The position numbers and the translations under genes were made by a program. Source: a virus. From it: DNA of 64,000 nucleotides. Where the stretch lies: IMG/VR virus record IMGVR_UViG_3300036863_000086, positions 8,477 through 72,476 of that record; one strand, given 5' to 3'. Under the pieces are notes generated by a model. That model worked only from the letters and a program-made list of their open reading frames with translations, did no database searches and was not told the DNA's origin. Shown here piece after piece: positions 1-64,000 of the stretch. Numbering within the stretch: the stretch's first letter is position 1; every line of letters starts with the position of its first letter.

Positions 1-687
1 CGTGTTTAGCATCCAATCGAGCATTGGATACTTCGTGGTGATCACATAGTCTGCTGTATCAGTACTCGACGCATTTCCGTACGGGTCATAGCCGATCCAG
101 TCGATGTAGGCGTCACCAGGGTACAGCGTATTCATTCGGCCAATCGTAGTGGTATATCCACTCGGCTTGAATACCCACACCACATTAGTTGCACCTTGTG
201 CCACAAAAACGTCATGCACGTGCCGCGCAGCAGATGCATACTCAGCGTCGGTGCCATAGGTGCCACCCTGGGCCGTCGAGCTGGCGTTCATCTCATTGTG
301 GAAAACCATTAAGAACTTCTTGCCAAAGTCACGCATATTCTGCGCAGTAGGAATAACATACGTATTGTCATAGGTTCCTGCTGCAATATCGGCCCATTTG
401 AATTGTGTTGTTGTGCCATAAATTCTTGGTACCCAATGGATCATTAAGATTCGGCCTTCATTTGCTAAGACTATCTCATCGGCGTTCGGGAACGTGCCAG
501 TGAAATCATTCCAGTCATGGTAAGAAACGACGTAATTAAGAATGCTATTAGTGCTTGCGGTTCGGCCAACTTGCGTCTCATGATTGCGCAGTCGAGTCAG
601 AAACGACGTGGAGGTATCACAGGTATTACCAGGGTAGTATCCGAATAGACACCCAGAGCTTGGAACGAGCTTGTCTGATAGTGTCAT
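1..687 (-). CDS. Glycoside hydrolase family 26-like protein (tail-associated; runs off window edge)
   Basis: Manual translation from ATG at 687 (ATGA overlap with upstream stop): MTLSDKLVP...WADIAAGTYD...FHNEMN...VVWVF...LYPGDAYIDWIGYDPY, matching GH26 HEMN and YPGDxYVDWxGxDxY motifs; not in ORF track because it is open at the edge. Confidence 0.75.
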   Translation of the reverse strand, partial: MTLSDKLVPSSGCLFGYYPGNTCDTSTSFLTRLRNHETQVGRTASTNSILNYVVSYHDWNDFTGTFPNADEIVLANEGRILMIHWVPRIYGTTTQFKWADIAAGTYDNTYVIPTAQNMRDFGKKFLMVFHNEMNASSTAQGGTYGTDAEYASAARHVHDVFVAQGATNVVWVFKPSGYTTTIGRMNTLYPGDAYIDWIGYDPYGNASSTDTADYVITTKYPMLDWMLNT

Positions 688-866
688 CCGACGATCTCAC
701 TTCCTTGGTTCGGATCACGAAATGTATCGTCTGTGCGCACCAGAGTAATGCTAGCCAGAAGCGTATCCAAAATCGCCTCACGGTCATTACGGCTCGCTTC
801 AAAACCACCAAGCTGCGAGAACTGTCGAAGCAGCCGCACGAAGTCCGTTTCAGTCATGGCAGCCAT
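684..866 (-). CDS. Hypothetical protein
   Basis: 60-aa ORF tightly coupled to both neighbours. Confidence 0.6.
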   Translation of the reverse strand: MAAMTETDFVRLLRQFSQLGGFEASRNDREAILDTLLASITLVRTDDTFRDPNQGSEIVG

Positions 867-1567
867 TACGGAACCTTGTCTTCCAATTCAACAATAACCG
901 AAAGCTGCGCGCCACTTGATCCTTGGTCAATATTCATCGAGAGCAGGTCATCAGCAATAAGGTCAAGCGTTGAAAACGTCGTGACATTCGTGTTGATCGC
1001 CTGGCCAACAGTAATTGTTGGTTTGCTGCTGCTAATCATTGTCACGCCATTTTTACGCAGGTCAACCTGTATGGACAGTCCAGTTGATCCAACCGTGCCA
1101 AGACAACAGCGGATGCCAATCAGCGTTGCTGAGCGCTTGACACGATACTTATATGTTCCGACCGTTGGGCTTGAAACCGTATCAAACGTAAAGTTCGCTT
1201 CTCGAAATCTGCCTGGCATACCGTGGTCGTGATCGAGCCCCGAAACTTGTGGCCCAATGCCTATTATTGGAGAACGACTATATGTGCTGTTCGTGACAAC
1301 TGTTATCCCAATTGATGGGCCATCTAACCAGGCACTACCACCAGCGGTCGTCGTCCCTTTGAGGAATTTGCCAATTGTTGCAGTTTGCGGCTGCCCGTCG
1401 AGGTCGTAGCCGACTTTATCTTCAAGTCCAACAGTTGCTTGCGACGTGCGATCATGAACATTCGAGTGATCAGCGTTTGGATCGGTATTCCCACCAAGCG
1501 GTTTCCCTGTAACGTCAGGGATAATGTCCCTTTCTTGTGGATAACTTGTCTGGCCTAATGTGGCCAT
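866..1567 (-). CDS. Putative minor tail protein
   Basis: 233-aa Thr/Gly-rich ORF in tail module. Confidence 0.6.
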   Translation of the reverse strand: MATLGQTSYPQERDIIPDVTGKPLGGNTDPNADHSNVHDRTSQATVGLEDKVGYDLDGQPQTATIGKFLKGTTTAGGSAWLDGPSIGITVVTNSTYSRSPIIGIGPQVSGLDHDHGMPGRFREANFTFDTVSSPTVGTYKYRVKRSATLIGIRCCLGTVGSTGLSIQVDLRKNGVTMISSSKPTITVGQAINTNVTTFSTLDLIADDLLSMNIDQGSSGAQLSVIVELEDKVP

Positions 1568-1576
1568 GGCACCCTC

Positions 1577-1825
1577 CTACGCCGGCGCAATTTGCGTGAC
1601 CGTGCCAGCTCCACCACGGAACCACAGGGCGCCGCCCTGGACGTAAAGAAACCCGCCTCCGGTTGTCGGCGAGCTACCAGGAACTTCAATTGCTTCGCCG
1701 ATGTGCGCAACGCCGGTTGTCGCCGCGCCGGTACCACCCTTTTCAATATTTTTCAATCGCCTCTGGATATCCCAGGCCCATGCGCGGAAATCGTGGTACT
1801 GATCAAGTGGGCTATTAATACTCAT
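1577..1825 (-). CDS. Small tail-associated protein
   Basis: 82 aa, overlaps upstream gene by ATGA; GGGFLYVQGGALWFRG C-terminal motif. Confidence 0.6.
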   Translation of the reverse strand: MSINSPLDQYHDFRAWAWDIQRRLKNIEKGGTGAATTGVAHIGEAIEVPGSSPTTGGGFLYVQGGALWFRGGAGTVTQIAPA

Positions 1826-3369
1826 ACCAACTCACCTCCCTCAACATAAATGTTCACGGATTCTTCGTCATTGGTACCGACTGTTAGCTGATAACCAGTC
1901 GTCCTGAGAACTTTATCAAACTGGTCATACCCATTATCGATTCGAATTCGCGCACTGTCCCCAGGACTAAACGTTCCAATGAATGGAAGGTCACGGCCCT
2001 TCATCGTGAGCGTCGGGATCGTCGAAGACGCTTTACGCAAATTCAAATCTTTTCTCGCCTGAGTCTCGACCTGTGTACCACTTTTCGCATTTTTTGTTTC
2101 AACTTCGCCTTCCATAAGACCATACTTAGTCATCGATTGCGCGTCGGAAACAACGCGGACAATCATCGCTTCGCCGTCGCCTGGCCCAAGACCGGCGTCG
2201 TTGTTAACAATCGTTGACGCAGCCCGTGGTAAGCTATAATCAGTGAGATTTGACTTGTACTCAAGAACTGTCGGAATAGTGTTCCCCCGTCGTGGGACGT
2301 ACGTACGAAACTGGCGCGTCGTGGCGTCAATACTATAGTCAAATCCTGTCACGACATTATTCGCCAAGTTCTGAATTTCATTAAGTAGATTTGGGCGCTC
2401 CCAAAAGTTGTACGTCACAGTAAACCCGAGTGCTGGACCATTCGTATGCTTATCAATAATGTGAAGATTGCCGAATGACTTCGCCTGTGACATTGTGATG
2501 AGTGTTCCAGCAATCGCTGGCCCATTGGATGTAGTAGGAAACGTCATCGTCTTATCAATTCGACGAAAGTTAAAATAAGAAAGCAAGCCGTTGGCCGTCA
2601 GGTGAATAACCTTCTCAGAGGCATTGCCACTGATTTGCCACAGGGGGCCAGCAAAGATCAGTGAGCCCTTACGCCACAACCACAGCTCATGAACACCTTC
2701 TTCAACCGTCAAACGGGAGACATTTGGATGAAAAACTGGAAGATCAACTCGTAGCTCTCCAGCATCATTCAACATGTCTTCCATTTGAATGTTGAAGTAT
2801 GGAAGCTGTGCAACACGCTTTCCAAACTTTGTTCTTGTTTCAAGCACATAGACTGCCGACTGGCCAAATGGCGCACTTGTAACGAGCGTGATTTGCGTTG
2901 GAGGAGGCGGTGGCGGCGGAGCTGGGACGAATTCACCGTCGTAACCAATTGTTCCGTCATACGACGTATTGTGATCGTCATAGGAAAGTCCAGTAATAAC
3001 ATCAGAAGGTACAGAGGCGACCAGTCCATTAATAGTAATCTGTGCAGTAACGGCGAAAACAGTTGCACTGTTAATTGCCGCAAATGTACCAGGAAGACCA
3101 TCAATTGTAATCTGAGCTGTAACAGCTACAACAGGCGTATCAGCTATTGCTTCGAGTGCATCAATCGAGATAACGGCAACAGCAGCGAGGACTGTCGCGT
3201 CACCTGCTGCAAGACCATCAATGGTAATGAGGCCAACATCAGCAGCGACCGGCGTATCTGTAACTGCGATTTGGCCATCAATAGTGATTTGGGCAACGGC
3301 AGCGTTAACAGTGGCGTCACCAGCAGATTGACGCCCTAGAAGATCGTTAACATGCTGCCAACCTGGCAC
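1822..3369 (-). CDS. Minor tail / baseplate hub protein (ReqiPepy6 gp37-like C-terminal part)
   Basis: 515 aa; LIFAGPLW, ANGLLSYF, LGPGDGE, FSPGDSARI motifs typical of actinophage siphoviral hub proteins; repetitive N-terminus and poly-Pro linker. Confidence 0.7.
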   Translation of the reverse strand: MPGWQHVNDLLGRQSAGDATVNAAVAQITIDGQIAVTDTPVAADVGLITIDGLAAGDATVLAAVAVISIDALEAIADTPVVAVTAQITIDGLPGTFAAINSATVFAVTAQITINGLVASVPSDVITGLSYDDHNTSYDGTIGYDGEFVPAPPPPPPPTQITLVTSAPFGQSAVYVLETRTKFGKRVAQLPYFNIQMEDMLNDAGELRVDLPVFHPNVSRLTVEEGVHELWLWRKGSLIFAGPLWQISGNASEKVIHLTANGLLSYFNFRRIDKTMTFPTTSNGPAIAGTLITMSQAKSFGNLHIIDKHTNGPALGFTVTYNFWERPNLLNEIQNLANNVVTGFDYSIDATTRQFRTYVPRRGNTIPTVLEYKSNLTDYSLPRAASTIVNNDAGLGPGDGEAMIVRVVSDAQSMTKYGLMEGEVETKNAKSGTQVETQARKDLNLRKASSTIPTLTMKGRDLPFIGTFSPGDSARIRIDNGYDQFDKVLRTTGYQLTVGTNDEESVNIYVEGGELV

Positions 3370-3990
3370 TTACGAAAGCACCTTTCCTTTTGGAACACAC
3401 ATTGAAGCACTTTGCTTTTCCCTATACTCAGGATTAGCCCAATCTTGTAGTCGGCGCCGGCTAAGCTTTTCATTCCTCTGGCTCCATGCATCACTACTAC
3501 GATCCGCAACTAATCCAGCTTCGCTGAGTGTGCGTGACCTGATATTGTGCTTTCGCATAAACCTGCGAACAGCAGCGGGACTGACGCCGACCAACTCCGC
3601 AATCGCCATCTGCGTCTTATTTTCAACTAGATAGAGCCTGCGGACTTCCTCGGCCCCCAGTTTCTCCAAAGCACCAAAACCAGTTACTATTCTTATGGCT
3701 TCTACGTGTGGTAGAAGCTCAATAAGTGCTTCCCGCTTTACTAAGCAATACGGTATCAGATTGTTAATGACATAAAGGAGATCCTCTCTACGTTCAATAA
3801 GCAAGTTATGCACAGGTTTGGAATTGGTATTGACATTTTGTTTTGTACGAATTTTCCCACACCTCATAAACTGTTGCATGGCAATTAAACTATCCAAGTG
3901 AGTATTACTCCAGGATAATGACGCTTTTCTGGCATGCCAACCTACATGACCTTCGCCATCGAAATAACCAGCAACGTAGCTCCAGTTCAT
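3370..3990 (-). CDS. Free-standing LAGLIDADG homing endonuclease with C-terminal HTH
   Basis: MNWSYVAGYFDGEG motif; C-terminal TQMAIAELVGVSPAAVRRFM HTH; GAGG RBS before ATG at 3990. Confidence 0.8.
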   Translation of the reverse strand: MNWSYVAGYFDGEGHVGWHARKASLSWSNTHLDSLIAMQQFMRCGKIRTKQNVNTNSKPVHNLLIERREDLLYVINNLIPYCLVKREALIELLPHVEAIRIVTGFGALEKLGAEEVRRLYLVENKTQMAIAELVGVSPAAVRRFMRKHNIRSRTLSEAGLVADRSSDAWSQRNEKLSRRRLQDWANPEYREKQSASMCVPKGKVLS

Positions 3991-3997
3991 AATTACC

Positions 3998-4438
3998 TCA
4001 CGATAAGATTTTCCAAGCATAACTGCGTCCCGTGCCGGACGTTTGCTTCAGCGTAAATTTGCACGAAATATCGCTGGGAACTGGCAGTGACTGCTTGATC
4101 ATTGAGGACTGTGCGTTACGAATCACCAATGGTGGATACATGAGTCGCTCAGCTCCAGCGGTCAACACGGTGTAGTACACACGAAGCTCAGTTTCATCGC
4201 CATCTGCCATGTTGGCGCAGTCAACAAAAAGCGTGTACACCTTTGCGCCCGTCAAAGTTGCAAGGGTATGCTCGGTGCTAATTGTAGCGGCTTGCGTGCC
4301 AGATGCTTCCAGAACGACTGCTGACATCGGCTCACCTCCTAACGCGCTGTAGAATTTTGGAAAGCTCTTGGGATACGTGCGGCCATAATTTATTGGTACT
4401 GTGTACGCTCGCGGATATCGTAGGGGATATCGAGGCAA
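3998..4438 (-). CDS. Hypothetical virion protein
   Basis: 146-aa ORF in tail module; alternative start at 4327 (MSAVV) with GGAGG RBS. Confidence 0.6.
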   Translation of the reverse strand: MPRYPLRYPRAYTVPINYGRTYPKSFPKFYSALGGEPMSAVVLEASGTQAATISTEHTLATLTGAKVYTLFVDCANMADGDETELRVYYTVLTAGAERLMYPPLVIRNAQSSMIKQSLPVPSDISCKFTLKQTSGTGRSYAWKILS

Positions 4439-5254
4439 TCATCGTAGTCCTAAAATGGCAATGTCAACAATGCGCTCGACTGCATCAGTTGTCGTTGATG
4501 ATGACCTTGCAGAAAGTCGCACACCAGATGGGATGTTGAAAAAGAATGGTCCCCAAACCTGTGGCGTCACTTGGTCTTGGCCATTGCTCTTCAATTCTAA
4601 ATCTGGAATAATGATTTTCTCAGATGCCGCCGCGCCAACGGCAACGTCCACTGCGTAGTCAGCGACCAAACTTCTGTTGGTCGCATTGTTACCAAACATT
4701 ACAATAACACCGCGATAGGCAGCGGTCGTTGAAGCAATAAGTTGTGCGTACGAGCCCTTTGTGTTGGCAACGGCTCCAGCATCAATAGCAGTTCCACCAG
4801 AGTTTGCAGTACTTGTGCCAAGTGAATCAATAATTTGAAATCCAAATTCACCAAACATCGATGCGGAAAGTGCATAACACGTGGCATAAAAGCTGACAAG
4901 CGTATCTGAACCTTGCATTCGTGCGGAGATCCGCTTGCCAGATGGAATCCATACTGGAATCCAGAAATGAAACGAGAGCCCGTTCCCTCCGCCATAGATA
5001 TAGATATTTGGAATAATGATTGTTTCAGAGCCAGCAGCACCAACAGCAATATCAACGAGCATATCTTGAATATTCGAACTTGCACGGAAACAAAGAATGA
5101 GTACAGATGTCTCATACGTCGTTGACGCGATGAGCTGTGTGTACGCAGTCTTTGTATTTGCCGTTGAGCTGGGGCCAATTTGGACGCCATGCGAACTCGA
5201 TGGAGCTGGCCCACGCTCCATCGATCCGTTTTCGAGTAATGCCCAGCTCGTCAT
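4439..5254 (-). CDS. Putative tail accessory protein with internal duplication
   Basis: Two copies of ANTKxxYxQLIAST...DxAVGAAxSExIIIP...IPSGxRxSAR. Confidence 0.65.
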   Translation of the reverse strand: MTSWALLENGSMERGPAPSSSHGVQIGPSSTANTKTAYTQLIASTTYETSVLILCFRASSNIQDMLVDIAVGAAGSETIIIPNIYIYGGGNGLSFHFWIPVWIPSGKRISARMQGSDTLVSFYATCYALSASMFGEFGFQIIDSLGTSTANSGGTAIDAGAVANTKGSYAQLIASTTAAYRGVIVMFGNNATNRSLVADYAVDVAVGAAASEKIIIPDLELKSNGQDQVTPQVWGPFFFNIPSGVRLSARSSSTTTDAVERIVDIAILGLR

Positions 5255-5691
5255 GAGAATGTCGCTTGGAAGAGTCCAGCGGTTGCCCAGGTAATCGTGA
5301 AGTTCCCACCAGTTGAGCTAACGTCAACGCCAAAGTCCTGCCACATAATGAGGCGACGAGCGGTATCAACACCACCAGATAGATTGTCATATACGACAGC
5401 AAACCTTGCAGTAATCGTTGATGCTGGCCAAACAGCATCGCCACCATCGAATGCCCAAATAAAGTTTGTTGTAGTAATCTGAACTGGGGTCGGCAGCACT
5501 ATGCCACCAGCCACGTAGCCAGTTCCAGTAACTTCATTCGTCACGTCAGATTTGAATTCATGAGTGTTTTGATTCGGCACATACAATGATGTGCAAAGCA
5601 TCACCTTCACTTCGTTAGCTACGTCAAGATCAACATCTTTCGCAAGCAAAGTCCTCAAAAAGTTTCTATAAACATGCGCTGTAACAGCCAA
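5251..5691 (-). CDS. Putative minor tail/virion protein
   Basis: NEVTGTGYVAGG and VSSTGGNFTITW motifs common in phage virion proteins; TTG start after GGAGG. Confidence 0.65.
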   Translation of the reverse strand: MAVTAHVYRNFLRTLLAKDVDLDVANEVKVMLCTSLYVPNQNTHEFKSDVTNEVTGTGYVAGGIVLPTPVQITTTNFIWAFDGGDAVWPASTITARFAVVYDNLSGGVDTARRLIMWQDFGVDVSSTGGNFTITWATAGLFQATFS

Positions 5692-5702
5692 TGTTCACCT
5701 CC

Positions 5703-6194
5703 TCACGTGGCAACTGTAGCGCAAATAGCCCACATATCAAACGAACTAAAAGAAGCTAATGGTATAAGCTCTGAGAACCATCCAGCGTCGTTATTCGTGC
5801 CGCCCCCAGGGCGGTCCCAAATAACCTTCACGCTCTCATTTCCCTCATAGCCCCCTCCCAATACCTTCTTTCCAGCGGGACAGGTTGCACTAACAAGATA
5901 CGACGCGCCAGGATGAAAGTCGGTAATAATGTGATTATTAACAACTTCATAGTTAGAAATACCTGGAGCGCCAGCAGGCCCCTGCGGGCCAGTCTGATTC
6001 CAATTCAACGCTGCAAAGCCGCTAGGGCACGTTGCAGCAGAGTCGATTGCAATTAGCGAGCCTTGCGCTGGATTGGTGGTTTTATAGCAACCATGGATAA
6101 CACCATCAGGCCCAGGAATCGATGCATACGCAATAGCTCCAACAGTAACCACAAACGCTGCAACAATTCCTATAATTAAAGCTTTCTTAAGCAT
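5703..6194 (-). CDS. Secreted protein with short collagen-like segment
   Basis: Signal peptide MLKKALIIGIVAAFVV..AYA; IHGCY; WNQTGPQGPAGAPG; CPAGKKVLGGG. Confidence 0.65.
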   Translation of the reverse strand: MLKKALIIGIVAAFVVTVGAIAYASIPGPDGVIHGCYKTTNPAQGSLIAIDSAATCPSGFAALNWNQTGPQGPAGAPGISNYEVVNNHIITDFHPGASYLVSATCPAGKKVLGGGYEGNESVKVIWDRPGGGTNNDAGWFSELIPLASFSSFDMWAICATVAT

Positions 6195-6203
6195 GGCACT
6201 CCT

Positions 6204-7043
6204 TTAACCAAGAGCAAACCAACGCATAGTCATGGTCTGTGCGCTTGCAACGGTGTTACGGAATCGAAATGTTGTTGACGTATAGCTATCAGTGCCAGCG
6301 ACACCGCCAGGCCCACCACCAATGCCCTGCCCTGACCATAGCGCATGGACATAAACAGGCGTGAAACCAGCACCATGCGTGACAGTCTGGTAACCGCCTG
6401 AGTCAGTGGTGAACGTTTGTGGGCCGCCAAAGTGGAATCGCAGGGTAAAGTCACCGGATTGGCTCCCAGCCAAATATTTGCTAAACGAACCGTCATTGTC
6501 GACAATTCCACCACGACGCATTGGTGCAATCGTTGGCTTGAGACTTGTGATATTGGCGTTGACAATCGTTGTCACAGCAGCGCCAACAAAGACTCGTGCA
6601 AGTTTGAGTGTCGAAATTGGCGGCGTTGGGTCAACCGGCGAGCTAGAAGGCGTACCAGTCACGACTTCCAATGCCCACAGATTGCTACCACTTGAGTCGT
6701 AGATATTGTCATAGGCGTGTGCAACAACGAGGTCGTTTCGACCAAGTGTTGCATGAGCAGCAGCAATTCCCTTGTTCACTGTGGCGTCGTTGTAACAACG
6801 ATACATTCCTTGGGTAGCAGGCGTCGTGTCGCCACGAACATACGCAACACCAGAGGCGACATTGACGGTCATGTTCGGCGTGCCATTTTGCGTCACGTTC
6901 ATATCCGTGCTTGTGACAACGCCACCGTCTGTTGCAGTACCCTCCAATCCATTGGAGTCACGCATAAAGTCGTGCCAGAACGCACGATCAGCAGTTGCGT
7001 TATAGCTGAGCGCGTCGAGAAACTGTGGCGATTGCTCTGCCAT
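6204..7043 (-). CDS. Minor tail protein
   Basis: PNMTVNVASG, RNDLVV, VVTGTP..P..P motifs typical of actinophage minor tail proteins. Confidence 0.7.
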   Translation of the reverse strand: MAEQSPQFLDALSYNATADRAFWHDFMRDSNGLEGTATDGGVVTSTDMNVTQNGTPNMTVNVASGVAYVRGDTTPATQGMYRCYNDATVNKGIAAAHATLGRNDLVVAHAYDNIYDSSGSNLWALEVVTGTPSSSPVDPTPPISTLKLARVFVGAAVTTIVNANITSLKPTIAPMRRGGIVDNDGSFSKYLAGSQSGDFTLRFHFGGPQTFTTDSGGYQTVTHGAGFTPVYVHALWSGQGIGGGPGGVAGTDSYTSTTFRFRNTVASAQTMTMRWFALG

Positions 7044-7051
7044 GTCACCTC

Positions 7052-7906
7052 CTAACTATACGCATTGCGAAACAGCACTGTGACTTGTCCACCAGATGTA
7101 AAGTTTTGCGCAGTGAACACGAAATCGTTGGCGCCAGCAGCGAGCTTGATAAAGTCAACACCCTGCAAAATGTCAATACGATCAGCGCCATTAAATTTCA
7201 CAGTTCGCAATGCGGTATCAATGACGAGCTGATCAGTTGATCCAAGTACAATGTTAAACCGCATTGTTGTGCTCAGTGTGACATTCTGCAAAATCGGAGT
7301 GGTCGCTGGGCCATCGATGAGAATGGTTGGGAACGAATACGTATTGCCTTGGTTGGTAACGGTAAGCGTTCCTCCAGTAGAAACTGTGCCATAAGCGTGT
7401 GGATAAATCTTCGGATATGACCGCCCACCAATCGTCGAAGGCAACCCCACAGGACCGATTTTCAATGCTGATGAATCATAAATTCTCGGGTCTTCACAAA
7501 GCATCTGTGCCTGAAACGAAACATAGCCAGCGTTAAAATCAGCGTTCAGTGGATAACGAACGCCAAGTGGATAGCCAAAGACTACACGCTGTGGTCGACC
7601 TCGTGGGCGAAAATACAGTGGAAGCGCAGTTGTGCTTGGTTGCCAATTCGCTTTGAGTGCATCGATCGTTGTAAATGGATCGCTGGGGTCAAAACGAATA
7701 AAGCCACTAATAGCAACTGATCGAGATTTCGTAAAGCCAGCGAACACATAGGAACCGTCGCTACCATCTCGGTCATTCTCAATGACGCGAAACTCGGGCA
7801 TGTCAAGCCCGTCGACAGATTCAATGTCGTACGTCAGGCCGCCGCCCATGAGCTGGCCAGTATCGCCAAGCTGAAACGTCCATTCATCCAAAGTTGGCGC
7901 GACCAT
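7052..7906 (-). CDS. Distal tail protein (Dit)
   Basis: Immediately downstream of tape measure; CEDPRIY, NQGNTYSFP, IDGP motifs. Confidence 0.75.
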   Translation of the reverse strand: MVAPTLDEWTFQLGDTGQLMGGGLTYDIESVDGLDMPEFRVIENDRDGSDGSYVFAGFTKSRSVAISGFIRFDPSDPFTTIDALKANWQPSTTALPLYFRPRGRPQRVVFGYPLGVRYPLNADFNAGYVSFQAQMLCEDPRIYDSSALKIGPVGLPSTIGGRSYPKIYPHAYGTVSTGGTLTVTNQGNTYSFPTILIDGPATTPILQNVTLSTTMRFNIVLGSTDQLVIDTALRTVKFNGADRIDILQGVDFIKLAAGANDFVFTAQNFTSGGQVTVLFRNAYS

Positions 7907-7908
7907 GA

Positions 7909-10900
7909 TTAACCTCTATTAGCGATTTCCCAACCCAGCCGCTGTGCGTGGTACACAGGATTGATCTCCTGCGTCTGAATGTTAAAAATTTGCGTGACGC
8001 CACTCTTGTCGGGCGGCAGCACGCGCTCTGGTTTTCCAGTACGATTCACGGCAATGGAAACGCCAGGTGGCAAGTAGCCGCCCCGGTCGTACCAGTTATG
8101 TGCAACCTCGTGCGCCCATGCGCCCGCAGGAGTGCCATACCGCCCACGGATATATTGAATCATCCAAGCAAGTTGCGCGAATGCGGCGGTCATGACATCG
8201 GAGCTAAACGCTGCCCTCGGAAGTTTCGATGCAGGAAGCGCTTGAGGAATGCCGTAAGCGCCGGAGCTTGGGTTGGTCGCATGAACGTTATAACCAGCTT
8301 CACGCATTTCTAGAAGATCAAATGGTCGCCACTGACTAATACCAAATGCCTGGACGATCATTTGATATGCTAGATCCTTGACTGACTTAAACTTCTGATT
8401 AATACCAAAGGCAATACCAACTCCCTGCGTGATACTGCCAAGTTTTTGCTCTGCCGCGCCTGCTATCGCAGAAATAAACTTGTGCGCAAGCCACGATATT
8501 AGTCGATGAACAACATCTCCGCCAGGAAGACGATGCAACGCGACATTAACTGCGGTCCCAATTGGGTCAGTAACTGCCCCAACAATGCCACCACTAGCAA
8601 ACTGATTCGCGTTAATAGCTTCAAGTAGTTGTCGATGTCGTGATGTTGCCGCTGCGTTGACAACGAACTCTCCGTTCGAAAGCCAGGCGTTAATGAGGTC
8701 AGCTCGCGGCCCGCCTAGTCCTCGGACCATGCCGCCAGCAGCAACTCTCCTGCCAGAACCTGACGTTCCCCGTTGTGTGCCGCCGCCACCAAGAAGTGGA
8801 ATCTCTGGAATGTTGAGGCCAACGCCAAGTTTTTTGGAGATACGGTCGAGCGTTCGGATAAACGGGTTCAAGACATGGCTAATAACCCAGTTCACTGGGC
8901 CTGAGAATATGCCCTTAATGCTATTCCAAATAATTCGAAATGATTCAACTAGATTCTTCCAGATCGTCTTGAATGGTGTAAGCTGATTCTTAAAGAAGTC
9001 CATAATGAGCTTCCAGGCGCCCTTCACAAGACGAGAAATGGTACCCCAGCCTTGCTTAGCCAAAATCCTGAAAGACTCCCAAAGGTTCTTCCACAGCGTC
9101 TTAATAATGTCCCATTGAGATGTAAAGAATGTCTTGATCTGGCCCCAAACGAAGCGGAACGCGGTGTTGATCGCACGCCAAAACGCCATGCCAACGATCC
9201 TAAACGATTCCCAAAGGTTCTTCCAAAGCACGACAAACACAGCCCACTGGTCAAGGAAGAACCTCTTGATTTGTAGCCAGACGAATCTGAATGAAGTATT
9301 GATCGCACGCCAGAACGCCGCGCCGATGATCTTGAACGATTCCCACAGGTTCCTCCACAGCACCACGGCGACTGCCCACTGGGCCTTAAAGAAGTCTGCA
9401 ATAATCTTCCAAACCAGTTTGAGCGTTGCAACGAAACTATGCCAAGCGGCCGTCAATTGCTTCCCGAAAACTGACCAAAGCGTCGTCCATGGGAGAAGCA
9501 GCAACGCGAGGAACACCGCGAACGCAATACGAATGATCTTCCAAACGGCTTTTAGAAATCCAAGAACCGCGTTCCAAGCATCGACAGTTGTCTTCTTTGC
9601 AAATTCCCAGCGGTCCTTCAAGAAGCTAACAATAGAGTTCCAAACGCCCTCGGCGATGTCCTGTGCCGAGTGCCAGAGGTCCGTAAAGAACTTCGCAACG
9701 TCATCCCAAATTCGAACGGCAAACGTTGCGATATCGTTCCAGATGCGAATGAAGAATGTCTTGATATCGTTCCAGATGCGAATGACAAACGTCACGATGT
9801 CACGCCAGATTCGGACCATGAACGCCCAAATCGCTTTGTGATATTTAATGATCACAATTGTCAAGGCGATAATGGCAATAATGACGACAACAGTCAAACC
9901 AGCGACAATGGCAATCGCGCCAGCAAGCCCAGCGCCGATAGAACCAATAACGACCGCAATCGAGCCAACGAGCATCGCAAAGACACCAATGATCGTTAGC
10001 ATGATCCCGCCGACAATAGCCATAACCGACGCGAACAACAGGAAGTAGCCAATAAGCTTCTTCGTGTGTGGTGAGAGGTTCACAAACCACTGCACAACTT
10101 TGGTCAGTTGGGTAATAAATCTAGAAAGAATTGGAATCAGCTCGTTGCCAAGCTCAATCTTAAGAATTTGCCAGTTGTTCTTTAAGAGTTGCGACTTTGC
10201 AGCAAACGTTTGCGCCATTGTGGTATAGGCTTTTTTCGTCGCTCCAGCAGAATTACCAACATCCCTGATGAATTGGTTAAGCTGCTTGGTGTGGTCAATC
10301 GCAAGGTCGAAGAATCGGCGTGCTTGAATCGTTCCTTGCGCCCCAAAGACGTCCTTGAACAGTCCAGCTCGCGCAGGCGCTTGCAGTTTCGCAAATGCCG
10401 GCGCCATTTCTGTGAGCAGTGTGTTGATTGGCCTCATCTTGCCGTGTGCATCGAGCAAGTTAATACTAAAGCCCTTGAGCCACTTTATCGTGTCTGGAGC
10501 TAGTTTTTGCCCAATAAACTTCGCTGCCTTAATGGCTTCCTTGCCGATATCTTTAAGTCCTTGCACAGTATCAGCTCTTCGGAACATATCGGAAAGTCGA
10601 GCAATACCAACGGCAGCCATCGCAACAGATTGGCCGCGCCGTGTGAGGAACGCCATGGTGCCAGCAAGAAATTCGAAGCTCTGGCCAGTCGCACGCACCG
10701 ATGGAATTGCACGGCCAAGGACGCCAGCAAACTGCTTGTATGTTCCGACACCCAACTGCACCATCTTGAACTGTACGTCGAAGATATGTGTCAAACTCGA
10801 TAGTGGCAAGTCCCATGAGTTCAAAATAGCAATTGCAGTTCGACCAACACTAATGATGTCATCTTGGCCAGCAACAGCCGCGCGCGAGAATTGCAACAGA

Positions 10901-11334
10901 ACTTTCGCGGAGTCCTTGACCTTAATGTCAGTCGAAGAGAAGATGTCGAACAGCGCGGCGTTCAGCGACTCAATTGGAACAGGGATCACTTTGGCAACGT
11001 TGATGGAGATTTGTTCAAGCTGCTTGACAGATACCTGGCCATTGTGAACCTGTGTCGCAGCAAGCGCAGCGCTCTTCTCAAATTCCATCGAAGCATCGGC
11101 CAGCTTCTTGATACCAATAAGACCGCCGATACCAAGTGCAGTAATACCAATACCTGCGGTGGTAGCAATTCGTCCGACCTGTTCAAGCCGCTGCCCAACT
11201 GCGTAAAATTGCCTGTCAAGTCTTGTGGCATGCCTGCCTAGTCCGCCAAACTGCTTCCCAACGCCAATGAGCGTTTGAGAAGTCAGGTCTCGCGCACGAA
11301 GGATAATCCACAGGTCACGCGAATTAAACGGCAT
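7909..11334 (-). CDS. Tape measure protein with C-terminal lytic transglycosylase domain
   Basis: ~1140 aa; Trp/Phe 11-aa periodic repeats; EAGYNVHATNPSSGAYGIPQALP...YIRGRYG SLT-like motif; start MPFNSRD after GAGG. Confidence 0.9.
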   Translation of the reverse strand: MPFNSRDLWIILRARDLTSQTLIGVGKQFGGLGRHATRLDRQFYAVGQRLEQVGRIATTAGIGITALGIGGLIGIKKLADASMEFEKSAALAATQVHNGQVSVKQLEQISINVAKVIPVPIESLNAALFDIFSSTDIKVKDSAKVLLQFSRAAVAGQDDIISVGRTAIAILNSWDLPLSSLTHIFDVQFKMVQLGVGTYKQFAGVLGRAIPSVRATGQSFEFLAGTMAFLTRRGQSVAMAAVGIARLSDMFRRADTVQGLKDIGKEAIKAAKFIGQKLAPDTIKWLKGFSINLLDAHGKMRPINTLLTEMAPAFAKLQAPARAGLFKDVFGAQGTIQARRFFDLAIDHTKQLNQFIRDVGNSAGATKKAYTTMAQTFAAKSQLLKNNWQILKIELGNELIPILSRFITQLTKVVQWFVNLSPHTKKLIGYFLLFASVMAIVGGIMLTIIGVFAMLVGSIAVVIGSIGAGLAGAIAIVAGLTVVVIIAIIALTIVIIKYHKAIWAFMVRIWRDIVTFVIRIWNDIKTFFIRIWNDIATFAVRIWDDVAKFFTDLWHSAQDIAEGVWNSIVSFLKDRWEFAKKTTVDAWNAVLGFLKAVWKIIRIAFAVFLALLLLPWTTLWSVFGKQLTAAWHSFVATLKLVWKIIADFFKAQWAVAVVLWRNLWESFKIIGAAFWRAINTSFRFVWLQIKRFFLDQWAVFVVLWKNLWESFRIVGMAFWRAINTAFRFVWGQIKTFFTSQWDIIKTLWKNLWESFRILAKQGWGTISRLVKGAWKLIMDFFKNQLTPFKTIWKNLVESFRIIWNSIKGIFSGPVNWVISHVLNPFIRTLDRISKKLGVGLNIPEIPLLGGGGTQRGTSGSGRRVAAGGMVRGLGGPRADLINAWLSNGEFVVNAAATSRHRQLLEAINANQFASGGIVGAVTDPIGTAVNVALHRLPGGDVVHRLISWLAHKFISAIAGAAEQKLGSITQGVGIAFGINQKFKSVKDLAYQMIVQAFGISQWRPFDLLEMREAGYNVHATNPSSGAYGIPQALPASKLPRAAFSSDVMTAAFAQLAWMIQYIRGRYGTPAGAWAHEVAHNWYDRGGYLPPGVSIAVNRTGKPERVLPPDKSGVTQIFNIQTQEINPVYHAQRLGWEIANRG

Positions 11335-11335
11335 G

Positions 11336-11590
11336 CTACCTCGACTGGCGCTTCGCCTTCGCTTCCATTTCAGCAGCTTCTTTTTCTTGGCGCTTCTGGT
11401 CAAGCTCGATAATTATTGCGAGTTGATTGACATATTTCCAGTCTTGATCGAGAAGCCCACCATCACGTGGAAGGCAGCGCATTGCTTGGCACATGCGCGT
11501 TAGCTTGACAGTTACAAGAACCTCATCATCGAATTTCGATGTATCAGGTGCGCTCTTGACAATTAGCTGTTCTGCTTGGCGGAAAAATTT
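11336..11590 (-). CDS. Tail assembly chaperone -1 frameshift extension (gpGT-like)
   Basis: Slippery heptamer A AAT TTT at 11590-11584; -1 frame is open to TAG at 11336 and encodes LPRDGGLLDQD. Confidence 0.7.
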   Translation of the reverse strand, partial: KFFRQAEQLIVKSAPDTSKFDDEVLVTVKLTRMCQAMRCLPRDGGLLDQDWKYVNQLAIIIELDQKRQEKEAAEMEAKAKRQSR

Positions 11591-11955
11591 TCCTGCTCAT
11601 CTTCCTGCCACTCATGCCGCTTGTTGATCAGCTCGCCAAGCTCATTGCCGACCTTCGGATGCAAGTCAGCAAGATCCTTGGGATTCGAAAAGTTATACTT
11701 ACGGCCAGTCGCGTCTTCCAAGTTATGGTCGATAATGCAATGCTCAAACTCAAACTTAGCAAGATCCTGGTTGTTCATCGTCAGGCTTGCCATGTTCTGC
11801 CTGCCACGCCCAGCCATTTCAAGTTGTACGGACATGACAATGTCCTGACGCTTCTGCCATTCACCAAAGGTCATGGTGCGCAGCTCGACGAATGCGCCAG
11901 GACAAGATTTCAGCTCAATGCGCTCGGTGTCCCGAGATGCTGATGCATTTGGCAT
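11563..11955 (-). CDS. Tail assembly chaperone (gpG-like)
   Basis: Lies between tail tube and tape measure; slippery site near its end. Confidence 0.75.
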   Translation of the reverse strand: MPNASASRDTERIELKSCPGAFVELRTMTFGEWQKRQDIVMSVQLEMAGRGRQNMASLTMNNQDLAKFEFEHCIIDHNLEDATGRKYNFSNPKDLADLHPKVGNELGELINKRHEWQEDEQENFSAKQNS

Positions 11956-11982
11956 GTTAGCTCCCTTCTAGCCTGCCAAATT

Positions 11983-13317
11983 TTATGGGTACAAAACCTC
12001 TTGTGTTTTCACCACCACGTTGTAGGAAGTTCCTGATCCCTGACTGAACATGACCATAAGTTCTTGGCTTGCGCGAACAAGATCGCCCTGGCTGCCAAGG
12101 CTGACTTCGTAGGTGTCGCGCACGTTGCTTGGCATCACAAATGAGAATCCGTTGATTGTACTGGAGAATGGGAATGTCCTGGCCGCAGTAATCGTCGTGC
12201 TTGTTGCTGTCACACTCTTGAAGTTGTCGTACTCTGTGCGATCTGGGAAGTCACGCTCGAAGCTAAGTTTTGCATCGCGCTGGCCGAACTTAATGTACTG
12301 CGCGCCACGTCCTGTGTTCTTCAAACGGAACTGCGGTTCAGCGTTGTCTTCCACAGAGAAGTCAAAACCGTCAACATCGAAAATCTGTGTCGCTGTAGGA
12401 ATTTCAAAGCTCCACGTTCCAGCGCCATAGGGAACCGAGGTTGTCGAGTAGGTTGGCGTTGGCAAGGTCTGCACTGCCTCGTCACTACCAACAACTGAGG
12501 CTTTGAACATCAGTTGTCCATCAGTAACGGTAAACGACCAGGAGCCGGTCACACAACCAACGTACCCAAAGACCACGTTATTTCGAACCACCGTGATGCT
12601 GAGTGTTCGGCCAGAAGATCCTGTGGCAGTTGGCGTTCCAGTATAGACCAAGTTCGGCGCAGTTCCAGACTTCACAAGCGTCATACGGCCACACATTAGG
12701 AAGTACGGCACCACATCGTCAAGTGCCTCAATTTCGAGGTCGCCTTCAACGAAGGTGTTTCCTGCCACAGCACCAAAGATGTCAACGAGCTGGCGAAGAC
12801 CGCGACGATAAACGGTTGCTTGCGTGGTCTTCATATTCTCGCTCTGGAGTGGGAAAAACTTCGTTGGTGCAGTATAGACATTCGGCGTGCTTGCAGTATT
12901 CGATGTTGGAAACGCGCCTGATGGGGTACCAGGAGTCGTGTCAATGTCGGTGGTCACGGCGCCAACTGTTTTATACAGCAGCTCAGTTCCCGAGGCACCG
13001 CCAGCCGCCGTTTTGTAAAGTTTGTAGCCAGTCGCGCCAACCACCGCAGTCCAAGTGACCGTGACGGTCGATGTCGAGCCGGTCGTAACAATTGACCGCT
13101 CGTAGAAGGTACCACCAGACGTGCCGCCGTTATCGGCAATACCATGCGATTCGCCATTCGCGTTAATTGCCGTGATGAGATACCGATAGGTACCAGCAGC
13201 AATGGTACCACCAGTGCTAGCAGTAGCAATTGTTGATTGCAGTGGTGGGCTAAGCTGCTCAACAGCAATGCCAACGATACCGCCGCCGCCAATGCCATAC
13301 GTAACGATTAGGACCAC
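11983..13317 (-). CDS. Major tail tube protein
   Basis: 444 aa in canonical position; GDLEIE, FGYVGC motifs, with N-terminal fibronectin-like insertion; start codon uncertain. Confidence 0.8.
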   Translation of the reverse strand: MVLIVTYGIGGGGIVGIAVEQLSPPLQSTIATASTGGTIAAGTYRYLITAINANGESHGIADNGGTSGGTFYERSIVTTGSTSTVTVTWTAVVGATGYKLYKTAAGGASGTELLYKTVGAVTTDIDTTPGTPSGAFPTSNTASTPNVYTAPTKFFPLQSENMKTTQATVYRRGLRQLVDIFGAVAGNTFVEGDLEIEALDDVVPYFLMCGRMTLVKSGTAPNLVYTGTPTATGSSGRTLSITVVRNNVVFGYVGCVTGSWSFTVTDGQLMFKASVVGSDEAVQTLPTPTYSTTSVPYGAGTWSFEIPTATQIFDVDGFDFSVEDNAEPQFRLKNTGRGAQYIKFGQRDAKLSFERDFPDRTEYDNFKSVTATSTTITAARTFPFSSTINGFSFVMPSNVRDTYEVSLGSQGDLVRASQELMVMFSQGSGTSYNVVVKTQEVLYP

Positions 13318-13766
13318 CTCCTAACACGAGTCTTCTCAAATTCCTTTGAGGTGGCTGCCCGACACGTTTTGCATCCACGGCGCCCATCTGGACGCCAATA
13401 TGTATTTGCATCGTCAAACGGATGCTCACGCTTGCATGACGTGTCGTTCCGCTTGTTAATCCAAGTACCAACGCCACGCTTGAGATTTTCTTCCCAAGTC
13501 ACAGGCTCAAGATGGTCGGGGCGAACACAAAGCCGATTTCGGCAAAGGTGATCGAGTTCCATGCCATTCGGAATCGGCCCAGTCCAAAGTTCATATGCAT
13601 AACGATGGGCCATATATTTCGTAGCGGAGTTAACAGCAAAGCGCCCATAACCGCCACGAGCCTGCCCACCTCGCCATTCCCAGCATTCATTACCAGCAGT
13701 CGGAAACGGCACGTAGTTCATAAACCGGCGATCAACATCAGTGTATCCGCCGGTGGCCATAGGCAT
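13308..13766 (-). CDS. HNH homing endonuclease
   Basis: CWEW..GYG..AHRYAYEL..GPIP..LDHLCRNRLCVRPDHLEPVT..N; C-terminal CKREH..CKTC zinc motif. Confidence 0.9.
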   Translation of the reverse strand: MPMATGGYTDVDRRFMNYVPFPTAGNECWEWRGGQARGGYGRFAVNSATKYMAHRYAYELWTGPIPNGMELDHLCRNRLCVRPDHLEPVTWEENLKRGVGTWINKRNDTSCKREHPFDDANTYWRPDGRRGCKTCRAATSKEFEKTRVRRWS

Positions 13767-14039
13767 CTACTCTTTCACCTCCTTCGCTGGCTCGGTGGCG
13801 TCAGCCTTCGCTTTTGCCTTGAGCTTCGGAGCTTCAACTTTTTTCTCAGCAACCGTGATGAGCGAATCATGCTCGAACGCATCAAGCAGCGACCGTCCGT
13901 GGAATGCTTGGAATACGATCTGCGCATCATCACTGACATCAATTGACCCGCCGTTTTTCACAACGCCGAGCCCAGAGATTTCGACCTCCTCGCCGAGAGG
14001 GCGGCCTGGAAGATTCAGACTCACAACCAAATCGGGCAC
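13767..14039 (-). CDS. Hypothetical protein
   Basis: 90-aa ORF in head-tail region. Confidence 0.6.
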   Translation of the reverse strand: MPDLVVSLNLPGRPLGEEVEISGLGVVKNGGSIDVSDDAQIVFQAFHGRSLLDAFEHDSLITVAEKKVEAPKLKAKAKADATEPAKEVKE

Positions 14040-14055
14040 GTTCCCTCACCGCCCT

Positions 14056-14484
14056 TCATATCATTGCCTTCGACAAGCCTTCCCACGTCAGCCTATGCGC
14101 ACGAAGTTTGGCTCCAGACCGACGAGCAACGCCTGGCTCCATTCGCGTCACATTGCCATGAATAATAATGCCGTTCAACGTTTTGTTTTGATGAATAGCA
14201 TCACGTACCTGCTGCGCGTAAAGATCGGAATCCTTCTTGAGCTGTGACTGATCGACGATCTGCGCGTAGTAGACCATGATGGCGATATTGAATCGGTGTT
14301 CAAGGTAGAAGTTTGAAACTGGGTTCTGAATGTCAGTGGGAGCTGCCTCGACTGTTGTACATGGTGTGAATGGAATCCGATCCTGGTCGCCGTAGTAGAC
14401 TTCTTTAAGGTTCAACGACACGTCTGCCTTGAGCAGGTCGATAATCGCCTGGCAAACTTCGGATGGATCTTTTGTTAACGCCAT
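14056..14484 (-). CDS. Putative tail terminator
   Basis: Size and position; VYYGDQ..IP..P motif. Confidence 0.6.
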   Translation of the reverse strand: MALTKDPSEVCQAIIDLLKADVSLNLKEVYYGDQDRIPFTPCTTVEAAPTDIQNPVSNFYLEHRFNIAIMVYYAQIVDQSQLKKDSDLYAQQVRDAIHQNKTLNGIIIHGNVTRMEPGVARRSGAKLRAHRLTWEGLSKAMI

Positions 14485-15002
14485 CAGATCCCTGCGCTCC
14501 GTTTGTTCCAGTTCACAATAATAATGCCTTCAACCCATGCAGAGAAAATCGCTTCAATCCGCACTTGATCGTCGCGTTGCATGACAGCAAACGGACGCGC
14601 GGGGAAGTCGACATTGAAGAAATCCCTGCCGCCCTGATGAAGCATTCCGTACCATGCTGCGTTTGGTAGATTTGAAATAGATGCCTCATGGCCAGTGATC
14701 GTCCATCGAGCACGATGGCTCATCGCACCGAACAGTTGGCCAGATTCGACAAGAATGTCGCTCCCAAAGAGCCCACCCATCGTGCCCTGGCGCTCGCGTC
14801 GTGCGATCGTTTCCTCAGAAAGCGGCTGCCACGGAGGCCGGCCGCCTTCTTCAAAATTCTGTAAAATTGATGGAATAAGAACTCGGTCAACTGCCTTCGT
14901 CAGTGGCACTCTAAAGGTTCGAAAGCCTGCCGCGAGTTTCGCAAGATCAAACTCAAGCACCGCAAGCGGTGGAACGTAGTCGATCTTGAACTCAGTTGGC
15001 AT
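14484..15002 (-). CDS. Neck / virion morphogenesis protein (Mu gpG-like)
   Basis: NFEEGGRPPWQPLS..T, ILVESGQL, YGMLHQGG, PARPF motifs. Confidence 0.8.
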   Translation of the reverse strand: MPTEFKIDYVPPLAVLEFDLAKLAAGFRTFRVPLTKAVDRVLIPSILQNFEEGGRPPWQPLSEETIARRERQGTMGGLFGSDILVESGQLFGAMSHRARWTITGHEASISNLPNAAWYGMLHQGGRDFFNVDFPARPFAVMQRDDQVRIEAIFSAWVEGIIIVNWNKRSAGI

Positions 15003-15014
15003 ACAGGCTCCGTT

Positions 15015-15434
15015 TCAGAATGTTCCTGTCAGAGTTTCTGTCACGCCGTTCGTCGTATCAGTGATGGTCACGTCAGAGAAGACAACTGTCATTGGCGGCG
15101 AGCAGGATGGCTGGAAGACTGCTGTCACCGACAGCTCGAAGTCAGCCTTGCCGTTCTGGACAGGAAAATCACCAGCAGCATTCAATGACTCTTTGTTTGC
15201 TGCCTGTGGGTGGTTGTCACCAGGATTGATACAACTTGCAGTTGCGCTGAGAACAATGTGAACCTGCGCTTCGTCGCCAAGGCCAGCTTCTTTGCCACTT
15301 ACTGTCAACGTATTATCTGAACGAGCAACGCTGAGCTGGTCATCAACAAAATGCGGACTTCCTGCCAATGCGGCAGTCGTCGAACCGATTACCATAACTG
15401 CTGCCAATGCAAGTGCTGTAAAGAAACGTTTCAC
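15015..15434 (-). CDS. Secreted hypothetical protein (moron-like)
   Basis: Signal peptide MKRFFTALALAAV..AALA; SCINPG and CSPP cysteines. Confidence 0.65.
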   Translation of the reverse strand: MKRFFTALALAAVMVIGSTTAALAGSPHFVDDQLSVARSDNTLTVSGKEAGLGDEAQVHIVLSATASCINPGDNHPQAANKESLNAAGDFPVQNGKADFELSVTAVFQPSCSPPMTVVFSDVTITDTTNGVTETLTGTF

Positions 15435-15443
15435 AAACTCTCC

Positions 15444-15923
15444 CTAATAACGGTCGCCCATGCGGAACTTGATATCTTCCGAACCTGCACCAGCTCCAAC
15501 AATAAAACCAAGCGCGTCGACAATTGTATCGCTGCCAGTTAAATCGTTCGGATAGTATGCAGGGTCATTCGCTGTGATCGGCGTTGGATAATCAACAAGA
15601 ACAATCGTGCCGTTCAGTAGCGCCGTAATAATGCTCTCTGCCCATACTTCGAGCTTGTTGGCGTATTTATTTCCAGCATCGTCCTCTTCGGAGTACAGCT
15701 TGTTGTAGCGGTTCGCTGCAACCTTCGCGGAAATAACTACGCGAACAAGATTCGGCGTCGTGGCGTTATCAACCCAAGTTGCGACATTGTAGATTTGGCC
15801 CAGTTTCGCCAGGACATATGTCGAGACGTTGAATTCCTCTGGCAGCGTATCAGTTGCAGGCAGCTCAAGTTTCCCGGCGTCAAGCCAGGATTGAACTTCC
15901 GCAATCGTGACATGCAGCGCCAC
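15444..15923 (-). CDS. Head-tail adaptor
   Basis: Position after capsid genes, helical 159 aa. Confidence 0.6.
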   Translation of the reverse strand: MALHVTIAEVQSWLDAGKLELPATDTLPEEFNVSTYVLAKLGQIYNVATWVDNATTPNLVRVVISAKVAANRYNKLYSEEDDAGNKYANKLEVWAESIITALLNGTIVLVDYPTPITANDPAYYPNDLTGSDTIVDALGFIVGAGAGSEDIKFRMGDRY

Positions 15924-15926
15924 GAA

Positions 15927-16442
15927 TTATTCCTTTGTACCAGAGGTCTTCGCTCGAACTTGTGGTCCTGACTTTGGCTCAGCTTTTGGTGGTTCAGTTT
16001 TTGGTGGTTCTGCCTTCGGTGGTTCTGCCTTCGGTGGCTCAGTTTTTGGCGCAGCAGGTGTTTCAACCACAGGCTCTGGTTCGGTCTGCCCGACTTCCTG
16101 TGGCAGCAGCGCTGTCTGCGACTTGGGTGGTGCCGCATTCAGCGCCTTCTGCTGTGCTTCAAGAACGGCGCGCTGCGGGGATGACGCAAGTCGGACCTGC
16201 TGTTGCTGTGCTTCCACAGTTGCAGCTTCTTGAGCTGCTTGTGCTTCAGCAAGCGCAGTTTCTGCGCCATTTAGCGCATCCCAAACGTTCTTCGGAACCG
16301 CTGAGCCAATCTGGCGAAGAGTAAGAACCTCGTCATCGCTCATTTCAGATGGAAGCTCATCGCCTGACTCAAGCCAAAACTTACTCCCGTCCTTCGCTCC
16401 ATAGCTAATGGGGAATCTGGCAACAAACAGCTCCTTGGCCAT
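15927..16442 (-). CDS. Hypothetical protein with PK(A/T)EP repeats
   Basis: Five tandem 15-bp repeats at ~15975-16050. Confidence 0.65.
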   Translation of the reverse strand: MAKELFVARFPISYGAKDGSKFWLESGDELPSEMSDDEVLTLRQIGSAVPKNVWDALNGAETALAEAQAAQEAATVEAQQQQVRLASSPQRAVLEAQQKALNAAPPKSQTALLPQEVGQTEPEPVVETPAAPKTEPPKAEPPKAEPPKTEPPKAEPKSGPQVRAKTSGTKE

Positions 16443-16459
16443 AGCCCAATCCCTTCTTA

Positions 16460-17443
16460 TTAGGCGACGGCAGCTTTGATCAGGTAACCAGCAATAATTT
16501 TTCCAGATGCGTCCTGTGCAGGGGTTTTCAAGTCATAGCGCCGAGAAACACGAATAATGTCTGACTTACGGTTATTCTCGCGCCAGCGGTCTGCAACCTG
16601 TGGTGTTCCACCGCCGTAGCCCCAGACAATTTCGTAGGCGAATGCCGGGATTTTCAGCCCAGGGTTTGGTGGCACCCAAGCAACCACAACGTCCTTACCC
16701 CACAGGTAGCCGAGAACTGGGGTTTGGCCCATTGCTGCGGTGTTCTGCCCTGCCATCGGGATGATGATGTTGGGAATTCCCAAAATCGAACCAATGATGT
16801 CAGGCGTCATCACGCCACGCTCGGAATACTTGATGCGCTCGATGAAGTCAGGGTGGTCTTCGAGAATCGAGATGACCTGATAGGGAACGACAGCGGTGTT
16901 TGGGTCAGAGAAAAGGTTCGAGTTAATCGCACGAATTGCCGTGCGGAAGTCAGAAATCGGGTTGGAGTTCACGTAGTCCGACCACTGGCTTGTACCAGAC
17001 AGTGTGACCGTCATCGTTGTACCAGTTGTTGAATAGTTTGCCGCAGTCGTGACGAGGTTCTTCATGAGCACTTCGCGGCCCAAAAGGACTTTCTGGGTCA
17101 CAAGGTAGGTGCCGTCCTCGTCTGGCGAGAATGGCGAATCGGCGTTGTCGCGCTCCTCGTCAGTCACGGCAATTTGCAGCGAGTGCTCGACCGCAAAGTA
17201 GCTGTCGGTCGAGACGACGTAACCGGGAATTTCGTTCGCCTCGGTGCCAGGCGCACGAACGTCGAGGTGGGTGGACCATGCTTCGCGGCCGAAGATGTAG
17301 TACTTGTTCGACTGCTTCTGGACGGTCACCTGTGGAAAGAGGCGGTTCCCAACGAATTCGTTGTTTGGGAAGCCGACTGAAATCTTGGTAAGCGCAACAT
17401 CGATGTGGATGTTGCCGCCACCCCTTGGGTCATAAACGGCCAT
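16460..17443 (-). CDS. Major capsid protein
   Basis: 327 aa after cement gene; IHIDVALT, LFPQVTV, RAPGTEAN, SQWSD..SNPI, LWGKD motifs. Confidence 0.85.
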   Translation of the reverse strand: MAVYDPRGGGNIHIDVALTKISVGFPNNEFVGNRLFPQVTVQKQSNKYYIFGREAWSTHLDVRAPGTEANEIPGYVVSTDSYFAVEHSLQIAVTDEERDNADSPFSPDEDGTYLVTQKVLLGREVLMKNLVTTAANYSTTGTTMTVTLSGTSQWSDYVNSNPISDFRTAIRAINSNLFSDPNTAVVPYQVISILEDHPDFIERIKYSERGVMTPDIIGSILGIPNIIIPMAGQNTAAMGQTPVLGYLWGKDVVVAWVPPNPGLKIPAFAYEIVWGYGGGTPQVADRWRENNRKSDIIRVSRRYDLKTPAQDASGKIIAGYLIKAAVA

Positions 17444-17465
17444 TTAGTTGCTTTCGCCTCCTTCC

Positions 17466-17849
17466 TTAGATCGTTGCGCCAGGTGTCAGCAGCACGTCGA
17501 TGATGTCGTTGACAACGCCACCAGAAACTGCAATGCCAACGACCTTGTCAAGCGCTGTGGTGGTTGTTATCACTTTGCCTGTAGCATCGACTTTGACCTT
17601 GTCACCGACAGCAACAGTTCCACCGCAAACCGCTTTGCTGATGCCAAGGATGCGAACATCCGCAACCTGCTTTGCGAGGTCAGCCGTTGCAACTGGCTGC
17701 TGAATAATGCCGATGGCAAGATCAGTCAGGCCAGTAACCGGTGTTACCTGCTCTGGCTGGCCAGCAACCTGCTTCACAGCTTGAAACTGTGTTGCCGCAG
17801 TTGTGACGACAGTAAAACCTTTGTCGAGCACATAGTTTGGCCCGGGCAA
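17466..17849 (-). CDS. Capsid cement/decoration protein (DUF2190-like)
   Basis: Val/Gly-rich; CGGTVAVGDKV..DATGK, VVGIA, DIIDVLL. Confidence 0.75.
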   Translation of the reverse strand: MPGPNYVLDKGFTVVTTAATQFQAVKQVAGQPEQVTPVTGLTDLAIGIIQQPVATADLAKQVADVRILGISKAVCGGTVAVGDKVKVDATGKVITTTTALDKVVGIAVSGGVVNDIIDVLLTPGATI

Positions 17850-18485
17850 TTACTTCACCTCGCCTTCAATGAACGTGGCGTTCCTGTAGGCGGTGTAAAG
17901 CGACGGGTTGTCGCGCGAAAGCTGCCGAACAGCATCGGCGTAGGAAAGCTGGTTTTCTGCCATCCGACGCTGCACACCAATGTTGAACTGCTGCACCGGG
18001 TCGTCAATGTGCTGCAACTCGAAATCAGTGTCGGTACGGCCGCGCTCGCCAAGCTCGACGAGGCCCTTTTCCTTCACCTCAGCAAACAGCTTGATGATGT
18101 CATCAGCAAGCGGCTTCGGCGACTTAATGAGAAGCTGAAGCAGCTTTTCCTGAGCTGGCACCGGCAGTACATAGCCCTTGCCCTCGGAAAGTTGCTGCAC
18201 CGCAGCATTTGCCTCGGACAGACGAAGCGATGCTTCGAGCTTGTCGTTGTGCTCACGAAGCGTCTTCACGACATCGTTCATCTTTTCGAGCTGCGCAGCC
18301 TCGTCCTGCTCGCGCAGGCCCTTAATGACGGCGTCCAGCCCTTCAAGCGTTGGGTCGCCGCCATTATTGCCGTTGTTGCCATTGCCTGGCGGAGTAATTC
18401 GCTCCGACAGCTTCTGTGCAACGTCGTCTTCAGTCGCGTCGTCAGAAAGTCCAAAGGACTTCTTCAGAACGTCAACAAGCGACAT
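17850..18485 (-). CDS. Scaffolding protein
   Basis: Coiled-coil between protease and capsid; C-terminal SYADAV...NPSLY. Confidence 0.7.
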   Translation of the reverse strand: MSLVDVLKKSFGLSDDATEDDVAQKLSERITPPGNGNNGNNGGDPTLEGLDAVIKGLREQDEAAQLEKMNDVVKTLREHNDKLEASLRLSEANAAVQQLSEGKGYVLPVPAQEKLLQLLIKSPKPLADDIIKLFAEVKEKGLVELGERGRTDTDFELQHIDDPVQQFNIGVQRRMAENQLSYADAVRQLSRDNPSLYTAYRNATFIEGEVK

Positions 18486-19124
18486 CTATTTCCTCCCCTC
18501 AAGTTGAGAAGTGAAAAGCCGGCCGATCCATTGCTCGTCCTTAGCGAGGCGTTCGACCAGCAGTTTGTGTTCCTCACGTAGCACTTTCACTTCGTCGCTG
18601 AGGGTTATAAGAGCGTCGTCTGGTTCATGATCTAAAGGTGCCACCAGTAGCGGCGTGATTTCTGCCATCGTGATCGGGAGGAGATCCTTCAGAAATGGAC
18701 GGTTTGTGAGTGCTGCGCCAAAGAGCACGTCCTTATGCGTCTCACCTGTCCTTTCGTGGGTCCACTCATCCCGATATTCAGGCGAGAGATATTTGTACTC
18801 GCCATCTTTAACGGCTTTCTCGCCTTCTGGCGTGAACTCCACAGCAATCCACAGGCCATTAGAGCGTAGGTCAGCATCCTTGATCCAGCCCGCAGCCTTG
18901 CTGCCCTTGGCCGGGTCATTCTTGTGCTCGTAGTCAATATCCAGCTCAACGCCACGCACCTTACTCTTAATATTCTGGGCGAATTGGCGGAGCCGATCAA
19001 ACGTAAAGTCGATCTTTCCCCACGTCGGATGGTTGTACGTGCCGACCGTCATCGCGTGCAACCAAGTTCGCCCGCCATCGGCGAGCTGAGTAGAAGAAAG
19101 ATCGATAGTGTAGGAGAAATCCAC
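18486..19124 (-). CDS. Mu-like prohead protease (gpI family)
   Basis: IDYEH, AAGWI, EYKYLSPE, GAALTNRPFL motifs. Confidence 0.9.
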   Translation of the reverse strand: MDFSYTIDLSSTQLADGGRTWLHAMTVGTYNHPTWGKIDFTFDRLRQFAQNIKSKVRGVELDIDYEHKNDPAKGSKAAGWIKDADLRSNGLWIAVEFTPEGEKAVKDGEYKYLSPEYRDEWTHERTGETHKDVLFGAALTNRPFLKDLLPITMAEITPLLVAPLDHEPDDALITLSDEVKVLREEHKLLVERLAKDEQWIGRLFTSQLEGRK

Positions 19125-19196
19125 GCGCGAATTCCTTTCTGATTGACAGTGTGTCAGATTGCGCGTCGGCTTTGCAAGTTAGAGCTAATGATATAG

Positions 19197-19826
19197 CTAA
19201 ACGCCAACCGAATGAATCACCCAGCCGTTTGGCGTCACGGTAATTAAGCTGTATGCCAATTCTGGTGCAGCGCCACCTCGGCCATCAACAATGAGTGGAC
19301 CCCAAGGTGCGAACTGAACCGTAAAGCCATGATAATGACCAGCAAACATTGCATCCGCACGGTCTTTTAATGTTTCAACTAGCCAATCCGCGTCAGGGTT
19401 TTCGCCGCCTTCGACCATACCATGACGGTTTTCATTGCCATCTGGTAGCACAATTGGACACGGAGGCATGTGAGCAAAGACGAATTCATATGGCGTTGTC
19501 TTTGGCACACCAAGATAGGACTTTCCCGTCTCTGTCAATCTGCCCGTAGAGTTATCTAACCCAATCAGCATCGTAAGCCCATCCGATGTCTGGTATTTCC
19601 ACTCTCTCGCGCAGCCAATCGAGTCATACTCAGCATCGTGGTTGCCAGGAACGGGAAAAAACTTGTACCCAGAGGTAAGCACTCGTGAGCGAACTTGCTC
19701 ATACGCTGGCATGAGATCGCCCACCTGGACAACATAATCACAGGCAATAAGCGCGCTATCAAGGACGGCGGAGAGCCGTGCAGGATCTCCACCAGAAAGA
19801 TCGCCAACTACGCCGATTTTTGTCAT
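19197..19826 (-). CDS. Metallophosphoesterase (calcineurin-like)
   Basis: VVGD, VGD, PGNHD, AHMP, AGHYH motifs; start MTKIGVVGD. Confidence 0.85.
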   Translation of the reverse strand: MTKIGVVGDLSGGDPARLSAVLDSALIACDYVVQVGDLMPAYEQVRSRVLTSGYKFFPVPGNHDAEYDSIGCAREWKYQTSDGLTMLIGLDNSTGRLTETGKSYLGVPKTTPYEFVFAHMPPCPIVLPDGNENRHGMVEGGENPDADWLVETLKDRADAMFAGHYHGFTVQFAPWGPLIVDGRGGAAPELAYSLITVTPNGWVIHSVGV

Positions 19827-19827
19827 T

Positions 19828-20160
19828 TCACACATTCTCCACAATGAAATCGCCGTGCTGCAATGTTTGCGGATGTGCTGCAATGACGGAATTGATCTTG
19901 TACCAATAGACGCCAGGATTTGCTGTCGCGGCAGTTGTGACCTGGACGGTAAACTTCCCATTTGGTGCATCGGTGATCGTCGCTGTGATCGTTGCCATCG
20001 CTGAGCCATCAGCGGTATTTTTCGTCGCCTTGACGTACATGGTCACGGCTGACCCAGTAAGATCGAAGGGACTTGTACTGCCATCTGGATTCCGCTTTTG
20101 CGCGGTAATCGTCAGGAGTGGCTCGTTCCCCTCTTGGACCTTTAGTGGTATAAGGCTCAC
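19828..20160 (-). CDS. BppU-like / Ig-like virion protein
   Basis: PFDLTGS, ITDAPNG, GVYWY motifs. Confidence 0.55.
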   Translation of the reverse strand: MSLIPLKVQEGNEPLLTITAQKRNPDGSTSPFDLTGSAVTMYVKATKNTADGSAMATITATITDAPNGKFTVQVTTAATANPGVYWYKINSVIAAHPQTLQHGDFIVENV

Positions 20161-21359
20161 ACGCCCACTCCCGTCAAGAATTGCTCGGCTGAGATATCGG
20201 CAATATCGCCGTCTTCTGCAACAGTCGTGAAGTTGTACGATAGCATTGATGCCATGAAGCCGTTTTCAACAATCGCTGTGAACACGTTGGCAGAGACGTA
20301 AGTCGTGAGTCGAATCTCAATACCAGCAGCAACAACGATGGTGAAGACGGGAAGCCCAAAACCTTCTTCTGTACGAATCCCCGTCGCTGAAATCGTCTGT
20401 GCTGATGGAATCGAGACACTCGCAAAACCAAATCGTTCTTCGCTTCGAACGCCGGTGGGCGTGACGAACAGCGTCGATGTGTTGGCACCGAATGTTTCGC
20501 TGCTCGGAATTCCTGTCGGTGCAATCGTAGCACTTGCTGACGTTGTCGTGGCACCAAAGCGTTCTGCCGATTGAATGCCAGTTGGATTAATCGCCACAAC
20601 GACAGTCGCCGTGACAGAGTTGTTAACCTGTTCTGATGGAATTCCTGTTGGCGTAATGAAAAGTGTTGTAGTAGTTGCGCCCTCGCGCTCAGCAGATTGG
20701 ATGCCAGTTGCTGCAATCGTCGCAGTTGAAGAAACTGTTACTGCACCAAACCGTTCTTCGCTTTGAATGCTTGCTGGATTAATTGCGGTAACGACTGTTG
20801 CAGTAATGGAGTTGTTGATTTGCTCCGATGGAATTCCGGTCGGCGCAATGAAGACCGTAGTCGTCGTCGCGCCAAACGTTTGTGCCGACTGGATGCCTGT
20901 TGCAGAAATCGTCGCTGTCGAACTAATTGCTGCTGCACCAGAGCGTTCTTCTGACTGAATTCCTGTCGGGTTGATTGCCGTAACGACAGTTGCGACAATC
21001 GTACCTTCGAGTTCCGCTGACTGAATACCAGTCGTAGAAATTACTGACGTGACAGACGGTTCACCAGATCGTTCTGCTGATTGAATACCTGTCGTGAAAA
21101 TCGTTGTCGTCGACGTAAGAACTGAAGCGCCAAGGCGTTCTTCAGACTGGATACCAGTCGCGGAGATTGCCTGGTTGAGCTGCGATGCACCAGATCGTTC
21201 CTCTGACAGAATACCAATCGCAGTAATGAAGACCGTCGAAGTTGTTACGCCAAGGCGCTCTTCGGATTGAATGCCTGTTGCGTTAACTGTCTGGTCAGCA
21301 GCAGCAGTAATAACCGGGACGAACTCCCGGTAAACGTTTCCGCTGCCGCGTAGTGGCAT
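20157..21359 (-). CDS. Repeat-rich putative virion fibre protein
   Basis: Many (A/P)TGI(Q/P)S(A/E)E(R)xG repeats. Confidence 0.65.
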   Translation of the reverse strand: MPLRGSGNVYREFVPVITAAADQTVNATGIQSEERLGVTTSTVFITAIGILSEERSGASQLNQAISATGIQSEERLGASVLTSTTTIFTTGIQSAERSGEPSVTSVISTTGIQSAELEGTIVATVVTAINPTGIQSEERSGAAAISSTATISATGIQSAQTFGATTTTVFIAPTGIPSEQINNSITATVVTAINPASIQSEERFGAVTVSSTATIAATGIQSAEREGATTTTLFITPTGIPSEQVNNSVTATVVVAINPTGIQSAERFGATTTSASATIAPTGIPSSETFGANTSTLFVTPTGVRSEERFGFASVSIPSAQTISATGIRTEEGFGLPVFTIVVAAGIEIRLTTYVSANVFTAIVENGFMASMLSYNFTTVAEDGDIADISAEQFLTGVGV

Positions 21360-21367
21360 TCGTTACC

Positions 21368-21877
21368 TCAAATAGACGGCTCAGCCCAAACGATCCAAGG
21401 GAGCACGTTAACGCCCGCTGGAGCCTTGCAGCGAATGCGTAATATCGTATTGACGGGCACTCTTGGTTGAATTCGCACCTCTGGAAACCACACACCATAA
21501 CCAGATTGTGGATGCACGTGCTGTGAGTCCAACAGGCGAGCTGCTGTAATGGTACCCTCAACACTCGCATTGTAGCCAGTCGCACTCACGCCACCAACAC
21601 AAAGACTTAGTGGCGCAAGTGGGTTTCCCCAATTATCGGGTGTCAACGACGTAACCGTTGCAGCAACGGTTCCGGTATCAATTAAATGTGCAATAACTGG
21701 CACACCAGTTCCTGATGTTCCATCAAATGAGACGCCCCAACCAAGTATTCGAATATCCATTGTCGTTGTTGGTGTTGCTACTTGTAACACCGTTTTTGTT
21801 GTTGCTGCGGTGAGCGCAACAACAATCGGCTCGAATGGAGCTGCAACCGCACGAGGACTGGCAATATATTCAGACAC
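21368..21877 (-). CDS. Putative virion accessory protein
   Basis: Thr/Val-rich beta protein, GGAGG RBS. Confidence 0.6.
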   Translation of the reverse strand: MSEYIASPRAVAAPFEPIVVALTAATTKTVLQVATPTTTMDIRILGWGVSFDGTSGTGVPVIAHLIDTGTVAATVTSLTPDNWGNPLAPLSLCVGGVSATGYNASVEGTITAARLLDSQHVHPQSGYGVWFPEVRIQPRVPVNTILRIRCKAPAGVNVLPWIVWAEPSI

Positions 21878-21880
21878 AAA

Positions 21881-22783
21881 TCACCTCCCATACATTCCTG
21901 TCGTTGCTTGCACGACCGGCCGCACTAATTGCTGCCGTCGTAACTGAGGTACTCCCAAACCAGTAGGTTGACTTGTAGTTTCCCGAATCCGCAGCACCGC
22001 GCCGACCCCGGTTTGTGTGGCGGCGGCGGTGGTGGCAGTCAGCACTGGCGCGGCCGAGGACGTTCCCGCTGTACACGCCATCGTGGCGACAATTCGGCGA
22101 GCACCAAACCCGCTACTGGTTGAAGCGTCCTCCTGTTCGGTCATCGTGCCGAAGGTGCAACCGGTGGCGGTGATCGCTTCGACCGAAAATGTGGAGGTAG
22201 GGCTAACGGAGCCGCCAGCCAGCCACAGCAGCAAATCGTTGGCCTGAATACCCGGGTCGCTCCCACAAGTGACTGACCAGGCTGTATCTGCGATAACGTC
22301 CGAGCCGCTGGCAAACCCGGTAACCACGGTAGAGCCCGAGGTGGCGCGTTGGACCCCGTGGATGTTGCCGTACACCATCGACGAGTTGGCCGGGTTAACC
22401 ACGCTGACGGACGTGCCATTTTCCGAACCGTCCGCATCGGTGGTTTTCCGCCAAACGGAGAGCTTGACGGGGCCAGTGTCAATTCCGGCAGTGCCGGTGC
22501 CTCCCCACGCCTCAAACAGTTTCGTGAACCCGGTCGGGTCGGCAATTGTCGGCGGCTCACCAGTCCCGCTGGATGCTTTGCTGACAACGATCAAGATCGG
22601 GATGTCGCCGGCCAGCACACCGGACGCCGGATAAGGAATTACAGCGGTGCTGGTGCTGGCAGTCGAGGTGCCCTTCCACACCCAGATAGGCGGTCCAACG
22701 GCGAGGATTGGACGAATAATTCGTGATCCACGAATGATCCGCCTGGCAGGTGGCTTAAGGACATTACGAATTGCCGCTGGCAT
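21881..22783 (-). CDS. Putative virion accessory protein
   Basis: Ser/Thr/Ala-rich 300 aa. Confidence 0.6.
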   Translation of the reverse strand: MPAAIRNVLKPPARRIIRGSRIIRPILAVGPPIWVWKGTSTASTSTAVIPYPASGVLAGDIPILIVVSKASSGTGEPPTIADPTGFTKLFEAWGGTGTAGIDTGPVKLSVWRKTTDADGSENGTSVSVVNPANSSMVYGNIHGVQRATSGSTVVTGFASGSDVIADTAWSVTCGSDPGIQANDLLLWLAGGSVSPTSTFSVEAITATGCTFGTMTEQEDASTSSGFGARRIVATMACTAGTSSAAPVLTATTAAATQTGVGAVLRIRETTSQPTGLGVPQLRRQQLVRPVVQATTGMYGR

Positions 22784-22802
22784 TTATGCGCCCCAATACC
22801 AC

Positions 22803-23252
22803 TTACGAGTCCCAGCTAAAATACACGTCGCAAATCTGGCCAGTACCGGTAATTGGGATCAGTCCAACCCCATTGGCGGTCCCCGATGGGATATACAGAC
22901 CACGCCCACCGAACGTCCAAATAACTCCTGATCCAATTGACGCACCAATGCTCGCGCGTCGCAATTCACCGGCGACTGCGGTTGGAGCGGTGCCGGTGTG
23001 GGTGTCGGCGGCGATACCCTTGGTGGTGACGTTAACTTCCTGCTCCTCATAACCCACGCCGGGGACGACCGCGCCAACAGTTCCCAAAGATGAGAACCGC
23101 TTGAGGGAAATCGCAAGTGCGAGCGCAGTGGTATTGAATACACCAACTTCAACAAGCCACAACGCACCGGTCGCCTGCGCGTACACCGACGCCATCGGCA
23201 GGGTGGCAGAACCTGCCCCGGCGGTGCGCCATGCGGCAGCGTAGCGTGCCAT
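22803..23252 (-). CDS. Putative virion accessory protein
   Basis: 149 aa, GGAGG RBS. Confidence 0.6.
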   Translation of the reverse strand: MARYAAAWRTAGAGSATLPMASVYAQATGALWLVEVGVFNTTALALAISLKRFSSLGTVGAVVPGVGYEEQEVNVTTKGIAADTHTGTAPTAVAGELRRASIGASIGSGVIWTFGGRGLYIPSGTANGVGLIPITGTGQICDVYFSWDS

Positions 23253-23272
23253 CTATAAATTCACCTCCATCC

Positions 23273-24001
23273 CTAATTTATAGGGCGATAAACGAGACGC
23301 TCAGAAGTCACCTGGCGTCCAGCAATAAGTACCTGCGGTGCGCCGGCGGTGGCGAGTTTGAATGCCACGGTCATTAGCGCCTTACTGCTCGCGTTCGTTA
23401 AAGTCGCGGCGGACTGGCCAGTCGCCCCAGCGGTCGCCTTCGTCGCCGTGACCATCCCGATCCCACCACCGTTCCCGGCGATTACCCAGTTGTCCATTTG
23501 CTCGACAATGTTGGAATACGTAGCATTGGTGAGCGCGCCGAGGTTTGCGGTGGAAGCCACATCGGTACCAGTGGCGATGATCTCTAAAATCAGTGTGTCT
23601 GCAATGGTGGTGGTCACCCCCGGCCACGTCGCCGATGTGTCCGAGGTTGCTTCGACCGCGCTCGCGGCGACATCCCACGGGTTGGCGGTGGTCGGGCAGC
23701 CACGAATGGCAATCATCCGGCCGATGTTATGGTCCCCTGAGTCGCCCAGCGACGGGGCGGTGAACACGCCGTCGTAGCGCGCCCAGATTACCCACAACCT
23801 CGTGTTGGTGCCCTCCTGAATTGGCGACCCAGTGATATGCGCCCACCCGCTTGGCAGCGTGTAGGCGCCGGGGGCGGTGACCCCCTCACATTCCGCAACG
23901 GTGACCAGAATGTCGCTGGCGACGATGCTGGCCGGAAACGCAGGGGTGATCGCGGCGGTTCCCGACGCAACCGCGCCGACGTTCACAACGGTGGGGGGCA
24001 T
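23273..24001 (-). CDS. Putative virion accessory protein
   Basis: 242 aa Ala/Thr-rich, coupled to upstream gene. Confidence 0.6.
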   Translation of the reverse strand: MPPTVVNVGAVASGTAAITPAFPASIVASDILVTVAECEGVTAPGAYTLPSGWAHITGSPIQEGTNTRLWVIWARYDGVFTAPSLGDSGDHNIGRMIAIRGCPTTANPWDVAASAVEATSDTSATWPGVTTTIADTLILEIIATGTDVASTANLGALTNATYSNIVEQMDNWVIAGNGGGIGMVTATKATAGATGQSAATLTNASSKALMTVAFKLATAGAPQVLIAGRQVTSERLVYRPIN

Positions 24002-26112
24002 CAGGTATCCGCGACACCTTCAGGGTCAGAATAAATTGCCACATAGTTGGTGGTCGGCGCGTCGGCCGCGTCGAGGATCTGTGTATCGGTGCTGGCCTGC
24101 GGGACAGCCACATCGGTCGGGATGCCGGAAAGCTCGTAATGCAATGTCGCAGACTTCCCCTCGACCGTGGTGGTGGCCAGGCTGCGGGTCCCGAGCGTGT
24201 TGGGGTTGACGGCGGCAGTCACGGTCACGTCCCCAACGGTGCCCAACATCGGCTGTGTGGTGGCCTTGCGGACCGCGTATTCCAGGTACACCGCGTGGAC
24301 GCCCATGTCGGGGGCCGCGTCGGTGGAGAAACCGACCCGGATCGCAGCGGCGCCCAGCTTGGCGACTGTCCACCCATTGGCGGATGGCCAGGTCGCGCAC
24401 TGCCAGCGCGGCTCAGTGGAGGAGACCGCTGTCGGGCTGGCCGCATCGTAGGAAACACTGGTGTCGACCAGGACCGTTTCAGCGGTCCCGTCAAAGCCAC
24501 GAATTCCCAATGTGCCGGTGCCCGCCCCGGTGCCACCCCAGGCGGGCACCAACATCCGCACTCCGGTCACCACCTCGCCGGCGGCCACCGTCGGAGCGGC
24601 CATGGGGAACTCCATGTAATCGGAACTGGCGGTGGCGGTTTGGACCACCCCATCGGCGCTGGCGGAGATGGTCGGGGGGACCTCATCCAACGCGTTGCGC
24701 GCGTTGGTGGCATTCCACGCGCCCAAGGTTCCGTTAGCAGTAAATACGCTGAAGTTACTGCTGGTGCCAAACACGGTGGGAGTGCCAGCCAAATCCACCG
24801 TGAGCAGCCGGATCTCATGGGGGCCGAGCGGGTAGGCGGAATAGTTTTGGGACAGCACCGCATCATCATAATCAGCCGTCATCGTTTGCGAGCCCGAGGC
24901 GCCAAGTTCCAGCATGACCATGGAAGTCGCAGACTGCCCTGTCAGGTCCGCGCCGGTCTGGTCGGTATAAGTGCCAGCGGCAGTTTCAAGCCGCCAGTCA
25001 ACATGCCACGTCGAGGTAGTTGTCTTGGCGCGCAGGTCAACCCACACCCAGGTATTCGTAGCGGTAGTGCCAGGCTGCCAGGAAACGGTGCCAGTAGTGC
25101 CGCAGCGTGCTCCAAATTTGGCATTGGTCGCGTCATACAGCAGCTCGGTAAGATGAGTGCCGGTGTTAGCAGTCAACGATGCGACCACGACCGTGCCGGT
25201 GGCGGAAACAATTCGGACGTTGAATCCAGCCGCTGCGGCCTTGGTGTTCATGTTTCCCGTTCGGACATACCCAGCGGCGGCAGACTGCACCACTTGCAGC
25301 CCATAGACGGAGGTACGGGCAGAACCAGCCTGAATAAAATAGCTGGTCCCCCAAGTCCCGCCGGTGGTGGCAAACGGCGCGCCCAGCAGAGATGAGGAGC
25401 CGGTGTGGGAGTTAATCCCGCCGTGGGTGCCCTGCTCGAATCCAGCGAGGATATGGAGCGGCGCGACGATCACGGAGTCGGCAGCGGCGTAGGCGATCGT
25501 AATCGCGTCAACGCTGGCCGGGCTGCCAGAGGTAGCAAATACCGCCGTGGTGTTGAACTGGCCGGTCTGACCGGTGACGAACCGTCTGGCCACCGCGAGC
25601 GTCCTCGCCGTGTTCGGGTCGCTTATGTCGGCGACCTCGGCGAAGTTGTCGGTCCAGCCGCTCCACGACTGCACATCGCCGGCTGTAACCGTCGCGCTGA
25701 CCACACCAAACACGACCGTATCCAGCGCGGCGGTTAGTGGGGTTGTCGGCAAGGTGGCTGTGTTGCCGTTCGAGACCAGACCAGTGGAACCGGCCGAGGC
25801 GTCCACGGCGACGGCAGGTTCAATGTTGGTCATCTCGCAGACATACCAGGAAAACAGCGTGGCAGTTGCAGTCGTGAACGTCCAAGACGACTCGCCGGCA
25901 GTGACCTCGGACTTGTGCGAGGCGATCACCGTGCCAACGGCGCGGTCGGTGACGAACCCGGCCGGGCCGACGGCCTCAAGCCCACCAGTGATGATGACCA
26001 CCACGGTATTGCCAGCGGTGGTCCCTAACGGCAGGGTCACGCTGACGCTGGTGCTGGTCGTGGTCGTGAACCCGGTGTTCTCCTGGATCACGTTCACGTC
26101 GCTCAACGGCAT
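24001..26112 (-). CDS. Large putative virion accessory / adhesin-like protein
   Basis: 703 aa Thr/Ala/Ser-rich; higher GC than flanks. Confidence 0.65.
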   Translation of the reverse strand: MPLSDVNVIQENTGFTTTTSTSVSVTLPLGTTAGNTVVVIITGGLEAVGPAGFVTDRAVGTVIASHKSEVTAGESSWTFTTATATLFSWYVCEMTNIEPAVAVDASAGSTGLVSNGNTATLPTTPLTAALDTVVFGVVSATVTAGDVQSWSGWTDNFAEVADISDPNTARTLAVARRFVTGQTGQFNTTAVFATSGSPASVDAITIAYAAADSVIVAPLHILAGFEQGTHGGINSHTGSSSLLGAPFATTGGTWGTSYFIQAGSARTSVYGLQVVQSAAAGYVRTGNMNTKAAAAGFNVRIVSATGTVVVASLTANTGTHLTELLYDATNAKFGARCGTTGTVSWQPGTTATNTWVWVDLRAKTTTSTWHVDWRLETAAGTYTDQTGADLTGQSATSMVMLELGASGSQTMTADYDDAVLSQNYSAYPLGPHEIRLLTVDLAGTPTVFGTSSNFSVFTANGTLGAWNATNARNALDEVPPTISASADGVVQTATASSDYMEFPMAAPTVAAGEVVTGVRMLVPAWGGTGAGTGTLGIRGFDGTAETVLVDTSVSYDAASPTAVSSTEPRWQCATWPSANGWTVAKLGAAAIRVGFSTDAAPDMGVHAVYLEYAVRKATTQPMLGTVGDVTVTAAVNPNTLGTRSLATTTVEGKSATLHYELSGIPTDVAVPQASTDTQILDAADAPTTNYVAIYSDPEGVADT

Positions 26113-26130
26113 GACTGCTCCTTTTGGTTG

Positions 26131-27009
26131 CTAAAGCTTAAAAATCCTGTTCGTACCAGAGTCAAATGCAATGACGATGTTGCCGCCGTTTGGCGTCACT
26201 GGAAGCCCAGAGCCAGCAAGTACAATAAGTCCTTGATTACCGGCAGCAATTGCGCCAGGCAGTGCTGTGCAGGTAAGGTTGCGGTTTCCTGCTGTTCCAG
26301 CAACTGTTGATGCCGTAACGCCATTCGAGAAAACAACTGTCTGTGACGACACAGTTGCCGGAAGTGGCTTGTCCACCCAAATGGTTGTTGCTGAAGATGC
26401 CGCATCGGCAGCAACAACACCAAGGAATTTTCCAGTAATCAATGCGACCAATTCCGAAGTTGATGCAACAGCGGTGTCACGAATAATCACGACAGCTTCC
26501 ACAGAGGAGCCAGAAACAGCCGTAAACGTCACGTCGTCAGCATCCGCGACACCGGCTGCCTTCGTCTTGTTGGCAAGTGCTGGTGATAGCGCACCGACAA
26601 TGCCACCATCAAGGTCATCCCAAAAGTCACCAACCGTGCCAGCAGTCTGCCCAAGATCGACGCAATAGCCAGTTGCACCGCCAACACCACTGCCAACGGA
26701 GTTCGTACCGTCATAATATCGCGTTAGCGAAAACACCGAACCCGATGCAGCAGTAATCTTCCACAGGCCATTTGCTGCGACGTTCGTCGTATGGTCGCTA
26801 ATATACACGGTATCGCCAGTTGCAAATCCGTGTGCCACTGCGGTTGTTACGACAATTGGCGTTGCGTTTGTGGAGCTGGAAATTTGGCGAACGCCAACAT
26901 CGCTCGTGCCTGTCAAGTGAACAAGCGCAGCCTTAAAGGTCTGCGCATCCCAGTCCAAGTCCGCACCAAGGAATTTCTCCCTGGCCAGCTCAAATAGAGC
27001 ATTTACCAT
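26131..27009 (-). CDS. Putative virion protein
   Basis: GVADADDVTF and GLPVTPNGGNIVIAFD..NRIFKL ends typical of phage structural proteins; internal TNATPIVVTT..HGFATGD domain. Confidence 0.7.
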   Translation of the reverse strand: MVNALFELAREKFLGADLDWDAQTFKAALVHLTGTSDVGVRQISSSTNATPIVVTTAVAHGFATGDTVYISDHTTNVAANGLWKITAASGSVFSLTRYYDGTNSVGSGVGGATGYCVDLGQTAGTVGDFWDDLDGGIVGALSPALANKTKAAGVADADDVTFTAVSGSSVEAVVIIRDTAVASTSELVALITGKFLGVVAADAASSATTIWVDKPLPATVSSQTVVFSNGVTASTVAGTAGNRNLTCTALPGAIAAGNQGLIVLAGSGLPVTPNGGNIVIAFDSGTNRIFKL

Positions 27010-27018
27010 TGATCCCCC

Positions 27019-27210
27019 TTACTTTTCCTTCGGATTGGCCTCACGGCCACGCTGCGTAATCCAGCCAAACCGTGAGGATGTTTCTCCCTTGTTTTCCTGT
27101 TGCAGCGTCGAGGAGGCTCGTGTGCCACCGCGCTCAACTTGGTCACGCATGCGTTCTTCTCGCGCTGGGTTATCATCCTTATGACCAAACAAATTACCAA
27201 AAAATCCCAA
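27019..27210 (-). CDS. Hypothetical protein
   Basis: 63 aa, GGAGG RBS. Confidence 0.5.
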   Translation of the reverse strand: MGFFGNLFGHKDDNPAREERMRDQVERGGTRASSTLQQENKGETSSRFGWITQRGREANPKEK

Positions 27211-27385
27211 GTTAGTCCCTCCTATCCATGACGGTTATTCCTCCAGCTTGGAAGTCCAAGCACAAAGCTGACGGCCATGCCAAGCGCCCAGAATCCAAGT
27301 CCAAGCGCCAGCATGTTCACGTTGCCAAGATGCCCACCGAGCGACCACACAAAGAAGATAATCGCAGCGACCAGAATGAAAATGT

Positions 27386-27844
27386 TCACGGACTCCCTCC
27401 TGCCTGGAGTTTCTTTAACACATCGAGAATCTCCTGCGTATCAACCTTTCCATTGCCATTACCGTCGATGATCTTTTTGAGAATGTCATTCGTCTGCGCC
27501 TGCTGCCGCTTATGACATTTGCCATCAGGGCGAATACAGTCGTCGATCTCAAAAATCGCCGCTCTGGCACTAGTACCCTGTGAGAGAAACTCATTATTTC
27601 TGCTTACCTGCTTGAAGAGCAATGTGCCAATAACGAGCCCACTAATAACAAGTACCACAATAATGCCTGTCAGCGTCGCTGCCATGCGCCGCAAAAGTCG
27701 AACCTGTTGAGACGCAATATCAAAGCGCTTAGCAAGTTCAGCAACAACGCTCGTTAGATCAGCAGCCTCCTCTCGGAGGTCCTTAACATCTTTTTGAGCC
27801 TGGGGATCTACCGGCATCATTCCCCCGTTCAATATGCCGTTCAA
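27386..27844 (-). CDS. Membrane protein (lysis cassette accessory)
   Basis: Single TM helix, coiled coil, downstream of lysin/holin; start may be 27818. Confidence 0.6.
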   Translation of the reverse strand: MNGILNGGMMPVDPQAQKDVKDLREEAADLTSVVAELAKRFDIASQQVRLLRRMAATLTGIIVVLVISGLVIGTLLFKQVSRNNEFLSQGTSARAAIFEIDDCIRPDGKCHKRQQAQTNDILKKIIDGNGNGKVDTQEILDVLKKLQAGGSP

Positions 27845-28014
27845 TCATTGGCAAAATCTCATCTGCCGCCTGCTCAAAGCGAGTCGCAACCTCTTCCAAT
27901 CTCCCAATCATCTTACCGATTTTTACAAAATCATTCTCAGTCTTTTTTTCAACCTTGTCTGTAATACTCTCACGCTCACTTCCCCTACCCAAAAACGTGA
28001 AGCGCATAACAGCA

Positions 28015-28377
28015 TCACAGCTTCCTATCGATGAGCGGAGCAAGTTGTTCGAGAATTTGCGTGCTTCTGACAAGTGCGGGAATTGCCTTTTCCACAAGTC
28101 CTGCCTGCAAGGAAGATATCTGCCCATCCTTTTGCTCGATGATCTTATCTTTCATGGCTAAACGAACTTCGAGACTTGCAACTTCCTTCTCAGTACGCAC
28201 TTTGCCAATGATGAACATGATTAGCCAAATACCTGCGACCCCAATGTTCGTAAGCCAGGTGATAGGGTCATTTAGTGGCTCTGTTGCAGCAATAACAATA
28301 ATTGTTGCTGTTGCTGCAATTGGCAAGGTAAACGTCAAATTACTGTGCCTTAAAGACAAGTCCCTGCAAAACTGCAA
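28015..28377 (-). CDS. Putative holin / membrane protein
   Basis: Hydrophobic helices then coiled coil, adjacent to endolysin; start uncertain. Confidence 0.5.
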   Translation of the reverse strand: MQFCRDLSLRHSNLTFTLPIAATATIIVIAATEPLNDPITWLTNIGVAGIWLIMFIIGKVRTEKEVASLEVRLAMKDKIIEQKDGQISSLQAGLVEKAIPALVRSTQILEQLAPLIDRKL

Positions 28378-29428
28378 GGAAATCTGTTTTTAGCTGTTCA
28401 TGGTCGATGGTCACATCAATAGGTACGCCCTGATTCTCTAGCGCAGTCACAACCGCCTGCGCGAGAATTGCCGGGTCAGTTGTCGATGCAGTCAAAGCTG
28501 CCAAAATCTTTGACTCATCGTCAGACAACGTACTTGTTAGGCCATTAATCTTTGCCTCAATGCTCTGTAGTCGGCTAGCAAGGATCGAGAACGCTCGAAC
28601 ATTATTACTCTGGCCAAACTGAATGATGTCCATAGCGCCGCTGATACGAAACAGCTCACTAACACCAGCTTTAACCTGAGCCTTGACATTATCCAAGTCA
28701 GTTGTATCGAGTGGCATATCTCCTCCTACAGGCCACTGACCGTAATCAGCTTTAACCGATCGATCGATATCACACTGTATACCGTCGATTGTCACGTGAA
28801 ACTTGCCGCTCGCACCATCTGGGAACTGCTGAATGTGTGTTGCTGAATGCCATTGTTTGTCTGACCAGGCATACGTCTGCCAAAACCACTTTGCTACTCC
28901 ATCACCAACTGCCCAATCAACGACATAATACGAGCCGTACACACCAACTCGATCTACTCCCAAAACGCTAACAGCACCCTGAAGGAAACTACGAGCCAGC
29001 TTATAAGTATCGAAAGTATTAAAGTCCACAGAGTCAGCACTAAAGTAAATCGGCCGATCGTCTGGTAACCCGCAGAGCTTTGCCATTGTAAGCGAGTTCC
29101 TAGCCGCTTCCACACCGCGTGAATACCCACTCGTCATCGCCGTCGCACTAGTTTCCCAATTTGTAAACATCTGAATGCCAGCATCGATGTACGCTTGGAC
29201 CTCCTTTGGCCGTAAGCACTTTGTTGGCCATGTTGATGGATCAGTTAATGTAACTGGACTTGTCCATCTATCAGCAATGTAATGACTACAAAATTTCACT
29301 CCCGCCGCTACTAAGGCAGATGCCGAAGGCGGCGGTCGTGATGACTGGTCAATCCCAAACATAAACATTGCTCCATCATAGTTGAGGACAGTGTCGTCGT
29401 ATATTATAGGAGCATCGTAAACAGTCAT
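28340..29428 (-). CDS. Endolysin, DUF1906/GH25-like muramidase
   Basis: FGID, NWET, RPIYFSAD, RVGVYGS, WQTYAWS, CDID motifs; ATG at 29428 overlaps upstream stop. Confidence 0.8.
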   Translation of the reverse strand: MTVYDAPIIYDDTVLNYDGAMFMFGIDQSSRPPPSASALVAAGVKFCSHYIADRWTSPVTLTDPSTWPTKCLRPKEVQAYIDAGIQMFTNWETSATAMTSGYSRGVEAARNSLTMAKLCGLPDDRPIYFSADSVDFNTFDTYKLARSFLQGAVSVLGVDRVGVYGSYYVVDWAVGDGVAKWFWQTYAWSDKQWHSATHIQQFPDGASGKFHVTIDGIQCDIDRSVKADYGQWPVGGDMPLDTTDLDNVKAQVKAGVSELFRISGAMDIIQFGQSNNVRAFSILASRLQSIEAKINGLTSTLSDDESKILAALTASTTDPAILAQAVVTALENQGVPIDVTIDHEQLKTDFLAVLQGLVFKAQ

Positions 29429-30201
29429 CGGACAATAAACTGTTTGAGGTCGACACCAGTTAACTGCTCGTATGTCCGCATGCGCATACGGAAGTAGCCA
29501 CTCTCGCCCCAACCCGTTCCCCATGAGTTCGCAAAAACAATCGTCGATGAGTAGAAGTTAACCTCATCGACTTCGATCGCAAGTGCCTCAACTTCATGGC
29601 CACCAGCAATGCCAGAAGATTGCCATTTCGGATCGGCGTCAATGTAGCTGTTTCGCTCTAGGTAAAAGAATGCGTTATACCAAGGCATGCCAACAAGCAC
29701 TGGGCCATCTTGCAGAAGCCTCGCAAAGCCATGTGGCGTTCTCGCCCAACGATAGCCAGTAATTGTTTTGCGCGTCTTTAGTACCTTGCAAACGGCAAGG
29801 CCAGAACTACCAGTATCATCGGGCGGATAGTAGCCAGCATACGGATCTCGATTTGTTGCGTCTGAATAGAGCCGCACCGCAAAATCCTCAGTCAGCTCGT
29901 CAAGGCCAAACTGCCCAAGTGTATTTTCGGCAAGCAGCTTTGTCGCAAATGGCTCCGTTCCTAATGTGCCAGTGCCCGCGTTACCAGTGCATGAGCCAAG
30001 ATTGCCTTGATCGAGAATCGAAACTTTGCGCTCCCAATGAATCGACTTCAACGGCTGTCCGAACATCGCTTCAGTGTCGTTCTCAACCATGTACGCAAGT
30101 GAGCGTGCATCGAGCCAAAGATTTCGACCAAGCCGACGTGTTGTTGTCTCAATGCCTCGATCGAAAATCTGGTAGAGCATTCCCTGACTGAGCAGCGACA
30201 T
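29425..30201 (-). CDS. Papain-like (C1) cysteine peptidase
   Basis: DQGNLGSCTGNA, GGHEV, NSWGTGWGESG catalytic motifs. Confidence 0.85.
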   Translation of the reverse strand: MSLLSQGMLYQIFDRGIETTTRRLGRNLWLDARSLAYMVENDTEAMFGQPLKSIHWERKVSILDQGNLGSCTGNAGTGTLGTEPFATKLLAENTLGQFGLDELTEDFAVRLYSDATNRDPYAGYYPPDDTGSSGLAVCKVLKTRKTITGYRWARTPHGFARLLQDGPVLVGMPWYNAFFYLERNSYIDADPKWQSSGIAGGHEVEALAIEVDEVNFYSSTIVFANSWGTGWGESGYFRMRMRTYEQLTGVDLKQFIVR

Positions 30202-30211
30202 TCGCTATCCT

Positions 30212-31732
30212 TTATGCGCTGTTGTTCGTTGGTCCACCAACCCGCTTTCCGCCAGGTCCAATCGGCGGGCTTGGTGACTGTCGTGGCAAGCCAGGTTGCG
30301 CACCACTTGATTTTGTCGTTGCTGGAACGTTCGGCATTTGACCAGGCGTTTGCTGTTGCTGCATCTTCTGCGCTTCACGCTTCGCTTCCTCGACCCTGTC
30401 GGTCTTCTCATCTTTCGTCGGCAAGTCCATTTCATCACGGACCCAATCTTCCAGCTTGTCATCAGGATGGAGGACATTCGCACCAATGAAGTTGCGGATC
30501 GCAAAGCTCATCGTGCGCCAGTCAGTTGTTTCGCCAACGCGACGAACCTTGAGCTGCGGGTAGCCGTTCGCGGTATACGTGAAGTTGAAATCCACAAGCT
30601 GTGGAACGGCGTACTTGTTGATCGTGTCACGAACCACATCAGCAATGTAACGACTGCTCTTCAAGAAAAGGTCAGCATCCGTTTCGACATTCCCAGCCCT
30701 TTTATCGAGGAACTGGCCAAGAATGTTCGACATAATCATCAAGTTGTGATGCTGAATCGAGACAATTGCATCAACTGGTTGTCCTTCCAGCTTTGCAAAC
30801 GCAATATCCCACATTGGAGGCAGCACAACGTGGGCCTTTTCGTTTACACGCAAGTTGCGACCAATCTCATCAGCGAGCCGTCGGTCAGTTTCGCTGAAGT
30901 TTGGCGGCAACTTGATGATCGGGATGCCAATCCCATGCCGTTCCTTCTGAATGGCATCAATCTTGTAAAGGTTATCCTTGAAATACCAGTGCTTGTAGGC
31001 TGAGCGCAGCGCAGAAATGCCAGTAATGACACCAGCTTCCTTGTCGTTCGTAAAGACAAGGAGCTTGTCGATTGGAATGAACACCGAGTTTGTCTGCGTG
31101 AAGCTGTAGTCATACATCGTGACGCCACGTGGTCCGCCGTTTTCGTCCCACCACCACTGCGTCACATCGAGCGGGTGGCGCGGCGCAAGTTTTTTCCACA
31201 CCACACGCTGTTCGCCGTCGACCACTCGGTTGTCAAAGACCTTTTCAAACATAAAGTAGCCAAAGTCGAGCATCAACAGCGCTTGCGTAAGTAGGTCCAT
31301 CCAAGAAATCGACATGTACTCCGTCAAGCACTTCCAAACGAAGTTTGCGATTTTCTCGTCGCGTGCAGAGCTTGACGCTGGCTGCACAAACCAGCGACCA
31401 GCAAGCACCGGAGTTTTCAGTAGGCGAAGGCTTGAGCGAATCGCAGCATCGCTGCGGCGCATCTCGTCAAATCGCCGAAGACCAGCTTGTCCTCGCAGCG
31501 CTGGGTTATACTCATCCCGAAGAAAATGGCCATACATCGTCGAGCCAGTTGACCCAAGTTCATAACCAGGGTCGGGTGGCGGTTCTTTGAACATACGCTG
31601 CTGCACAATAATGTAGCCGTCATTCGAAACAGAGATCGGCTCATATTGCTCGAACAATGCTTCGAGCGTTGTCGTCTCCACAGGAGACTGTGGAGTGCTT
31701 GGGCGAAACTCTTGCAGCGGTGTGCCCATCAA
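30212..31732 (-). CDS. Portal protein (Mu gp29/DUF935-like)
   Basis: After terminase; FGYFMFEKV, GISALRSAYKHWYFK, ERHGIGIP. Confidence 0.85.
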   Translation of the reverse strand: MMGTPLQEFRPSTPQSPVETTTLEALFEQYEPISVSNDGYIIVQQRMFKEPPPDPGYELGSTGSTMYGHFLRDEYNPALRGQAGLRRFDEMRRSDAAIRSSLRLLKTPVLAGRWFVQPASSSARDEKIANFVWKCLTEYMSISWMDLLTQALLMLDFGYFMFEKVFDNRVVDGEQRVVWKKLAPRHPLDVTQWWWDENGGPRGVTMYDYSFTQTNSVFIPIDKLLVFTNDKEAGVITGISALRSAYKHWYFKDNLYKIDAIQKERHGIGIPIIKLPPNFSETDRRLADEIGRNLRVNEKAHVVLPPMWDIAFAKLEGQPVDAIVSIQHHNLMIMSNILGQFLDKRAGNVETDADLFLKSSRYIADVVRDTINKYAVPQLVDFNFTYTANGYPQLKVRRVGETTDWRTMSFAIRNFIGANVLHPDDKLEDWVRDEMDLPTKDEKTDRVEEAKREAQKMQQQQTPGQMPNVPATTKSSGAQPGLPRQSPSPPIGPGGKRVGGPTNNSA

Positions 31733-33177
31733 AACACTGGCTCCTTACTGAAATCGAAAATCGTTCCACCAGTGCTGCCAGTAAATATATCTGGGTCTTC
31801 ACTCTTCGTATGACTCGGCGAAAGCAAGCTGTGGTAGCTGTTCACCGAAATGACCTCGTCGAGGTGACGCCCGCAGCCCAGGTCATAAAGGTGAACAAGC
31901 GCGTACCGCAGCGCATCCAATCCGTGGTCATCGCGCTTAAACGGTTTATCGGCAGGATCAGCACCAGAGCTTGGCATCGCCATCGACCGATAATTCGAGA
32001 ATTCCTTGATGAGGTTCTTGCAGGAATGATCGATGAGCAGCTTTGGCCGAAGAATTGGCCTGCCATACTCATCGTAGAGCCCAGTATCAACCTTCGTGAG
32101 GAAACTCTTCACGCGGTCAATGCCTTGGCGAAGGTTCTTCTTGGCCTCTGGCAGTCCATACGTACCGATGAACCGTTGAGAAAGAACGTCCACAGCCTCC
32201 GGGTCGGCTGCATCACCAAAACCGACATCAAGGTGGTAGCCGCGTGGCTGTGGACGCGCCTGGAGCACACTAATATGATCGTCAATGCTCAAGCCGGCAG
32301 CAAAATACTCACGCCAAACTCTGATTTCATCCTGCGGCGTGACCTGAAACTCAATTGCAGCGAACGGATTCGACCAGCCAAAGTCGAAGGCGATGTAGCT
32401 TGGCAGCATTGGATCGAATTCAACTTGCGCAACATGAGTCTCTTCTTCAAACTCCTGGTAAATTTTTCCGACAAACGCCGTGAACTCTGCTGCGTACTCC
32501 TGAAGGAACCACTCAGTTGCCGTGGTGTTCTCAACATCGACAATTTCTGGGTCGTTGCGACCTTCTGGGAACACAGCCGTATTAGACCAAGAGGGAAATC
32601 GCCAGCTTTCCCAATCAGGAAACGTTGGGTCTTGGCCCTGCTGCCACAGGCCATGGAACCAGTTGCTCGTTCCTTCTGGCGTGCTCACAAAGTCAGCAGT
32701 ACCGCGCTTGTCGGAAAGCGCTGGCCGCAGGTATTTCTGCCAGATGTCAGCGCGCTGCTTGGCAGCTTCCGACATAATGACCCAATCGAGACCTTCACCA
32801 ACGAGGCTGTCGGGGTGGTCAGCGGAGCGAACCTCAACTCTCGCCTGCCATGGCAGCTCGATATACATATTGCCCTGCTTAACGGCATAGCCACTCTTAA
32901 TGCGCTTATCTTGGCCGAATTTCTGCGAGATGATGAGATCATCCCACAGGACGCGAAACTCCTTCTCCCCAAGGTCGTAGGTTGGACCGACAATCCAACC
33001 TCTCGTCCGTGGCGCGAGAAGTGTCGCTTCCTTATCACGCGCAGCCATGAGGCTCTTACCAAATCGGCGTCCGCAGCATGCAACGCGAAATCGAGCCGTC
33101 GAGCTGTGGTAGAGTTGCTGCGCAGGGTGTGGCTGATAGCCAAGTTCGGCAAAGAGCCTATTCCTTGAAATTGCCAC
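31729..33177 (-). CDS. terL: Terminase large subunit
   Basis: Walker A GRRFGKS, VIMSEAA, STPEG, FDFG, DDHGLDALRY. Confidence 0.92.
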   Translation of the reverse strand: MAISRNRLFAELGYQPHPAQQLYHSSTARFRVACCGRRFGKSLMAARDKEATLLAPRTRGWIVGPTYDLGEKEFRVLWDDLIISQKFGQDKRIKSGYAVKQGNMYIELPWQARVEVRSADHPDSLVGEGLDWVIMSEAAKQRADIWQKYLRPALSDKRGTADFVSTPEGTSNWFHGLWQQGQDPTFPDWESWRFPSWSNTAVFPEGRNDPEIVDVENTTATEWFLQEYAAEFTAFVGKIYQEFEEETHVAQVEFDPMLPSYIAFDFGWSNPFAAIEFQVTPQDEIRVWREYFAAGLSIDDHISVLQARPQPRGYHLDVGFGDAADPEAVDVLSQRFIGTYGLPEAKKNLRQGIDRVKSFLTKVDTGLYDEYGRPILRPKLLIDHSCKNLIKEFSNYRSMAMPSSGADPADKPFKRDDHGLDALRYALVHLYDLGCGRHLDEVISVNSYHSLLSPSHTKSEDPDIFTGSTGGTIFDFSKEPVF

Positions 33178-33187
33178 ACTGACCTAC

Positions 33188-33598
33188 TTACTTTGGGGTC
33201 CACACGTTCACATCGCTGGCATTGACCTTTTTCGCAATAGTGGTGAACGTTGACGCTCGTCGAATTCGTAGGTTCACGCTCGTCGCTTGTAACGAAACAA
33301 CGGTTCCAGAGTTGTGTGCGAACTTCATTGCTGGAACAGTGAGGGAGAAGGGGCCAGCACCACCTACTGCGGAGACGACGCGCATTTCTGAGTTGACGCC
33401 GTCGCTGACAATTATTGTCTGGTTAACTGCTGCCGTCGCAACAGTACTAAGAGTTGTCGCCCCAACAATCGAAGCGCTTGAGAGTGTTGTTGACCCTGCG
33501 CCGTTGAGTGCCGTGACAACCGCTGGCCTCGGCTTTTGGCCAGTAGTCGCCAAATACGTGACGACGCGATTGACCTTGACGGGAAAGGGCCTCGACAT
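33188..33598 (-). CDS. Hypothetical protein
   Basis: 136-aa ORF in operon. Confidence 0.55.
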   Translation of the reverse strand: MSRPFPVKVNRVVTYLATTGQKPRPAVVTALNGAGSTTLSSASIVGATTLSTVATAAVNQTIIVSDGVNSEMRVVSAVGGAGPFSLTVPAMKFAHNSGTVVSLQATSVNLRIRRASTFTTIAKKVNASDVNVWTPK

Positions 33599-33606
33599 CA
33601 GGGCTC

Positions 33607-33843
33607 CTAGGCTTCTGCATTGACAGGAAGCTCATGGCGAGCAATTGCTGCATTTGCCCACATCATCGCGTCTTCAAGACTGGTCACAGCGAGACTCTTC
33701 TCACGGCAATCACCAATTTCTTCGTTCAGCCATAGTGCGAATTCTAAAAGTTTTGCGCGCACGTGTTCATGGACTATCTTCTTTTGGTCATCTGGCACAT
33801 GGTACTTAAACCGATTTTTCAAGTCGACAAGTTCCATCGCCAC
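33607..33843 (-). CDS. Acb2/Tad1-like helical hairpin protein (candidate immune-signal sponge)
   Basis: NRFKYH.P...CREKSLAVTSLEDAMMWANAAIAR resembles the Tad1 helix SRENACALTHVEEALMW. Confidence 0.6.
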   Translation of the reverse strand: MAMELVDLKNRFKYHVPDDQKKIVHEHVRAKLLEFALWLNEEIGDCREKSLAVTSLEDAMMWANAAIARHELPVNAEA

Positions 33844-34389
33844 TTACTCCGATGCAGAAATCTGCGCCCCATACCGCTTCAGCGCAGCACGAATACGACC
33901 CTTAATAGCTCCAAGCTGGCTGGAGCTGTACTTGCTGGCGTTTTTCGGCATGTTAATGTAGCTCCATGCCGAGCGGCAGTGGTCCTCGCTGTCAAGCGGA
34001 TAGCGAGCTTTGCCATCCGACTGATAGCCAGGATCGGCATACGTCACATTGCCATATGGCTTTTTCGGTGTTGACGATGAAAGCCACTTTGAATACGGGA
34101 AATCAGCCCAGCGCTGTGTACCCAGCTCATTTGCCATTTCGCTCATTTGTGCCTCCGGCACGTTCGCATACAATGCGCGAAGGTGTGCCACTGCTTCAGC
34201 TCGCGTGCCATGGCACTTCACCACTGCGCCAACGGTTCCATCTGAATTTTTCTTATGCACACAGTTGCCGTTCAACATATATGGCATCTTGTTGTAATCA
34301 CCCCAATTCCTTGGCGCCGCCTGGTTCTCCTGGCGGTTGCCAGAAATTGCGACAAGTGGTGCATTTCCAATGGGGTCCCAAACGGCCAT
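33844..34389 (-). CDS. Head-morphogenesis-associated protein (DUF6582-like)
   Basis: CHGTRAEAVAHLRALY and YADPG..RYPLD..H.RSAWSYIN motifs; start may be 34287. Confidence 0.55.
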   Translation of the reverse strand: MAVWDPIGNAPLVAISGNRQENQAAPRNWGDYNKMPYMLNGNCVHKKNSDGTVGAVVKCHGTRAEAVAHLRALYANVPEAQMSEMANELGTQRWADFPYSKWLSSSTPKKPYGNVTYADPGYQSDGKARYPLDSEDHCRSAWSYINMPKNASKYSSSQLGAIKGRIRAALKRYGAQISASE

Positions 34390-34642
34390 TATTGCGCTCG
34401 CTTCTTCGCCTTCTTCTGTTCATCGAGCAATTCTACAACACGACGAGCAACTGCCTCAGAGTGATCATGGCAGCAATGATGTTGCTCGATTGGCGGGCTG
34501 TGACAGATATGTGTCTGCCATGCGAAGTAGTAGGAATTGCAGCGTGAGCAATAATAGGTCCAACCCGGGTAGGTCGACGTTGTTGCTCCAGTATTGACTG
34601 AACCAGTTGTGAATTCCCAGTTCCCATTAATGTCAGCCATCA
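34389..34642 (-). CDS. Hypothetical Cys/His-rich protein
   Basis: CSRC...HIC motif. Confidence 0.45.
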
Positions 34643-35206
34643 TTAACCCCACGGGAGCAAAATATTCGTTCCAGGCTTTGGCAGCATTCCAACAGCCAAG
34701 TTGGTCTTCACGGAGTTTGCCCCACCAGATGGTCCCTGCCGTAGCGACGGAATGATCACATTAAACGACGCTCCAGTTGCAGCAGCCGGAGCTGTTGCTC
34801 CAGTCGGCGCCACGATGTTTTTGTCGTCATACGTTGTCGTCGTGGTTGAGCCGAGGAATTTATACGCATCCCCTGCCAAGCGCCCATACACGTTGTACTG
34901 CACTGCCCCAGTCACTGCGGTCAGCGTCAGCCGATTGAAGTTCGTGCCATCCAAAACAGCATTCCCAGTTGCGAATGCTGCATTTGCAGCAGATGCAATA
35001 CTCTCACCGGTCGCATTCACCGCAGTATATTTGTAGGTATAGGTTGTGGTCCCTGCCGCACCCACAGATGCCACGGTCGGCGCCACTGGCGTTGCAAGCG
35101 CTGTTGCACCTGTAATTTTGGCCGGCAGCAACTGCCCGTCCACACTCCGATAGGTGGTATTCTGAAAACCACTCTCACCCTTCGCCCTGCGCATCTTTTG
35201 AGCCAT
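34643..35206 (-). CDS. Putative virion protein (fibronectin-like domain)
   Basis: YKYTAVNATGES..VTGAVQYNVY similar to the insertion in the tail tube protein. Confidence 0.6.
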   Translation of the reverse strand: MAQKMRRAKGESGFQNTTYRSVDGQLLPAKITGATALATPVAPTVASVGAAGTTTYTYKYTAVNATGESIASAANAAFATGNAVLDGTNFNRLTLTAVTGAVQYNVYGRLAGDAYKFLGSTTTTTYDDKNIVAPTGATAPAAATGASFNVIIPSLRQGPSGGANSVKTNLAVGMLPKPGTNILLPWG

Positions 35207-35547
35207 TACTTTCCCCCTTCCGGCTTGTAGGTGCTGTTGGTATTTGCGAAGTCGCTCACTTCAGTAATGAACTTGAGCAGTGGGTCGCCGCCCTTTGCCG
35301 ATTCCATTTCATTGACCTTGTCAATCACATACATCGCGTACTGACCGCGAACACGTTCGTTCGCGGCGTGCAGCGCAAGGTTAATCACGGAACGGCAAGC
35401 AGCAGGATACGCTTCGCGCAAATCCTTGTTACCCAATTCAATCAGTGTCTCTTCTGGCTTGAGGGTCCGTTCGACCTCCAAGTCAGCCAGCGCCACCACG
35501 CCGGACCAATCCACCGGGACTCGGTCGCTGAGCTTGTCCATCACCAC
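35206..35547 (-). CDS. Putative terminase small subunit
   Basis: First gene of late operon, helical 113 aa; positional inference. Confidence 0.4.
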   Translation of the reverse strand: MVMDKLSDRVPVDWSGVVALADLEVERTLKPEETLIELGNKDLREAYPAACRSVINLALHAANERVRGQYAMYVIDKVNEMESAKGGDPLLKFITEVSDFANTNSTYKPEGGK

Positions 35548-35689
35548 GGGGTTCCCTCCCTTCTATTTGTAAAGCGCAAAACTCGCTTCTACTCTTCAAC
35601 TTCCAGAGCGTCCCACCTTCCCAGTTATACTGCCATACGTCGTGCGATCTGGCGAGTTACTGTTCCTTATATAGCAAAGCCTGGCCGGA

Positions 35690-36270
35690 GATGAAATCCG
35701 TACACTGCGTGCGAGCCATCATAGAAGTGAAAACCATGGCACCGAGTGCGAGCCATTGGCTGTGTGAATTCCCATTTGCATCGTGCGAGCCATTTAGAAC
35801 GTGAAATCCAAGCATATCGTGCGAGCCAAGATAATTGCGAAATCCATCCATCTCGTGCGAGCCAAGGTAATATGTGCAACCCAAATCATGCGTGCGAGTC
35901 ATTGAGCGAATGCAACCCATCGCCTAGCGTACGAGCCATTGCTTACTGTGAAACCCAGGTGTAGCGTGCGAGCCAAGGTATGTATGAAACCCAAGCTAAA
36001 GGTGCGAGCCAGTATCGTTGGTGCAACCCCAAGTGTAGCGTGCGAGCCAAGGTAATGTGTGAAACCCAAGTGTAGCGTGCGTTAGCCGCAAGAACGATGA
36101 AATCCGTCCATCTCGTGCGAGCCAAACAGAGCGTGAAATCCAAGTTTACCGTGCGAGCCATTGGATCGTGTGAAGCCCTAAGCAATGGTGCGAGCCGTTA
36201 TACCCGTGAAAACCAAATGGAGGTGCGAGTCAAAGATAAAGTGAAGCCCAGAATCAAGGTACGAGCCAAA
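35690..36270 (+). repeat. TIGR-like dual-repeat array A (~16 units)
   Basis: Alternating GTGCGAGCC(A) and (G/A)TG(A/C)A(A)(C/T)CC(A) repeats separated by ~9-nt variable spacers; period ~36-37 nt. Confidence 0.9.
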
Positions 36271-36285
36271 CTCCAAGGAGTTGCA

Positions 36286-37116
36286 GTGACGACAACAGAG
36301 CAAGGAATTGTCGTTCCAACGTTGCCAGAGATCGAAACGCTGGAGCGGAAAATTCGCACAACAGCAGCACAGCTTCCGCCAGAGGAAGCACGACTGCTGG
36401 TGCTGCTGTACTACCAATTGCAAGAACACCGGATCGCCACCGGTAACCAGGCAAAAAGCGGTGGTGACAACCCAATCCTGATGCACTATCACCAGCAGCT
36501 CTCTTCACTGGAACGCAGCCTACCGCCGCTGCTCGGCAAATGGGCACAGTCCCAAACTGCTGGACAGTGGTCCCTGTCACAGGTCGGCGTCGGTCCTGTT
36601 ATGGCCGCAGGTCTGCTCGCGCATATCGACATTGTCAAATTCCCTTCGGTGTCACACCTGTGGTCATTCGCTGGCCAGAACCCACTTGCAAAATGGGGGA
36701 AAGGCCAGAAGCGGCCGTGGAACGCACAACTCAAGGTGCTGGTCTGGAAAATCGGCGACTCATTTGTCAAGCTCAACAAGCACCCTGACTGCTACTACGG
36801 TCATATCTACGCGAATCGCAAGGCGATCGAAGTCTCTCGCAATGAGCACGGTGCGTTTGCGGAGCAGGCAGCAGAGATTCTTGAGGTTCGTAAAATCAAG
36901 GACGAGCGGACGCTGTCCTTCTACAAGGCCGGCAAGCTGCCACCGGGGCACATCGATATGCGCGCTCGGCGTTACGCTTCCAAGCGGTTCCTCTCACACT
37001 ATTTCGTCGTTGCGTATGAGGCAGCGCACGGCGAGCCTGCTCCTCGTCCATATGTAGAAACAGTGCTCGGGCACACCGACATCGACGCACCGCCAAACTG
37101 GCCATTGACCAAGTAG
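36286..37116 (+). CDS. TasA-like Nop-domain RNA-guided protein (IS110 C-terminal-domain homolog, no nuclease domain)
   Basis: GTG start after AAGGAG; 276 aa; GVGPVMAAGLLAHIDIVKFPSVSHLWSFAG matches the IS110/Nop helix-hairpin motif; no N-terminal DEDD RuvC or HNH; flanked by arrays. Confidence 0.85.
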   Translation: MTTTEQGIVVPTLPEIETLERKIRTTAAQLPPEEARLLVLLYYQLQEHRIATGNQAKSGGDNPILMHYHQQLSSLERSLPPLLGKWAQSQTAGQWSLSQVGVGPVMAAGLLAHIDIVKFPSVSHLWSFAGQNPLAKWGKGQKRPWNAQLKVLVWKIGDSFVKLNKHPDCYYGHIYANRKAIEVSRNEHGAFAEQAAEILEVRKIKDERTLSFYKAGKLPPGHIDMRARRYASKRFLSHYFVVAYEAAHGEPAPRPYVETVLGHTDIDAPPNWPLTK

Positions 37117-37134
37117 CAATTAATTACTTGCCAA

Positions 37135-37820
37135 ATGGTGATCGTGAAACCCATATCCTTCGTGCGAGCCAAGAACGTAATGAAACCCAAATCGTAGGTG
37201 CGAGCCTCTATAAGGGTGAAACCCATAATTCCTGTGCGAGCCATGTCGCGCTGAAACCCGAGCGGTATGTGCGAGCCCGTCTGATCGTGAAACCCATATC
37301 ATGCGTGCGAGCCATAGCAGCTATGAAACCCATGCCCTTTGTGCGAGCCTCTATGAGGGTGAAATCCGCAATCACTGTGCGAGCCACCAGCAAAGTGCAA
37401 ATCCGTACTTCATGTGCGAGCTACAGGTTTTAGTGCAACCCAATATAGTCGTGCGAGCCACTACAGAGGCGAAACCCATACTCCAGGTGCGAGCCATTGC
37501 AGTCATGAAACCCATGCCTCTTGTGCGAGCCACCGTGGTTCGGTGAAATCCGTACGTCGAGTGCAAGCCAAGACGTGTATGAAACCCTGATGTAGCGTGC
37601 GAGCCGGAACACAGGTGAAACCCTATGGCTCAGTGCGAGCCATACTTTCTGTGAATCCCAATCCATGCGTGCGAGCCATTGTCTTCGTGAAGCCCAAGCA
37701 TTCAGTGCGAGCCATCAACAGTAATGAAACCCAAATTAGGCGTGCGAGTCCAAGCATAGGGTGAAGTCCGTAGCCTTGGTGCGAGCCAAATTCTCAGTGA
37801 AACCCATAATGTTCGTGCGT
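37135..37820 (+). repeat. TIGR-like dual-repeat array B (~18 units)
   Basis: Same repeats and period as array A, directly after tas stop. Confidence 0.9.
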
Positions 37821-37862
37821 TTTCACCCAAAACATGCCCAAATTCGTCGAAACTAGGAGGAA

Positions 37863-38081
37863 ATGTCACTATTTGCTGACCTAACATACCTGCGTCGCAG
37901 CCGACATATTTTCGTCGACATGCGTGGCGGGACATCGCACACCTACTTCGGCGAGGTTTCCCAGGAGCGCGGGCTTCTTGTTATAACAACTCGAACAGGG
38001 TTCTTTGGGCTACGACGGCAAATTACAAAAATCCCACACACCTCCATCGAATCCTGGTCCTACTGGACCACCCCGTATTGA
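37863..38081 (+). CDS. Hypothetical protein
   Basis: GGAGG RBS, 72 aa. Confidence 0.65.
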   Translation: MSLFADLTYLRRSRHIFVDMRGGTSHTYFGEVSQERGLLVITTRTGFFGLRRQITKIPHTSIESWSYWTTPY

Positions 38082-38093
38082 GGAGGAGGAGAA

Positions 38094-38318
38094 GTGTTCG
38101 AAGGCCCAATCAAGAAATTGGAAACAATACTCGACAAAACATCGAAAGAGATCAACGAGGGAAAATACTGGGAATATATCGTTGATACCATAGGGCGCCC
38201 AGAAGCTCTCCAACCACTCCTCACCTCACGCGGTAAGGATCGTTGGGAACTTGTCAGCGCGGTCAACGACACACTGTTTTTCAAGCGCCCAATGCAAAAA
38301 GGGGCAAAGAATTCATGA
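38094..38318 (+). CDS. Hypothetical protein (DUF4177-like WEY...WELV)
   Basis: GGAGGAG RBS; WEY..G...WELVS...FKRP. Confidence 0.6.
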   Translation: MFEGPIKKLETILDKTSKEINEGKYWEYIVDTIGRPEALQPLLTSRGKDRWELVSAVNDTLFFKRPMQKGAKNS

Positions 38319-38560
38319 CCACAGGCACCATGAAGACGATGGATCAGTCTGGTGACACCGAAATCAAGTGGGACCGCAGCGATCCAGACTCAATTGCAAT
38401 CGCTCGGGAAGCATTTAATGAGGCTACTCAGCGCCGTTCGGAAGGCGGCAAGGGCTATCTGGCGTATCGCGTTGAGCGTGGTGGTAAGGGTGCAGTCATT
38501 CGTGACTTCGATCCTGCCGCCGAGCGGATCATCCTTGCGCCGCCTATGGCCGGTGGTTAA
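38315..38560 (+). CDS. Small protein ending in Gly-Gly (possible ubiquitin/ThiS-like)
   Basis: 81 aa, C-terminus IILAPPMAGG. Confidence 0.6.
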   Translation: MTTGTMKTMDQSGDTEIKWDRSDPDSIAIAREAFNEATQRRSEGGKGYLAYRVERGGKGAVIRDFDPAAERIILAPPMAGG

Positions 38561-38573
38561 TTCAGAGGAATAT

Positions 38574-39134
38574 ATGCCGTACCGCGTCTATGCTTCCGAA
38601 GCGACAGCCACCACAATTAACATGAGCGCAACAACAAACACCACCACAGATCCTGGCAACTATTACATCTACTTCAATACCGGCTATCGATACCCGAGCG
38701 CCGAGGAACTACGTCGTCTGCAACCACAAGCATACGAATTTGCCAACGCCACGCAACAGTACCGGCGTTGGCAACAGCAACAGACAGCGCATGAACGACA
38801 GGCAGCACGTGAACATGAGAAGGAAGCACAGGAAGCACAAAAGCGTGCAGAAGTGCTCCTGCTCTCCGTTCTCGACGCAAGGCAAGCTGAACAGTGGGCA
38901 ACGACCCACGAAGTCGACGTGGTCGGCTCAGAAGGGCACAACTACCGTCTGACTCGCGCTCGTCAAGGTGGCGTATTCCGCCTTGGGTCACGAAACCGTC
39001 GTACGCATTCGCTGTGTATCCACCACGACTACGCAATTCCTATTGAGGACCAAATCGCAGCGCAGAAGCTCCAGATCGAAACGGACGAAGCCGAATTCTG
39101 CCGTATCGCAAATGAGAGCCCAGTACTCGCGTAA
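38574..39134 (+). CDS. Hypothetical protein with C-x-H...D motif
   Basis: GAGG RBS; HSLCIH...PIEDQIAAQKL..ETDEAEF. Confidence 0.65.
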   Translation: MPYRVYASEATATTINMSATTNTTTDPGNYYIYFNTGYRYPSAEELRRLQPQAYEFANATQQYRRWQQQQTAHERQAAREHEKEAQEAQKRAEVLLLSVLDARQAEQWATTHEVDVVGSEGHNYRLTRARQGGVFRLGSRNRRTHSLCIHHDYAIPIEDQIAAQKLQIETDEAEFCRIANESPVLA

Positions 39135-39139
39135 CAACT

Positions 39140-41092
39140 TAGCCATTGCTAGCGGTGAAGCCCATGCCTTTTGTGCGAGCCACTAGCCCATGTTAAGCAC
39201 ATACCGTGCGTGCGAGCTATAGGTAGCTGTGAAGCCCATGTCTTTTGTGCGAGCCACCATCCTAGTTAATAACAAAGTGTACGTGCGAGCCACCACGAGC
39301 GTCAAATCCCATAGGGGCCATGCGAGCCAATAATGCGTGTGAAATCCGTCGACAAAGTGCGAGCCAAGATACTTATGAAACCCGTACCATCTGTGCAAGC
39401 CTCTGAATGCGGTTGAAACCATACCATCTGTGCGAGCCGTACCCTTAGTGAAATCCTCTTCGGCGGTGCGAGCCACACTCATTTGTGAAACCCCAGTACA
39501 ACGTGCGAGCTACAAATGGTGTGAAACCCAAATTTCCCGTGCGAGCCACTCCCCGTTGTGCAAGCCCGAGATGTGAATGCGAGCCATTGAAACGGTAAAA
39601 TCCAATTCCTTGGTGCGAGCCATTGAACCCGTAAAATCCGTATCTCTCGTGAAGTCCGGGTTGCATGTGCGAGCCACAAGTTCAGTGAAATCCATGTAGT
39701 ACGTGCGAGCCACTCCCTGTTGTGCAACCCGGAGGTGCAGTGCGAGCCACGGCAATGCATGTAACCCAAATTTCCAGTGCGAGCCATATCGTTTGTGCAA
39801 CCCAATAGAACCGTGCGAGCCATTGAATCTGAGAAACCCAATTCCTTGGTGCGAGCCATGTTCAGTGCGAAATCCAAGTGCAACGTGCGCGCCAGTCTGC
39901 GTGTGAAACCCATACCATGTGTGCGAGCCATTACAGTGAGTAAAATCCACTATCTTGGTGCGAGTCATTACAGTGAGTGAACCCCAATGGATCTGTGCGA
40001 GCCATTATTCCCGTGAAATCCAATATCTCAGTGCGGGCCAAGATGCTTGCGAAACCCATAAAGTCAGTGCGAGCCATTGCCGTCATGAAATCCATTGACT
40101 CAGTGCGAGCCATTACTTCCGTGAAATCCGTACGTAGCGTGCGAGCCATCCCAGTCGTGAAGTCCATAGTTGGTCTGCGAGTCAAGCTAAGCGTGCAACC
40201 CAACATGGCCGTGCGAGCCATTGTCGTCATGAAAACCAGGGTTAACGTGCGAGCCATTGAAACAGTGAAACCAGTCCTTAACGCGCATCCCATTACGTAA
40301 GCCAACAGCCGCGTGACATCCATACTACTCGTGCGAGCCAGCTCCTAAGTGAAAACCGTACCCCTTGTGCGCACGCCTATAGTGAAACCCTGTTCGATGT
40401 GCGAGCCGTTGTTATGGTGAAATCCCTACCACATGTGCGAGCCAAAGCAATTGTGCAACCCAATGTCGGTCTGCGAGCCAAAAGCAAGGTGAAAACCGTG
40501 CCCTATAGTGCGAGCCATGTCTGAAATGAAATCCACAGGGGTCTGTGCGAGCCACAGGCAATGGTGCAAACCGAAGTCGAAGTGCGAGCCCCGCGCGACA
40601 GTGAAATCCATATAAGCGGTGCGAGCCGTACCATTAGTGAAATCCCATTCGTCCGATGCGAGCCATGCGATATGCGAAACCCATAGCAGGCATGCGAGCC
40701 AACGGCAGGGCGAAAACCGTACCCCATAGTGCGTGCATAAGCCATGTCTTCTCTGAAATCCAGGGATCTCGTGCGGGCCAAGGTGTGTGATGAAACCGAC
40801 CCCAACGTGCGAGCCATTAGCAAGGTGAAACCCGTACTCCTGGTGCGAGCCATTACTTCCGTGAAATCCTCCGTCCTTGGTGCGAGCCATCGTCAAGGTG
40901 AACTCCATTCCAATTGTGCAAGCCATTCAAGCAGTGAAAACCCACCCCAAGAGTGCGAGCCATATTGCGCGTGAAACCCGCCGCCCTTCGTGCGAGCCAC
41001 ATCGTCGGTGAAACCCAAGCATATTGTGCGAGCCAACGAGCGTCTGCAATCCATATTGCGGGTGCGAGCCAGTCACAACGTTCAACCCGTGG
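39140..41092 (+). repeat. TIGR-like dual-repeat array C (~50 units)
   Basis: ~1.95 kb of the same dual repeat with occasional variant repeats. Confidence 0.9.
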
Positions 41093-41145
41093 GCATTGTG
41101 CGTCCATCAATCCAAAAACAGCGTTCGAAAGGGCTACAAGTTAAA

Positions 41146-41505
41146 ATGGTTGACTCCACCGCCCAACACCTCCTTGCCACCGCCGTTGGCAAGCTCCCAT
41201 CGTCCCAACTCTACCTCGAAGCCTTTCTCCTCGACCGTAAAGTTGTCGGTGACCAATACTCGCGCTCCCGCTGTCCCATCGCCAACTACCTTGCATCGGA
41301 ACTCCGCATTTCTCCCCGAGAACGAGTTTGGGTTGGTTGGAGCACCGTTTGCATCGTCCGTCGCCGTCCCTTCCTCCCCGCAAAAACCATCGCGCTCGTG
41401 AACCTCACGCTCGGCCACAGGGTCTTCATCCGCAACTTTGATGGTGGTTTCTACCCGTCGCTCATTGCCACGTCCCGTACCGCGTACCCACGAATCCCAC
41501 AGTAA
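41146..41505 (+). CDS. Hypothetical protein, paralog of 42293-42634
   Basis: CPIANYL...FIRNFDGGFYPSL. Confidence 0.6.
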   Translation: MVDSTAQHLLATAVGKLPSSQLYLEAFLLDRKVVGDQYSRSRCPIANYLASELRISPRERVWVGWSTVCIVRRRPFLPAKTIALVNLTLGHRVFIRNFDGGFYPSLIATSRTAYPRIPQ

Positions 41506-41520
41506 CTAAACGAAGGAACC

Positions 41521-42258
41521 ATGGTCGTTGCTGCCAGAAATTGGGAGACGAATGCTGCCTTCTGGATTCGTATCATTCGAGAAAGGCTTGATCCCTACCG
41601 CACAGAACTGACTGATGATGCCGTGCTCAACGAGGTTGGTCCTGCCGAGGGACGGAGAATTCTCGATGCAGGCTGCGGTGAGGGATATATGTCGCGGCTG
41701 CTCGCACATCGAGGTGCCAGTGTTGTAGGAATCGATTCTTGCCAAGCATTGGTTCATGCAGCCCAAGATCACACCACAGAAGGTTTGAGTATTAGCTACG
41801 AGGTGGGCGACGTTGGAGCACTGCCACTAGCTAATACTCAATTCGATATTATCGTATGCAATCACCTCATCAACGACCTTCCCGATCCAGCTATCCCGTT
41901 CCAAGAGTTTGCTCGCGTCCTAAAACCACGCGGGCGGCTTGTTATCCTTATGCTTCACCCGTGCTTCTCTATCCCCAGATCGACGGAACAGCGATCCAAT
42001 GGAGGACTGATCAGTTCGGAGTACTTTAGGGTGCGACGGATTGAAAAGCACTTCGAAATTGGCGGGGTTACATCGCCCACAACGGTCGTTGTATGGATAA
42101 GATCCATAGAGTCTTATAGTGAGCTGTTGTTCGGTGCCGGCTTCACTATAACTGGACTGCAAGAGCCACGCCCAACAGAGCAGTTACTGCAAGACCCTTG
42201 GTGGCGTGTGAGCTTCTCCCAACCTCGTTTTTTGTTGATAACTGCCAAGAGACGTTGA
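41521..42258 (+). CDS. Class I SAM-dependent methyltransferase
   Basis: ILDAGCGEG, VVGID, GDVGALP, FDII, RVLKPRG motifs. Confidence 0.9.
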   Translation: MVVAARNWETNAAFWIRIIRERLDPYRTELTDDAVLNEVGPAEGRRILDAGCGEGYMSRLLAHRGASVVGIDSCQALVHAAQDHTTEGLSISYEVGDVGALPLANTQFDIIVCNHLINDLPDPAIPFQEFARVLKPRGRLVILMLHPCFSIPRSTEQRSNGGLISSEYFRVRRIEKHFEIGGVTSPTTVVVWIRSIESYSELLFGAGFTITGLQEPRPTEQLLQDPWWRVSFSQPRFLLITAKRR

Positions 42259-42292
42259 CCAGCCCTCGAACTTCGACCACAGGAGAACACTC

Positions 42293-42634
42293 GTGCTCCC
42301 GAATCAGGATCTTCTCGAAAAGACCATCGGCCTTCTCCCAAAGGAGGGTGCCACCGAAATCGCCAAATTCCTTGAGGCCCAAGGAGTCAAAGGAATCAAA
42401 GAAAACGCCACCCAGTGCCCCGTCGCTCGATGGCTCCAACGCGAACTTGGCGTCGACACCGATGCGCGCGAAACAGTCATCGTCACAGGCCGCATCTCCG
42501 CAGCAGTCAACGGTCCCAAAGCAATCAACATCGTTGACAGCGTCGCCACCCCACCGAGCGTCCAACACTTCATCCAGAAGTTCGACCTTGGGGACTTCCC
42601 CAAGCTGGAGCTTCCTAGGCCACCAAGCGAATGA
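42293..42634 (+). CDS. Hypothetical protein, paralog of 41146-41505
   Basis: CPVARWL...FIQKFDLGDFPKL. Confidence 0.65.
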   Translation: MLPNQDLLEKTIGLLPKEGATEIAKFLEAQGVKGIKENATQCPVARWLQRELGVDTDARETVIVTGRISAAVNGPKAINIVDSVATPPSVQHFIQKFDLGDFPKLELPRPPSE

Positions 42635-43012
42635 CCTTCTATCGCGTTCTCCCAGTTCCTACTCTCGCCCAGGTATCCCAGGACACTGACGAACGTCGGC
42701 CAGCAAAAAAGTTGACCGTTCAAGAACCTGCCAAACAGCAATAGGGAGAGCCCGTCCGTCACGTTTGCGCGATTTGACGGAATTTTCTAATATAGTTACT
42801 TTGAGCTATTTGACAGCTTTGCGAACTTCGTCGAAAAAGAGAGTCTTGAAGGAATTGAGCTCTTTGGCCTGAATGTAGGACTCGAGGATCTTGCACACTT
42901 TGACAAGATTGCGAGATATCGAAGAAATTGATTGGACGGTGTAGGTACACCATGATAGTCTGATCACAGCTCGGACCAGGCCGAGCGGTGCAACTCGGAC
43001 AAGGAGGACGGC

Positions 43013-43162
43013 ATGCGCAAGACAGCCAAGGGCTTCATTGAGGCCATAAGGGACGAGACGGGCGTAGAGGACGGATGCCCCGTGTGCACCGGACACCTCG
43101 AAGACGACGAATGTGTGGATTGTGGTACGAACTTCGCAGATGAGGCGGAGATCGACTACTGA
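43013..43162 (+). CDS. Small zinc-ribbon protein
   Basis: AAGGAGG RBS; MRKTAKG...CPVC...CVDC, 49 aa (below ORF-track cutoff). Confidence 0.6.
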   Translation: MRKTAKGFIEAIRDETGVEDGCPVCTGHLEDDECVDCGTNFADEAEIDY

Positions 43163-43558
43163 GACAAGGAGGATGGCATGGACATGTTTCCCAAACTGCT
43201 TCACATGCTCGTGACGGTCGGGTCGGGCGGATGGCTCACTCTGACCGTGTGGGGCGAGTACGCCAGACTGTGGATCTCGGCTAGGTAGGACAAGGCGCCT
43301 ATACCGGGCAGGCCGGGCAGGCCGGGCAGGCCGGGCAGAGGGTTCGATCCCCTCGATAGGCACGAGCAGGACCGCGACGGCCGACCCGTCGCGGAGTCGG
43401 ACAAGGAGGTCGAAGTGGACAGTATCGACAGGGAGGTCATTCGGCGCAGGAAGGCCAGGCGTGCCAAGCTGGCCAAGCGTGTCGAACGCACCATGCAGAC
43501 CAAGCGGCCCAGAGGACGCGGAAGCGATTTCGCGGACTTCCTGAGGAAGTAGGACATA

Positions 43559-43939
43559 ATGGCCAAGTCAGCTTTCGAGGACGCAATGGGCGCAACGGAA
43601 AAAGCGTACGCTCACCTCGTTGCGCCCAAGCGCCCCAAGGGTACCCCTCTTCGCAATATCCGCATCTCGGACGAGCTCTGGGCGGCGGCCGGGAAAGTGG
43701 CCAAAGCGACCGATCAGGACATATCGAGCATGATCCGCGGACTGCTCGTCGAGTACATCGGGGAGTTCGAGGACGAAGAGGAGCTACGTCGTAACCTCGC
43801 CGAAACGGTCGAGATGATCGAGATCGCCAAGCCGGACGAAGAGGTCGAGCCCGACGAGCGAGTCAAAGCGTGGAGAATCCGCCAAGCCGACTTTGACGCT
43901 AAGCTCCGCGAAGAGGCCAAACTGGCCAAGCGTCGCTAA
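43559..43939 (+). CDS. Ribbon-helix-helix DNA-binding protein
   Basis: RNIRISDELWAAAGKVA...ISSMIRGLL. Confidence 0.7.
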   Translation: MAKSAFEDAMGATEKAYAHLVAPKRPKGTPLRNIRISDELWAAAGKVAKATDQDISSMIRGLLVEYIGEFEDEEELRRNLAETVEMIEIAKPDEEVEPDERVKAWRIRQADFDAKLREEAKLAKRR

Positions 43940-43950
43940 CCTCCCAGATC

Positions 43951-43986
43951 GGAAAAAGCCCCTCCCGAGGGGGCTTTTTCCTTTTT
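43951..43986. terminator. Bidirectional intrinsic terminator
   Basis: GGAAAAAGCCCCT..AGGGGGCTTTTTCC hairpin between convergent genes. Confidence 0.8.
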
Positions 43987-44030
43987 GTCCATCTTGCGAC
44001 GGCCGGCCCGTCGCAAGACCGGATTGTCCG

Positions 44031-44489
44031 TTACGAGAGCTGATCGTGGTGTGTCTCGTATGGGCAGCTCGAGTCTTGTATGCAGTCTGTTCCTCTTGGG
44101 CAACATACGCCGTTTCGGCAACATAGCTTGTCTCGGATACTTGCGCGGTATACACGCTCTCGTGCTGATATGTCTGATAACTTCACAATATCGTATGTGG
44201 AGAGATCGTACCAAAGGTTCAACCAGCGCTCTCTGCGCCACTTGCTCTCATTGCCTGGATGACGAAACTTTTCAGGTTCGTGCGTATCTTCCGCTAAGTT
44301 CGCATCGCGCAGCCAATCAGAAAAGACTATATAGTGCCATTTCTGAGGGCTGCTACGTTTGCTAGGATTGGGAAACATACCCCTTCTGCGCCAGTCTCGG
44401 AGGGTATAGTCGCTTATGCAAAGAGCGTCGCATATGTCATCAATTGTGAGGAATGTGTTGCCAACGCGCTCTGGCTCTTTTGCGAACAT
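44031..44489 (-). CDS. Helix-turn-helix (excisionase/MerR-like) protein
   Basis: LTIDDICDALCISDYTLRDWRRRGMFPNP. Confidence 0.65.
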   Translation of the reverse strand: MFAKEPERVGNTFLTIDDICDALCISDYTLRDWRRRGMFPNPSKRSSPQKWHYIVFSDWLRDANLAEDTHEPEKFRHPGNESKWRRERWLNLWYDLSTYDIVKLSDISARERVYRASIRDKLCCRNGVCCPRGTDCIQDSSCPYETHHDQLS

Positions 44490-45845
44490 TCTGGCCGTTC
44501 CTCTCTATGAAGATTAGACGATGAGAGCGCACTTTAGACGATTACCGCTCTCTGACAGTCTACCATAGGTTCGGCGGTTCGGTTGTTTGTGATGGGCCTG
44601 TTAACAACACGTATTATAACTGGTTTAGAACTACAACTACTACTTTACCACCTATAATATGCCCTGTACTATATATATACTAATAGTATAGTATAGTAGT
44701 ATAGGTACATAATTGAGTAGAATATTGGTCAGAACATGCCATTCGCGGAAAATAAAGGACACTCATATGCTCGTATCGGCATATTGGCTTGTCAAAGGCT
44801 TGTCAAAGTGTATGCACTTGCAGAAGACGCCATGACTGGTCACAGCAGGCCATATGTGGTCACCCGTCTCCCTATTGCCACTCATCACTGTCATTAGTTG
44901 ACATGAGCGGTCAATTTTCGTCAAGACGCACCTTAGATCACATATGTCTGAATAGACCCGTTGCGCTCTGAGCGCCAGCTCTGGGACAATGGACTCTCCG
45001 GGCGGAGTATGCCCGGAGCGGTCCTTTGAGAACTACAGAGCGAGCGAGACCGGCTCTCCCGAGGGTTCCCTTGGGGAGCTGGGCGACCACCAGTCCCTTT
45101 CAGGGGAGCAGGAGGCCGAGACCATCCGGGGAAGAGTGCATCCCTGGCAGGCCCAGCACGACCGTCAACGACGGATCAGGGAACCGCCAGGACACGCCGG
45201 AGCCGAAAGTTTCGCGGCATGTCGGATCACGCGCCTGGATTTTCCGACCAGGGAATGCCGACCATGCGACAGGGTTTCGATTAGGTTTCTCGCTCGCAAC
45301 GTTCATTGAGAACTAAATAGACGAGAAAAGAGTAGCCGGAGAAATTGGCTTTGTGGTTTGCGCTTGATGAATACGTCGCGCAAACAGAAATCGGAATCAG
45401 TTTGTAGTTCTCGGAATTCTGGACAAAGCTAAAAGTACCCTTGAGTTTGAGGCAAAAGCGCGAGCGTAGTGAAAACTTTAAAAGACCGAATTGCGATGAT
45501 GTTCCTTAGCTGATTGATGTTGTGAGTCTCAGCGAAAGATTGAAATAGGGAATGAGCGAGGGTTGTCTGCGCGAAGACCGTTCGAGAGTCAATGACGTGC
45601 AATTCGTCATTGCTAGCGCAGTAGGAATAACCCTACTGTGGCATAGGCCACGATAAACTGACAAAGGCTACTCGCCACGTTTCAATAAGCCAAAGCTACA
45701 GCCGATTCACAATAGGCCGTAAAACTAGGCGAAAGTGGAAATGCACATAGGCGCGTATTGACTGGCCATTTCGAGCAGTGAAAACCAAAGCATCAATTAC
45801 TTATGGTAATGGTGCAAAGCTCGAAAAAAGAAAAGAGAAACCGAA

Positions 45846-46154
45846 ATGGCTGTTGAGATCAGGTACACGGACGACGAGGGCAACCTGCTGTTCACCACGC
45901 GGGACATGACTGTGGTGGAGAACTTCCAGAAGGCCGAGAAGAAGGTCGCGGCGCTGGCGGAGGCCGAGAAGATCCTGGCGCGGCGTGAGCGCCTGGTCAG
46001 GGAAGCGCTCGACACGCTGGCCAAGCTGCGGAAGGACGTCACCGAGGGCCTGCCGGACGGCGCGCGGGTTGCCAAGTCTGGCGACACCTACGCGATCACG
46101 TTCGAGCCGGAGGACAGCGCCAGCGCGCCGAGCGAGAACGGCGCGGCCAGCTAG
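45846..46154 (+). CDS. Hypothetical early protein
   Basis: 102 aa, strong GC3 codon bias, inside first stem. Confidence 0.75.
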   Translation: MAVEIRYTDDEGNLLFTTRDMTVVENFQKAEKKVAALAEAEKILARRERLVREALDTLAKLRKDVTEGLPDGARVAKSGDTYAITFEPEDSASAPSENGAAS

Positions 46155-46320
46155 AACGCCGAGATCGGCGACAACTTCATACCGGGCGGCCGGCCCCAGC
46201 ACCACGTAACACCGTAGCAACCGCAACAAAGCGAAATGGCCAGCCAATTCGCGCCTATGTGCAAAGTACGCGAGTTTTTGAAACGTGGATACATGCTTCC
46301 TAAGCAGGAAAAGCGATTTT

Positions 46321-46340
46321 GCCGCGCAAGCGGCTTTTTT
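46321..46340 (+). terminator. Intrinsic terminator-like hairpin
   Basis: GCCGC-GCAA-GCGGC followed by TTTTTT. Confidence 0.6.
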
Positions 46341-46600
46341 GCTTTTCCAAGGGAAAGCAGGGAATTGAGAGTTTCTCGCGTCCACTCCAACAAAAAACAA
46401 CTCCAATTGGTAAGTGGAGTGATCCAGATGCGAAAAACCCTGTCCGACCTGTTTCTGTGGGCTGGTTGGACACTGGCCGATAAGGCCAGCCCAACAGAAA
46501 CTCCAGCTTCCATGGACTACAGGGAAATGCTGCCGTTGTCCGAGCGGCATTTCTACGTCCAGCCGGTCGGGTTCCAGCCAAGCAAAAAGCGGGTGTCGGC

Positions 46601-46819
46601 ATGAGACTCGCGGTTGCTGTGGTTGTGGTCGGTTGGTTGCTCGTGTTCGGCGCGATCGCGCTGCACACGGACTGGTCGGAAACGTCGGCTCCAGCAACGC
46701 CAACGTACGTCGTCCAGAACAACGAGGTCCAGACTCCTGTGGGAATGTGCCGAACGGAAGATTCCTGTTCGGTCGATTTCCACGGTGGTCAGTACACGAT
46801 CCGGCAGGTGACGCCATGA
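46601..46819 (+). CDS. Small membrane/secreted protein
   Basis: N-terminal hydrophobic helix. Confidence 0.6.
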   Translation: MRLAVAVVVVGWLLVFGAIALHTDWSETSAPATPTYVVQNNEVQTPVGMCRTEDSCSVDFHGGQYTIRQVTP

Positions 46820-47030
46820 CGCCGGAACAGCAGATTTTCGGGATTTACCTGATCCTGGTGATCGTGATACTCCAGCGGAAACTCTGGCATGACTTTGGCA
46901 AGCACGACACCTAGAGAGACCAACAACGTGAGGAACTTTCAATTCCCTGCTTTCCCACGCTTGGGAGCATGTTTTGGCGAGTCATTTCCAACCTCTGGAA
47001 GAAATTCCAGGGAAAAAAGGAAGTGACAAG

Positions 47031-47486
47031 ATGAAAGCCAAGTGGTTTTACGACGTGGAGGTCGTGACCAATGGTGCTGTTTCGTCGCACCAGACGTTCA
47101 CCTCCGACTGCTTCGACGGGGAAACAGACCCGATGGCGGAATTCATCGCGGACGTGGAACACTTCACGAGCGGGTCCAGCAAGCCAACGGAGGTTTTCGT
47201 CCAGTTCCACGAGCACGAGCCGTTTTCCGATGGCGAGGATGTCTGTGGTCAGTTTGAAACGGACGGGCACCCGACCTATTCGTGGAACATGGAAAACGAC
47301 GTTTCCAAGGTTCCGCAGAAGGTTCATGTGGTCGACTGGACTGGCGAGGATTTCCCGCATGGCGAGGAATGGTCGCCAGGGTTCGCGCCGTACGTGTTTC
47401 GCTGGACGTTCGATGACGACGCGGACGTGGGGTTTCCGTGGTTTCCGCCGTCCATGACGTTTCGGTGGGATCGGCGCCATGACTGA
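47031..47486 (+). CDS. Hypothetical acidic protein
   Basis: AAGGA RBS before MKAKW. Confidence 0.65.
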   Translation: MKAKWFYDVEVVTNGAVSSHQTFTSDCFDGETDPMAEFIADVEHFTSGSSKPTEVFVQFHEHEPFSDGEDVCGQFETDGHPTYSWNMENDVSKVPQKVHVVDWTGEDFPHGEEWSPGFAPYVFRWTFDDDADVGFPWFPPSMTFRWDRRHD

Positions 47487-47661
47487 ACTTTCCACCAACC
47501 TGGAAACCGGCGAAACCTACAAAGCGAGGTTTCGGCGTCCTGATGGCGAGCTGGAAACGAAAGAATTCTCCGGCGCCGATTGGGATGCGTGCTGGAAGAT
47601 GGCTGTTGACCATGCAGCCGCTTCGAACAGCAAACTCCAGATGTTCAAGATCCAGAAGTAA
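47479..47661 (+). CDS. Hypothetical protein
   Basis: 60 aa overlapping upstream gene. Confidence 0.6.
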   Translation: MTELSTNLETGETYKARFRRPDGELETKEFSGADWDACWKMAVDHAAASNSKLQMFKIQK

Positions 47662-47765
47662 CGACGACGGTAACGATGCGAAATGACCCGCCAAAACATG
47701 CTCTCAAGTTTGCTTGGAAGCCTCTTGAATGAGCTGCTGCGCGAAATTCCAAGAAGGAGAACGAC

Positions 47766-48161
47766 ATGGGAATTTCCGCAAGGATGATGCCCGACGTGTT
47801 TTCCGAGAACGGGAAAACCTACCACGAGCACCTTGTTTCGGTGCATGCGAGCGAGCGGTCCAACTACGAAATCCGGTGTTCTTGTGGGCACTTGGGTTTC
47901 GTCGCGTCGGTGTCCGACGTGTTCGCGGCAAACTGCGCCCTTGACCACGTCAAGGAAATGCAGCCGGACTCCGGCTATCAGGAAGCCGTTCGATCTGCTG
48001 TAACCGAGTATCACGCCAGGAAAGACTTCGAGCAGGACTTTTCGGAGAAGATGATCCTCCTGAACAGAGGACTCCACCCCTGCAAGAAAGTTGCAGATGG
48101 CCAGCACTATTTTTCGGTGGTGACTGGCATCTGCCACGCCTGCGGCGCGCTGGAGAAGTAA
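47766..48161 (+). CDS. Hypothetical Cys/His-rich protein
   Basis: AAGGAG RBS; CSCG, H, CHACG. Confidence 0.7.
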   Translation: MGISARMMPDVFSENGKTYHEHLVSVHASERSNYEIRCSCGHLGFVASVSDVFAANCALDHVKEMQPDSGYQEAVRSAVTEYHARKDFEQDFSEKMILLNRGLHPCKKVADGQHYFSVVTGICHACGALEK

Positions 48162-48272
48162 CTCCAAACGCGCAGTAACTCATTCATGAGGGTTCCAAGC
48201 GTTGCTTAGGAAGCTGTAGAAAGCTGGAAATGAGGGTTTCTCGCTCCAACTGGTAACGATGCAAAGGAATGC

Positions 48273-48446
48273 ATGATGGCCGAGAACCCTGAGAACCCCA
48301 AGGATGGTTTGGCGTCGATTGTCGACGTGAAGAACTTCTTCGAGTACGAGAACATCTCGAAGTTCCGCGCCGACTGGCAGAAGTTGTCCGACGTTGACAA
48401 GGTGCAGCTCCGGCTGGGCATCGGCGAGGGTACCCTGACCTACTGA
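48273..48446 (+). CDS. Small hypothetical protein
   Basis: AAGGA RBS; MMAENPENP...FRADWQKLSDVDKVQLRLGIGEGTLTY (57 aa, below cutoff). Confidence 0.65.
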   Translation: MMAENPENPKDGLASIVDVKNFFEYENISKFRADWQKLSDVDKVQLRLGIGEGTLTY

Positions 48447-48578
48447 GTTTTTCCACGCGAGGAACCTTCATTTCCAGCTTTCTACTGCTCAAGTAGCAAG
48501 TTAACGGGATTGTCAGTGTGCGGGATACATGCATTGGTTGGCTCCTCCACGAACAACGAACAACGAGGAGAACAGCCA

Positions 48579-49985
48579 ATGGCAAACCTACTATTTCCCC
48601 GCAGCAAGCCTCCGTCATTTTCTCGTGCCAACCCAACCACGATGGACCTCGAAAGGATCATCGAAGAAATCGCGGACGATCCTTTCCAGATGGACACCGG
48701 CATGCGGATCATGATGAAGCGGAAGAAGGAGTTCAACAACGAGCTGGCCGCAAAACTGACCGGGATCGCGCTCAACCCCGTTTCCAAGGCGTACCTGGAA
48801 AACCGCCTCGACGATATCTGGTCCGCGTCGTCAGGGAGGATCGTCCTTGGCAATGCCGGAACCACGACCATGCCGGAAGTCATCATCGGCAGCGGTTTCC
48901 ACGCTGCCGTGTACGCCGCGATCCGGGTCCAGGCGGGATTTCCCAAGCCATTCGTGCTCGAACGAGGAAAGCGCGCTGGCGGCGTGTTTGCCGTTCCTGG
49001 GCCAGCGTTCTTCCTGAATTCGCGGAACCGCCCAGGCGGAATCGGGCTGGCAGGAGATTCCGGCGCAAACCCAAACTACCTGCCCGGCGCACCGATCCAG
49101 ACCGCGAACATCTCCAGCGGCGACTACCAGACCAACGCGGACATGGCGCTCGTGATCCGGCTGACACTCGCCAAGTACGCGAACGTGCTCACGGAGTTTC
49201 CTGTCAGCGAAGTCGATTACTTCGCCGAGCGATACACACTCCTTTCGACAGGTGGTCGGAAACTCCAAGCGTCTCGAATCATCGACGCGCGCGGACTCGG
49301 CGACCCGCTCGGCAAGACCACGGCGAACGGAACAACCATCCTGACGTTTCCGCAGTTCATGGAAAGGATGGGCAGCGAAACCTGGCCGCTGCGGGATATT
49401 CGTCGTGCGGCAGTGCTCGGCAGCGGCGATGCTGCGCGGTGTTCGCTGGAAGCGTTGCTCGGAATTGGTCCACTTCCGGCAATGTCCATTCCTGCGCTCG
49501 ACATGGTCGATCGGGTCGACGCCTACGGGGAACTTCCCGACACGATGGAATCATGGTGCGACCGGGAACGTGGCCGGTACAACAAAATCGGCCGATTCCT
49601 CCGGCCGGATCGGTTCGGCATCAAGCGGTTGAACGTGTACGCGGATGGCGAGCGGCCGTCGCCAGTTTCCATCCCGAACGAAACGGTGCTGGTGAACGGC
49701 CGCAGCTACGACCTCGTCATTCTCGCAACCGGAAATCGTGAGGAGTCCGTTCCCGGCCTGGGAACGTCCAGCGACTTCGAACGCTACAACGTTAGCGACG
49801 TTGCAGTCGCCACGCGGAGTTACTACTCCGGTGGCGACCTTTTCCGAGTTGGACCGCACGCGCGGCTCGGGTTTTCTCGGCTGGAGCGGAATGCCGGCGT
49901 CGCGGAAATCCCCAACAACGCGGTCTCGATGTTCCGGCTGGCCAGCAAAACCGCCACGCTCGCAGCAACACTTCCCGGCATCTGA
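48579..49985 (+). CDS. FAD/NAD(P)-dependent oxidoreductase-like protein
   Basis: VIIGSGFHAA..LERG..AGG, VLGSGDAA, ILATG motifs; GAGGAG RBS. Confidence 0.7.
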   Translation: MANLLFPRSKPPSFSRANPTTMDLERIIEEIADDPFQMDTGMRIMMKRKKEFNNELAAKLTGIALNPVSKAYLENRLDDIWSASSGRIVLGNAGTTTMPEVIIGSGFHAAVYAAIRVQAGFPKPFVLERGKRAGGVFAVPGPAFFLNSRNRPGGIGLAGDSGANPNYLPGAPIQTANISSGDYQTNADMALVIRLTLAKYANVLTEFPVSEVDYFAERYTLLSTGGRKLQASRIIDARGLGDPLGKTTANGTTILTFPQFMERMGSETWPLRDIRRAAVLGSGDAARCSLEALLGIGPLPAMSIPALDMVDRVDAYGELPDTMESWCDRERGRYNKIGRFLRPDRFGIKRLNVYADGERPSPVSIPNETVLVNGRSYDLVILATGNREESVPGLGTSSDFERYNVSDVAVATRSYYSGGDLFRVGPHARLGFSRLERNAGVAEIPNNAVSMFRLASKTATLAATLPGI

Positions 49986-50264
49986 ATCACTACCGGGTAA
50001 CTGGTGCCAGCCAATGCTTGCATCCTTCACAACGACAGTCCCGTTTACTTGCTACTTGAGCGCTGGACTTTTCAGATGGACCACAGAACAACGCGATATG
50101 TGCTGCGCTCTGCGTTTGAGGAACGTCAAGGTTGGAGCAACCATAAAAGACACTCCACTTGCCAAGGTTCCCGTTCTGTGGTCCTTTTGAGAAGTCCAGC
50201 TTGTTGTTTGGCGTTTGAAAGTGGATTGTTTCGTCCGATGGTAAGAACAACAAAGGATGGAACA

Positions 50265-50465
50265 ATGAGCGAGTACCAGCGAAAGATTTCGGTCGATGAC
50301 CTGCATGTCGGGACGTTCGTGAAAGTGCGCGACAACTTCGGCGGCTTGTGGTCGGCGGAAGTCATCGGATTCACCAGGAACGGAACGATCGAGTTCATCG
50401 TTTCTGGTGACGACAAGGTTCGTCGTGGCACGCTGACCACGATTGCAGAAATCGTGCAGCCATGA
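50265..50465 (+). CDS. Small SH3-like hypothetical protein
   Basis: AAGGA RBS; LHVGTFVKV. Confidence 0.6.
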   Translation: MSEYQRKISVDDLHVGTFVKVRDNFGGLWSAEVIGFTRNGTIEFIVSGDDKVRRGTLTTIAEIVQP

Positions 50466-50704
50466 CCACCATGCTGCATCGTAGGGTCGCTATGCAGAGC
50501 GTAGCGATCAAGGCGATGTTTTCCAAGGCCGAGATGCTCGAACTTCCACGGCGCGCGTTACTGGCGATGTTGAACGAGAACCTTCCGCTCGTTGATCCGA
50601 GCGATAGCAAGAAAGTTCGACTCGCTCGGATCGCCACCATTCAGGATCGAGTGAACCTCGCGCGATACCGCGCTGGCCTGAAAAGGTGGGAGCAACCACG
50701 ATGA
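50462..50704 (+). CDS. Hypothetical protein (tandem paralog 1)
   Basis: MFSKAEMLELPRRALLAMLNEN. Confidence 0.65.
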   Translation: MTTMLHRRVAMQSVAIKAMFSKAEMLELPRRALLAMLNENLPLVDPSDSKKVRLARIATIQDRVNLARYRAGLKRWEQPR

Positions 50705-50949
50705 TGCTCGTCGAAGAATTCCTCAAGTTGCTCGACGAGAAGATCGCCGAGCAGGACGTGAAGATTTTTTGGATGTTTTCCAAGGCCGAGATTTTCGAGC
50801 TGAATCGGCGTGAGCTGCTGGCGCTGTTGAACGAAAACGATCCAAAAGCGGAAGTCCAGGCTGTCCTGCAAGATCGGCTGGATGACGTGGCCGGCCGGGC
50901 GGATCTCGCGCGATATCTCGCCGAGCGAAAAGAAGCTGGTGCGGCATGA
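50701..50949 (+). CDS. Hypothetical protein (tandem paralog 2)
   Basis: MFSKAEIFELNRRELLALLNEN. Confidence 0.65.
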   Translation: MMLVEEFLKLLDEKIAEQDVKIFWMFSKAEIFELNRRELLALLNENDPKAEVQAVLQDRLDDVAGRADLARYLAERKEAGAA

Positions 50950-51102
50950 TGCTGCCAGTCGCAGTCATCAAGGAAATCGAGTCCACCTACGCACTGCTCT
51001 GGGCTGACTGAATCAACCTCGAAACAATCCACTTCCACGCGCCAAACAACAATCCAAAAGTATGTTGGCGGGTTTTTCCATGTCTGGTAAGGGAAGTGCG
51101 AC

Positions 51103-51585
51103 ATGGAGTTTCGCAAGGGTCCAACACTGGACGAATTCTGTGAAATCGTCCAGAAGATTTCCGACGAGCGCTACGACAGCAACGTGATCGTCGGCGACTC
51201 GGAAACACTGTCCAAGAACGGAACAACCTTCCGGGCGACGTTGCGCGTCAAGGATTCCAAGAAATTCGGCGCGAGAACATCATCGCGCGGCCGGCACACG
51301 CCAGCGGCAAGCTGGGAAGCGTTCCGCGATGTTCTCCGCGAGGTGTTCGACCGCTGGCCGAACACCTACGTTTCTTCGATGCTCGTGTTCATGCTGGGAC
51401 TGTACGATCCCTGCGAGCATCGCAAGGCGAGCGGCGAACCGTATCGGCGCCACAAGGAACGGCATCGCCGGCGCGGCTACAACGGAAAAGCACAATTCGA
51501 GGAAATGTACCCTGAGACGGCCGCCGTCAATTGGGGTTCCCAGATATATTGGGCATGCCTCCCTGATCTTTCCATCGAGCGGTGA
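51103..51585 (+). CDS. Hypothetical protein
   Basis: 160 aa with RBS, inside stem. Confidence 0.7.
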   Translation: MEFRKGPTLDEFCEIVQKISDERYDSNVIVGDSETLSKNGTTFRATLRVKDSKKFGARTSSRGRHTPAASWEAFRDVLREVFDRWPNTYVSSMLVFMLGLYDPCEHRKASGEPYRRHKERHRRRGYNGKAQFEEMYPETAAVNWGSQIYWACLPDLSIER

Positions 51586-52507
51586 CACGATGCCGGCTAT
51601 CGTGACCACAGTGAGGGAAATCCCAACCGCGCCGTACTACGTTCTATCCAACGACAGATTCATGAGCGGTTGGGGCCGGGCGCATACATCGGGCGCGTTT
51701 GGAAATCCGTATCCCGACAGAGGGGCGTTGACCAACACCATCATCCTGCCGTGCGAAAACTGGACGGAAGCGCTGATTGTCAAGGAAAACGCCGAACGTC
51801 GTACCGATCAGACGAGAGTTCGGATCGTCGTGAACAAACCGCGACTCCGTTCTGAGCACGTCTATTCGCTCCTGACAAGACTAACCGCAGAGTGGTGGTT
51901 CCAGCCGGGGGCGTTCAAGTAACCAACGAAAAACCCGCCAACTTACTTTTGGAAGATCCGAGTATCGTGCAATTAATTGGGAACAGTAACGGCGAGAATC
52001 ACGATAGCTGAGAGCCCGTAAAAGGGAATATACCAATATCGTGATTAGGGCACGATCGCCCTGGGCCGGTCGGTTCAATCCGGCTGGATCGCAACCAAAC
52101 AGCGGAAGAACAGAGCCAGCTTAACCGCTGGCATCCGGTTACTGTTCCCAATTGATTGTACGACAAATTAGAATTGAGATAGGGAACGCACCCGGACGGC
52201 ATAACCCTGCTAGGTTTGCTAAGGGTCCGCCGTAGCAGCGGAAACGGGATATAGAGGGACCGCCCTATCTCAAAACCACGCGCCTAGCTGCAAAACGGCC
52301 TCGGGCCGGATCTGGTTCTCAGCGTGGGTTCTAGGGAAGCACGAATAGGAGCTGGTAATAAGGCTTCCCAGCTAACTTTCGCAGGATCTAAGGACCACAG
52401 GGATGCAGGTCTACAACCGCATTTCGACAAAACCCAAATGGTGAGGTTTCGTCGTTATCCCTGTGGTCCTTTGATTCTACGACGAGACAACGAACAAGGG
52501 TAAACAG

Positions 52508-52720
52508 ATGGATTTCTACCCGATTTGGGGAGAACGGCTTTATGAGTCGTCCGATGGACGATACCGGCTTTCCAGAGATTCTCATGGGCGCTGGTGGATT
52601 CTCCGCGTCCGGCAGTTCAACTCCGGTCCAAAGACGATGCTGGTTCCCTATTCGTTCCGAACGCTCGATAACGCAATCGAAGCGTTCGATGATGGAACCG
52701 TCAAAATTTGGGAACGATGA
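52508..52720 (+). CDS. Hypothetical protein
   Basis: 70 aa preceding tRNA cluster. Confidence 0.6.
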   Translation: MDFYPIWGERLYESSDGRYRLSRDSHGRWWILRVRQFNSGPKTMLVPYSFRTLDNAIEAFDDGTVKIWER

Positions 52721-52727
52721 CTCTGCG

Positions 52728-52799
52728 GCGCCTGTACCTTAATGGAAAGAGGGATAGTTTCCTAAACTATTTGTGCAGGTTCGATTCCTGCCAGGCGCG
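52728..52799 (+). tRNA. tRNA-Arg(CCT)
   Basis: GCGCCTG/CAGGCGC acceptor; ATAGT-TTCCTAA-ACTAT; GGTTCGATTCC. Confidence 0.85.
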
Positions 52800-52800
52800 C

Positions 52801-52943
52801 AAGAAACTTGGGCTAGCCGCGTACTCCACTACGGTAATGGGAGAGCTATACGAAAGTGCCCGGCAACCTGAAAGCGCCTTACGGTGTATCCACCTTACGG
52901 TGCATCCATGTCGACGCCGGTAAGCCTTCCGCCCAAGTTTCTT
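52801..52943 (+). ncRNA. Unknown structured RNA motif, copy 1
   Basis: 13-bp closing stem; core shared with 56817-56963. Confidence 0.6.
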
Positions 52944-52949
52944 TTTCAT

Positions 52950-53027
52950 GGCGAGAGTAGCTTAATTAGGTAAAGCGCTTGCTTGTGGCGCAAGTTATTG
53001 CCGGTTCAAATCCGGTCTCTCGCCCCA
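52950..53027 (+). tRNA. tRNA-His(GTG)
   Basis: G-1, CTTGC-TTGTGGC-GCAAG, encoded CCA. Confidence 0.9.
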
Positions 53028-53028
53028 A

Positions 53029-53106
53029 TGGTCGGTAGCTTAATTCACTCGGCAAAGCAGCGGTCTCCAAAACCGCGAGATGGGGGTTCGAGTCCCTTCC
53101 GACCAG
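53029..53106 (+). tRNA. tRNA-Trp(CCA)
   Basis: GCGGT-CTCCAAA-ACCGC; GGTTCGAGTCC. Confidence 0.9.
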
Positions 53107-53110
53107 CTAC

Positions 53111-53185
53111 GGCGTGGTAGCTCAGTTTGGTTAGAGTGCTGCCCTGTCAAGGCAGAGGTCGCGGGTCCAAATCCCGTCCACGCCG
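53111..53185 (+). tRNA. tRNA-Asp(GTC)
   Basis: CTGCC-CTGTCAA-GGCAG; T-loop variant TCCAAAT. Confidence 0.85.
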
Positions 53186-53208
53186 CAATTGTGGGGAAAG
53201 GACAATCA

Positions 53209-53400
53209 GTGTCAAAGCTAAAAGTTACTGTAACTGGAATTCTAGATGTTCCAGAAGATCAGCTAGAACCGGCATACGAAGCATCCTCAATCCAAGAAGC
53301 CGCCAAAAACTTAGTCGCCTGGTATAAAGATGGCTCAGCAGACCTTTTTGCTGACCTATCCGTGGTGGATGAGTTGAAGGTAACTGTCGAGCCGGTATAA
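53209..53400 (+). CDS. Hypothetical protein
   Basis: AAGGA RBS, GTG start (MSKLKVTV). Confidence 0.55.
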   Translation: MSKLKVTVTGILDVPEDQLEPAYEASSIQEAAKNLVAWYKDGSADLFADLSVVDELKVTVEPV

Positions 53401-53501
53401 TTCGGAGTTGCCAGACCCGAGTCTCCATACCTGCGTACGAGGATTTCTGGAGATAAGCCGAAAACCTAAAGCGCTACGGGAAAGTAGGCATCTGGCACCA
53501 A

Positions 53502-53575
53502 GCGCCATTCTGCTAAACGGATGAGGCTACCACTCTCTCACGGTGGAGGTAGGAGTTCGAATCTCCTATGGCGCG
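53502..53575 (+). tRNA. tRNA-Glu(CTC)
   Basis: CCACT-CTCTCAC-GGTGG; GTTCGAATC. Confidence 0.85.
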
Positions 53576-53744
53576 CGAAATTGTTGGACTGGAAGGAAGT
53601 TGAACAATGGATAAGATAGTGCAAATCGAGATCGAATATGACGACGGCAGTACGGCTTTCTGGACAATCAAGGAAGACGACGAACGGCTGGCAAAAGTCG
53701 AGGAAATCCTCGGAACGCCAGATCAGCAGAATCTCTAGCAACAT

Positions 53745-53817
53745 GCGCGGTTCGGCTAATGGTTTAGGCTATCAGACTTTCAATCTGATGATGCGGGTTC
53801 GAATCCCGTACTGCGCA
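53745..53817 (+). tRNA. tRNA-Glu(TTC)
   Basis: TCAGA-CTTTCAA-TCTGA; GGTTCGAATCC. Confidence 0.9.
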
Positions 53818-54535
53818 CAATGGGGCCGGACGACCGGATAAGCATAGGAACGAGCGCGCTAAAGTTTTGGGTCGGTTGGGCGCGAACGTGAGATCGTCAT
53901 TCCTATCGCCCCAGATTTTTGCTGAGAACACAGGCCCGCCGGGTACGCGCAACGCCAGTGTGGTTCAACGGTTGCATTCTGGAACGATGGACGTGGTTAG
54001 GGACCGACATCGTGCCGATTGGTCGCGTACTGCGCCCCCTTTACGGAAACTTCTAGATCCATATCCGCGCGGATTTAGAAAGTCCATGAAGGACCGAGCC
54101 TTATCATGGGAGGGTTAAATCGAGATGGCGGCATAACTCCCTCCCACCCTTTTCGGAAACCCAAGGATAGCGAAGTGCAGATCATGTTTCACTACATGGA
54201 TAAGCGACGGAACCACGAAATCGCCGACGCTCCATGGCGAAAGTTGGACTTCGTTCCCAACAACATGCTGCGCGATCTTGACCATTGGCACGATGCAGAA
54301 ACATTTCCATTCTACGACCCGGACCTAGATGCCAGAGACATCGCCGACGTGCCACATGGTCATTGGATCGCGCACAAGCACGGCAGATACCAAGAACACG
54401 CGCATTACGTTCTCTGCACGGAAGACCATGAAAGTGAAGGAGCTAAATGAATTACGATCCGTACGATGACGACGAGCCAATTGACAGCGGCGACGAAGTT
54501 GGTCCATAGCCATCACGAAAGTTTTTAAAAGGTGA

Positions 54536-54844
54536 GTGATGGCGACTGTTCGAATCAGCGAAAAGGATCTCCGAGATCCAAGATTCAAGCGCCTGCGAAA
54601 CATGGTCAAAGAAGCAGGCGGGCTTGATGATGAGAATGACGAGGTTGTCGACAAGGAAGAATTTGGCGATCGACTTGTCCCACGAGAACTGACACTTTCG
54701 GAGCGCATCGAAAGCATTACGTTTGTGAAGCAATTCTCGGGCTACAGCAAAGAGCAAGTTGATGCGTTTCTCGATGATGTCGGTCGGCACGTCGAAAAGA
54801 TGGAAAAAGAAATCCGTCGGCTTCGTCGGCGACTCGGAAGGTAA
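54536..54844 (+). CDS. DivIVA-domain protein
   Basis: ITFVKQFSGYSKEQVDAFLDDV followed by coiled coil. Confidence 0.75.
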   Translation: MMATVRISEKDLRDPRFKRLRNMVKEAGGLDDENDEVVDKEEFGDRLVPRELTLSERIESITFVKQFSGYSKEQVDAFLDDVGRHVEKMEKEIRRLRRRLGR

Positions 54845-54849
54845 CAAAA

Positions 54850-54921
54850 CCGGGTGTCATTCAACGGTTAGGATCTCTGCCTTCCAAGCAGATGATGCGG
54901 GTTCGATTCCCGTCACCCGGT
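54850..54921 (+). tRNA. tRNA-Gly(TCC)
   Basis: TCTGC-CTTCCAA-GCAGA; GGTTCGATTCC. Confidence 0.9.
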
Positions 54922-55757
54922 CTACGTTTTTCCGTAACCGAAACGAGGGTAAGGATGCTCAGGCTAAGTAAGAAACTCGGTACGTGGTTCGTGACCCCAA
55001 ACGATTGCGAACTGTACGAACTTCCCATGGTCATCGACCGCGAGGAATTTGCCCTGGCGTTGGAACTTGGCGACCGTGCCAGCCAGGCGCTAAATCTGCG
55101 CTGGCAGTAGAGAAAACGAGGTAAGGATGCTCAGGCAATTTGAAGTTCTCGTGTCCAATTCTCTGTCCATGCGCCGTCGCTGGCGCAAAGTATGGGGATT
55201 CAATGCCGCCGATGCGCGGAACCACTGCCCACTGCTCATTGGGTATGAGCGTACACTCGGCCCGGTCAGAGAAGTTGAAATCTGATGCTAAGGTTCGCTG
55301 GTGTAGCGTTGCTGGTCATCGCGGTCCTCGACCTGCTTTTCACTAACGACCTTCACCACAATTTCACGCCGGATTGGATCGTCGGCGGTGCGGGGCTGGT
55401 CGCGCTAATTGTCGACCGACTCGCGCCACACGAAGATGGTGACTGAAAGGAACCGAAACCAAATGCTGGAGTGCCAGGACAAGAACGTAAACTGCACTGG
55501 TGAAATCCATACCTACGACATCACAACGCCGAAGGGATACGCAACTCCCACGTATAGGGAGTTTGGCCATTTTCCAATTCCAAGTGAGCCAAGAACCGAA
55601 CGGAGAACTCTCTGTCTGTTCCACTTGTCTCTCTGGGGCGACAGAAGCATGAACGCCCCAGTAGTGGACTGAAATCTCTGTTGCTCGATGAGAACACTTA
55701 TTCTCTGAGTGAGTGTTTTCATGCCGCAACAGAGCGGCAAGTAGAAAGAAGGTAACG

Positions 55758-56069
55758 ATGCATCTCATGGATTGGGTGGCGATTGCTACTGCGCTTGCAG
55801 GAGCCAGTGCAGTCCTGACGCTATGTCGTTTGCGATACAAGGACAACGACAAGCTACCTATCATCGCAAAAGCGTTGATGGCGCTCACAGTTGCCACGTT
55901 GCTGATCGGAGTCCTATCGTTTGGCAACGATCTCAGCAACAGCTTCAACAACATCGGCAAGGATATCGGGAGCGTCACCATTCCGTCTGACACGACTCCC
56001 GAAACCACAACCTGGGACCCTTGCGATCCTACGAGTCCTGCATGGAATCCCGACGCCACCAACTGCTAG
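55758..56069 (+). CDS. Membrane protein
   Basis: Two TM helices; MHLMDW start. Confidence 0.6.
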   Translation: MHLMDWVAIATALAGASAVLTLCRLRYKDNDKLPIIAKALMALTVATLLIGVLSFGNDLSNSFNNIGKDIGSVTIPSDTTPETTTWDPCDPTSPAWNPDATNC

Positions 56070-56075
56070 TACAAC

Positions 56076-56146
56076 GCGGGTGTAGCTTAGTGGTAAAGCA
56101 TCAGCATGCCACGCTGAATACGAGGGTTCAATTCCCTTCACCCGCT
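56076..56146 (+). tRNA. tRNA-Gly(GCC)
   Basis: GCGGGTG/CACCCGC; TCAGC-ATGCCAC-GCTGA. Confidence 0.9.
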
Positions 56147-56744
56147 CTACAGGCCGGCCGCATTTTCGGAGGTATACATCCGACAAAAACCGTATCTTGC
56201 TACGGGGCGCGATTTTTGACATCCGAGGCGGATGTTCCGGCAGCCAGGGAAAATGCAAGCGGGCGCCCGTTTCCCTGGCAATGATTCAGATCCAAACGAG
56301 AGGTAAGAAAGATGTGGGTGTTTTTGTATTGCTGCCTTTTAATCGTAGCGACGAACTTCGCACTATTTCCAATCATCGGCCGGTGGGTTATACTTGTTAA
56401 TCTCGCCTATATTGGTGCGTTCAGTTGGATTTCCTTGAGGAAGCACTAAAGTTTTTTCTTTCTTTTTTCTTTCTTTTTTCTTTCACTTTTGTCCAGCCAA
56501 AAAATGTCCAGTCGCTCCAAAAACAACCCGATCGAGGGAAAATGATCATTGAAGCGAGATTGCCGAATGCGGCACTTATTTCATTTGACGACGAAGGCGA
56601 GTTGTCCAGTCTCATTGTTCAATTGACCGATGCCTGCACGCTGGATGATAAAAACCGTCCGCTCATTGAGTCACTGCGGCGCCAGCTACAGGATTATGTG
56701 TATCCAGTGCTTCAGCAGCTTGATCCAACAATCTAATGCGGTTG

Positions 56745-56815
56745 GGGGCCATAGTTTAACGGCAAAACGCCTGTCTTGCACACAGGTAATGGGTGTTCGA
56801 TTCACCTTGGCTCCA
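56745..56815 (+). tRNA. tRNA-Ala(TGC)
   Basis: GGGGCCA/TGGCTCC with G3-U70; CCTGT-CTTGCAC-ACAGG. Confidence 0.9.
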
Positions 56816-56816
56816 C

Positions 56817-56963
56817 AAAGGTAGGGCACAAACTAGCTCTCCTCCCGAGGGTAATGAGAGAATCTTGAGAGCTTTGCACAACTCGACTCAAGTGCTATGC
56901 GAAAGCGCCCGGACTCGACATCTAACGAGCGGCCGGTAAGCCTCTTGTTTGTGCCCTACCTTT
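56817..56963 (+). ncRNA. Unknown structured RNA motif, copy 2
   Basis: 17-bp perfect closing stem; core shared with 52801-52943. Confidence 0.6.
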
Positions 56964-56966
56964 CTA

Positions 56967-57037
56967 TCCCGGGTCGGTTAATGGCAGGCCATCGGACTGT
57001 TAATCCGCCAGTGAAGGTTCGAATCCTTCCCCGGGAG
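56967..57037 (+). tRNA. tRNA-Asn(GTT)
   Basis: CGGA-CTGTTAA-TCCG; GGTTCGAATCC. Confidence 0.85.
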
Positions 57038-57068
57038 CAAGAGTCATGCCCACGACAAGGGTGAACAA

Positions 57069-57272
57069 TTGAAAATCACGGTTCCATTTTTGCTCGTCCT
57101 CACTGCCATCATCCTTGTGATGATGCGAATTCGCCATCGTGGGGAAGGACTTACTTCTTTTGAGTTCATTCTCTGCGCGACCTGGGGATTTTTACTCTGC
57201 CAGACAGGTTTCGCACCGGCAGTCAACAATTTCCTCAAGTCGATTCTGAGCCTCATCGGCGTCCACTCCTAA
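57069..57272 (+). CDS. Small membrane protein
   Basis: Two hydrophobic helices; GFLLCQTGFAP. Confidence 0.55.
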   Translation: MKITVPFLLVLTAIILVMMRIRHRGEGLTSFEFILCATWGFLLCQTGFAPAVNNFLKSILSLIGVHS

Positions 57273-57978
57273 ATGGGCGTCGAAGCGCATATCGAAGCGC
57301 ACATGCGAAAACTGCATGGTTTCTCGACATGGAGCTATATGCAGTTTTCTGCTCATTATCAGGGAAAGTCATGGAAGGAGATCCATGACCGTGACCACCA
57401 ACAATGGTGGCAGCACTTCCAGCACTTCCACGAAGATGGAAGCAATCTGGCAAGGACAGCCATCTCATGATGGACTCCATAAGGAACTAGAGATTGGCTA
57501 TTTCCTTGCCGTCCATGATTTCGACAATGGAGAGCGGTTTAACAGCGCGTCCAAAGCGCATGCGAAACTTCTCCACGATACCCACGGAGTCTGGGACACA
57601 AGGTTCCAGGTCAACAAAAAGAGGTAACGATGCCTGAACAAACGGAAAAGGTCGCCTTTGCCAGTCCACAGAACGTCCGAGGCTTCAAGTTCCATCTGAC
57701 CGTCTCGCTGGTCCGTTACGGACATGAATACGGAGGCGATCTGGAAAAGCTGGAGTTGGACAGGCTCAAGCAGCTTCATGCCGCCGAGCACATTGACCGT
57801 CCAGAACTTCCACACGTTCACGGAATCGGGTGATCGCCGTGATCGACCGATACGGGAGAACATGGAATCTGTCGCAAGACGAGCGATGCCCCGGCTGTGG
57901 CCAGCCGGATAACTGCGGCGATTGTACGCATGAACCGCTCACAGAAGCACAAGTCGTTCTGCTTGGAGGATCGGTGAG

Positions 57979-58344
57979 GTGATGTTCAGAGCGTTCAACA
58001 AAAAAGGGGAGCAAGTTGCTGGTGACTTCGAGGAATATGAGGAGGCGAGGGAAGCTGCTGCTGGCGGTTTCGTAGAATTCCGAGAGCCGCAGTTCTACGT
58101 CAGGCATCGTGAACGCTACACGATGTACGCCAACGAAGGAGTCGTGAAAGTCGAAGTCGCCGATCCGTACGGCGGCGACCCGATGCTGTTCACGCGCGTT
58201 GCAAACGACGACACCGGCAACAACGGCTGTCTGACCATCGCGGAGGCGGAACGCTTCCTCGAAGTCTTCGCTGAGAAAATCCGCGAGGCAAAAGACGCCA
58301 AGGCGATGTACGACGCGATGTACGAAGAACCGAAAACGACATGA
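57979..58344 (+). CDS. Hypothetical protein
   Basis: 121 aa with RBS and coding-like composition. Confidence 0.65.
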   Translation: MMFRAFNKKGEQVAGDFEEYEEAREAAAGGFVEFREPQFYVRHRERYTMYANEGVVKVEVADPYGGDPMLFTRVANDDTGNNGCLTIAEAERFLEVFAEKIREAKDAKAMYDAMYEEPKTT

Positions 58345-58486
58345 AAGAGAACGGCCCCTATTCCTCCCTTGGGGAGGAACTAAGAAACCTCGTCAAAGAT
58401 TTCTTCCCCGATTGGGATGAGAATGAAGACGAGATGCTTCGCATCTACCGTGAGGAAAGCGTCCGCGCGGAAGAAAAGGAACACGT

Positions 58487-58675
58487 GTGATTCAGACGGT
58501 TGGCGAACTCCAACAGGCACTTTCAAAGTTCGATCCAGAAGCCAAGATCGAGGCATATAACAACGACTTCGATCTTCCAATGGATATCGGCGCAGTCCAA
58601 AAGGGCACCGATCCAGACAACCCAGAGATGGTCACTGTCGTCTGTGACGAAAAAGAAAAGGAAGCCGCAGAGTGA
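58487..58675 (+). CDS. Hypothetical protein
   Basis: TVGELQQALSKFDPEA motif common in small phage proteins. Confidence 0.6.
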   Translation: MIQTVGELQQALSKFDPEAKIEAYNNDFDLPMDIGAVQKGTDPDNPEMVTVVCDEKEKEAAE

Positions 58676-58734
58676 ATTGCGGAACCACAGGGTTAGGGAA
58701 ACGGCGGCTCTGGTCCTGTGGTTCCGTTATCTAC

Positions 58735-59885
58735 TAAGCCACAGCTTTCTGTGAAGCCCAGAGTTCTTGTGCGAGCCATTGTATTCGTGGAGCCCATTGT
58801 CGCTGTGCGAGCCGTCTGCTTAGTGAAATCCATTATCGTCGTGCGAGCCACTCTAGATGTGAAACCCATATCTTACGTGCGAGCCATGCCGCTACGTGCA
58901 AGCAACGTGAATCCCAAATCGTAGAGTGCAAGCCAAGTATTCAGTGAAACCCATCCCGATTGTGCGAGCCGTGAGTTTAGTGAAACCCAAGCTACAGGTG
59001 CGAGCCAACTCTTCTGTGAAAGCCCAGAGTTGAAGTGCGAGCCAGAAGTTATCTTAAACACAAGACATGGATGCGAGCCGCAGCAAACGCGGAACCCATA
59101 TGCTGCCCGTGCGAGCCACTGCCAGACGTGGAACCCATATCTCACGTGCGCGCCAAAATTTCAGTGAAACCCATACCGGTTGTGCAAGCCAAGATGCCCG
59201 TGAAATCCATAACAACGATGCAAGCCGTCTGCTTTGTGAAACCCAAGCTAAGCGTGCAAGCCGTCATTGGCGTGAACCCCTTTCGGACTCGTGCGAGCCG
59301 TTATGCTTGTGAAATCCATGGCATGCCGTGCGAGCCAATCCTTTCTGTGAAATCCACGAGGTTGCGTGCGAGCCAGAAGACGTCTTAAACACAAGACACA
59401 GATGCGAGCCAGCAGTTTTGTTAACCACAAGGCGTGGATGCGAGCCATTCTGGAGTTTAAACACATATTGTCGTGCGAGCCATGTTTGGCGTGAAAACCG
59501 TTTGCTTTGTGCGAGCCATTGACAGATGTGAAATCCAGAATCACAGTGCGAGTCCTATTGCGTGTGGAGCCCTACGTTCGGTGCGCGCCATAAGAATGGT
59601 GAAACCCACTATCGTCGTGCGAGTCATAGCTTGGATGGAACCCGATATGCAGGTACGAGCCGACATGCGTCTGAAGCCCAGAGTACTACGTGCGAGCCAT
59701 ATTATTTGTGAAATCCCTGTGATGCGTGCGAGCCATCCTCGTCTGTTAATTCCAAGCATAGCGTGCGAGCCAAGGATATCAGTGAAATCCAGCTAATGTG
59801 TGCGAGCCTTGTGGAGTGGTGAAATCCGGCTTGAGTGTGCGAGTCCTACTTTTGTGAATTCCAAAGGTTTGGTGCAAGCCAGCAG
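58735..59885 (+). repeat. TIGR-like dual-repeat array D (~30 units), remote from tas gene
   Basis: Same GTGCGAGCC / GTGAAACCC alternation and period. Confidence 0.9.
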
Positions 59886-60389
59886 GCGTTGAGAGAACGT
59901 GAATATTCCGCCTGCTTAACATTGTCGACTGAAAGATAAGGTGAGTCCAATGTAACCTAGCCATTTCTGGGTCTGAGTTTGCGTTCTTAAAGTTAGTAAT
60001 TGCAAGACCATTCCCTGTAGAGAAACATGCGCTCTGCGGGGTTTGGCCTCGCAATTGCGAGGGCTCAAAAATGAGCAAATAATCCCAGTCCAGCAGTTGT
60101 TCCGGCTTCTTCGGCTACGGAGCACTGCGCACGGATGGGGAAGCTGGTTGCGCTCATCTGGAATCCGTCTTGAACGGTGGATGGTATTGGACGCTGGGTG
60201 GCGACCCAATATTCTGGGGTTCAATTCCCCAGGAGCGCACAAGGCCAAGGAAAATTTAGCTGGTGAACGTCGTGAAACCCATACCATGCGTGCGATTTCC
60301 TTGGCCCCAAACGGGCCACAGGGCAAAGGTTACGGGAATAGCTCCCTCGGACTCTTATGCCCTGTGGCCATAATCGACCGTCGTGACAG

Positions 60390-60612
60390 CCAAGCCATAG
60401 AGTGAAGTCCAGAGGTGCAATGCGAGCCAAGACCCTGGATGGGAACCAAAAACCTAGTGCGAGCCATATGTCGCGTTAAACTCCACAAGTCTAGTGCGAG
60501 CCACCTTACTCGGATGAAACCCAAGAGGTGGATGCGAGCCATACTGCGAGAGAAACCCAAGGGTTTTGGTGCGAGCCGCTTCCCACTATGAAATCCAGAG
60601 GTGCGATGCGAA
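60390..60612 (+). repeat. TIGR-like array E (~6 units) enclosed by a 12-bp stem
   Basis: Repeats as above; GACCGTCGTGAC (60376-60387) / GTCACGACGGTC (60614-60625). Confidence 0.85.
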
Positions 60613-61175
60613 CGTCACGACGGTCATAAGTTGGCGGGCACGGCCCCTTGACCTGGGCGTTGGTCAGTTTAATGCCAATGTCTCAATTCATCCATGCGCG
60701 TAAGTCGGATCGCTGGAAAGATCCCTCGCCCAGAGGGAAGTGAGTACGGCTTTTCCGCTGCATATAAAGGGGCCGTGCCTGTCAATCGTGAACCGATTCA
60801 CAAAGTTTTCCGTCCAATTCTTGGGGCTGAAAATGTCCATCATTACTCCAGATGACATGAACTGCAACTTGGCGTCATGTCAGAAAGACATCTTTCCAAC
60901 TGACGTGGAGTCGTTCGGCATTATTTATTGGAATCCAAAAACGGAAAGCAACGAGCTGCTTGCAATGGCCTGTTCGATGGATCATCTGCTCCAGCTCCTT
61001 GACAAGGAGCGACAGTGACTGAAGACCAGATGCACGAGGACATAGCGCGTCGTTTGCGCGAGTTTGGGTATCCACAAACGACCGCCGAAGACATAAAAAC
61101 TGAGCTATCCCTTCCAAAGGAAAAGCAAAGCATCATCGGGATGTTTGCAACGGGATGGCTGGAGGAGTACGAGTA

Positions 61176-61664
61176 ATGCTCCTAGCTGAAGCGCTCACCC
61201 GACGCGGTGACCTCATGAAAAAGCTGGTCGACCTTCGTGACCGCGCCACAGCAAACGCGCGGTATCAGGAAGGCCAGGAGCCAGCAGAAAGCACAGCCGA
61301 CCTGACTGCTGATTGGGAAGTAGCAGGTGACGAGCTACAAACGCTGATCACACGGATCAACATCACCAACTCCAGAACAATGTTCTCCATGAGCGAGCAC
61401 AGCGAACAAACCACGCTGACCGACGCGCTGGCGGAACGTGAAAAGCAAGGACGGCGTCGGAAGTTCTACAGCGAGCTGGCCGATGCAGCGGCAGGATCAG
61501 GACGCGGAAACCAGTTGCGGTGGCGATTCACTCGTGACGAGATCGTGACCAAGACCGATTTGGATGTTCCACAGCTCCGTGCAAACGCCGATAAGGCGGC
61601 ACAGCGATTCCGCGAGATCGACATGAGAATCCAGCAGCTCAACTGGCAAACTGAGCTGCTATGA
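61176..61664 (+). CDS. DIP1984-family protein
   Basis: MLLAEALTRR...QEGQEPAE...RINITN...LTDALAER...IDMRIQQLNWQTEL. Confidence 0.75.
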   Translation: MLLAEALTRRGDLMKKLVDLRDRATANARYQEGQEPAESTADLTADWEVAGDELQTLITRINITNSRTMFSMSEHSEQTTLTDALAEREKQGRRRKFYSELADAAAGSGRGNQLRWRFTRDEIVTKTDLDVPQLRANADKAAQRFREIDMRIQQLNWQTELL

Positions 61665-61781
61665 GGATCTACCGAACAGCCAAAGGAATCTGGGGATTCG
61701 GAATGAGCAAGTCGCCTGGAGGCTGGCACTTCCAGTTCGGTCCTTGGGTTCTAACGACCGAGCTGGGACAGGAAGGGAGCG

Positions 61782-62018
61782 ATGGCCGAGGGAAAGCAGC
61801 CGAGCAGAGGAAAGAAGAACCGGAAATTTGGCCGCAACCGCTTCGGTGACATCAAGTGTGGTCCAGCAAACAAGCGATACGTGGAAAAGAACCACAGGTT
61901 CCACAACAAGCTCCGCAACGTCGAGCGCTGCAATGGTGAGGACGCAGCGCGGAGCTACCGAGCAAAGTTCGGTGACGTAAAGTACGCCGGAAAAAGCCTG
62001 GTGAAAGTCAAGAAGTAG
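61782..62018 (+). CDS. Small basic hypothetical protein
   Basis: Lys/Arg-rich, GGGAG RBS. Confidence 0.55.
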   Translation: MAEGKQPSRGKKNRKFGRNRFGDIKCGPANKRYVEKNHRFHNKLRNVERCNGEDAARSYRAKFGDVKYAGKSLVKVKK

Positions 62019-62458
62019 CAAACGTGGACGCTTCGGTGACGACCGGAGTGGAGAGGGCGAAAATCCCTCCGCTGGACTGAGTTGCGCCGGACAGCCGAGA
62101 ATGCGCTCAGTCCAGCGCCCACAAAACGTGAGCTGACCGAGGCGTGGGTGCGGGTGGTATGACACGACCTTTAAAAGTCTCAGTGTCATGGTAGGTCAGC
62201 TCACACAATTTAAGAAAGAGTTGGTAGCAAGAATAAGAAGGGCGAGTGCAACAACTCCCTCGGAGCTGGCTCATAACCAGGCGTACGCGAGTGGCCACGC
62301 GGTTTGGTTCAATTCCCATTCTTTACAAGGCACCGAGCAGGCCATGCATAGCGTACATAGACGAGGAAACTCAACAAGTAACTGCGCACTACCACCGCAC
62401 TGACTTCTTGTTGTTGTGAGGGTGTGGCTAGGGGAAACTCTTTCTTCGGAGGTAAGAG

Positions 62459-62695
62459 ATGATAGAGCTAACCGACAATGAACTACGGCTACTCAAGGGC
62501 GCGATGGACCTGCTGATTCGTATCCATGGTTCCACGGTCTTACAAATCCCTGTCGACGAGCAAAGGAGGGCCTGTCCAGCGTCACCGTGGTTGATGCGAG
62601 GGAAGCTGGTGGACGAGTATCACGAACGTGGAATGGAAACAGAAGAGGAAGCCTCGGCGCGAGAAATGCGTGAGCGGTTTACGAGGGTACGATGA
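62459..62695 (+). CDS. Hypothetical protein
   Basis: GGAGG RBS. Confidence 0.55.
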   Translation: MIELTDNELRLLKGAMDLLIRIHGSTVLQIPVDEQRRACPASPWLMRGKLVDEYHERGMETEEEASAREMRERFTRVR

Positions 62696-62991
62696 GTCAA
62701 TCAACGCCAAAGAAGCCAAAGGCACCGAAGGTCTGTAGCGAATGCCTGCGGCGCAAGGTTCGGCATACAGTCGATGGCAGGCATTTCTGCCGTCGCTGCA
62801 AGCCGTAGCAAAAAGGTAAGCGATGCTCAAATACAGAAAACGACCAGCTCCAATTACGGCTGCTGTGTTCGAGTTCACAAACATGAATTCCATACTCTCT
62901 CCAAAACGTCGTTGGGTGCTTGTCATGGGTTCGTTCATGATGAACAGTCGGCGATTCTGGGTGGAGTTGTGCTGCAAGCCATAGAAAGGCC

Positions 62992-63064
62992 CGGGACGTA
63001 GCTTAATTGGAAGAGCCCCGGTTTTGGGAACCGGCAGGTGCCAGTTCGAATCTGGCTGTCCCGA
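62992..63064 (+). tRNA. tRNA-Pro(TGG)
   Basis: CCGGT-TTTGGGA-ACCGG; GTTCGAATC. Confidence 0.9.
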
Positions 63065-63671
63065 CAATGATCCACTACAACTAAAGAGGCCAAATGGAAC
63101 CCAAGAAGGTAACGAAGCGAAATCCAGGCGTTGGCGATGTCACAATCTACCATCCTGATGGAACGGTGGAAGTGAAGAAGCCATATACAACCGCAGAACT
63201 CAAAGATATCGTGGCGAAGTATTATCGACGGAAGCCACGTCGGTTCCAAAAGGACGCAAAGGATGACACTGGAGAAAGTTAGCGACCTGCATTACCGAAC
63301 AATAAGTGGCAACTTTGAAGTCGAGTATGTTCGGAACAAGCTCGGAGCGGCATTCAGCGGCAGGTGGCATATCCGTCGAGTTGGCAAAAAGGTTGCCGTT
63401 GCCAAGTTCGCACAGCTTGGGCAAGTTCGGGATTGGCTGCGGGACAATGACAAGGTGACCGATGAAATTCGAGCCAAGAGAACTGAGTTCACTGGAGAAT
63501 CGACCACCGACGGAGCCATACGAAGTGACAATGGCAGTTGTGATTAGCGTTTCTGGTATCTCACCAGAAGACGCGCTTGCCACTGCCATCGTCGACGCAA
63601 CACGAAAAGGTTTCCGAATTGTCGGAGACAAATACACGGTAGAGAATCTCAGCCAACACTGAGCAAAGAAC

Positions 63672-63766
63672 GGAATACAGAGAGCCATATGCTGAGTGAA
63701 TTCCAGTACTGTAAGTGCGAGCCAACGGACCCATGAAACCCAAGCCCTCTGTGCGCTCTGTATTCC
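63672..63766 (+). repeat. Two-unit TIGR-like mini-array inside an 11-bp stem
   Basis: GGAATACAGAG..GAGCC-N9-GTGAATTCC-N10-GTGCGAGCC-N9-ATGAAACCC-N9-GTGCG..CTCTGTATTCC. Confidence 0.75.
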
Positions 63767-64000
63767 ATTGTTTTCTCAGAGGAGGGAACAATGAAAGGTG
63801 TAGAAGATTGCATCTGTAACCTGGAAGATGCAACTTGTGATCCAATGTGTAAGTGGTGCATCGTCACAAATGGTGACTGCGATCCAGACCCAGAACAACG
63901 GGAAATGGAGGACGCATTTGACGGAGCACTTTCAGACGAATAGCGTCGTACTGGCCATGACTCAACAACTGGCAGATAGCATGAAGTAACAAACGACGCC

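What the first reader, a model, noticed from the sequence alone, without database searches (positions are those of the whole stretch)
45675..52273. Every early gene is looped out by its own long inverted repeat: a ~6.5-kb multibranched gene-in-loop scaffold
Seen: ten consecutive, mutually unrelated 26-59-bp imperfect inverted repeats. Each has one arm before the RBS and one after the stop of a gene or gene group (loops 80 nt to 1.45 kb). Successive stems abut with 0-15-nt gaps (50061/50062, 50200/50201, 51052/51053). Outer helices nest them: 45675-45685/46278-46288, and 46295-46306/48203-48214 closing three cassettes. In stems 46351/46956, 48216/48485 and 51965/52163 every non-Watson-Crick pair is G-U on the + strand, arguing for selection on single-stranded (RNA) pairing rather than DNA recombination sites. 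I know no described system with this layout. Hypotheses: rRNA-operon-like RNase III processing into end-protected or circularised monocistronic mRNAs; a nuclease-resistant early transcript; or an ssDNA/RNA-level cassette exchange mechanism.
Basis: partly seen in the sequence, partly recalled or inferred. Interest (0 to 1): 0.93.

Follow-up and report, generated by a model that had tools for sequence, protein, structure and literature searches.

The report
Phage genes enclosed by RNA stems
In an uncultured soil phage, eleven consecutive genes, gene groups or small RNAs each lie between two flanking sequences that pair into a stem of about 30 base pairs; related phages share the layout, which probably lets one long transcript be cut into separate messages with clamped ends, though no RNA data yet show this.

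Summary
Eleven long-range inverted repeats (26-59 nt, 83-96% complementary, loops 52-1,457 nt) tile window 45742-52482. None appeared in 100 dinucleotide shuffles. All eleven, and both outer helices, are in the minimum-energy fold of the + strand RNA.

The layout is clade-wide. TerL-related uncultured phages carry one such array each: 7 of 80 fetched loci have five or more stems, and so does the closest relative, G001.

Across 84 stems:
- The geometry is stereotyped: about 30 bp with central defects.
- 25 stems carry a two-fold symmetric C-N-N-A/C-N-N-A mismatch on the sense strand, against 0 on the antisense strand.
- Outside that motif, sense G·U outnumbers A·C by 93 to 38.

Arms and loop genes evolve independently, with homology ending at the arms' inner ends.

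Best reading (0.55): RNA processing or clamping stems like those around rRNAs, cut by a host RNase III-type enzyme. This is not shown, because no RNA run holds the stretch. The window alone gives weaker evidence: G·U to A·C is 16:7 and it has no C-N-N-A motif.

Nine paper searches found no description of the layout. This scan has noted the same architecture on other phage DNA at least eleven times (AI notes).

Verdict: a new variant of a known kind.

The parts
45675..46288 (+). Outer helix 45675-45685 / 46278-46288 (11 bp, perfect) that nests cassette 1
   Evidence: Read directly. 11 of 11 pairs are in the 7-kb minimum-energy fold, where the helix extends to 15 pairs.
45742..46263 (+). Stem 1: arms 45742-45773 / 46232-46263 (32 nt, 94%). 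The loop holds a 102-aa ORF at 45846-46154.
   Evidence: 30 of 32 pairs are in the fold. Non-Watson-Crick pairs are A.C and U.U at 13 and 18 from the inner end.
46295..48214 (+). Outer helix 46295-46306 / 48203-48214 (12 bp, perfect) that encloses cassettes 2-4
   Evidence: Read directly. 12 of 12 pairs are in the fold.
46321..46344 (+). Terminator-like hairpin followed by a T run, between cassette 1 and cassette 2
   Evidence: Consensus scan, (stem 46321-46334, then TTTTTTGCTT). A consensus match only; function not shown.
46351..46956 (+). Stem 2: arms 46351-46381 / 46926-46956 (31 nt). The loop holds three small ORFs at 46428-46604, 46601-46819 and 46816-46914.
   Evidence: 31 of 31 pairs are in the fold. 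All three non-Watson-Crick pairs are G.U.
46960..47708 (+). Stem 3: arms 46960-46988 / 47680-47708 (29 nt). The loop holds ORFs 47031-47486 and 47479-47661.
   Evidence: 28 of 29 pairs are in the fold.
47712..48200 (+). Stem 4: arms 47712-47743 / 48169-48200 (32 nt). The loop holds ORF 47766-48161.
   Evidence: 28 of 32 pairs are in the fold.
48212..48489 (+). Stem 5: arms 48212-48244 / 48457-48489 (33 nt). The loop holds ORF 48273-48446.
   Evidence: 29 of 33 pairs are in the fold. The ORF is the only loop protein with a PHROG hit (phrog_9674, function unknown).
48487..50061 (+). Stem 6: arms 48487-48545 / 50003-50061 (59 nt, 83%). The loop holds a 468-aa ORF at 48579-49985.
   Evidence: 50 of 59 pairs are in the fold. 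The protein has 50-63% homologues in metagenomes and Micromonosporaceae genomes. In L070 a 43%-identical homologue is bracketed by its own unrelated 29-nt stem.
50062..50200 (+). Stem 7: arms 50062-50089 / 50173-50200 (28 nt). The 83-nt loop has no ORF and is a presumed small RNA.
   Evidence: The whole element folds with z = -7.3. No Rfam match at E up to 1.
50201..51052 (+). Stem 8: arms 50201-50233 / 51020-51052 (33 nt). The loop holds ORFs 50265-50465, 50492-50704 and 50701-50949.
   Evidence: 31 of 33 pairs are in the fold. It has the central pattern of two mismatches two pairs apart.
51053..51953 (+). Stem 9: arms 51053-51078 / 51928-51953 (26 nt, 96%). The loop holds ORF 51103-51585 and a second ORF that ends at 51922.
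   Evidence: 25 of 26 pairs are in the fold.
51965..52163 (+). Stem 10: arms 51965-51990 / 52138-52163 (26 nt). The 147-nt loop is non-coding and structured.
   Evidence: 26 of 26 pairs are in the fold. No Rfam match.
52379..52482 (+). The 52-nt loop is non-coding.
   Evidence: Folds with z = -8.0.
63659..63779 (+). A stem of the same style outside the finding: arms 63659-63685 / 63753-63779. It encloses one TIGR-type guide unit and is followed at once by a ribosome-binding site and an ATG.
   Evidence: The repeat TGAAACCCA is at 63734.

Best explanation
The eleven inverted repeats are RNA-level elements of one long + strand transcript.

Proposed steps:
1. As each gene, gene group or small RNA is transcribed, the sequence just before its ribosome-binding site pairs with the sequence just after its stop codon. 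This forms a private helix of about 30 bp.
2. The intergenic RNA is then almost wholly double-stranded.
3. The helices are most likely cut near their centre by a host double-strand-specific RNase of the RNase III type, as the leader-trailer helices around 16S and 23S rRNA are.
4. Cutting releases each message or small RNA with its 5' and 3' ends still held in a helix of about 13 bp.

Shown here: the helices exist, are far beyond chance, are kept in related phages, have a stereotyped geometry, and carry sense-strand-specific features.

Inferred: transcription as one unit, cleavage, the enzyme, and end protection.

On evolutionary time the arms behave as fixed frames whose contents are exchanged at the arms' inner ends.
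For: 1. Real and non-random. 11 stems against 0 in 100 shuffles. All are in the 7-kb fold.

2. Tight bracketing of coding units on one strand (my reading of its ORF list).
- 5' arm to start codon: 72, 46, 42, 22, 28, 33, 31 and 24 nt.
- Stop codon to 3' arm: 77, 11, 18, 7, 10, 17, 70 and 5 nt.

3. Clade-wide.
- 7 of 80 TerL-related IMG/VR loci have 5 or more tiled stems, and 17 of 80 have at least one. Most loci do not reach the relevant region.
- There is one array per genome in G000, G001, G002 and G004.

4. Stereotyped geometry.
- 71 of 93 stems are 26-33 bp.
- True mismatches peak at 14 and 17 from the inner end.
- 49 of 93 have two defects spaced by 2 bp.
- 75 of 84 stems, and 9 of 11 in the window, have a defect 12-19 from the inner end.
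- The length and the two-fold central site fit what the RNase III review describes. It gives a 22-bp two-fold symmetric ideal substrate, cuts across the minor groove and 2-nt 3' overhangs (PMC3867540, passages).

5. Strand specificity.
- 25 C-N-N-A/C-N-N-A on the sense strand, against 0 T-N-N-G/T-N-N-G.
- Outside that motif, sense G.U 93 against A.C 38, p=1.7e-6.

6. Pairing is kept through change. In the 13 most similar cross-locus stem pairs there are 45 two-sided compensating differences, 12 one-sided pair-keeping differences and 8 that break a pair.

7. The same kind of stem encloses non-coding RNAs: loops 7, 10 and 11, and a guide unit at 63659-63779. These need excision, not translation.

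8. Precedent.
- RNase III cuts stems formed by the flanks of 16S and 23S rRNA, leaving 2-nt overhangs (PMC6582327, abstract and passages).
- B. subtilis RNase III cuts long-range (over 100 nt) duplexes in mRNAs (PMC11780869, passages).
- The roughly 7,000-nt T7 early precursor is cut at five RNase III signals (PMC3867540).

9. No sigma-70-like promoter falls in the intergenic arms. There are 3 hits in 11 kb against 5.3 expected, and only one lies in the array, starting in the 3' arm of stem 10 at 52145.
Against: - No RNA data exist. Nothing shows transcription as one unit, pairing in vivo, or any cut.
- In the window alone the strand evidence is weak: G.U to A.C is 16:7, p=0.09, and 0 of 11 stems have the C-N-N-A motif.
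- If the 46 central A.C pairs are counted, sense G.U to A.C is 93:84, which is not different. Setting them apart was decided after seeing them.
- Transcription-linked C-to-T bias on the sense strand could also raise G.U.
- Mapped RNase III sites in B. subtilis and E. coli are mostly paired right next to the cuts, over 90% at -2/+2 (PMC11780869). The relatives' stems instead have mismatches at the centre. The review says mismatches at a target site may allow only one strand to be cut.
- The compensating changes are counted on stems chosen because they pair. They could equally come from DNA-level conversion between arms.
- The phage records hold no RNase III gene: G000 and five relatives' records G001-G005. 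The host is unknown, so the enzyme is assumed.
- A terminator-like hairpin lies after cassette 1.
Confidence: 0.55

Rival explanations
1. The stems form in RNA but are not cut. They act as clamps and insulators. Double-stranded spacers would leave no naked RNA between genes for Rho or RNase E, and would block exonucleases. They would also bring each stop codon next to its own start, which could favour ribosome re-use.
For: The structural evidence is the same as for the best explanation. Junctions of 0-11 nt leave almost no single-stranded spacer at 8 of 10 junctions. Central mismatches could be there to blunt RNase III, since the review says defects at target sites disturb double cleavage.
Against: - Perfect or near-perfect 26-33-bp duplexes are textbook RNase III substrates and would be hard to keep uncut (established knowledge).
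- Non-coding loops and a guide unit are enclosed by the same stems, and these must be released to act.
- The fixed two-fold central motif in relatives looks like a site for a dimeric enzyme.
Confidence: 0.2
2. The primary role is at DNA level. The arms are frames of a cassette platform, and recombination or template switching at their conserved inner ends swaps the enclosed genes between slots and between phages. Any RNA pairing is secondary.
For: - Arms and contents are decoupled. Of 13 cross-locus stem pairs with at least 80% arm identity, 10 enclose loops without detectable homology. Of 43 loop-homologous pairs, 34 have arm identity below 0.65.
- Two cassettes about 79% identical in protein are alignable only between the arms, which are unrelated.
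- Homologous cassettes stand in different order in L121, L124 and L144.
- In relatives an inner box (CATG at a fixed distance from the centre, in 19-23 of 23 stems per base) is shared by all stems. Its hexamer is enriched 20-33 fold in the G002 array.
- One contig joint in run X2 starts at 46380, the inner end of stem 2's 5' arm (only 30 letters on the short side, so weak).
- PeSL elements of T4-type phages are a precedent for regulatory repeats that mediate shuffling (PMC2839356, abstract).
Against: - No tyrosine or serine recombinase is in the 72-kb record.
- Each arm pair is private, which recombination does not need but RNA addressing does.
- The strand-specific motif and the G.U excess are not explained.
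- Contigs of four other soil runs are colinear. One spans 47511-51286 with 2 differences, and no strand-changing joint is listed.
- All cassettes keep one orientation.
- The window's own stems lack a strong shared inner box.
Confidence: 0.15
3. The repeats are invertible-segment or cruciform DNA elements, or products of chance or misassembly.
For: Inverted repeats that flank a segment are the substrate of DNA invertases (established knowledge).
Against: - 0 of 100 shuffles give any such repeat.
- The same stretch is held by 7 DNA runs of 7 studies, one of them the possible source, and lies colinear in the 4 runs laid, with no strand-changing joint.
- No invertase or integrase is found.
- All cassettes are co-oriented in every array.
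- The arms are imperfect, with central mismatches.
Confidence: 0.02

Closest known systems
Leader-trailer (processing-stalk) helices around 16S and 23S rRNA in bacterial rrn operons, cut by RNase III (PMC6582327, abstract and passages read)
   Same: Long-range pairing of the two flanks of a mature RNA into a long helix that loops out the product. Several such helices lie in series on one precursor. tRNAs sit in the same transcription region.
   Different: Here the enclosed products are mostly protein-coding messages: 8 of 11 loops, some with 2-3 genes. There are 11 helices back to back with 0-11-nt spacers. Each helix is short (26-33 bp) and stereotyped. Cleavage is not shown.
RNase III processing of the phage T7 early polycistronic precursor: five signals in about 7,000 nt (PMC3867540, passages). 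Bacillus phage SP82 early RNA is a further case, recalled and not read.
   Same: A phage operon of similar length whose messages are thought to be separated by a host double-strand RNase. Helix defects at the target site may tune cleavage.
   Different: As I recall them, T7 signals are local hairpins between genes. Here the spacer is [3' arm of n][5' arm of n+1]. Each half pairs across a whole gene, so both ends of each product would stay paired to each other.
Long-range intramolecular RNase III sites in B. subtilis mRNAs (PMC11780869, passages)
   Same: Duplexes formed over more than 100 nt within mRNAs and cut with a 2-nt 3' overhang.
   Different: Those are scattered single sites that start decay of cellular mRNAs. 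They are not a tiled, gene-by-gene, clade-conserved array. Their cut sites are mostly fully paired.
PeSL regulatory cassettes of T4-type phages (PMC2839356, abstract read)
   Same: Small intergenic elements in a region of non-essential ORFan genes. Shuffling of the genes between them distinguishes related phages.
   Different: PeSLs are one repeated promoter-plus-terminator unit, that is, direct repeats with a local stem-loop. Here each gene has a private pair of inverted arms, and no promoter or terminator consensus was found in them.
Integron gene cassettes with attC sites (established knowledge, recalled)
   Same: An array of co-oriented, promoter-less, swappable small cassettes bounded by imperfect inverted repeats whose structure matters more than their sequence.
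   Different: attC is a local hairpin after each gene, recombined by an IntI integrase. Here the arms flank the gene and no integrase is present.

Membership tests
RNase III processing stems of the rRNA leader-trailer type | Complementary flanks of the mature RNA form a long-range helix of at least about two helical turns | tested here: met
   11 helices of 26-59 bp with loops of 52-1,457 nt. All are in the minimum-energy fold.
RNase III processing stems of the rRNA leader-trailer type | Cleavage on both strands inside the helix, leaving 2-nt 3' overhangs and dependent on rnc | not testable with these tools
   No RNA run holds the stretch.
RNase III processing stems of the rRNA leader-trailer type | A two-fold symmetric target site at the helix centre | tested here: inconclusive
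   In relatives, 25 stems carry C-N-N-A on both arms, with 2 bp between the mismatches. In the window, 0 of 11 have that motif, 3 of 11 have two defects 2 bp apart, and 9 of 11 have a central defect.
RNase III processing stems of the rRNA leader-trailer type | An RNase III is available in the infected cell | not testable with these tools
   The host is unknown. The phage record G000 and relatives G001-G005 have no PF14622 match; PF00636 was searched in G000 only and gave none.
T7-type intercistronic RNase III signals | A local hairpin in each intergenic spacer | tested here: not met
   The spacers consist of two arms that pair with distant partners, not with each other.
Integron cassette array | An IntI-type tyrosine recombinase beside the array | tested here: not met
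   No PF00589 match at E up to 0.1 in the 72,476-bp record, which is estimated 82% complete.
Integron cassette array | attC: a local imperfect inverted repeat downstream of each cassette | tested here: not met
   The arms lie on both sides of each gene. There is no local palindrome at the junctions.
PeSL regulatory cassettes | A repeated sigma-70-like promoter plus a terminator stem-loop between ORFs | tested here: not met
   3 promoter-like hits in 11 kb against 5.3 expected by chance. Only one terminator-like site lies on the + strand inside the array, at 46321. The arms are private to each cassette.
Invertible DNA segments | A serine or tyrosine invertase, and both orientations present in populations | tested here: not met
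   No PF00239 or PF00589 match. No strand-changing joint in the contigs of 4 runs. Contigs can miss rare forms.

The most novel reading that the evidence does not exclude
The array is a slot-and-insert platform. Persistent, self-addressed stems (frames) serve twice.
- In RNA they are two-fold symmetric cutting sites. These release every enclosed message or guide RNA with its two ends clamped in a common terminal helix.
- In DNA their conserved inner ends are the breakpoints at which the enclosed genes are exchanged between slots and phages.

This would be an integron-like gene-capture system without an integrase, whose recombination borders are RNA-processing signals.
Probability: 0.2. Interest if true: 0.9.

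Novelty: new variant of a known kind. Interest (0 to 1): 0.75.

Why it matters
If the stems are cut as proposed, this would be a new way of organising a viral operon. Every message would be defined by its own long-range helix rather than by its own promoter and terminator, and would leave processing with both ends paired.

That would bear on several open matters:
- how phages stabilise and balance early messages;
- how guide RNAs and mRNAs can share one maturation route;
- how ORFan genes are swapped so freely between related phages.

It would also offer a compact, orthogonal design for multi-gene expression. The clade has no cultured member, so the finding also says which kind of phage is worth isolating.

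Tried and rejected
- **Close relatives of the window's own cassettes.**
  - A blastn search of 45400-53000 against 50,697 phage records gave no match.
  - IMG/VR scans with three loop proteins gave no relative.
  - So covariation could not be tested on the window's own stems. The closest TerL relative, G001, shares only one loop gene, and that gene lies outside its array.
- **RNA evidence.** No RNA holder is listed for the stretch.
- **Microdiversity.**
  - 0 of 40 listed substitutions and 0 of 12 listed indels fall in the arms, which are 710 of 7,001 nt.
  - 34 substitutions and 1 indel were not shown, and the changes are clustered, so I give this little weight.
- **Weaker stems around the homologues of the 468-aa gene in L001-L005, L047 and L066.** The RNAduplex z-scores were -3.2 to +0.1 and my ORF-start choice was poor (the positive control, the window, scored only -2.3). 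Inconclusive and dropped.
- **Rfam on the non-coding loops.** No match at E up to 1.
- **Functions for the loop proteins.**
  - The Pfam run (10 ORFs, including the 468-aa one and 51329-51922) gave 0 hits.
  - The PHROG run (10 ORFs, with 50265-50465 and 50701-50949 in place of those two) gave 1 hit, to a family of unknown function.
  - The 468-aa ORF gave 0 PHROG families.
- **Closest cultured TerL relative.** Arthrobacter phage Wollypog (37% identity) has no array. It has one 20-nt repeat in 63 kb. It was the only cultured phage tested.
- **Circular mRNA idea.** No RtcB or RNA ligase was found. I rate it unlikely.
- **Papers.** Nine searches found no description of gene-by-gene enclosing stems in a phage. 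Subscription journals are not in the library.
- I used the search for related loci on metagenome contigs instead.

Full report
**What is there**

The window is part of a 72,476-bp IMG/VR virus record (linear, estimated 82% complete).
- It has a siphovirus-type structural module on the minus strand: tape measure, portal and large terminase.
- From about 36 kb onward it has plus-strand genes, 11 tRNA genes and repeat arrays.

Between 45742 and 52482 the repeat finder reports eleven inverted repeats.
- They are 26-59 nt long and 83-96% complementary.
- Their arms lie 52-1,457 nt apart.
- They are the longest inverted repeats of the whole 64-kb window.

My own blastn self-comparison finds 13 such repeats in 64 kb, eleven of them here. 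At a stricter score there are 11 in this stretch, none elsewhere in the window, and none in 100 dinucleotide-preserving shuffles.

The arms stand back to back. The gaps between one 3' arm and the next 5' arm are 87, 3, 3, 11, -3, 0, 0, 0, 11 and 215 nt.

Eight loops hold one to three plus-strand ORFs.
- The 5' arm ends 22-72 nt before the first start codon.
- The 3' arm begins 5-77 nt after the last stop codon (my reading of its ORF list).
- Three loops (83, 147 and 52 nt) hold no ORF. They fold well (z -7.3 and -8.0 for two whole elements) and match no Rfam family.

A minimum-energy fold of the 7,001-nt plus-strand RNA contains them and all eleven stems.

**It is a property of a phage clade**

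No cultured phage is close. The best large-terminase match is 37%, and that phage, Arthrobacter phage Wollypog, has no array.

Among 126 IMG/VR relatives of the terminase, 80 were fetched at 48-63% identity.
- Seven loci carry 5-13 tiled stems of the same kind, and 17 of 80 carry at least one.
- Most loci do not reach the region in question.

Whole-contig scans show one array per genome.
- 9 tiled stems at 2382-8172 of G001, the closest relative.
- 14 at 11,230-16,270 of G002 (81 kb, terminal repeats, complete).
- 7 at 8,116-12,775 of G004 (92 kb, complete).

In every array the loop ORFs lie on one strand.

The enclosed proteins are ORFans. In the Pfam run 0 of 10 had a hit. In the PHROG run, on a partly different set of 10, 1 had a hit of unknown function. 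The 468-aa protein was in the Pfam run and gave no PHROG family.

That 468-aa protein of cassette 6 has many homologues in Micromonosporaceae genomes and soil metagenomes.
- Of 80 loci that hold a homologue, only L070 brackets it with a stem. L070 has low G+C and the stem's arms are unrelated in sequence.
- The stems therefore go with the phage context, not with the gene.

**Anatomy of the stems**

I pooled 93 stems, 84 after removing overlaps. The window contributes 11; the rest come from the related loci.
- 71 of 93 are 26-33 bp long.
- True mismatches cluster at positions 14 and 17 from the loop-proximal end.
- 49 of 93 have two defects separated by exactly 2 bp.
- In 25 of these both arms read C-N-N-A on the coding strand. 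This makes two A.C mismatches around two pairs, a two-fold symmetric site.
- The mirror case, T-N-N-G on both arms, occurs 0 times. That case would be the same site on the other strand.
- In the 23 non-overlapping cases, a CATG box follows the central A at a fixed distance on the inner side (19-23 of 23 per base).
- Outside the central motif, non-Watson-Crick pairs are G.U on the coding strand 93 times and A.C 38 times (p=1.7e-6).

These strand-specific features argue that the coding-strand RNA, not duplex DNA, is what selection sees.

Two cautions apply.
- Setting the central A.C pairs aside was decided after seeing them. With them the count is 93:84.
- The window itself is less stereotyped: 0 of 11 C-N-N-A, 3 of 11 with two defects 2 bp apart, 9 of 11 with a defect 12-19 from the inner end, and G.U to A.C of 16:7.

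**Pairing is kept while sequence changes**

The 13 most similar cross-locus stem pairs have arm identity of 0.81 or more. Their differences are 45 two-sided compensating changes, 12 one-sided changes that keep a pair, and 8 that make or break one. This is expected by construction, since only pairing stems were compared. It shows persistence of the helices, but not by itself the level at which they act.

**Frames and contents are decoupled**
- Of 13 stem pairs with at least 80% arm identity, 10 enclose loops with no detectable homology.
- Of 43 loop-homologous pairs, 34 have unrelated arms.
- In the clearest case two cassettes about 79% identical in protein align only from just inside the 5' arm to the first bases of the 3' arm, and the arms themselves are unrelated.
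- Homologous cassettes also stand in different order in related arrays.

So genes are exchanged at the inner ends of the stems on evolutionary time. I found no machinery for it: no tyrosine or serine recombinase in the record.

I also found no sign that it is going on now.
- Seven DNA runs of seven studies, one of them the possible source, hold the stretch.
- Contigs of the four runs laid are colinear. One covers 47511-51286 with two differences, and no strand-changing joint is listed.
- One weak 'skip' joint starts at 46380, the inner end of a 5' arm.

**Mechanism**

The most economical reading has three parts.
1. The region is one long transcript.
2. Its genes, small RNAs and guide units are each looped out by a private helix.
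3. A host RNase III-type enzyme cuts these helices near the centre.

Evidence that fits:
- The helix length and central two-fold site match the reviewed picture of RNase III. That picture is a 22-bp symmetric ideal substrate, two cuts across the minor groove and 2-nt 3' overhangs (PMC3867540, passages).
- Two defects spaced by 2 bp are what one would place at two cuts staggered by 2 nt (inference).
- Flank-to-flank helices cut by RNase III are established for rRNAs (PMC6582327). Long-range ones are established in B. subtilis mRNAs (PMC11780869).
- A stem of the same style at 63659-63779 encloses a TIGR-type guide unit. A guide unit must be excised to work.
- After a central cut, each product would keep an inner helix of about 13 bp joining its 5' and 3' ends. 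That should hinder 5'-end-dependent and 3' exonucleolytic decay (inference).

Evidence that does not fit, or is missing:
- Mapped RNase III sites are mostly fully paired at the cut.
- Mismatches may restrict cutting to one strand.
- No phage-encoded RNase III exists in six records.
- The host is unknown.
- No RNA data exist.

An uncut clamp or insulator role and a DNA-level cassette platform remain live rivals.

**Known or new**

Nine full-text searches found no paper that describes a phage operon whose genes are each enclosed by a private long-range helix. Subscription journals and supplements were not searchable.

The nearest known things are rRNA processing stalks, T7-type RNase III signals, long-range RNase III sites in cellular mRNAs, PeSL cassettes (PMC2839356, abstract) and integron cassettes. 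Defining features of the last three families are not met (see Membership tests).

Within this scan the same architecture has been noted on other uncultured phages at least eleven times, with similar readings. Those are AI notes, not independent evidence.
- I re-derived the fixed central geometry from my own data before reading those notes. The frame/content decoupling I tested afterwards.
- I checked the one paper they pointed to.

I rate this a new variant of a known kind, of high interest but unproven at the RNA level.

Noticed in passing
window 35802-41017 and 58824-60597, 63734: The 9-nt repeat TGAAAYCCA occurs 41 times against 1.35 expected, all on the + strand. It lies mostly in arrays around a 339-aa ORF at 36097-37116 that matches a PHROG 'transposase' family (phrog_4285). 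Earlier notes read these as TIGR-Tas-like guide arrays. I did not test that.
   Followed up: partly
window 52728-57038 and 62992-63065, 43270-43363: There are eleven tRNA genes on the + strand directly downstream of the stem array. Rfam adds a weak tRNA-like match at 53034-53100 (36 bits). So mRNAs, tRNAs, guide arrays and small RNAs share one strand and probably one processing-heavy transcription region.
   Followed up: no
window 50062-50200, 52379-52482; G001 14986-15182: The two small non-coding stem-closed elements of the window share an inner-arm box (GGACCACAG). A 26-nt stem with a 145-nt loop in the closest relative, G001, carries a near-identical box. This may be a conserved small-RNA family. 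It has no Rfam match.
   Followed up: partly
window 52166-52275: Another structured non-coding element, closed by an 11-bp stem, lies between stems 10 and 11. Its fold z-score is only -2.5.
   Followed up: partly
G002 (L124 record) 5-20 kb: The hexamers CGGACA and TGTCCG occur 20 and 33 times in the 5.1-kb array, against about 1 expected each. They are nearly absent from the other 60 kb. Extra sense-strand copies sit in 5' leaders just before ribosome-binding sites, where they could pair transiently with the 5' arm's inner box.
   Followed up: partly
window 48579-49985: The 468-aa loop protein has over 400 homologues at about 50-63% identity. Many are in Micromonosporaceae genomes, and some carry a Pfam FAD-oxidoreductase hit (PF12831). 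It looks like a host-derived gene captured into a stem frame, and it hints at an actinobacterial host.
   Followed up: partly
window 43951-43981: A strong 13-bp G+C-rich hairpin with T runs on both sides looks like a two-way terminator. It lies about 1.7 kb upstream of the array. The stretch between it and the array has no convincing long ORF.
   Followed up: no
window 51956-51963 and 52167: In other soil runs, an 8-nt deletion falls in the 11-nt linker between stems 9 and 10, and a 4-nt insertion falls just after stem 10's 3' arm. The arms themselves are untouched.
   Followed up: partly

Follow-up and report, generated by a model that had tools for sequence, protein, structure and literature searches.

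Stem-closed small TIGR cassettes in a TasA-encoding phage and their possible role as precursor-level modules

TIGR-Tas is a newly described family of systems for RNA-guided targeting of DNA, and dual-repeat TIGR arrays with TasA were described by Faure et al. 2025 (PMC12045711). The window analysed here, 64,000 nucleotides of a viral genome (IMG/VR record IMGVR_UViG_3300036863_000086, positions 8,477 to 72,476), comes from a soil phage with about 120 TIGR units, a few small groups of which, far from the tasA gene, are each closed by an inverted repeat. The original prediction placed one, six and two units inside flanking stems at 60243-60306, 60376-60625 and 63672-63766, and likened them to box C/D snoRNAs. 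All three stems are present and perfectly paired, and such stand-alone or small cassettes do occur alongside large tandem arrays in this phage.

The TasA system and three small cassettes

The gene for TasA (36286..37116, + strand) encodes a protein with a Nop domain and no nuclease domain. The product (P0001) matched solved Tas structures (9mty_A, E 1.2e-16; TasH 21kl_A, E 1.5e-12) and the family phrog_4285 (3.5e-42). Its Y256 and H263 align with Y289 and H296 of SpTasH, which are the residues that process pre-tigRNA (PMC13421893). The TasA of this phage is of the dual-repeat, self-processing type. Four large arrays lie on the + strand at 35678..36263 (two blocks), 37129..37819, 39141..41102 (several blocks) and 58737..59876, and none has a closing stem; a 21-nt hairpin (58671-58735) stands just upstream of the last. 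Among the TIGR arrays of this phage, closing stems are found only on small, remote cassettes. Spacers gave no self-targeting signal, since the 127 parsed spacer pairs had seven hits in the phage genome at 2 mismatches and the reversed-spacer controls had four. A methyltransferase encoded nearby (41521-42258) matched generic SAM-methyltransferase families and not fibrillarin in a scan of selected ORFs. A conserved TIGR link to this gene or to two unknown ORFs was considered and rejected because no homologues, including any of the methyltransferase near Tas genes, were present in 40 fetched pieces (34 other viral loci and the related phage G008).

The solo cassette (60243..60306, + strand) consists of one 37-nt unit (60258-60294) inside an 11-bp stem. 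The 5′ arm GGCCAAGGAAA (60243-60253) is followed by the linker ATTT and by the unit, which parses as AGCT, GGTGAACGTC, the loop repeat GTGAAACCC, ATACCATGC and GTGCG; a single A then precedes the 3′ arm TTTCCTTGGCC (60296-60306), and the two arms are 100% complementary over 11 nt. The six-unit cassette, array E (60376..60625, + strand), has its units at 60388-60610 and is closed by a 12-nt stem, also 100% complementary, whose 5′ arm GACCGTCGTGAC (60376-60387) directly adjoins the AGCC at 60388 and whose 3′ arm GTCACGACGGTC (60614-60625) is separated from the last unit by AAC. Its second unit carries a degenerate loop repeat with 3 mismatches. In the two-unit cassette (63672..63766, + strand), both arms of the 11-nt, 100% complementary stem abut the units (63683-63719 and 63720-63755) exactly, with GGAATACAGAG (63672-63682) adjoining AGCC at 63683 and CTCTGTATTCC (63756-63766) adjoining GTGCG. 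An inverted-repeat search extended this stem to 27 nt at 85% complementarity (63659-63685 / 63753-63779).

All nine cassette units parse as AGCC (AGCT in the solo unit), 9-11 nt, the loop repeat, 9-10 nt and GTGCG, with a length of 36-38 nt, and all nine show the alternating edge and loop repeats, spacers of about 9 nt and unit of about 36 nt that define dual-repeat TIGR. Mean loop mismatches were 0-1.6 in the cassettes versus 0.9-1.4 in the large arrays, so the cassette repeats are about as well preserved. The three cassettes appear to hold units of functional quality that belong to the dual-repeat TIGR-TasA system encoded by the phage itself. Each begins with the 3′ half of the edge repeat (AGCC) and ends with its 5′ half (GTGCG), and these half repeats mark where Tas proteins cut pre-tigRNA. 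The distance from stem to unit is 0-4 nt, with a 5′/3′ register of 4/1 in the solo cassette, 0/3 in array E and 0/0 in the two-unit cassette. The three arm pairs have no sequence in common, which indicates that pairing is conserved and not a motif. At E values up to 1, the cassettes gave no match to an Rfam family, and hits above threshold in 35-64 kb were to tRNAs only.

The three closing stems are far beyond chance. Within 6 nt of the array ends, the flanks of the three cassettes pair with each other without a mismatch over runs of up to 11, 12 and 11 nt, compared with 2-3 nt by the same measure in eight large arrays or subarrays and at most 5 nt in 110 mismatched flank pairs. When the inner lengths of the cassettes were slid across the whole window, runs of at least 11 nt occurred at 6 of 63,903, 6 of 63,717 and 8 of 63,867 positions, counts that include the cassettes themselves. 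The MFE fold and the centroid fold each contain the stems, with z-scores of -4.18, -3.29 and -2.85 for the cassettes, and none of 200 shuffles folded as well.

Structured elements on the same strand

All TIGR units, all 11 tRNAs and the neighboring ORFs lie on the + strand, and the cassettes are set in a long region of that strand where tRNAs and further structured RNAs alternate with small ORFs. A look-up of RNA runs covering 58600-64000 returned none. Between 60243 and 60785, four stem-closed modules follow one another in series, joined by A/U-rich linkers of 7, 6 and 5 nt. Two of the four are the solo cassette and array E. Between them is a stem-loop (60314..60369, + strand) with a perfect 12-bp stem and a 32-nt non-TIGR loop, and 5 nt past array E is a module (60631..60785, + strand) in which a 19-nt closing stem (89% complementary) encloses 117 nt of non-TIGR cargo. 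The series is preceded by a tRNA-like element (60149..60241, + strand) that ends 1-2 nt before the solo cassette. It has a 7-bp acceptor-like stem and a canonical T arm, but reached only 16 bits against tRNA-Sec and is not a scored tRNA; no array in the window adjoins a scored tRNA, and this element before the solo unit is the only approach to such an arrangement.

On the same strand, at least ten stems of similar or greater length are wrapped around non-TIGR cargo, including a 57-codon ORF and two homologous modules between tRNAs. The original prediction that the cassettes reuse an enclosing-stem logic seen at 45.7-52.3 kb is borne out, since such stems recur on the + strand, both at 48.2-52.5 kb and at other places, but for the same reason the stem is not a feature specific to guides. 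Several stems of this phage are 19-33 nt long. Under identical settings, inverted repeats of at least 19 nt and at least 85% complementarity numbered seven in 41-64 kb and zero in 1-41 kb. Read on the + strand, the non-Watson-Crick positions over 13 stems comprise 11 G.U, 3 A.C and 8 others; this excess of G.U over A.C rests on the non-TIGR stems, as the three TIGR stems have no mismatch and so say nothing about the strand. The motif CCACAGG / CCTGTGG is modestly enriched and occurs in three hairpins. It was considered as a common stem motif and dismissed, as it is absent from the TIGR stems.

Related phages and strain variants

A search for stem-flanked solo units in other TIGR phages, proposed with the original prediction, found them in a related 103-kb phage (G008) whose terminase is 63% identical and whose DUF6847 protein is 57% identical to those of the phage studied here. 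In G008, 85 TIGR units are scattered over 41 arrays, as defined by regex. In 17 of the 41, a tRNA begins 3-10 nt past the end of the array, and in seven the array begins 2-13 nt past a tRNA. Stem closure is seen for two solo units, one in a 15-bp stem and the other inside a 26-nt stem. Arrays that have no flanking tRNA mostly have no added stem either (adjacent stem in 1/41). The edge repeat of G008, GGCGCC, is a palindrome. A further motif, GGCGCT..ACAGGCC, was confined to two adjacent hairpins of that phage.

Closing stems were absent from nine IMG/VR loci with the same repeats (L001-L009; flank run at most 5) and from 25 further loci with the same repeats (flank run at most 6), and none of the 37 arrays in these 34 loci lies within 20 nt of a tRNA. 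Ten whole records, including G008, contained no exact-pattern unit away from its own array cluster; the repeats of G008 differ, so that this search found no unit in it at all. The neighboring DUF6847 gene was found in one IMG/VR locus, that of G008, and peptide patterns retrieved no TasA from IMG/VR. A terminase search for relatives kept 80 loci, and none of ten long terminase-locus records matched phrog_4285, for which the phage's own genome served as a matching positive control. A metagenome scan with a DUF6847 alignment yielded 25 loci with no tRNAs and no TIGR array, of which three had short GC-rich repeats with an 18-nt period and one a repeat with a 36-nt period. For none of the three cassettes did the IMG/VR, terminase, metagenome and same-repeat searches yield a diverged homolog.

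Strain variants were taken from contigs of four soil DNA runs, in all of which the cassettes occupy one fixed place. Contigs X2 (58600-60903) and X3 (60038-60903) are identical across the solo cassette and array E, and among the differences listed for X2 and X4 none falls in 63659-63779. The pieces covering 60.2-60.6 kb had 16 differences in X4 and 2 in X5, and among those listed for X4, eight lie at 59209-59326, outside the cassettes. By the differences listed, the soil contigs are identical or nearly so across the cassettes, a divergence too small to test pairing. Joints in these contigs were treated as repeat artifacts because their sides of 26-30 nt fall within repeats.

Possible roles of the closing stems and comparison with known systems

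The reading that we favor, at a probability of about one half, is that the stems are precursor-level helices through which a small cassette can be cut out of a polycistronic transcript as a module with protected ends. Here we infer transcription, a role at the RNA level, which nuclease takes part and what becomes of the stems. The 11-12 bp helix would act on the precursor RNA, letting a cassette fold by itself, protecting its two ends because it pairs them, and flagging the module to be released from the longer, polycistronic RNA, either by a host double-strand-specific RNase or through cuts in the A/U-rich linkers of 5-7 nt. TasA would then cut the full edge repeats inside the cassette. Processing of minimal arrays required full edge repeats in published experiments (PMC12045711). 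For terminal units, which have no neighbor's half repeat, the helix may substitute for that half. The same stem device would be applied by the phage to non-TIGR cargo, and in G008 the flanking tRNAs may take over the job of the helix. Weighing against this reading are the shortness of the TIGR stems for RNase III, the changing register between stem and cut site, the origin of the G.U excess in non-TIGR stems, and the G008 arrays that have neither a flanking tRNA nor an added stem.

An unlikely alternative is that the stem is part of the functional guide. The helix would then stay on the solo unit, and on the terminal units of small arrays, when TasA binds them, in the manner of stem-loop-class Tas proteins or box C/D RNPs, making the cassettes hybrid stem-loop/dual-repeat tigRNAs. 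Stem-loop tigRNAs with variable closing stems are already known (PMC12045711), the helix of the solo unit would prolong the short paired element described beside boxes C and D at the 5′/3′ ends of dual-repeat tigRNA (10.64898/2026.08.11.744272), and the two-unit stem continues straight into the AGC/GCG of the half repeats. However, a single stem over two or six units cannot close the units one by one, each cassette has a different register of stem to unit, and non-TIGR cargo is enclosed by the same kind of stem. TasA also retains the Y/H dyad, reported in a preprint to be absent from all stem-loop clades, and no CUU stands at the base of the three stems, the sole CTT being inside the solo 3′ arm.

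It is improbable that the inverted repeats belong to the DNA level, as footprints of insertion (for example into the loops of existing hairpins) or as ends for recombination or mobility. Empty hairpins of similar stem length do adjoin cassettes or arrays (60314-60369, and 58671-58735 before the fourth large array), the cassette boundaries coincide with those of processed RNA, and the large arrays hold junctions such as GTGCG-TT-AGCC that resemble joined blocks, but the arm pairs have no sequence in common, there is no visible duplication of a target site, the cassette location is fixed in the soil contigs, and the G.U to A.C ratio of 11:3 in the longer stems is expected under selection on + strand RNA and not on DNA. 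Also improbable is a main role for neighboring genes, in which the stems loop out an intergenic insert and keep or regulate translation of the flanking ORFs or mRNA stability, with the TIGR units as passive cargo. Such a role would suit the enclosed 57-codon ORF and the two-unit cassette, which spans the gap from the stop codon of ORF 63462-63662 to the RBS of ORF 63791-63943. There, 63767-63777 has two possible pairing partners, 63659-63671 and the downstream RBS and start codon, so that the extension of the two-unit stem (63659-63779) competes with a hairpin over the RBS of the next gene (-17.5 kcal/mol, z -3.56). The solo cassette and array E, however, lie in a stretch of about 950 nt that has no convincing ORF on either side, and this reading does not account for stems that adjoin AGCC and GTGCG exactly.

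The cassettes, which have a helix in place of outer half repeats, offer a direct case for how end units mature in view of the need for full edge repeats, and bear on how guides far from tas are made. Should a helix, or a tRNA as in G008, suffice to deliver single guides from any transcript, a nuclease-less TasA could be supplied from many sites in the genome, the dispersal of arrays would be explained, and compact natural designs for multiplexed guide expression would be at hand.

Among known systems, the phage shares with dual-repeat TIGR the alternating 9-nt edge (GTGCGAGCC) and loop repeats, spacers of about 9 nt, a period of 36-37 nt, and a Nop-domain Tas gene between arrays with the Y/H dyad present. 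Its total of about 120 units compares with mostly 5-15 per array (PMC12045711). Unlike dual-repeat TIGR, the cassettes lie 19-26 kb from tasA with no rho-independent terminator-like site found after any of the three on the + strand, and a flanking helix encloses the whole small array, whereas unprocessed TIGR arrays are described as forming no extended duplexes (PMC12045711). With the stem-loop TIGR class, known from Faure et al. 2025 (PMC12045711) and a preprint by Xu et al. 2026 (10.64898/2026.09.09.750476), the solo unit shares its outline of two spacers, a conserved 9-nt loop and a closing stem of variable sequence. In that class each unit has its own palindromic stem and no edge repeats; in the phage, one stem serves 1, 2 or 6 units, only the solo unit has a stem to itself, and half and full edge repeats are kept. 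The Tas protein without the Y/H loop and the CUU at the stem base that mark the class are likewise not those of this phage.

Like box C/D s(no)RNAs, the cassettes carry dual guides and go with a Nop-domain protein, and their 5′ end is paired to their 3′ end in a terminal helix. RNase III (Rnt1) or tRNA-processing enzymes cut out some of the snoRNA precursors. The predicted box C/D-like architecture is nevertheless not supported, as one stem covers two or six units, TasA is a dual-repeat, self-processing protein, and the RUGAUGA (box C) and CUGA (box D) consensus sequences are absent from the cassette units, whose termini are AGCC and GTGCG and whose loop is GTGAAACCC. Box C/D RNAs have fibrillarin and L7Ae as partners and serve RNA 2′-O-methylation, whereas the targets of Tas are DNA. 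The cassettes show no K-turn, no L7Ae was seen among the selected ORFs scanned, and the nearby SAM methyltransferase has no fibrillarin match and is not conserved near Tas genes in the pieces compared. Membership of the cassettes in the stem-loop TIGR class or among box C/D RNAs is not supported. rRNA operons and phage early transcripts contain processing stalks for RNase III, in which flanks pair over long range around a stable RNA within a longer transcript. The flank pairing in this phage resembles these stalks, and several of its stems reach 19-33 nt; the TIGR stems, at 11-12 bp, are short compared with classical RNase III substrates (a helix of about two turns).

In the papers searched, no description was found of closing stems around a whole array or of tRNAs and tigRNAs interleaved in nature; the supplements and the TIGRSafari catalogue may hold such loci. 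A tentative wider proposal is that one lineage split its TIGR arrays into scattered, individually packaged guide genes within tRNA/mRNA polycistrons, with maturation signals borrowed from the host replacing neighboring repeats. These signals would be closing helices here and, in G008, flanking tRNAs together with the palindromic edge repeat, which would make each unit a small stem-loop. Such a lineage might link tandem arrays, in a form still alive today, to lone stem-closed guide genes resembling snoRNAs or stem-loop tigRNAs, and would match in nature what has been engineered as tRNA-guide arrays. In the latter, according to a yeast preprint (10.64898/2026.07.30.739390), tRNA-processing enzymes release the guides from tigRNA-tRNA arrays; those arrays are engineered and eukaryotic, whereas the tRNA-TIGR layout of G008 is natural.

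A dual-repeat TIGR system with three stem-closed cassettes

The virus record comprises 72,476 nt, of which the window covers bases 8477-72476, and DNA near-identical to the window is present in soil metagenomes. On the + strand of the window lies a dual-repeat TIGR system of very large size, in which an edge repeat (GTGCGAGCC; 131 copies at ≤1 mismatch, versus 20.7 ± 4.2 in shuffles) alternates with a loop repeat (GTGAAACCC) at a period of 36-37 nt. A unit parser assigned 111 units to four large arrays (35678-36263, 37129-37819, 39141-41102, and 58737-59876, all + strand) and nine more to three small cassettes. Between arrays 1 and 2 lies tasA (36286-37116, + strand), encoding a 276-aa protein (P0001) that matched solved Tas structures (9mty_A, E = 1.2e-16; TasH 21kl_A, E = 1.5e-12) and the phage family phrog_4285 (E = 3.5e-42). 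It was designated TasA because the matches span the Nop part only. Its Y256 and H263 align with Y289 and H296 of SpTasH, which are named as catalytic in pre-tigRNA maturation (accessible text of PMC13421893); this Y/H pair is described as conserved in dual-repeat systems and missing from stem-loop systems (preprint 10.64898/2026.09.09.750476, accessible text).

Irregular edge repeats within the large arrays (36077-36087, GTGCG-TT-AGCC; 39206-39218, GTGCG-TGCGAGCT; 40729-40743, GTGCG-TGCATA-AGCC) look like joints between blocks, each truncated at its edges. About 420 nt past array 3 is a SAM-dependent methyltransferase gene (41521-42258; PF08241, E = 8.5e-23), which had no fibrillarin match and no homologue near Tas genes among the 40 pieces compared, from 34 other viral loci and G008, a related phage contig. 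Arrays 2 and 3 are separated by, among other sequence, an ORF of 260 aa (38352-39134) that gave a weak, sub-threshold match to HEPN_Toprim_N (E = 0.0018) and no match in PHROG.

All three stem-closed structures described in the original prediction were found where it had placed them, on the + strand. The solo cassette has one unit (60258-60294) between arms at 60243-60253 and 60296-60306, with gaps of 4 nt (5′) and 1 nt (3′) between stem and unit. Array E has six units (60388-60610) between arms at 60376-60387 and 60614-60625 (gaps of 0 and 3 nt), and the two-unit cassette (units 63683-63755) abuts its arms at 63672-63682 and 63756-63766 directly, with 0 nt on either side. The closing helices are perfectly Watson-Crick paired over 11, 12, and 11 bp, respectively, and the arm sequences are unrelated among the three. 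Cassettes start with AGCC (AGCT in the solo cassette), the 3′ half of the edge repeat, and end with GTGCG or ATGCG, its 5′ half. The middle of the edge repeat is where published tigRNAs start and end, and natural TIGR arrays have truncated edge repeats at both ends (accessible text of PMC12045711).

The cassette-stem observation is real and statistically secure. Flank-pairing runs reached 11-12 in the cassettes versus 2-3 in the eight large (sub)arrays, and never exceeded 5 among 110 mismatched flank pairs; in a sliding comparison, runs of at least 11 occurred at 6-8 of about 63,800 window positions per inner length, with the cassettes counted in. The stems are present in both MFE and centroid folds (z −2.9 to −4.2). 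Repeats inside the cassettes are as conserved as in the large arrays, so the cassettes are not obviously decaying remnants. Spacer B of array E is near-identical in units 1, 4, and 6 (AGAGGTGCA, 60409-60417; AAGAGGTGG, 60523-60531; AGAGGTGCG, 60597-60605), where it forms a Shine-Dalgarno-like word.

No closing stem was found on the large arrays adjoining tasA, on the arrays of nine IMG/VR loci that share these repeats (top flank run of 5), or in 25 further loci from a single-unit pattern search (top flank run of 6). A whole-record search of 10 records, including G008, revealed no units outside each record's array cluster; the same pattern gave no unit at all in G008, whose repeats differ. Among the arrays compared here, closing stems are particular to the small, remote cassettes.

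Non-TIGR modules and the related phage G008

Between 41 and 64 kb, the + strand contains seven inverted repeats of at least 19 nt that are at least 85% complementary and within 400 nt, versus zero at 1-41 kb under identical settings. The seven enclose a 57-codon ORF with an RBS (48212-48489; ORF 48273-48446), structured segments at 50062-50200, 51965-52163, and 52379-52482, two related modules between tRNAs, and module Y, immediately after array E. The first four of these and a shorter perfect stem at 62070-62117 have arms of 12-33 nt that are 88-100% complementary, hold non-TIGR cargo, and gave no Rfam match. The two related stem-closed modules (52801-52943 and 56817-56963, + strand) fill inter-tRNA gaps exactly, beginning 1 nt after one tRNA and ending 3-7 nt before the next. 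They have the blocks GGTAATG.GAGA and GCCGGTAAGCCT in common and may represent an undescribed small RNA family. ARAGORN also called a 94-nt tRNA-Arg(ccg) at 43270-43363 in which a 9-nt sequence (CCGGGCAGG) is perfectly repeated in tandem 3.9 times (43304-43338), an odd insert for a tRNA.

At 60149-60785 on the + strand, a tRNA-like element, the solo cassette, hairpin X (60314-60369, a shorter perfect stem), array E, and the stem-closed module Y (60631-60785, directly 3′ of array E) follow one another, with linkers between modules of only 7, 6, and 5 nt. The tRNA-like element (60149-60241) combines a canonical T arm (GGGGTTCAATTCCCC) with an acceptor-like stem of 7 bp and ends 1-2 nt upstream of the solo cassette; it scored only 16 bits against tRNA-Sec, with no default ARAGORN call. 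Non-Watson-Crick positions in 13 stems, read on the + strand, were 11 G.U, 3 A.C, and 8 other, a count to which the three perfect TIGR stems contribute nothing. Such a bias of G.U over A.C is the pattern that selection on + strand RNA would give.

The closest relative found was G008, a 103-kb IMG/VR contig (terminase 63% identical, DUF6847 protein 57%), in which the TIGR repeats differ from those of the window (edge GGCGCC, loop CGAAAATCT). A regex search, which breaks arrays at degenerate units, recovered 85 units on one strand only, in 41 arrays scattered over 15-94 kb, with a weak Tas homologue among them (9mty_A, E = 9.7e-6). A tRNA gene begins 3-10 nt beyond the end of 17 of the 41 arrays, seven arrays start 2-13 nt after one, and six have a tRNA at both ends by these measures; with 37 tRNAs in 103 kb, far fewer than one array end would be expected so near a tRNA by chance. 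The palindromic edge repeat could close each unit with six G-C pairs as a small stem-loop, and an added stem directly at the array ends occurs in only 1/41. One solo unit (23915-23975) is closed by a 15-bp helix, and another shares a 26-nt stem of 96% complementarity (14986-15182) with roughly 100 nt of other RNA. The array ends next to tRNAs have the layout of a natural tRNA-tigRNA polycistron. Thirty-four other viral loci belong to the window's repeat family, and none of their 37 arrays lies within 20 nt of a tRNA, so that scattering of arrays with borrowed punctuation seems to characterize this lineage.

Proposed role of the cassette helix

The cassette helix is predicted to act at the precursor stage, a reading to which we assign a probability of about one half. 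It is suggested by the position of the helices at cut sites and their restriction to cassettes that would be isolated within a long transcript, by the presence of such helices around non-TIGR cargo, and by the tRNAs that occupy the place of the helix in G008. The helix would let the module fold independently, pair both its ends, and tag it for excision, after which TasA would cleave the internal full edge repeats. Stable RNAs commonly have their ends paired. The helix may also replace the outer half repeats, since the terminal units of the cassettes lack them; minimal arrays, with one to three units, are reported to be processed only when their edge repeats are full (PMC12045711, accessible text). 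This stand-in would be most important where terminal units make up all or a third of an array, and the absence of stems from arrays of 16-49 units fits a greater need where terminal units dominate.

Retention of the stem in the functional guide, as in stem-loop tigRNAs, would suit the solo unit, as the ends of dual-repeat tigRNAs already pair over a short stretch (10.64898/2026.08.11.744272, accessible text), but is unlikely given that one stem encloses two or six units, that TasA has the Y/H dyad, and that the stem base has no CUU. Insertion at the DNA level, with the inverted repeats as its footprints, would fit the empty hairpins beside cassettes and the block junctions inside large arrays; the arms have no sequence in common, however, and the G.U bias of the longer stems also makes this quite improbable. 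We consider it least probable that the stems regulate flanking genes, even though the two-unit cassette exactly fills the interval between a stop codon and the following RBS, and bases 63767-63777 can pair alternatively with the downstream RBS and start codon or with the upstream arm. There, part of the 3′ flank forms a hairpin (63763-63796, −17.5 kcal/mol) with the RBS and the start codon belonging to ORF 63791-63943, in competition with an outer extension of the closing stem; because of this alternative pairing of 63767-63777, only the 11-bp core was counted.

Relationship to known systems

Repeat structure and Tas protein both place the cassettes in the dual-repeat TIGR family. Membership in the stem-loop TIGR systems and in the box C/D RNAs was rejected, as the cassettes do not have their testable defining features. 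The original prediction is thus partly upheld: its stand-alone, stem-closed guide cassettes exist, but their likeness to snoRNAs did not hold, since stems of this kind also enclose non-TIGR cargo; the stem most likely serves the window phage as a general means of packaging rather than as a snoRNA-like guide feature. Stem-flanked solo units, which it had proposed seeking in other TIGR phages, occur twice in G008; the arrays of 34 other loci have no closing stem.

The closing helix at the level of the array, dispersal far from tas, and natural tRNA-tigRNA interleaving in G008 are new. No description of them was found in the full-text literature searched, although supplementary tables or the TIGRSafari catalogue may list such loci; a term look-up in the accessible text of PMC12045711 returned none of these features, and the words tRNA, RNase III, hybrid, and orphan are all absent from the TIGRFinder preprint. 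Unprocessed TIGR arrays are described as offering no extended duplex for RNase III (PMC12045711, accessible text), and the three cassettes are an exception in form to published arrays in having a duplex around the array; at 11-12 bp, their stems are short for RNase III, and the register between stem and unit varies. The interleaving in G008 is natural, whereas an engineered version has been tried in yeast (10.64898/2026.07.30.739390, accessible text).
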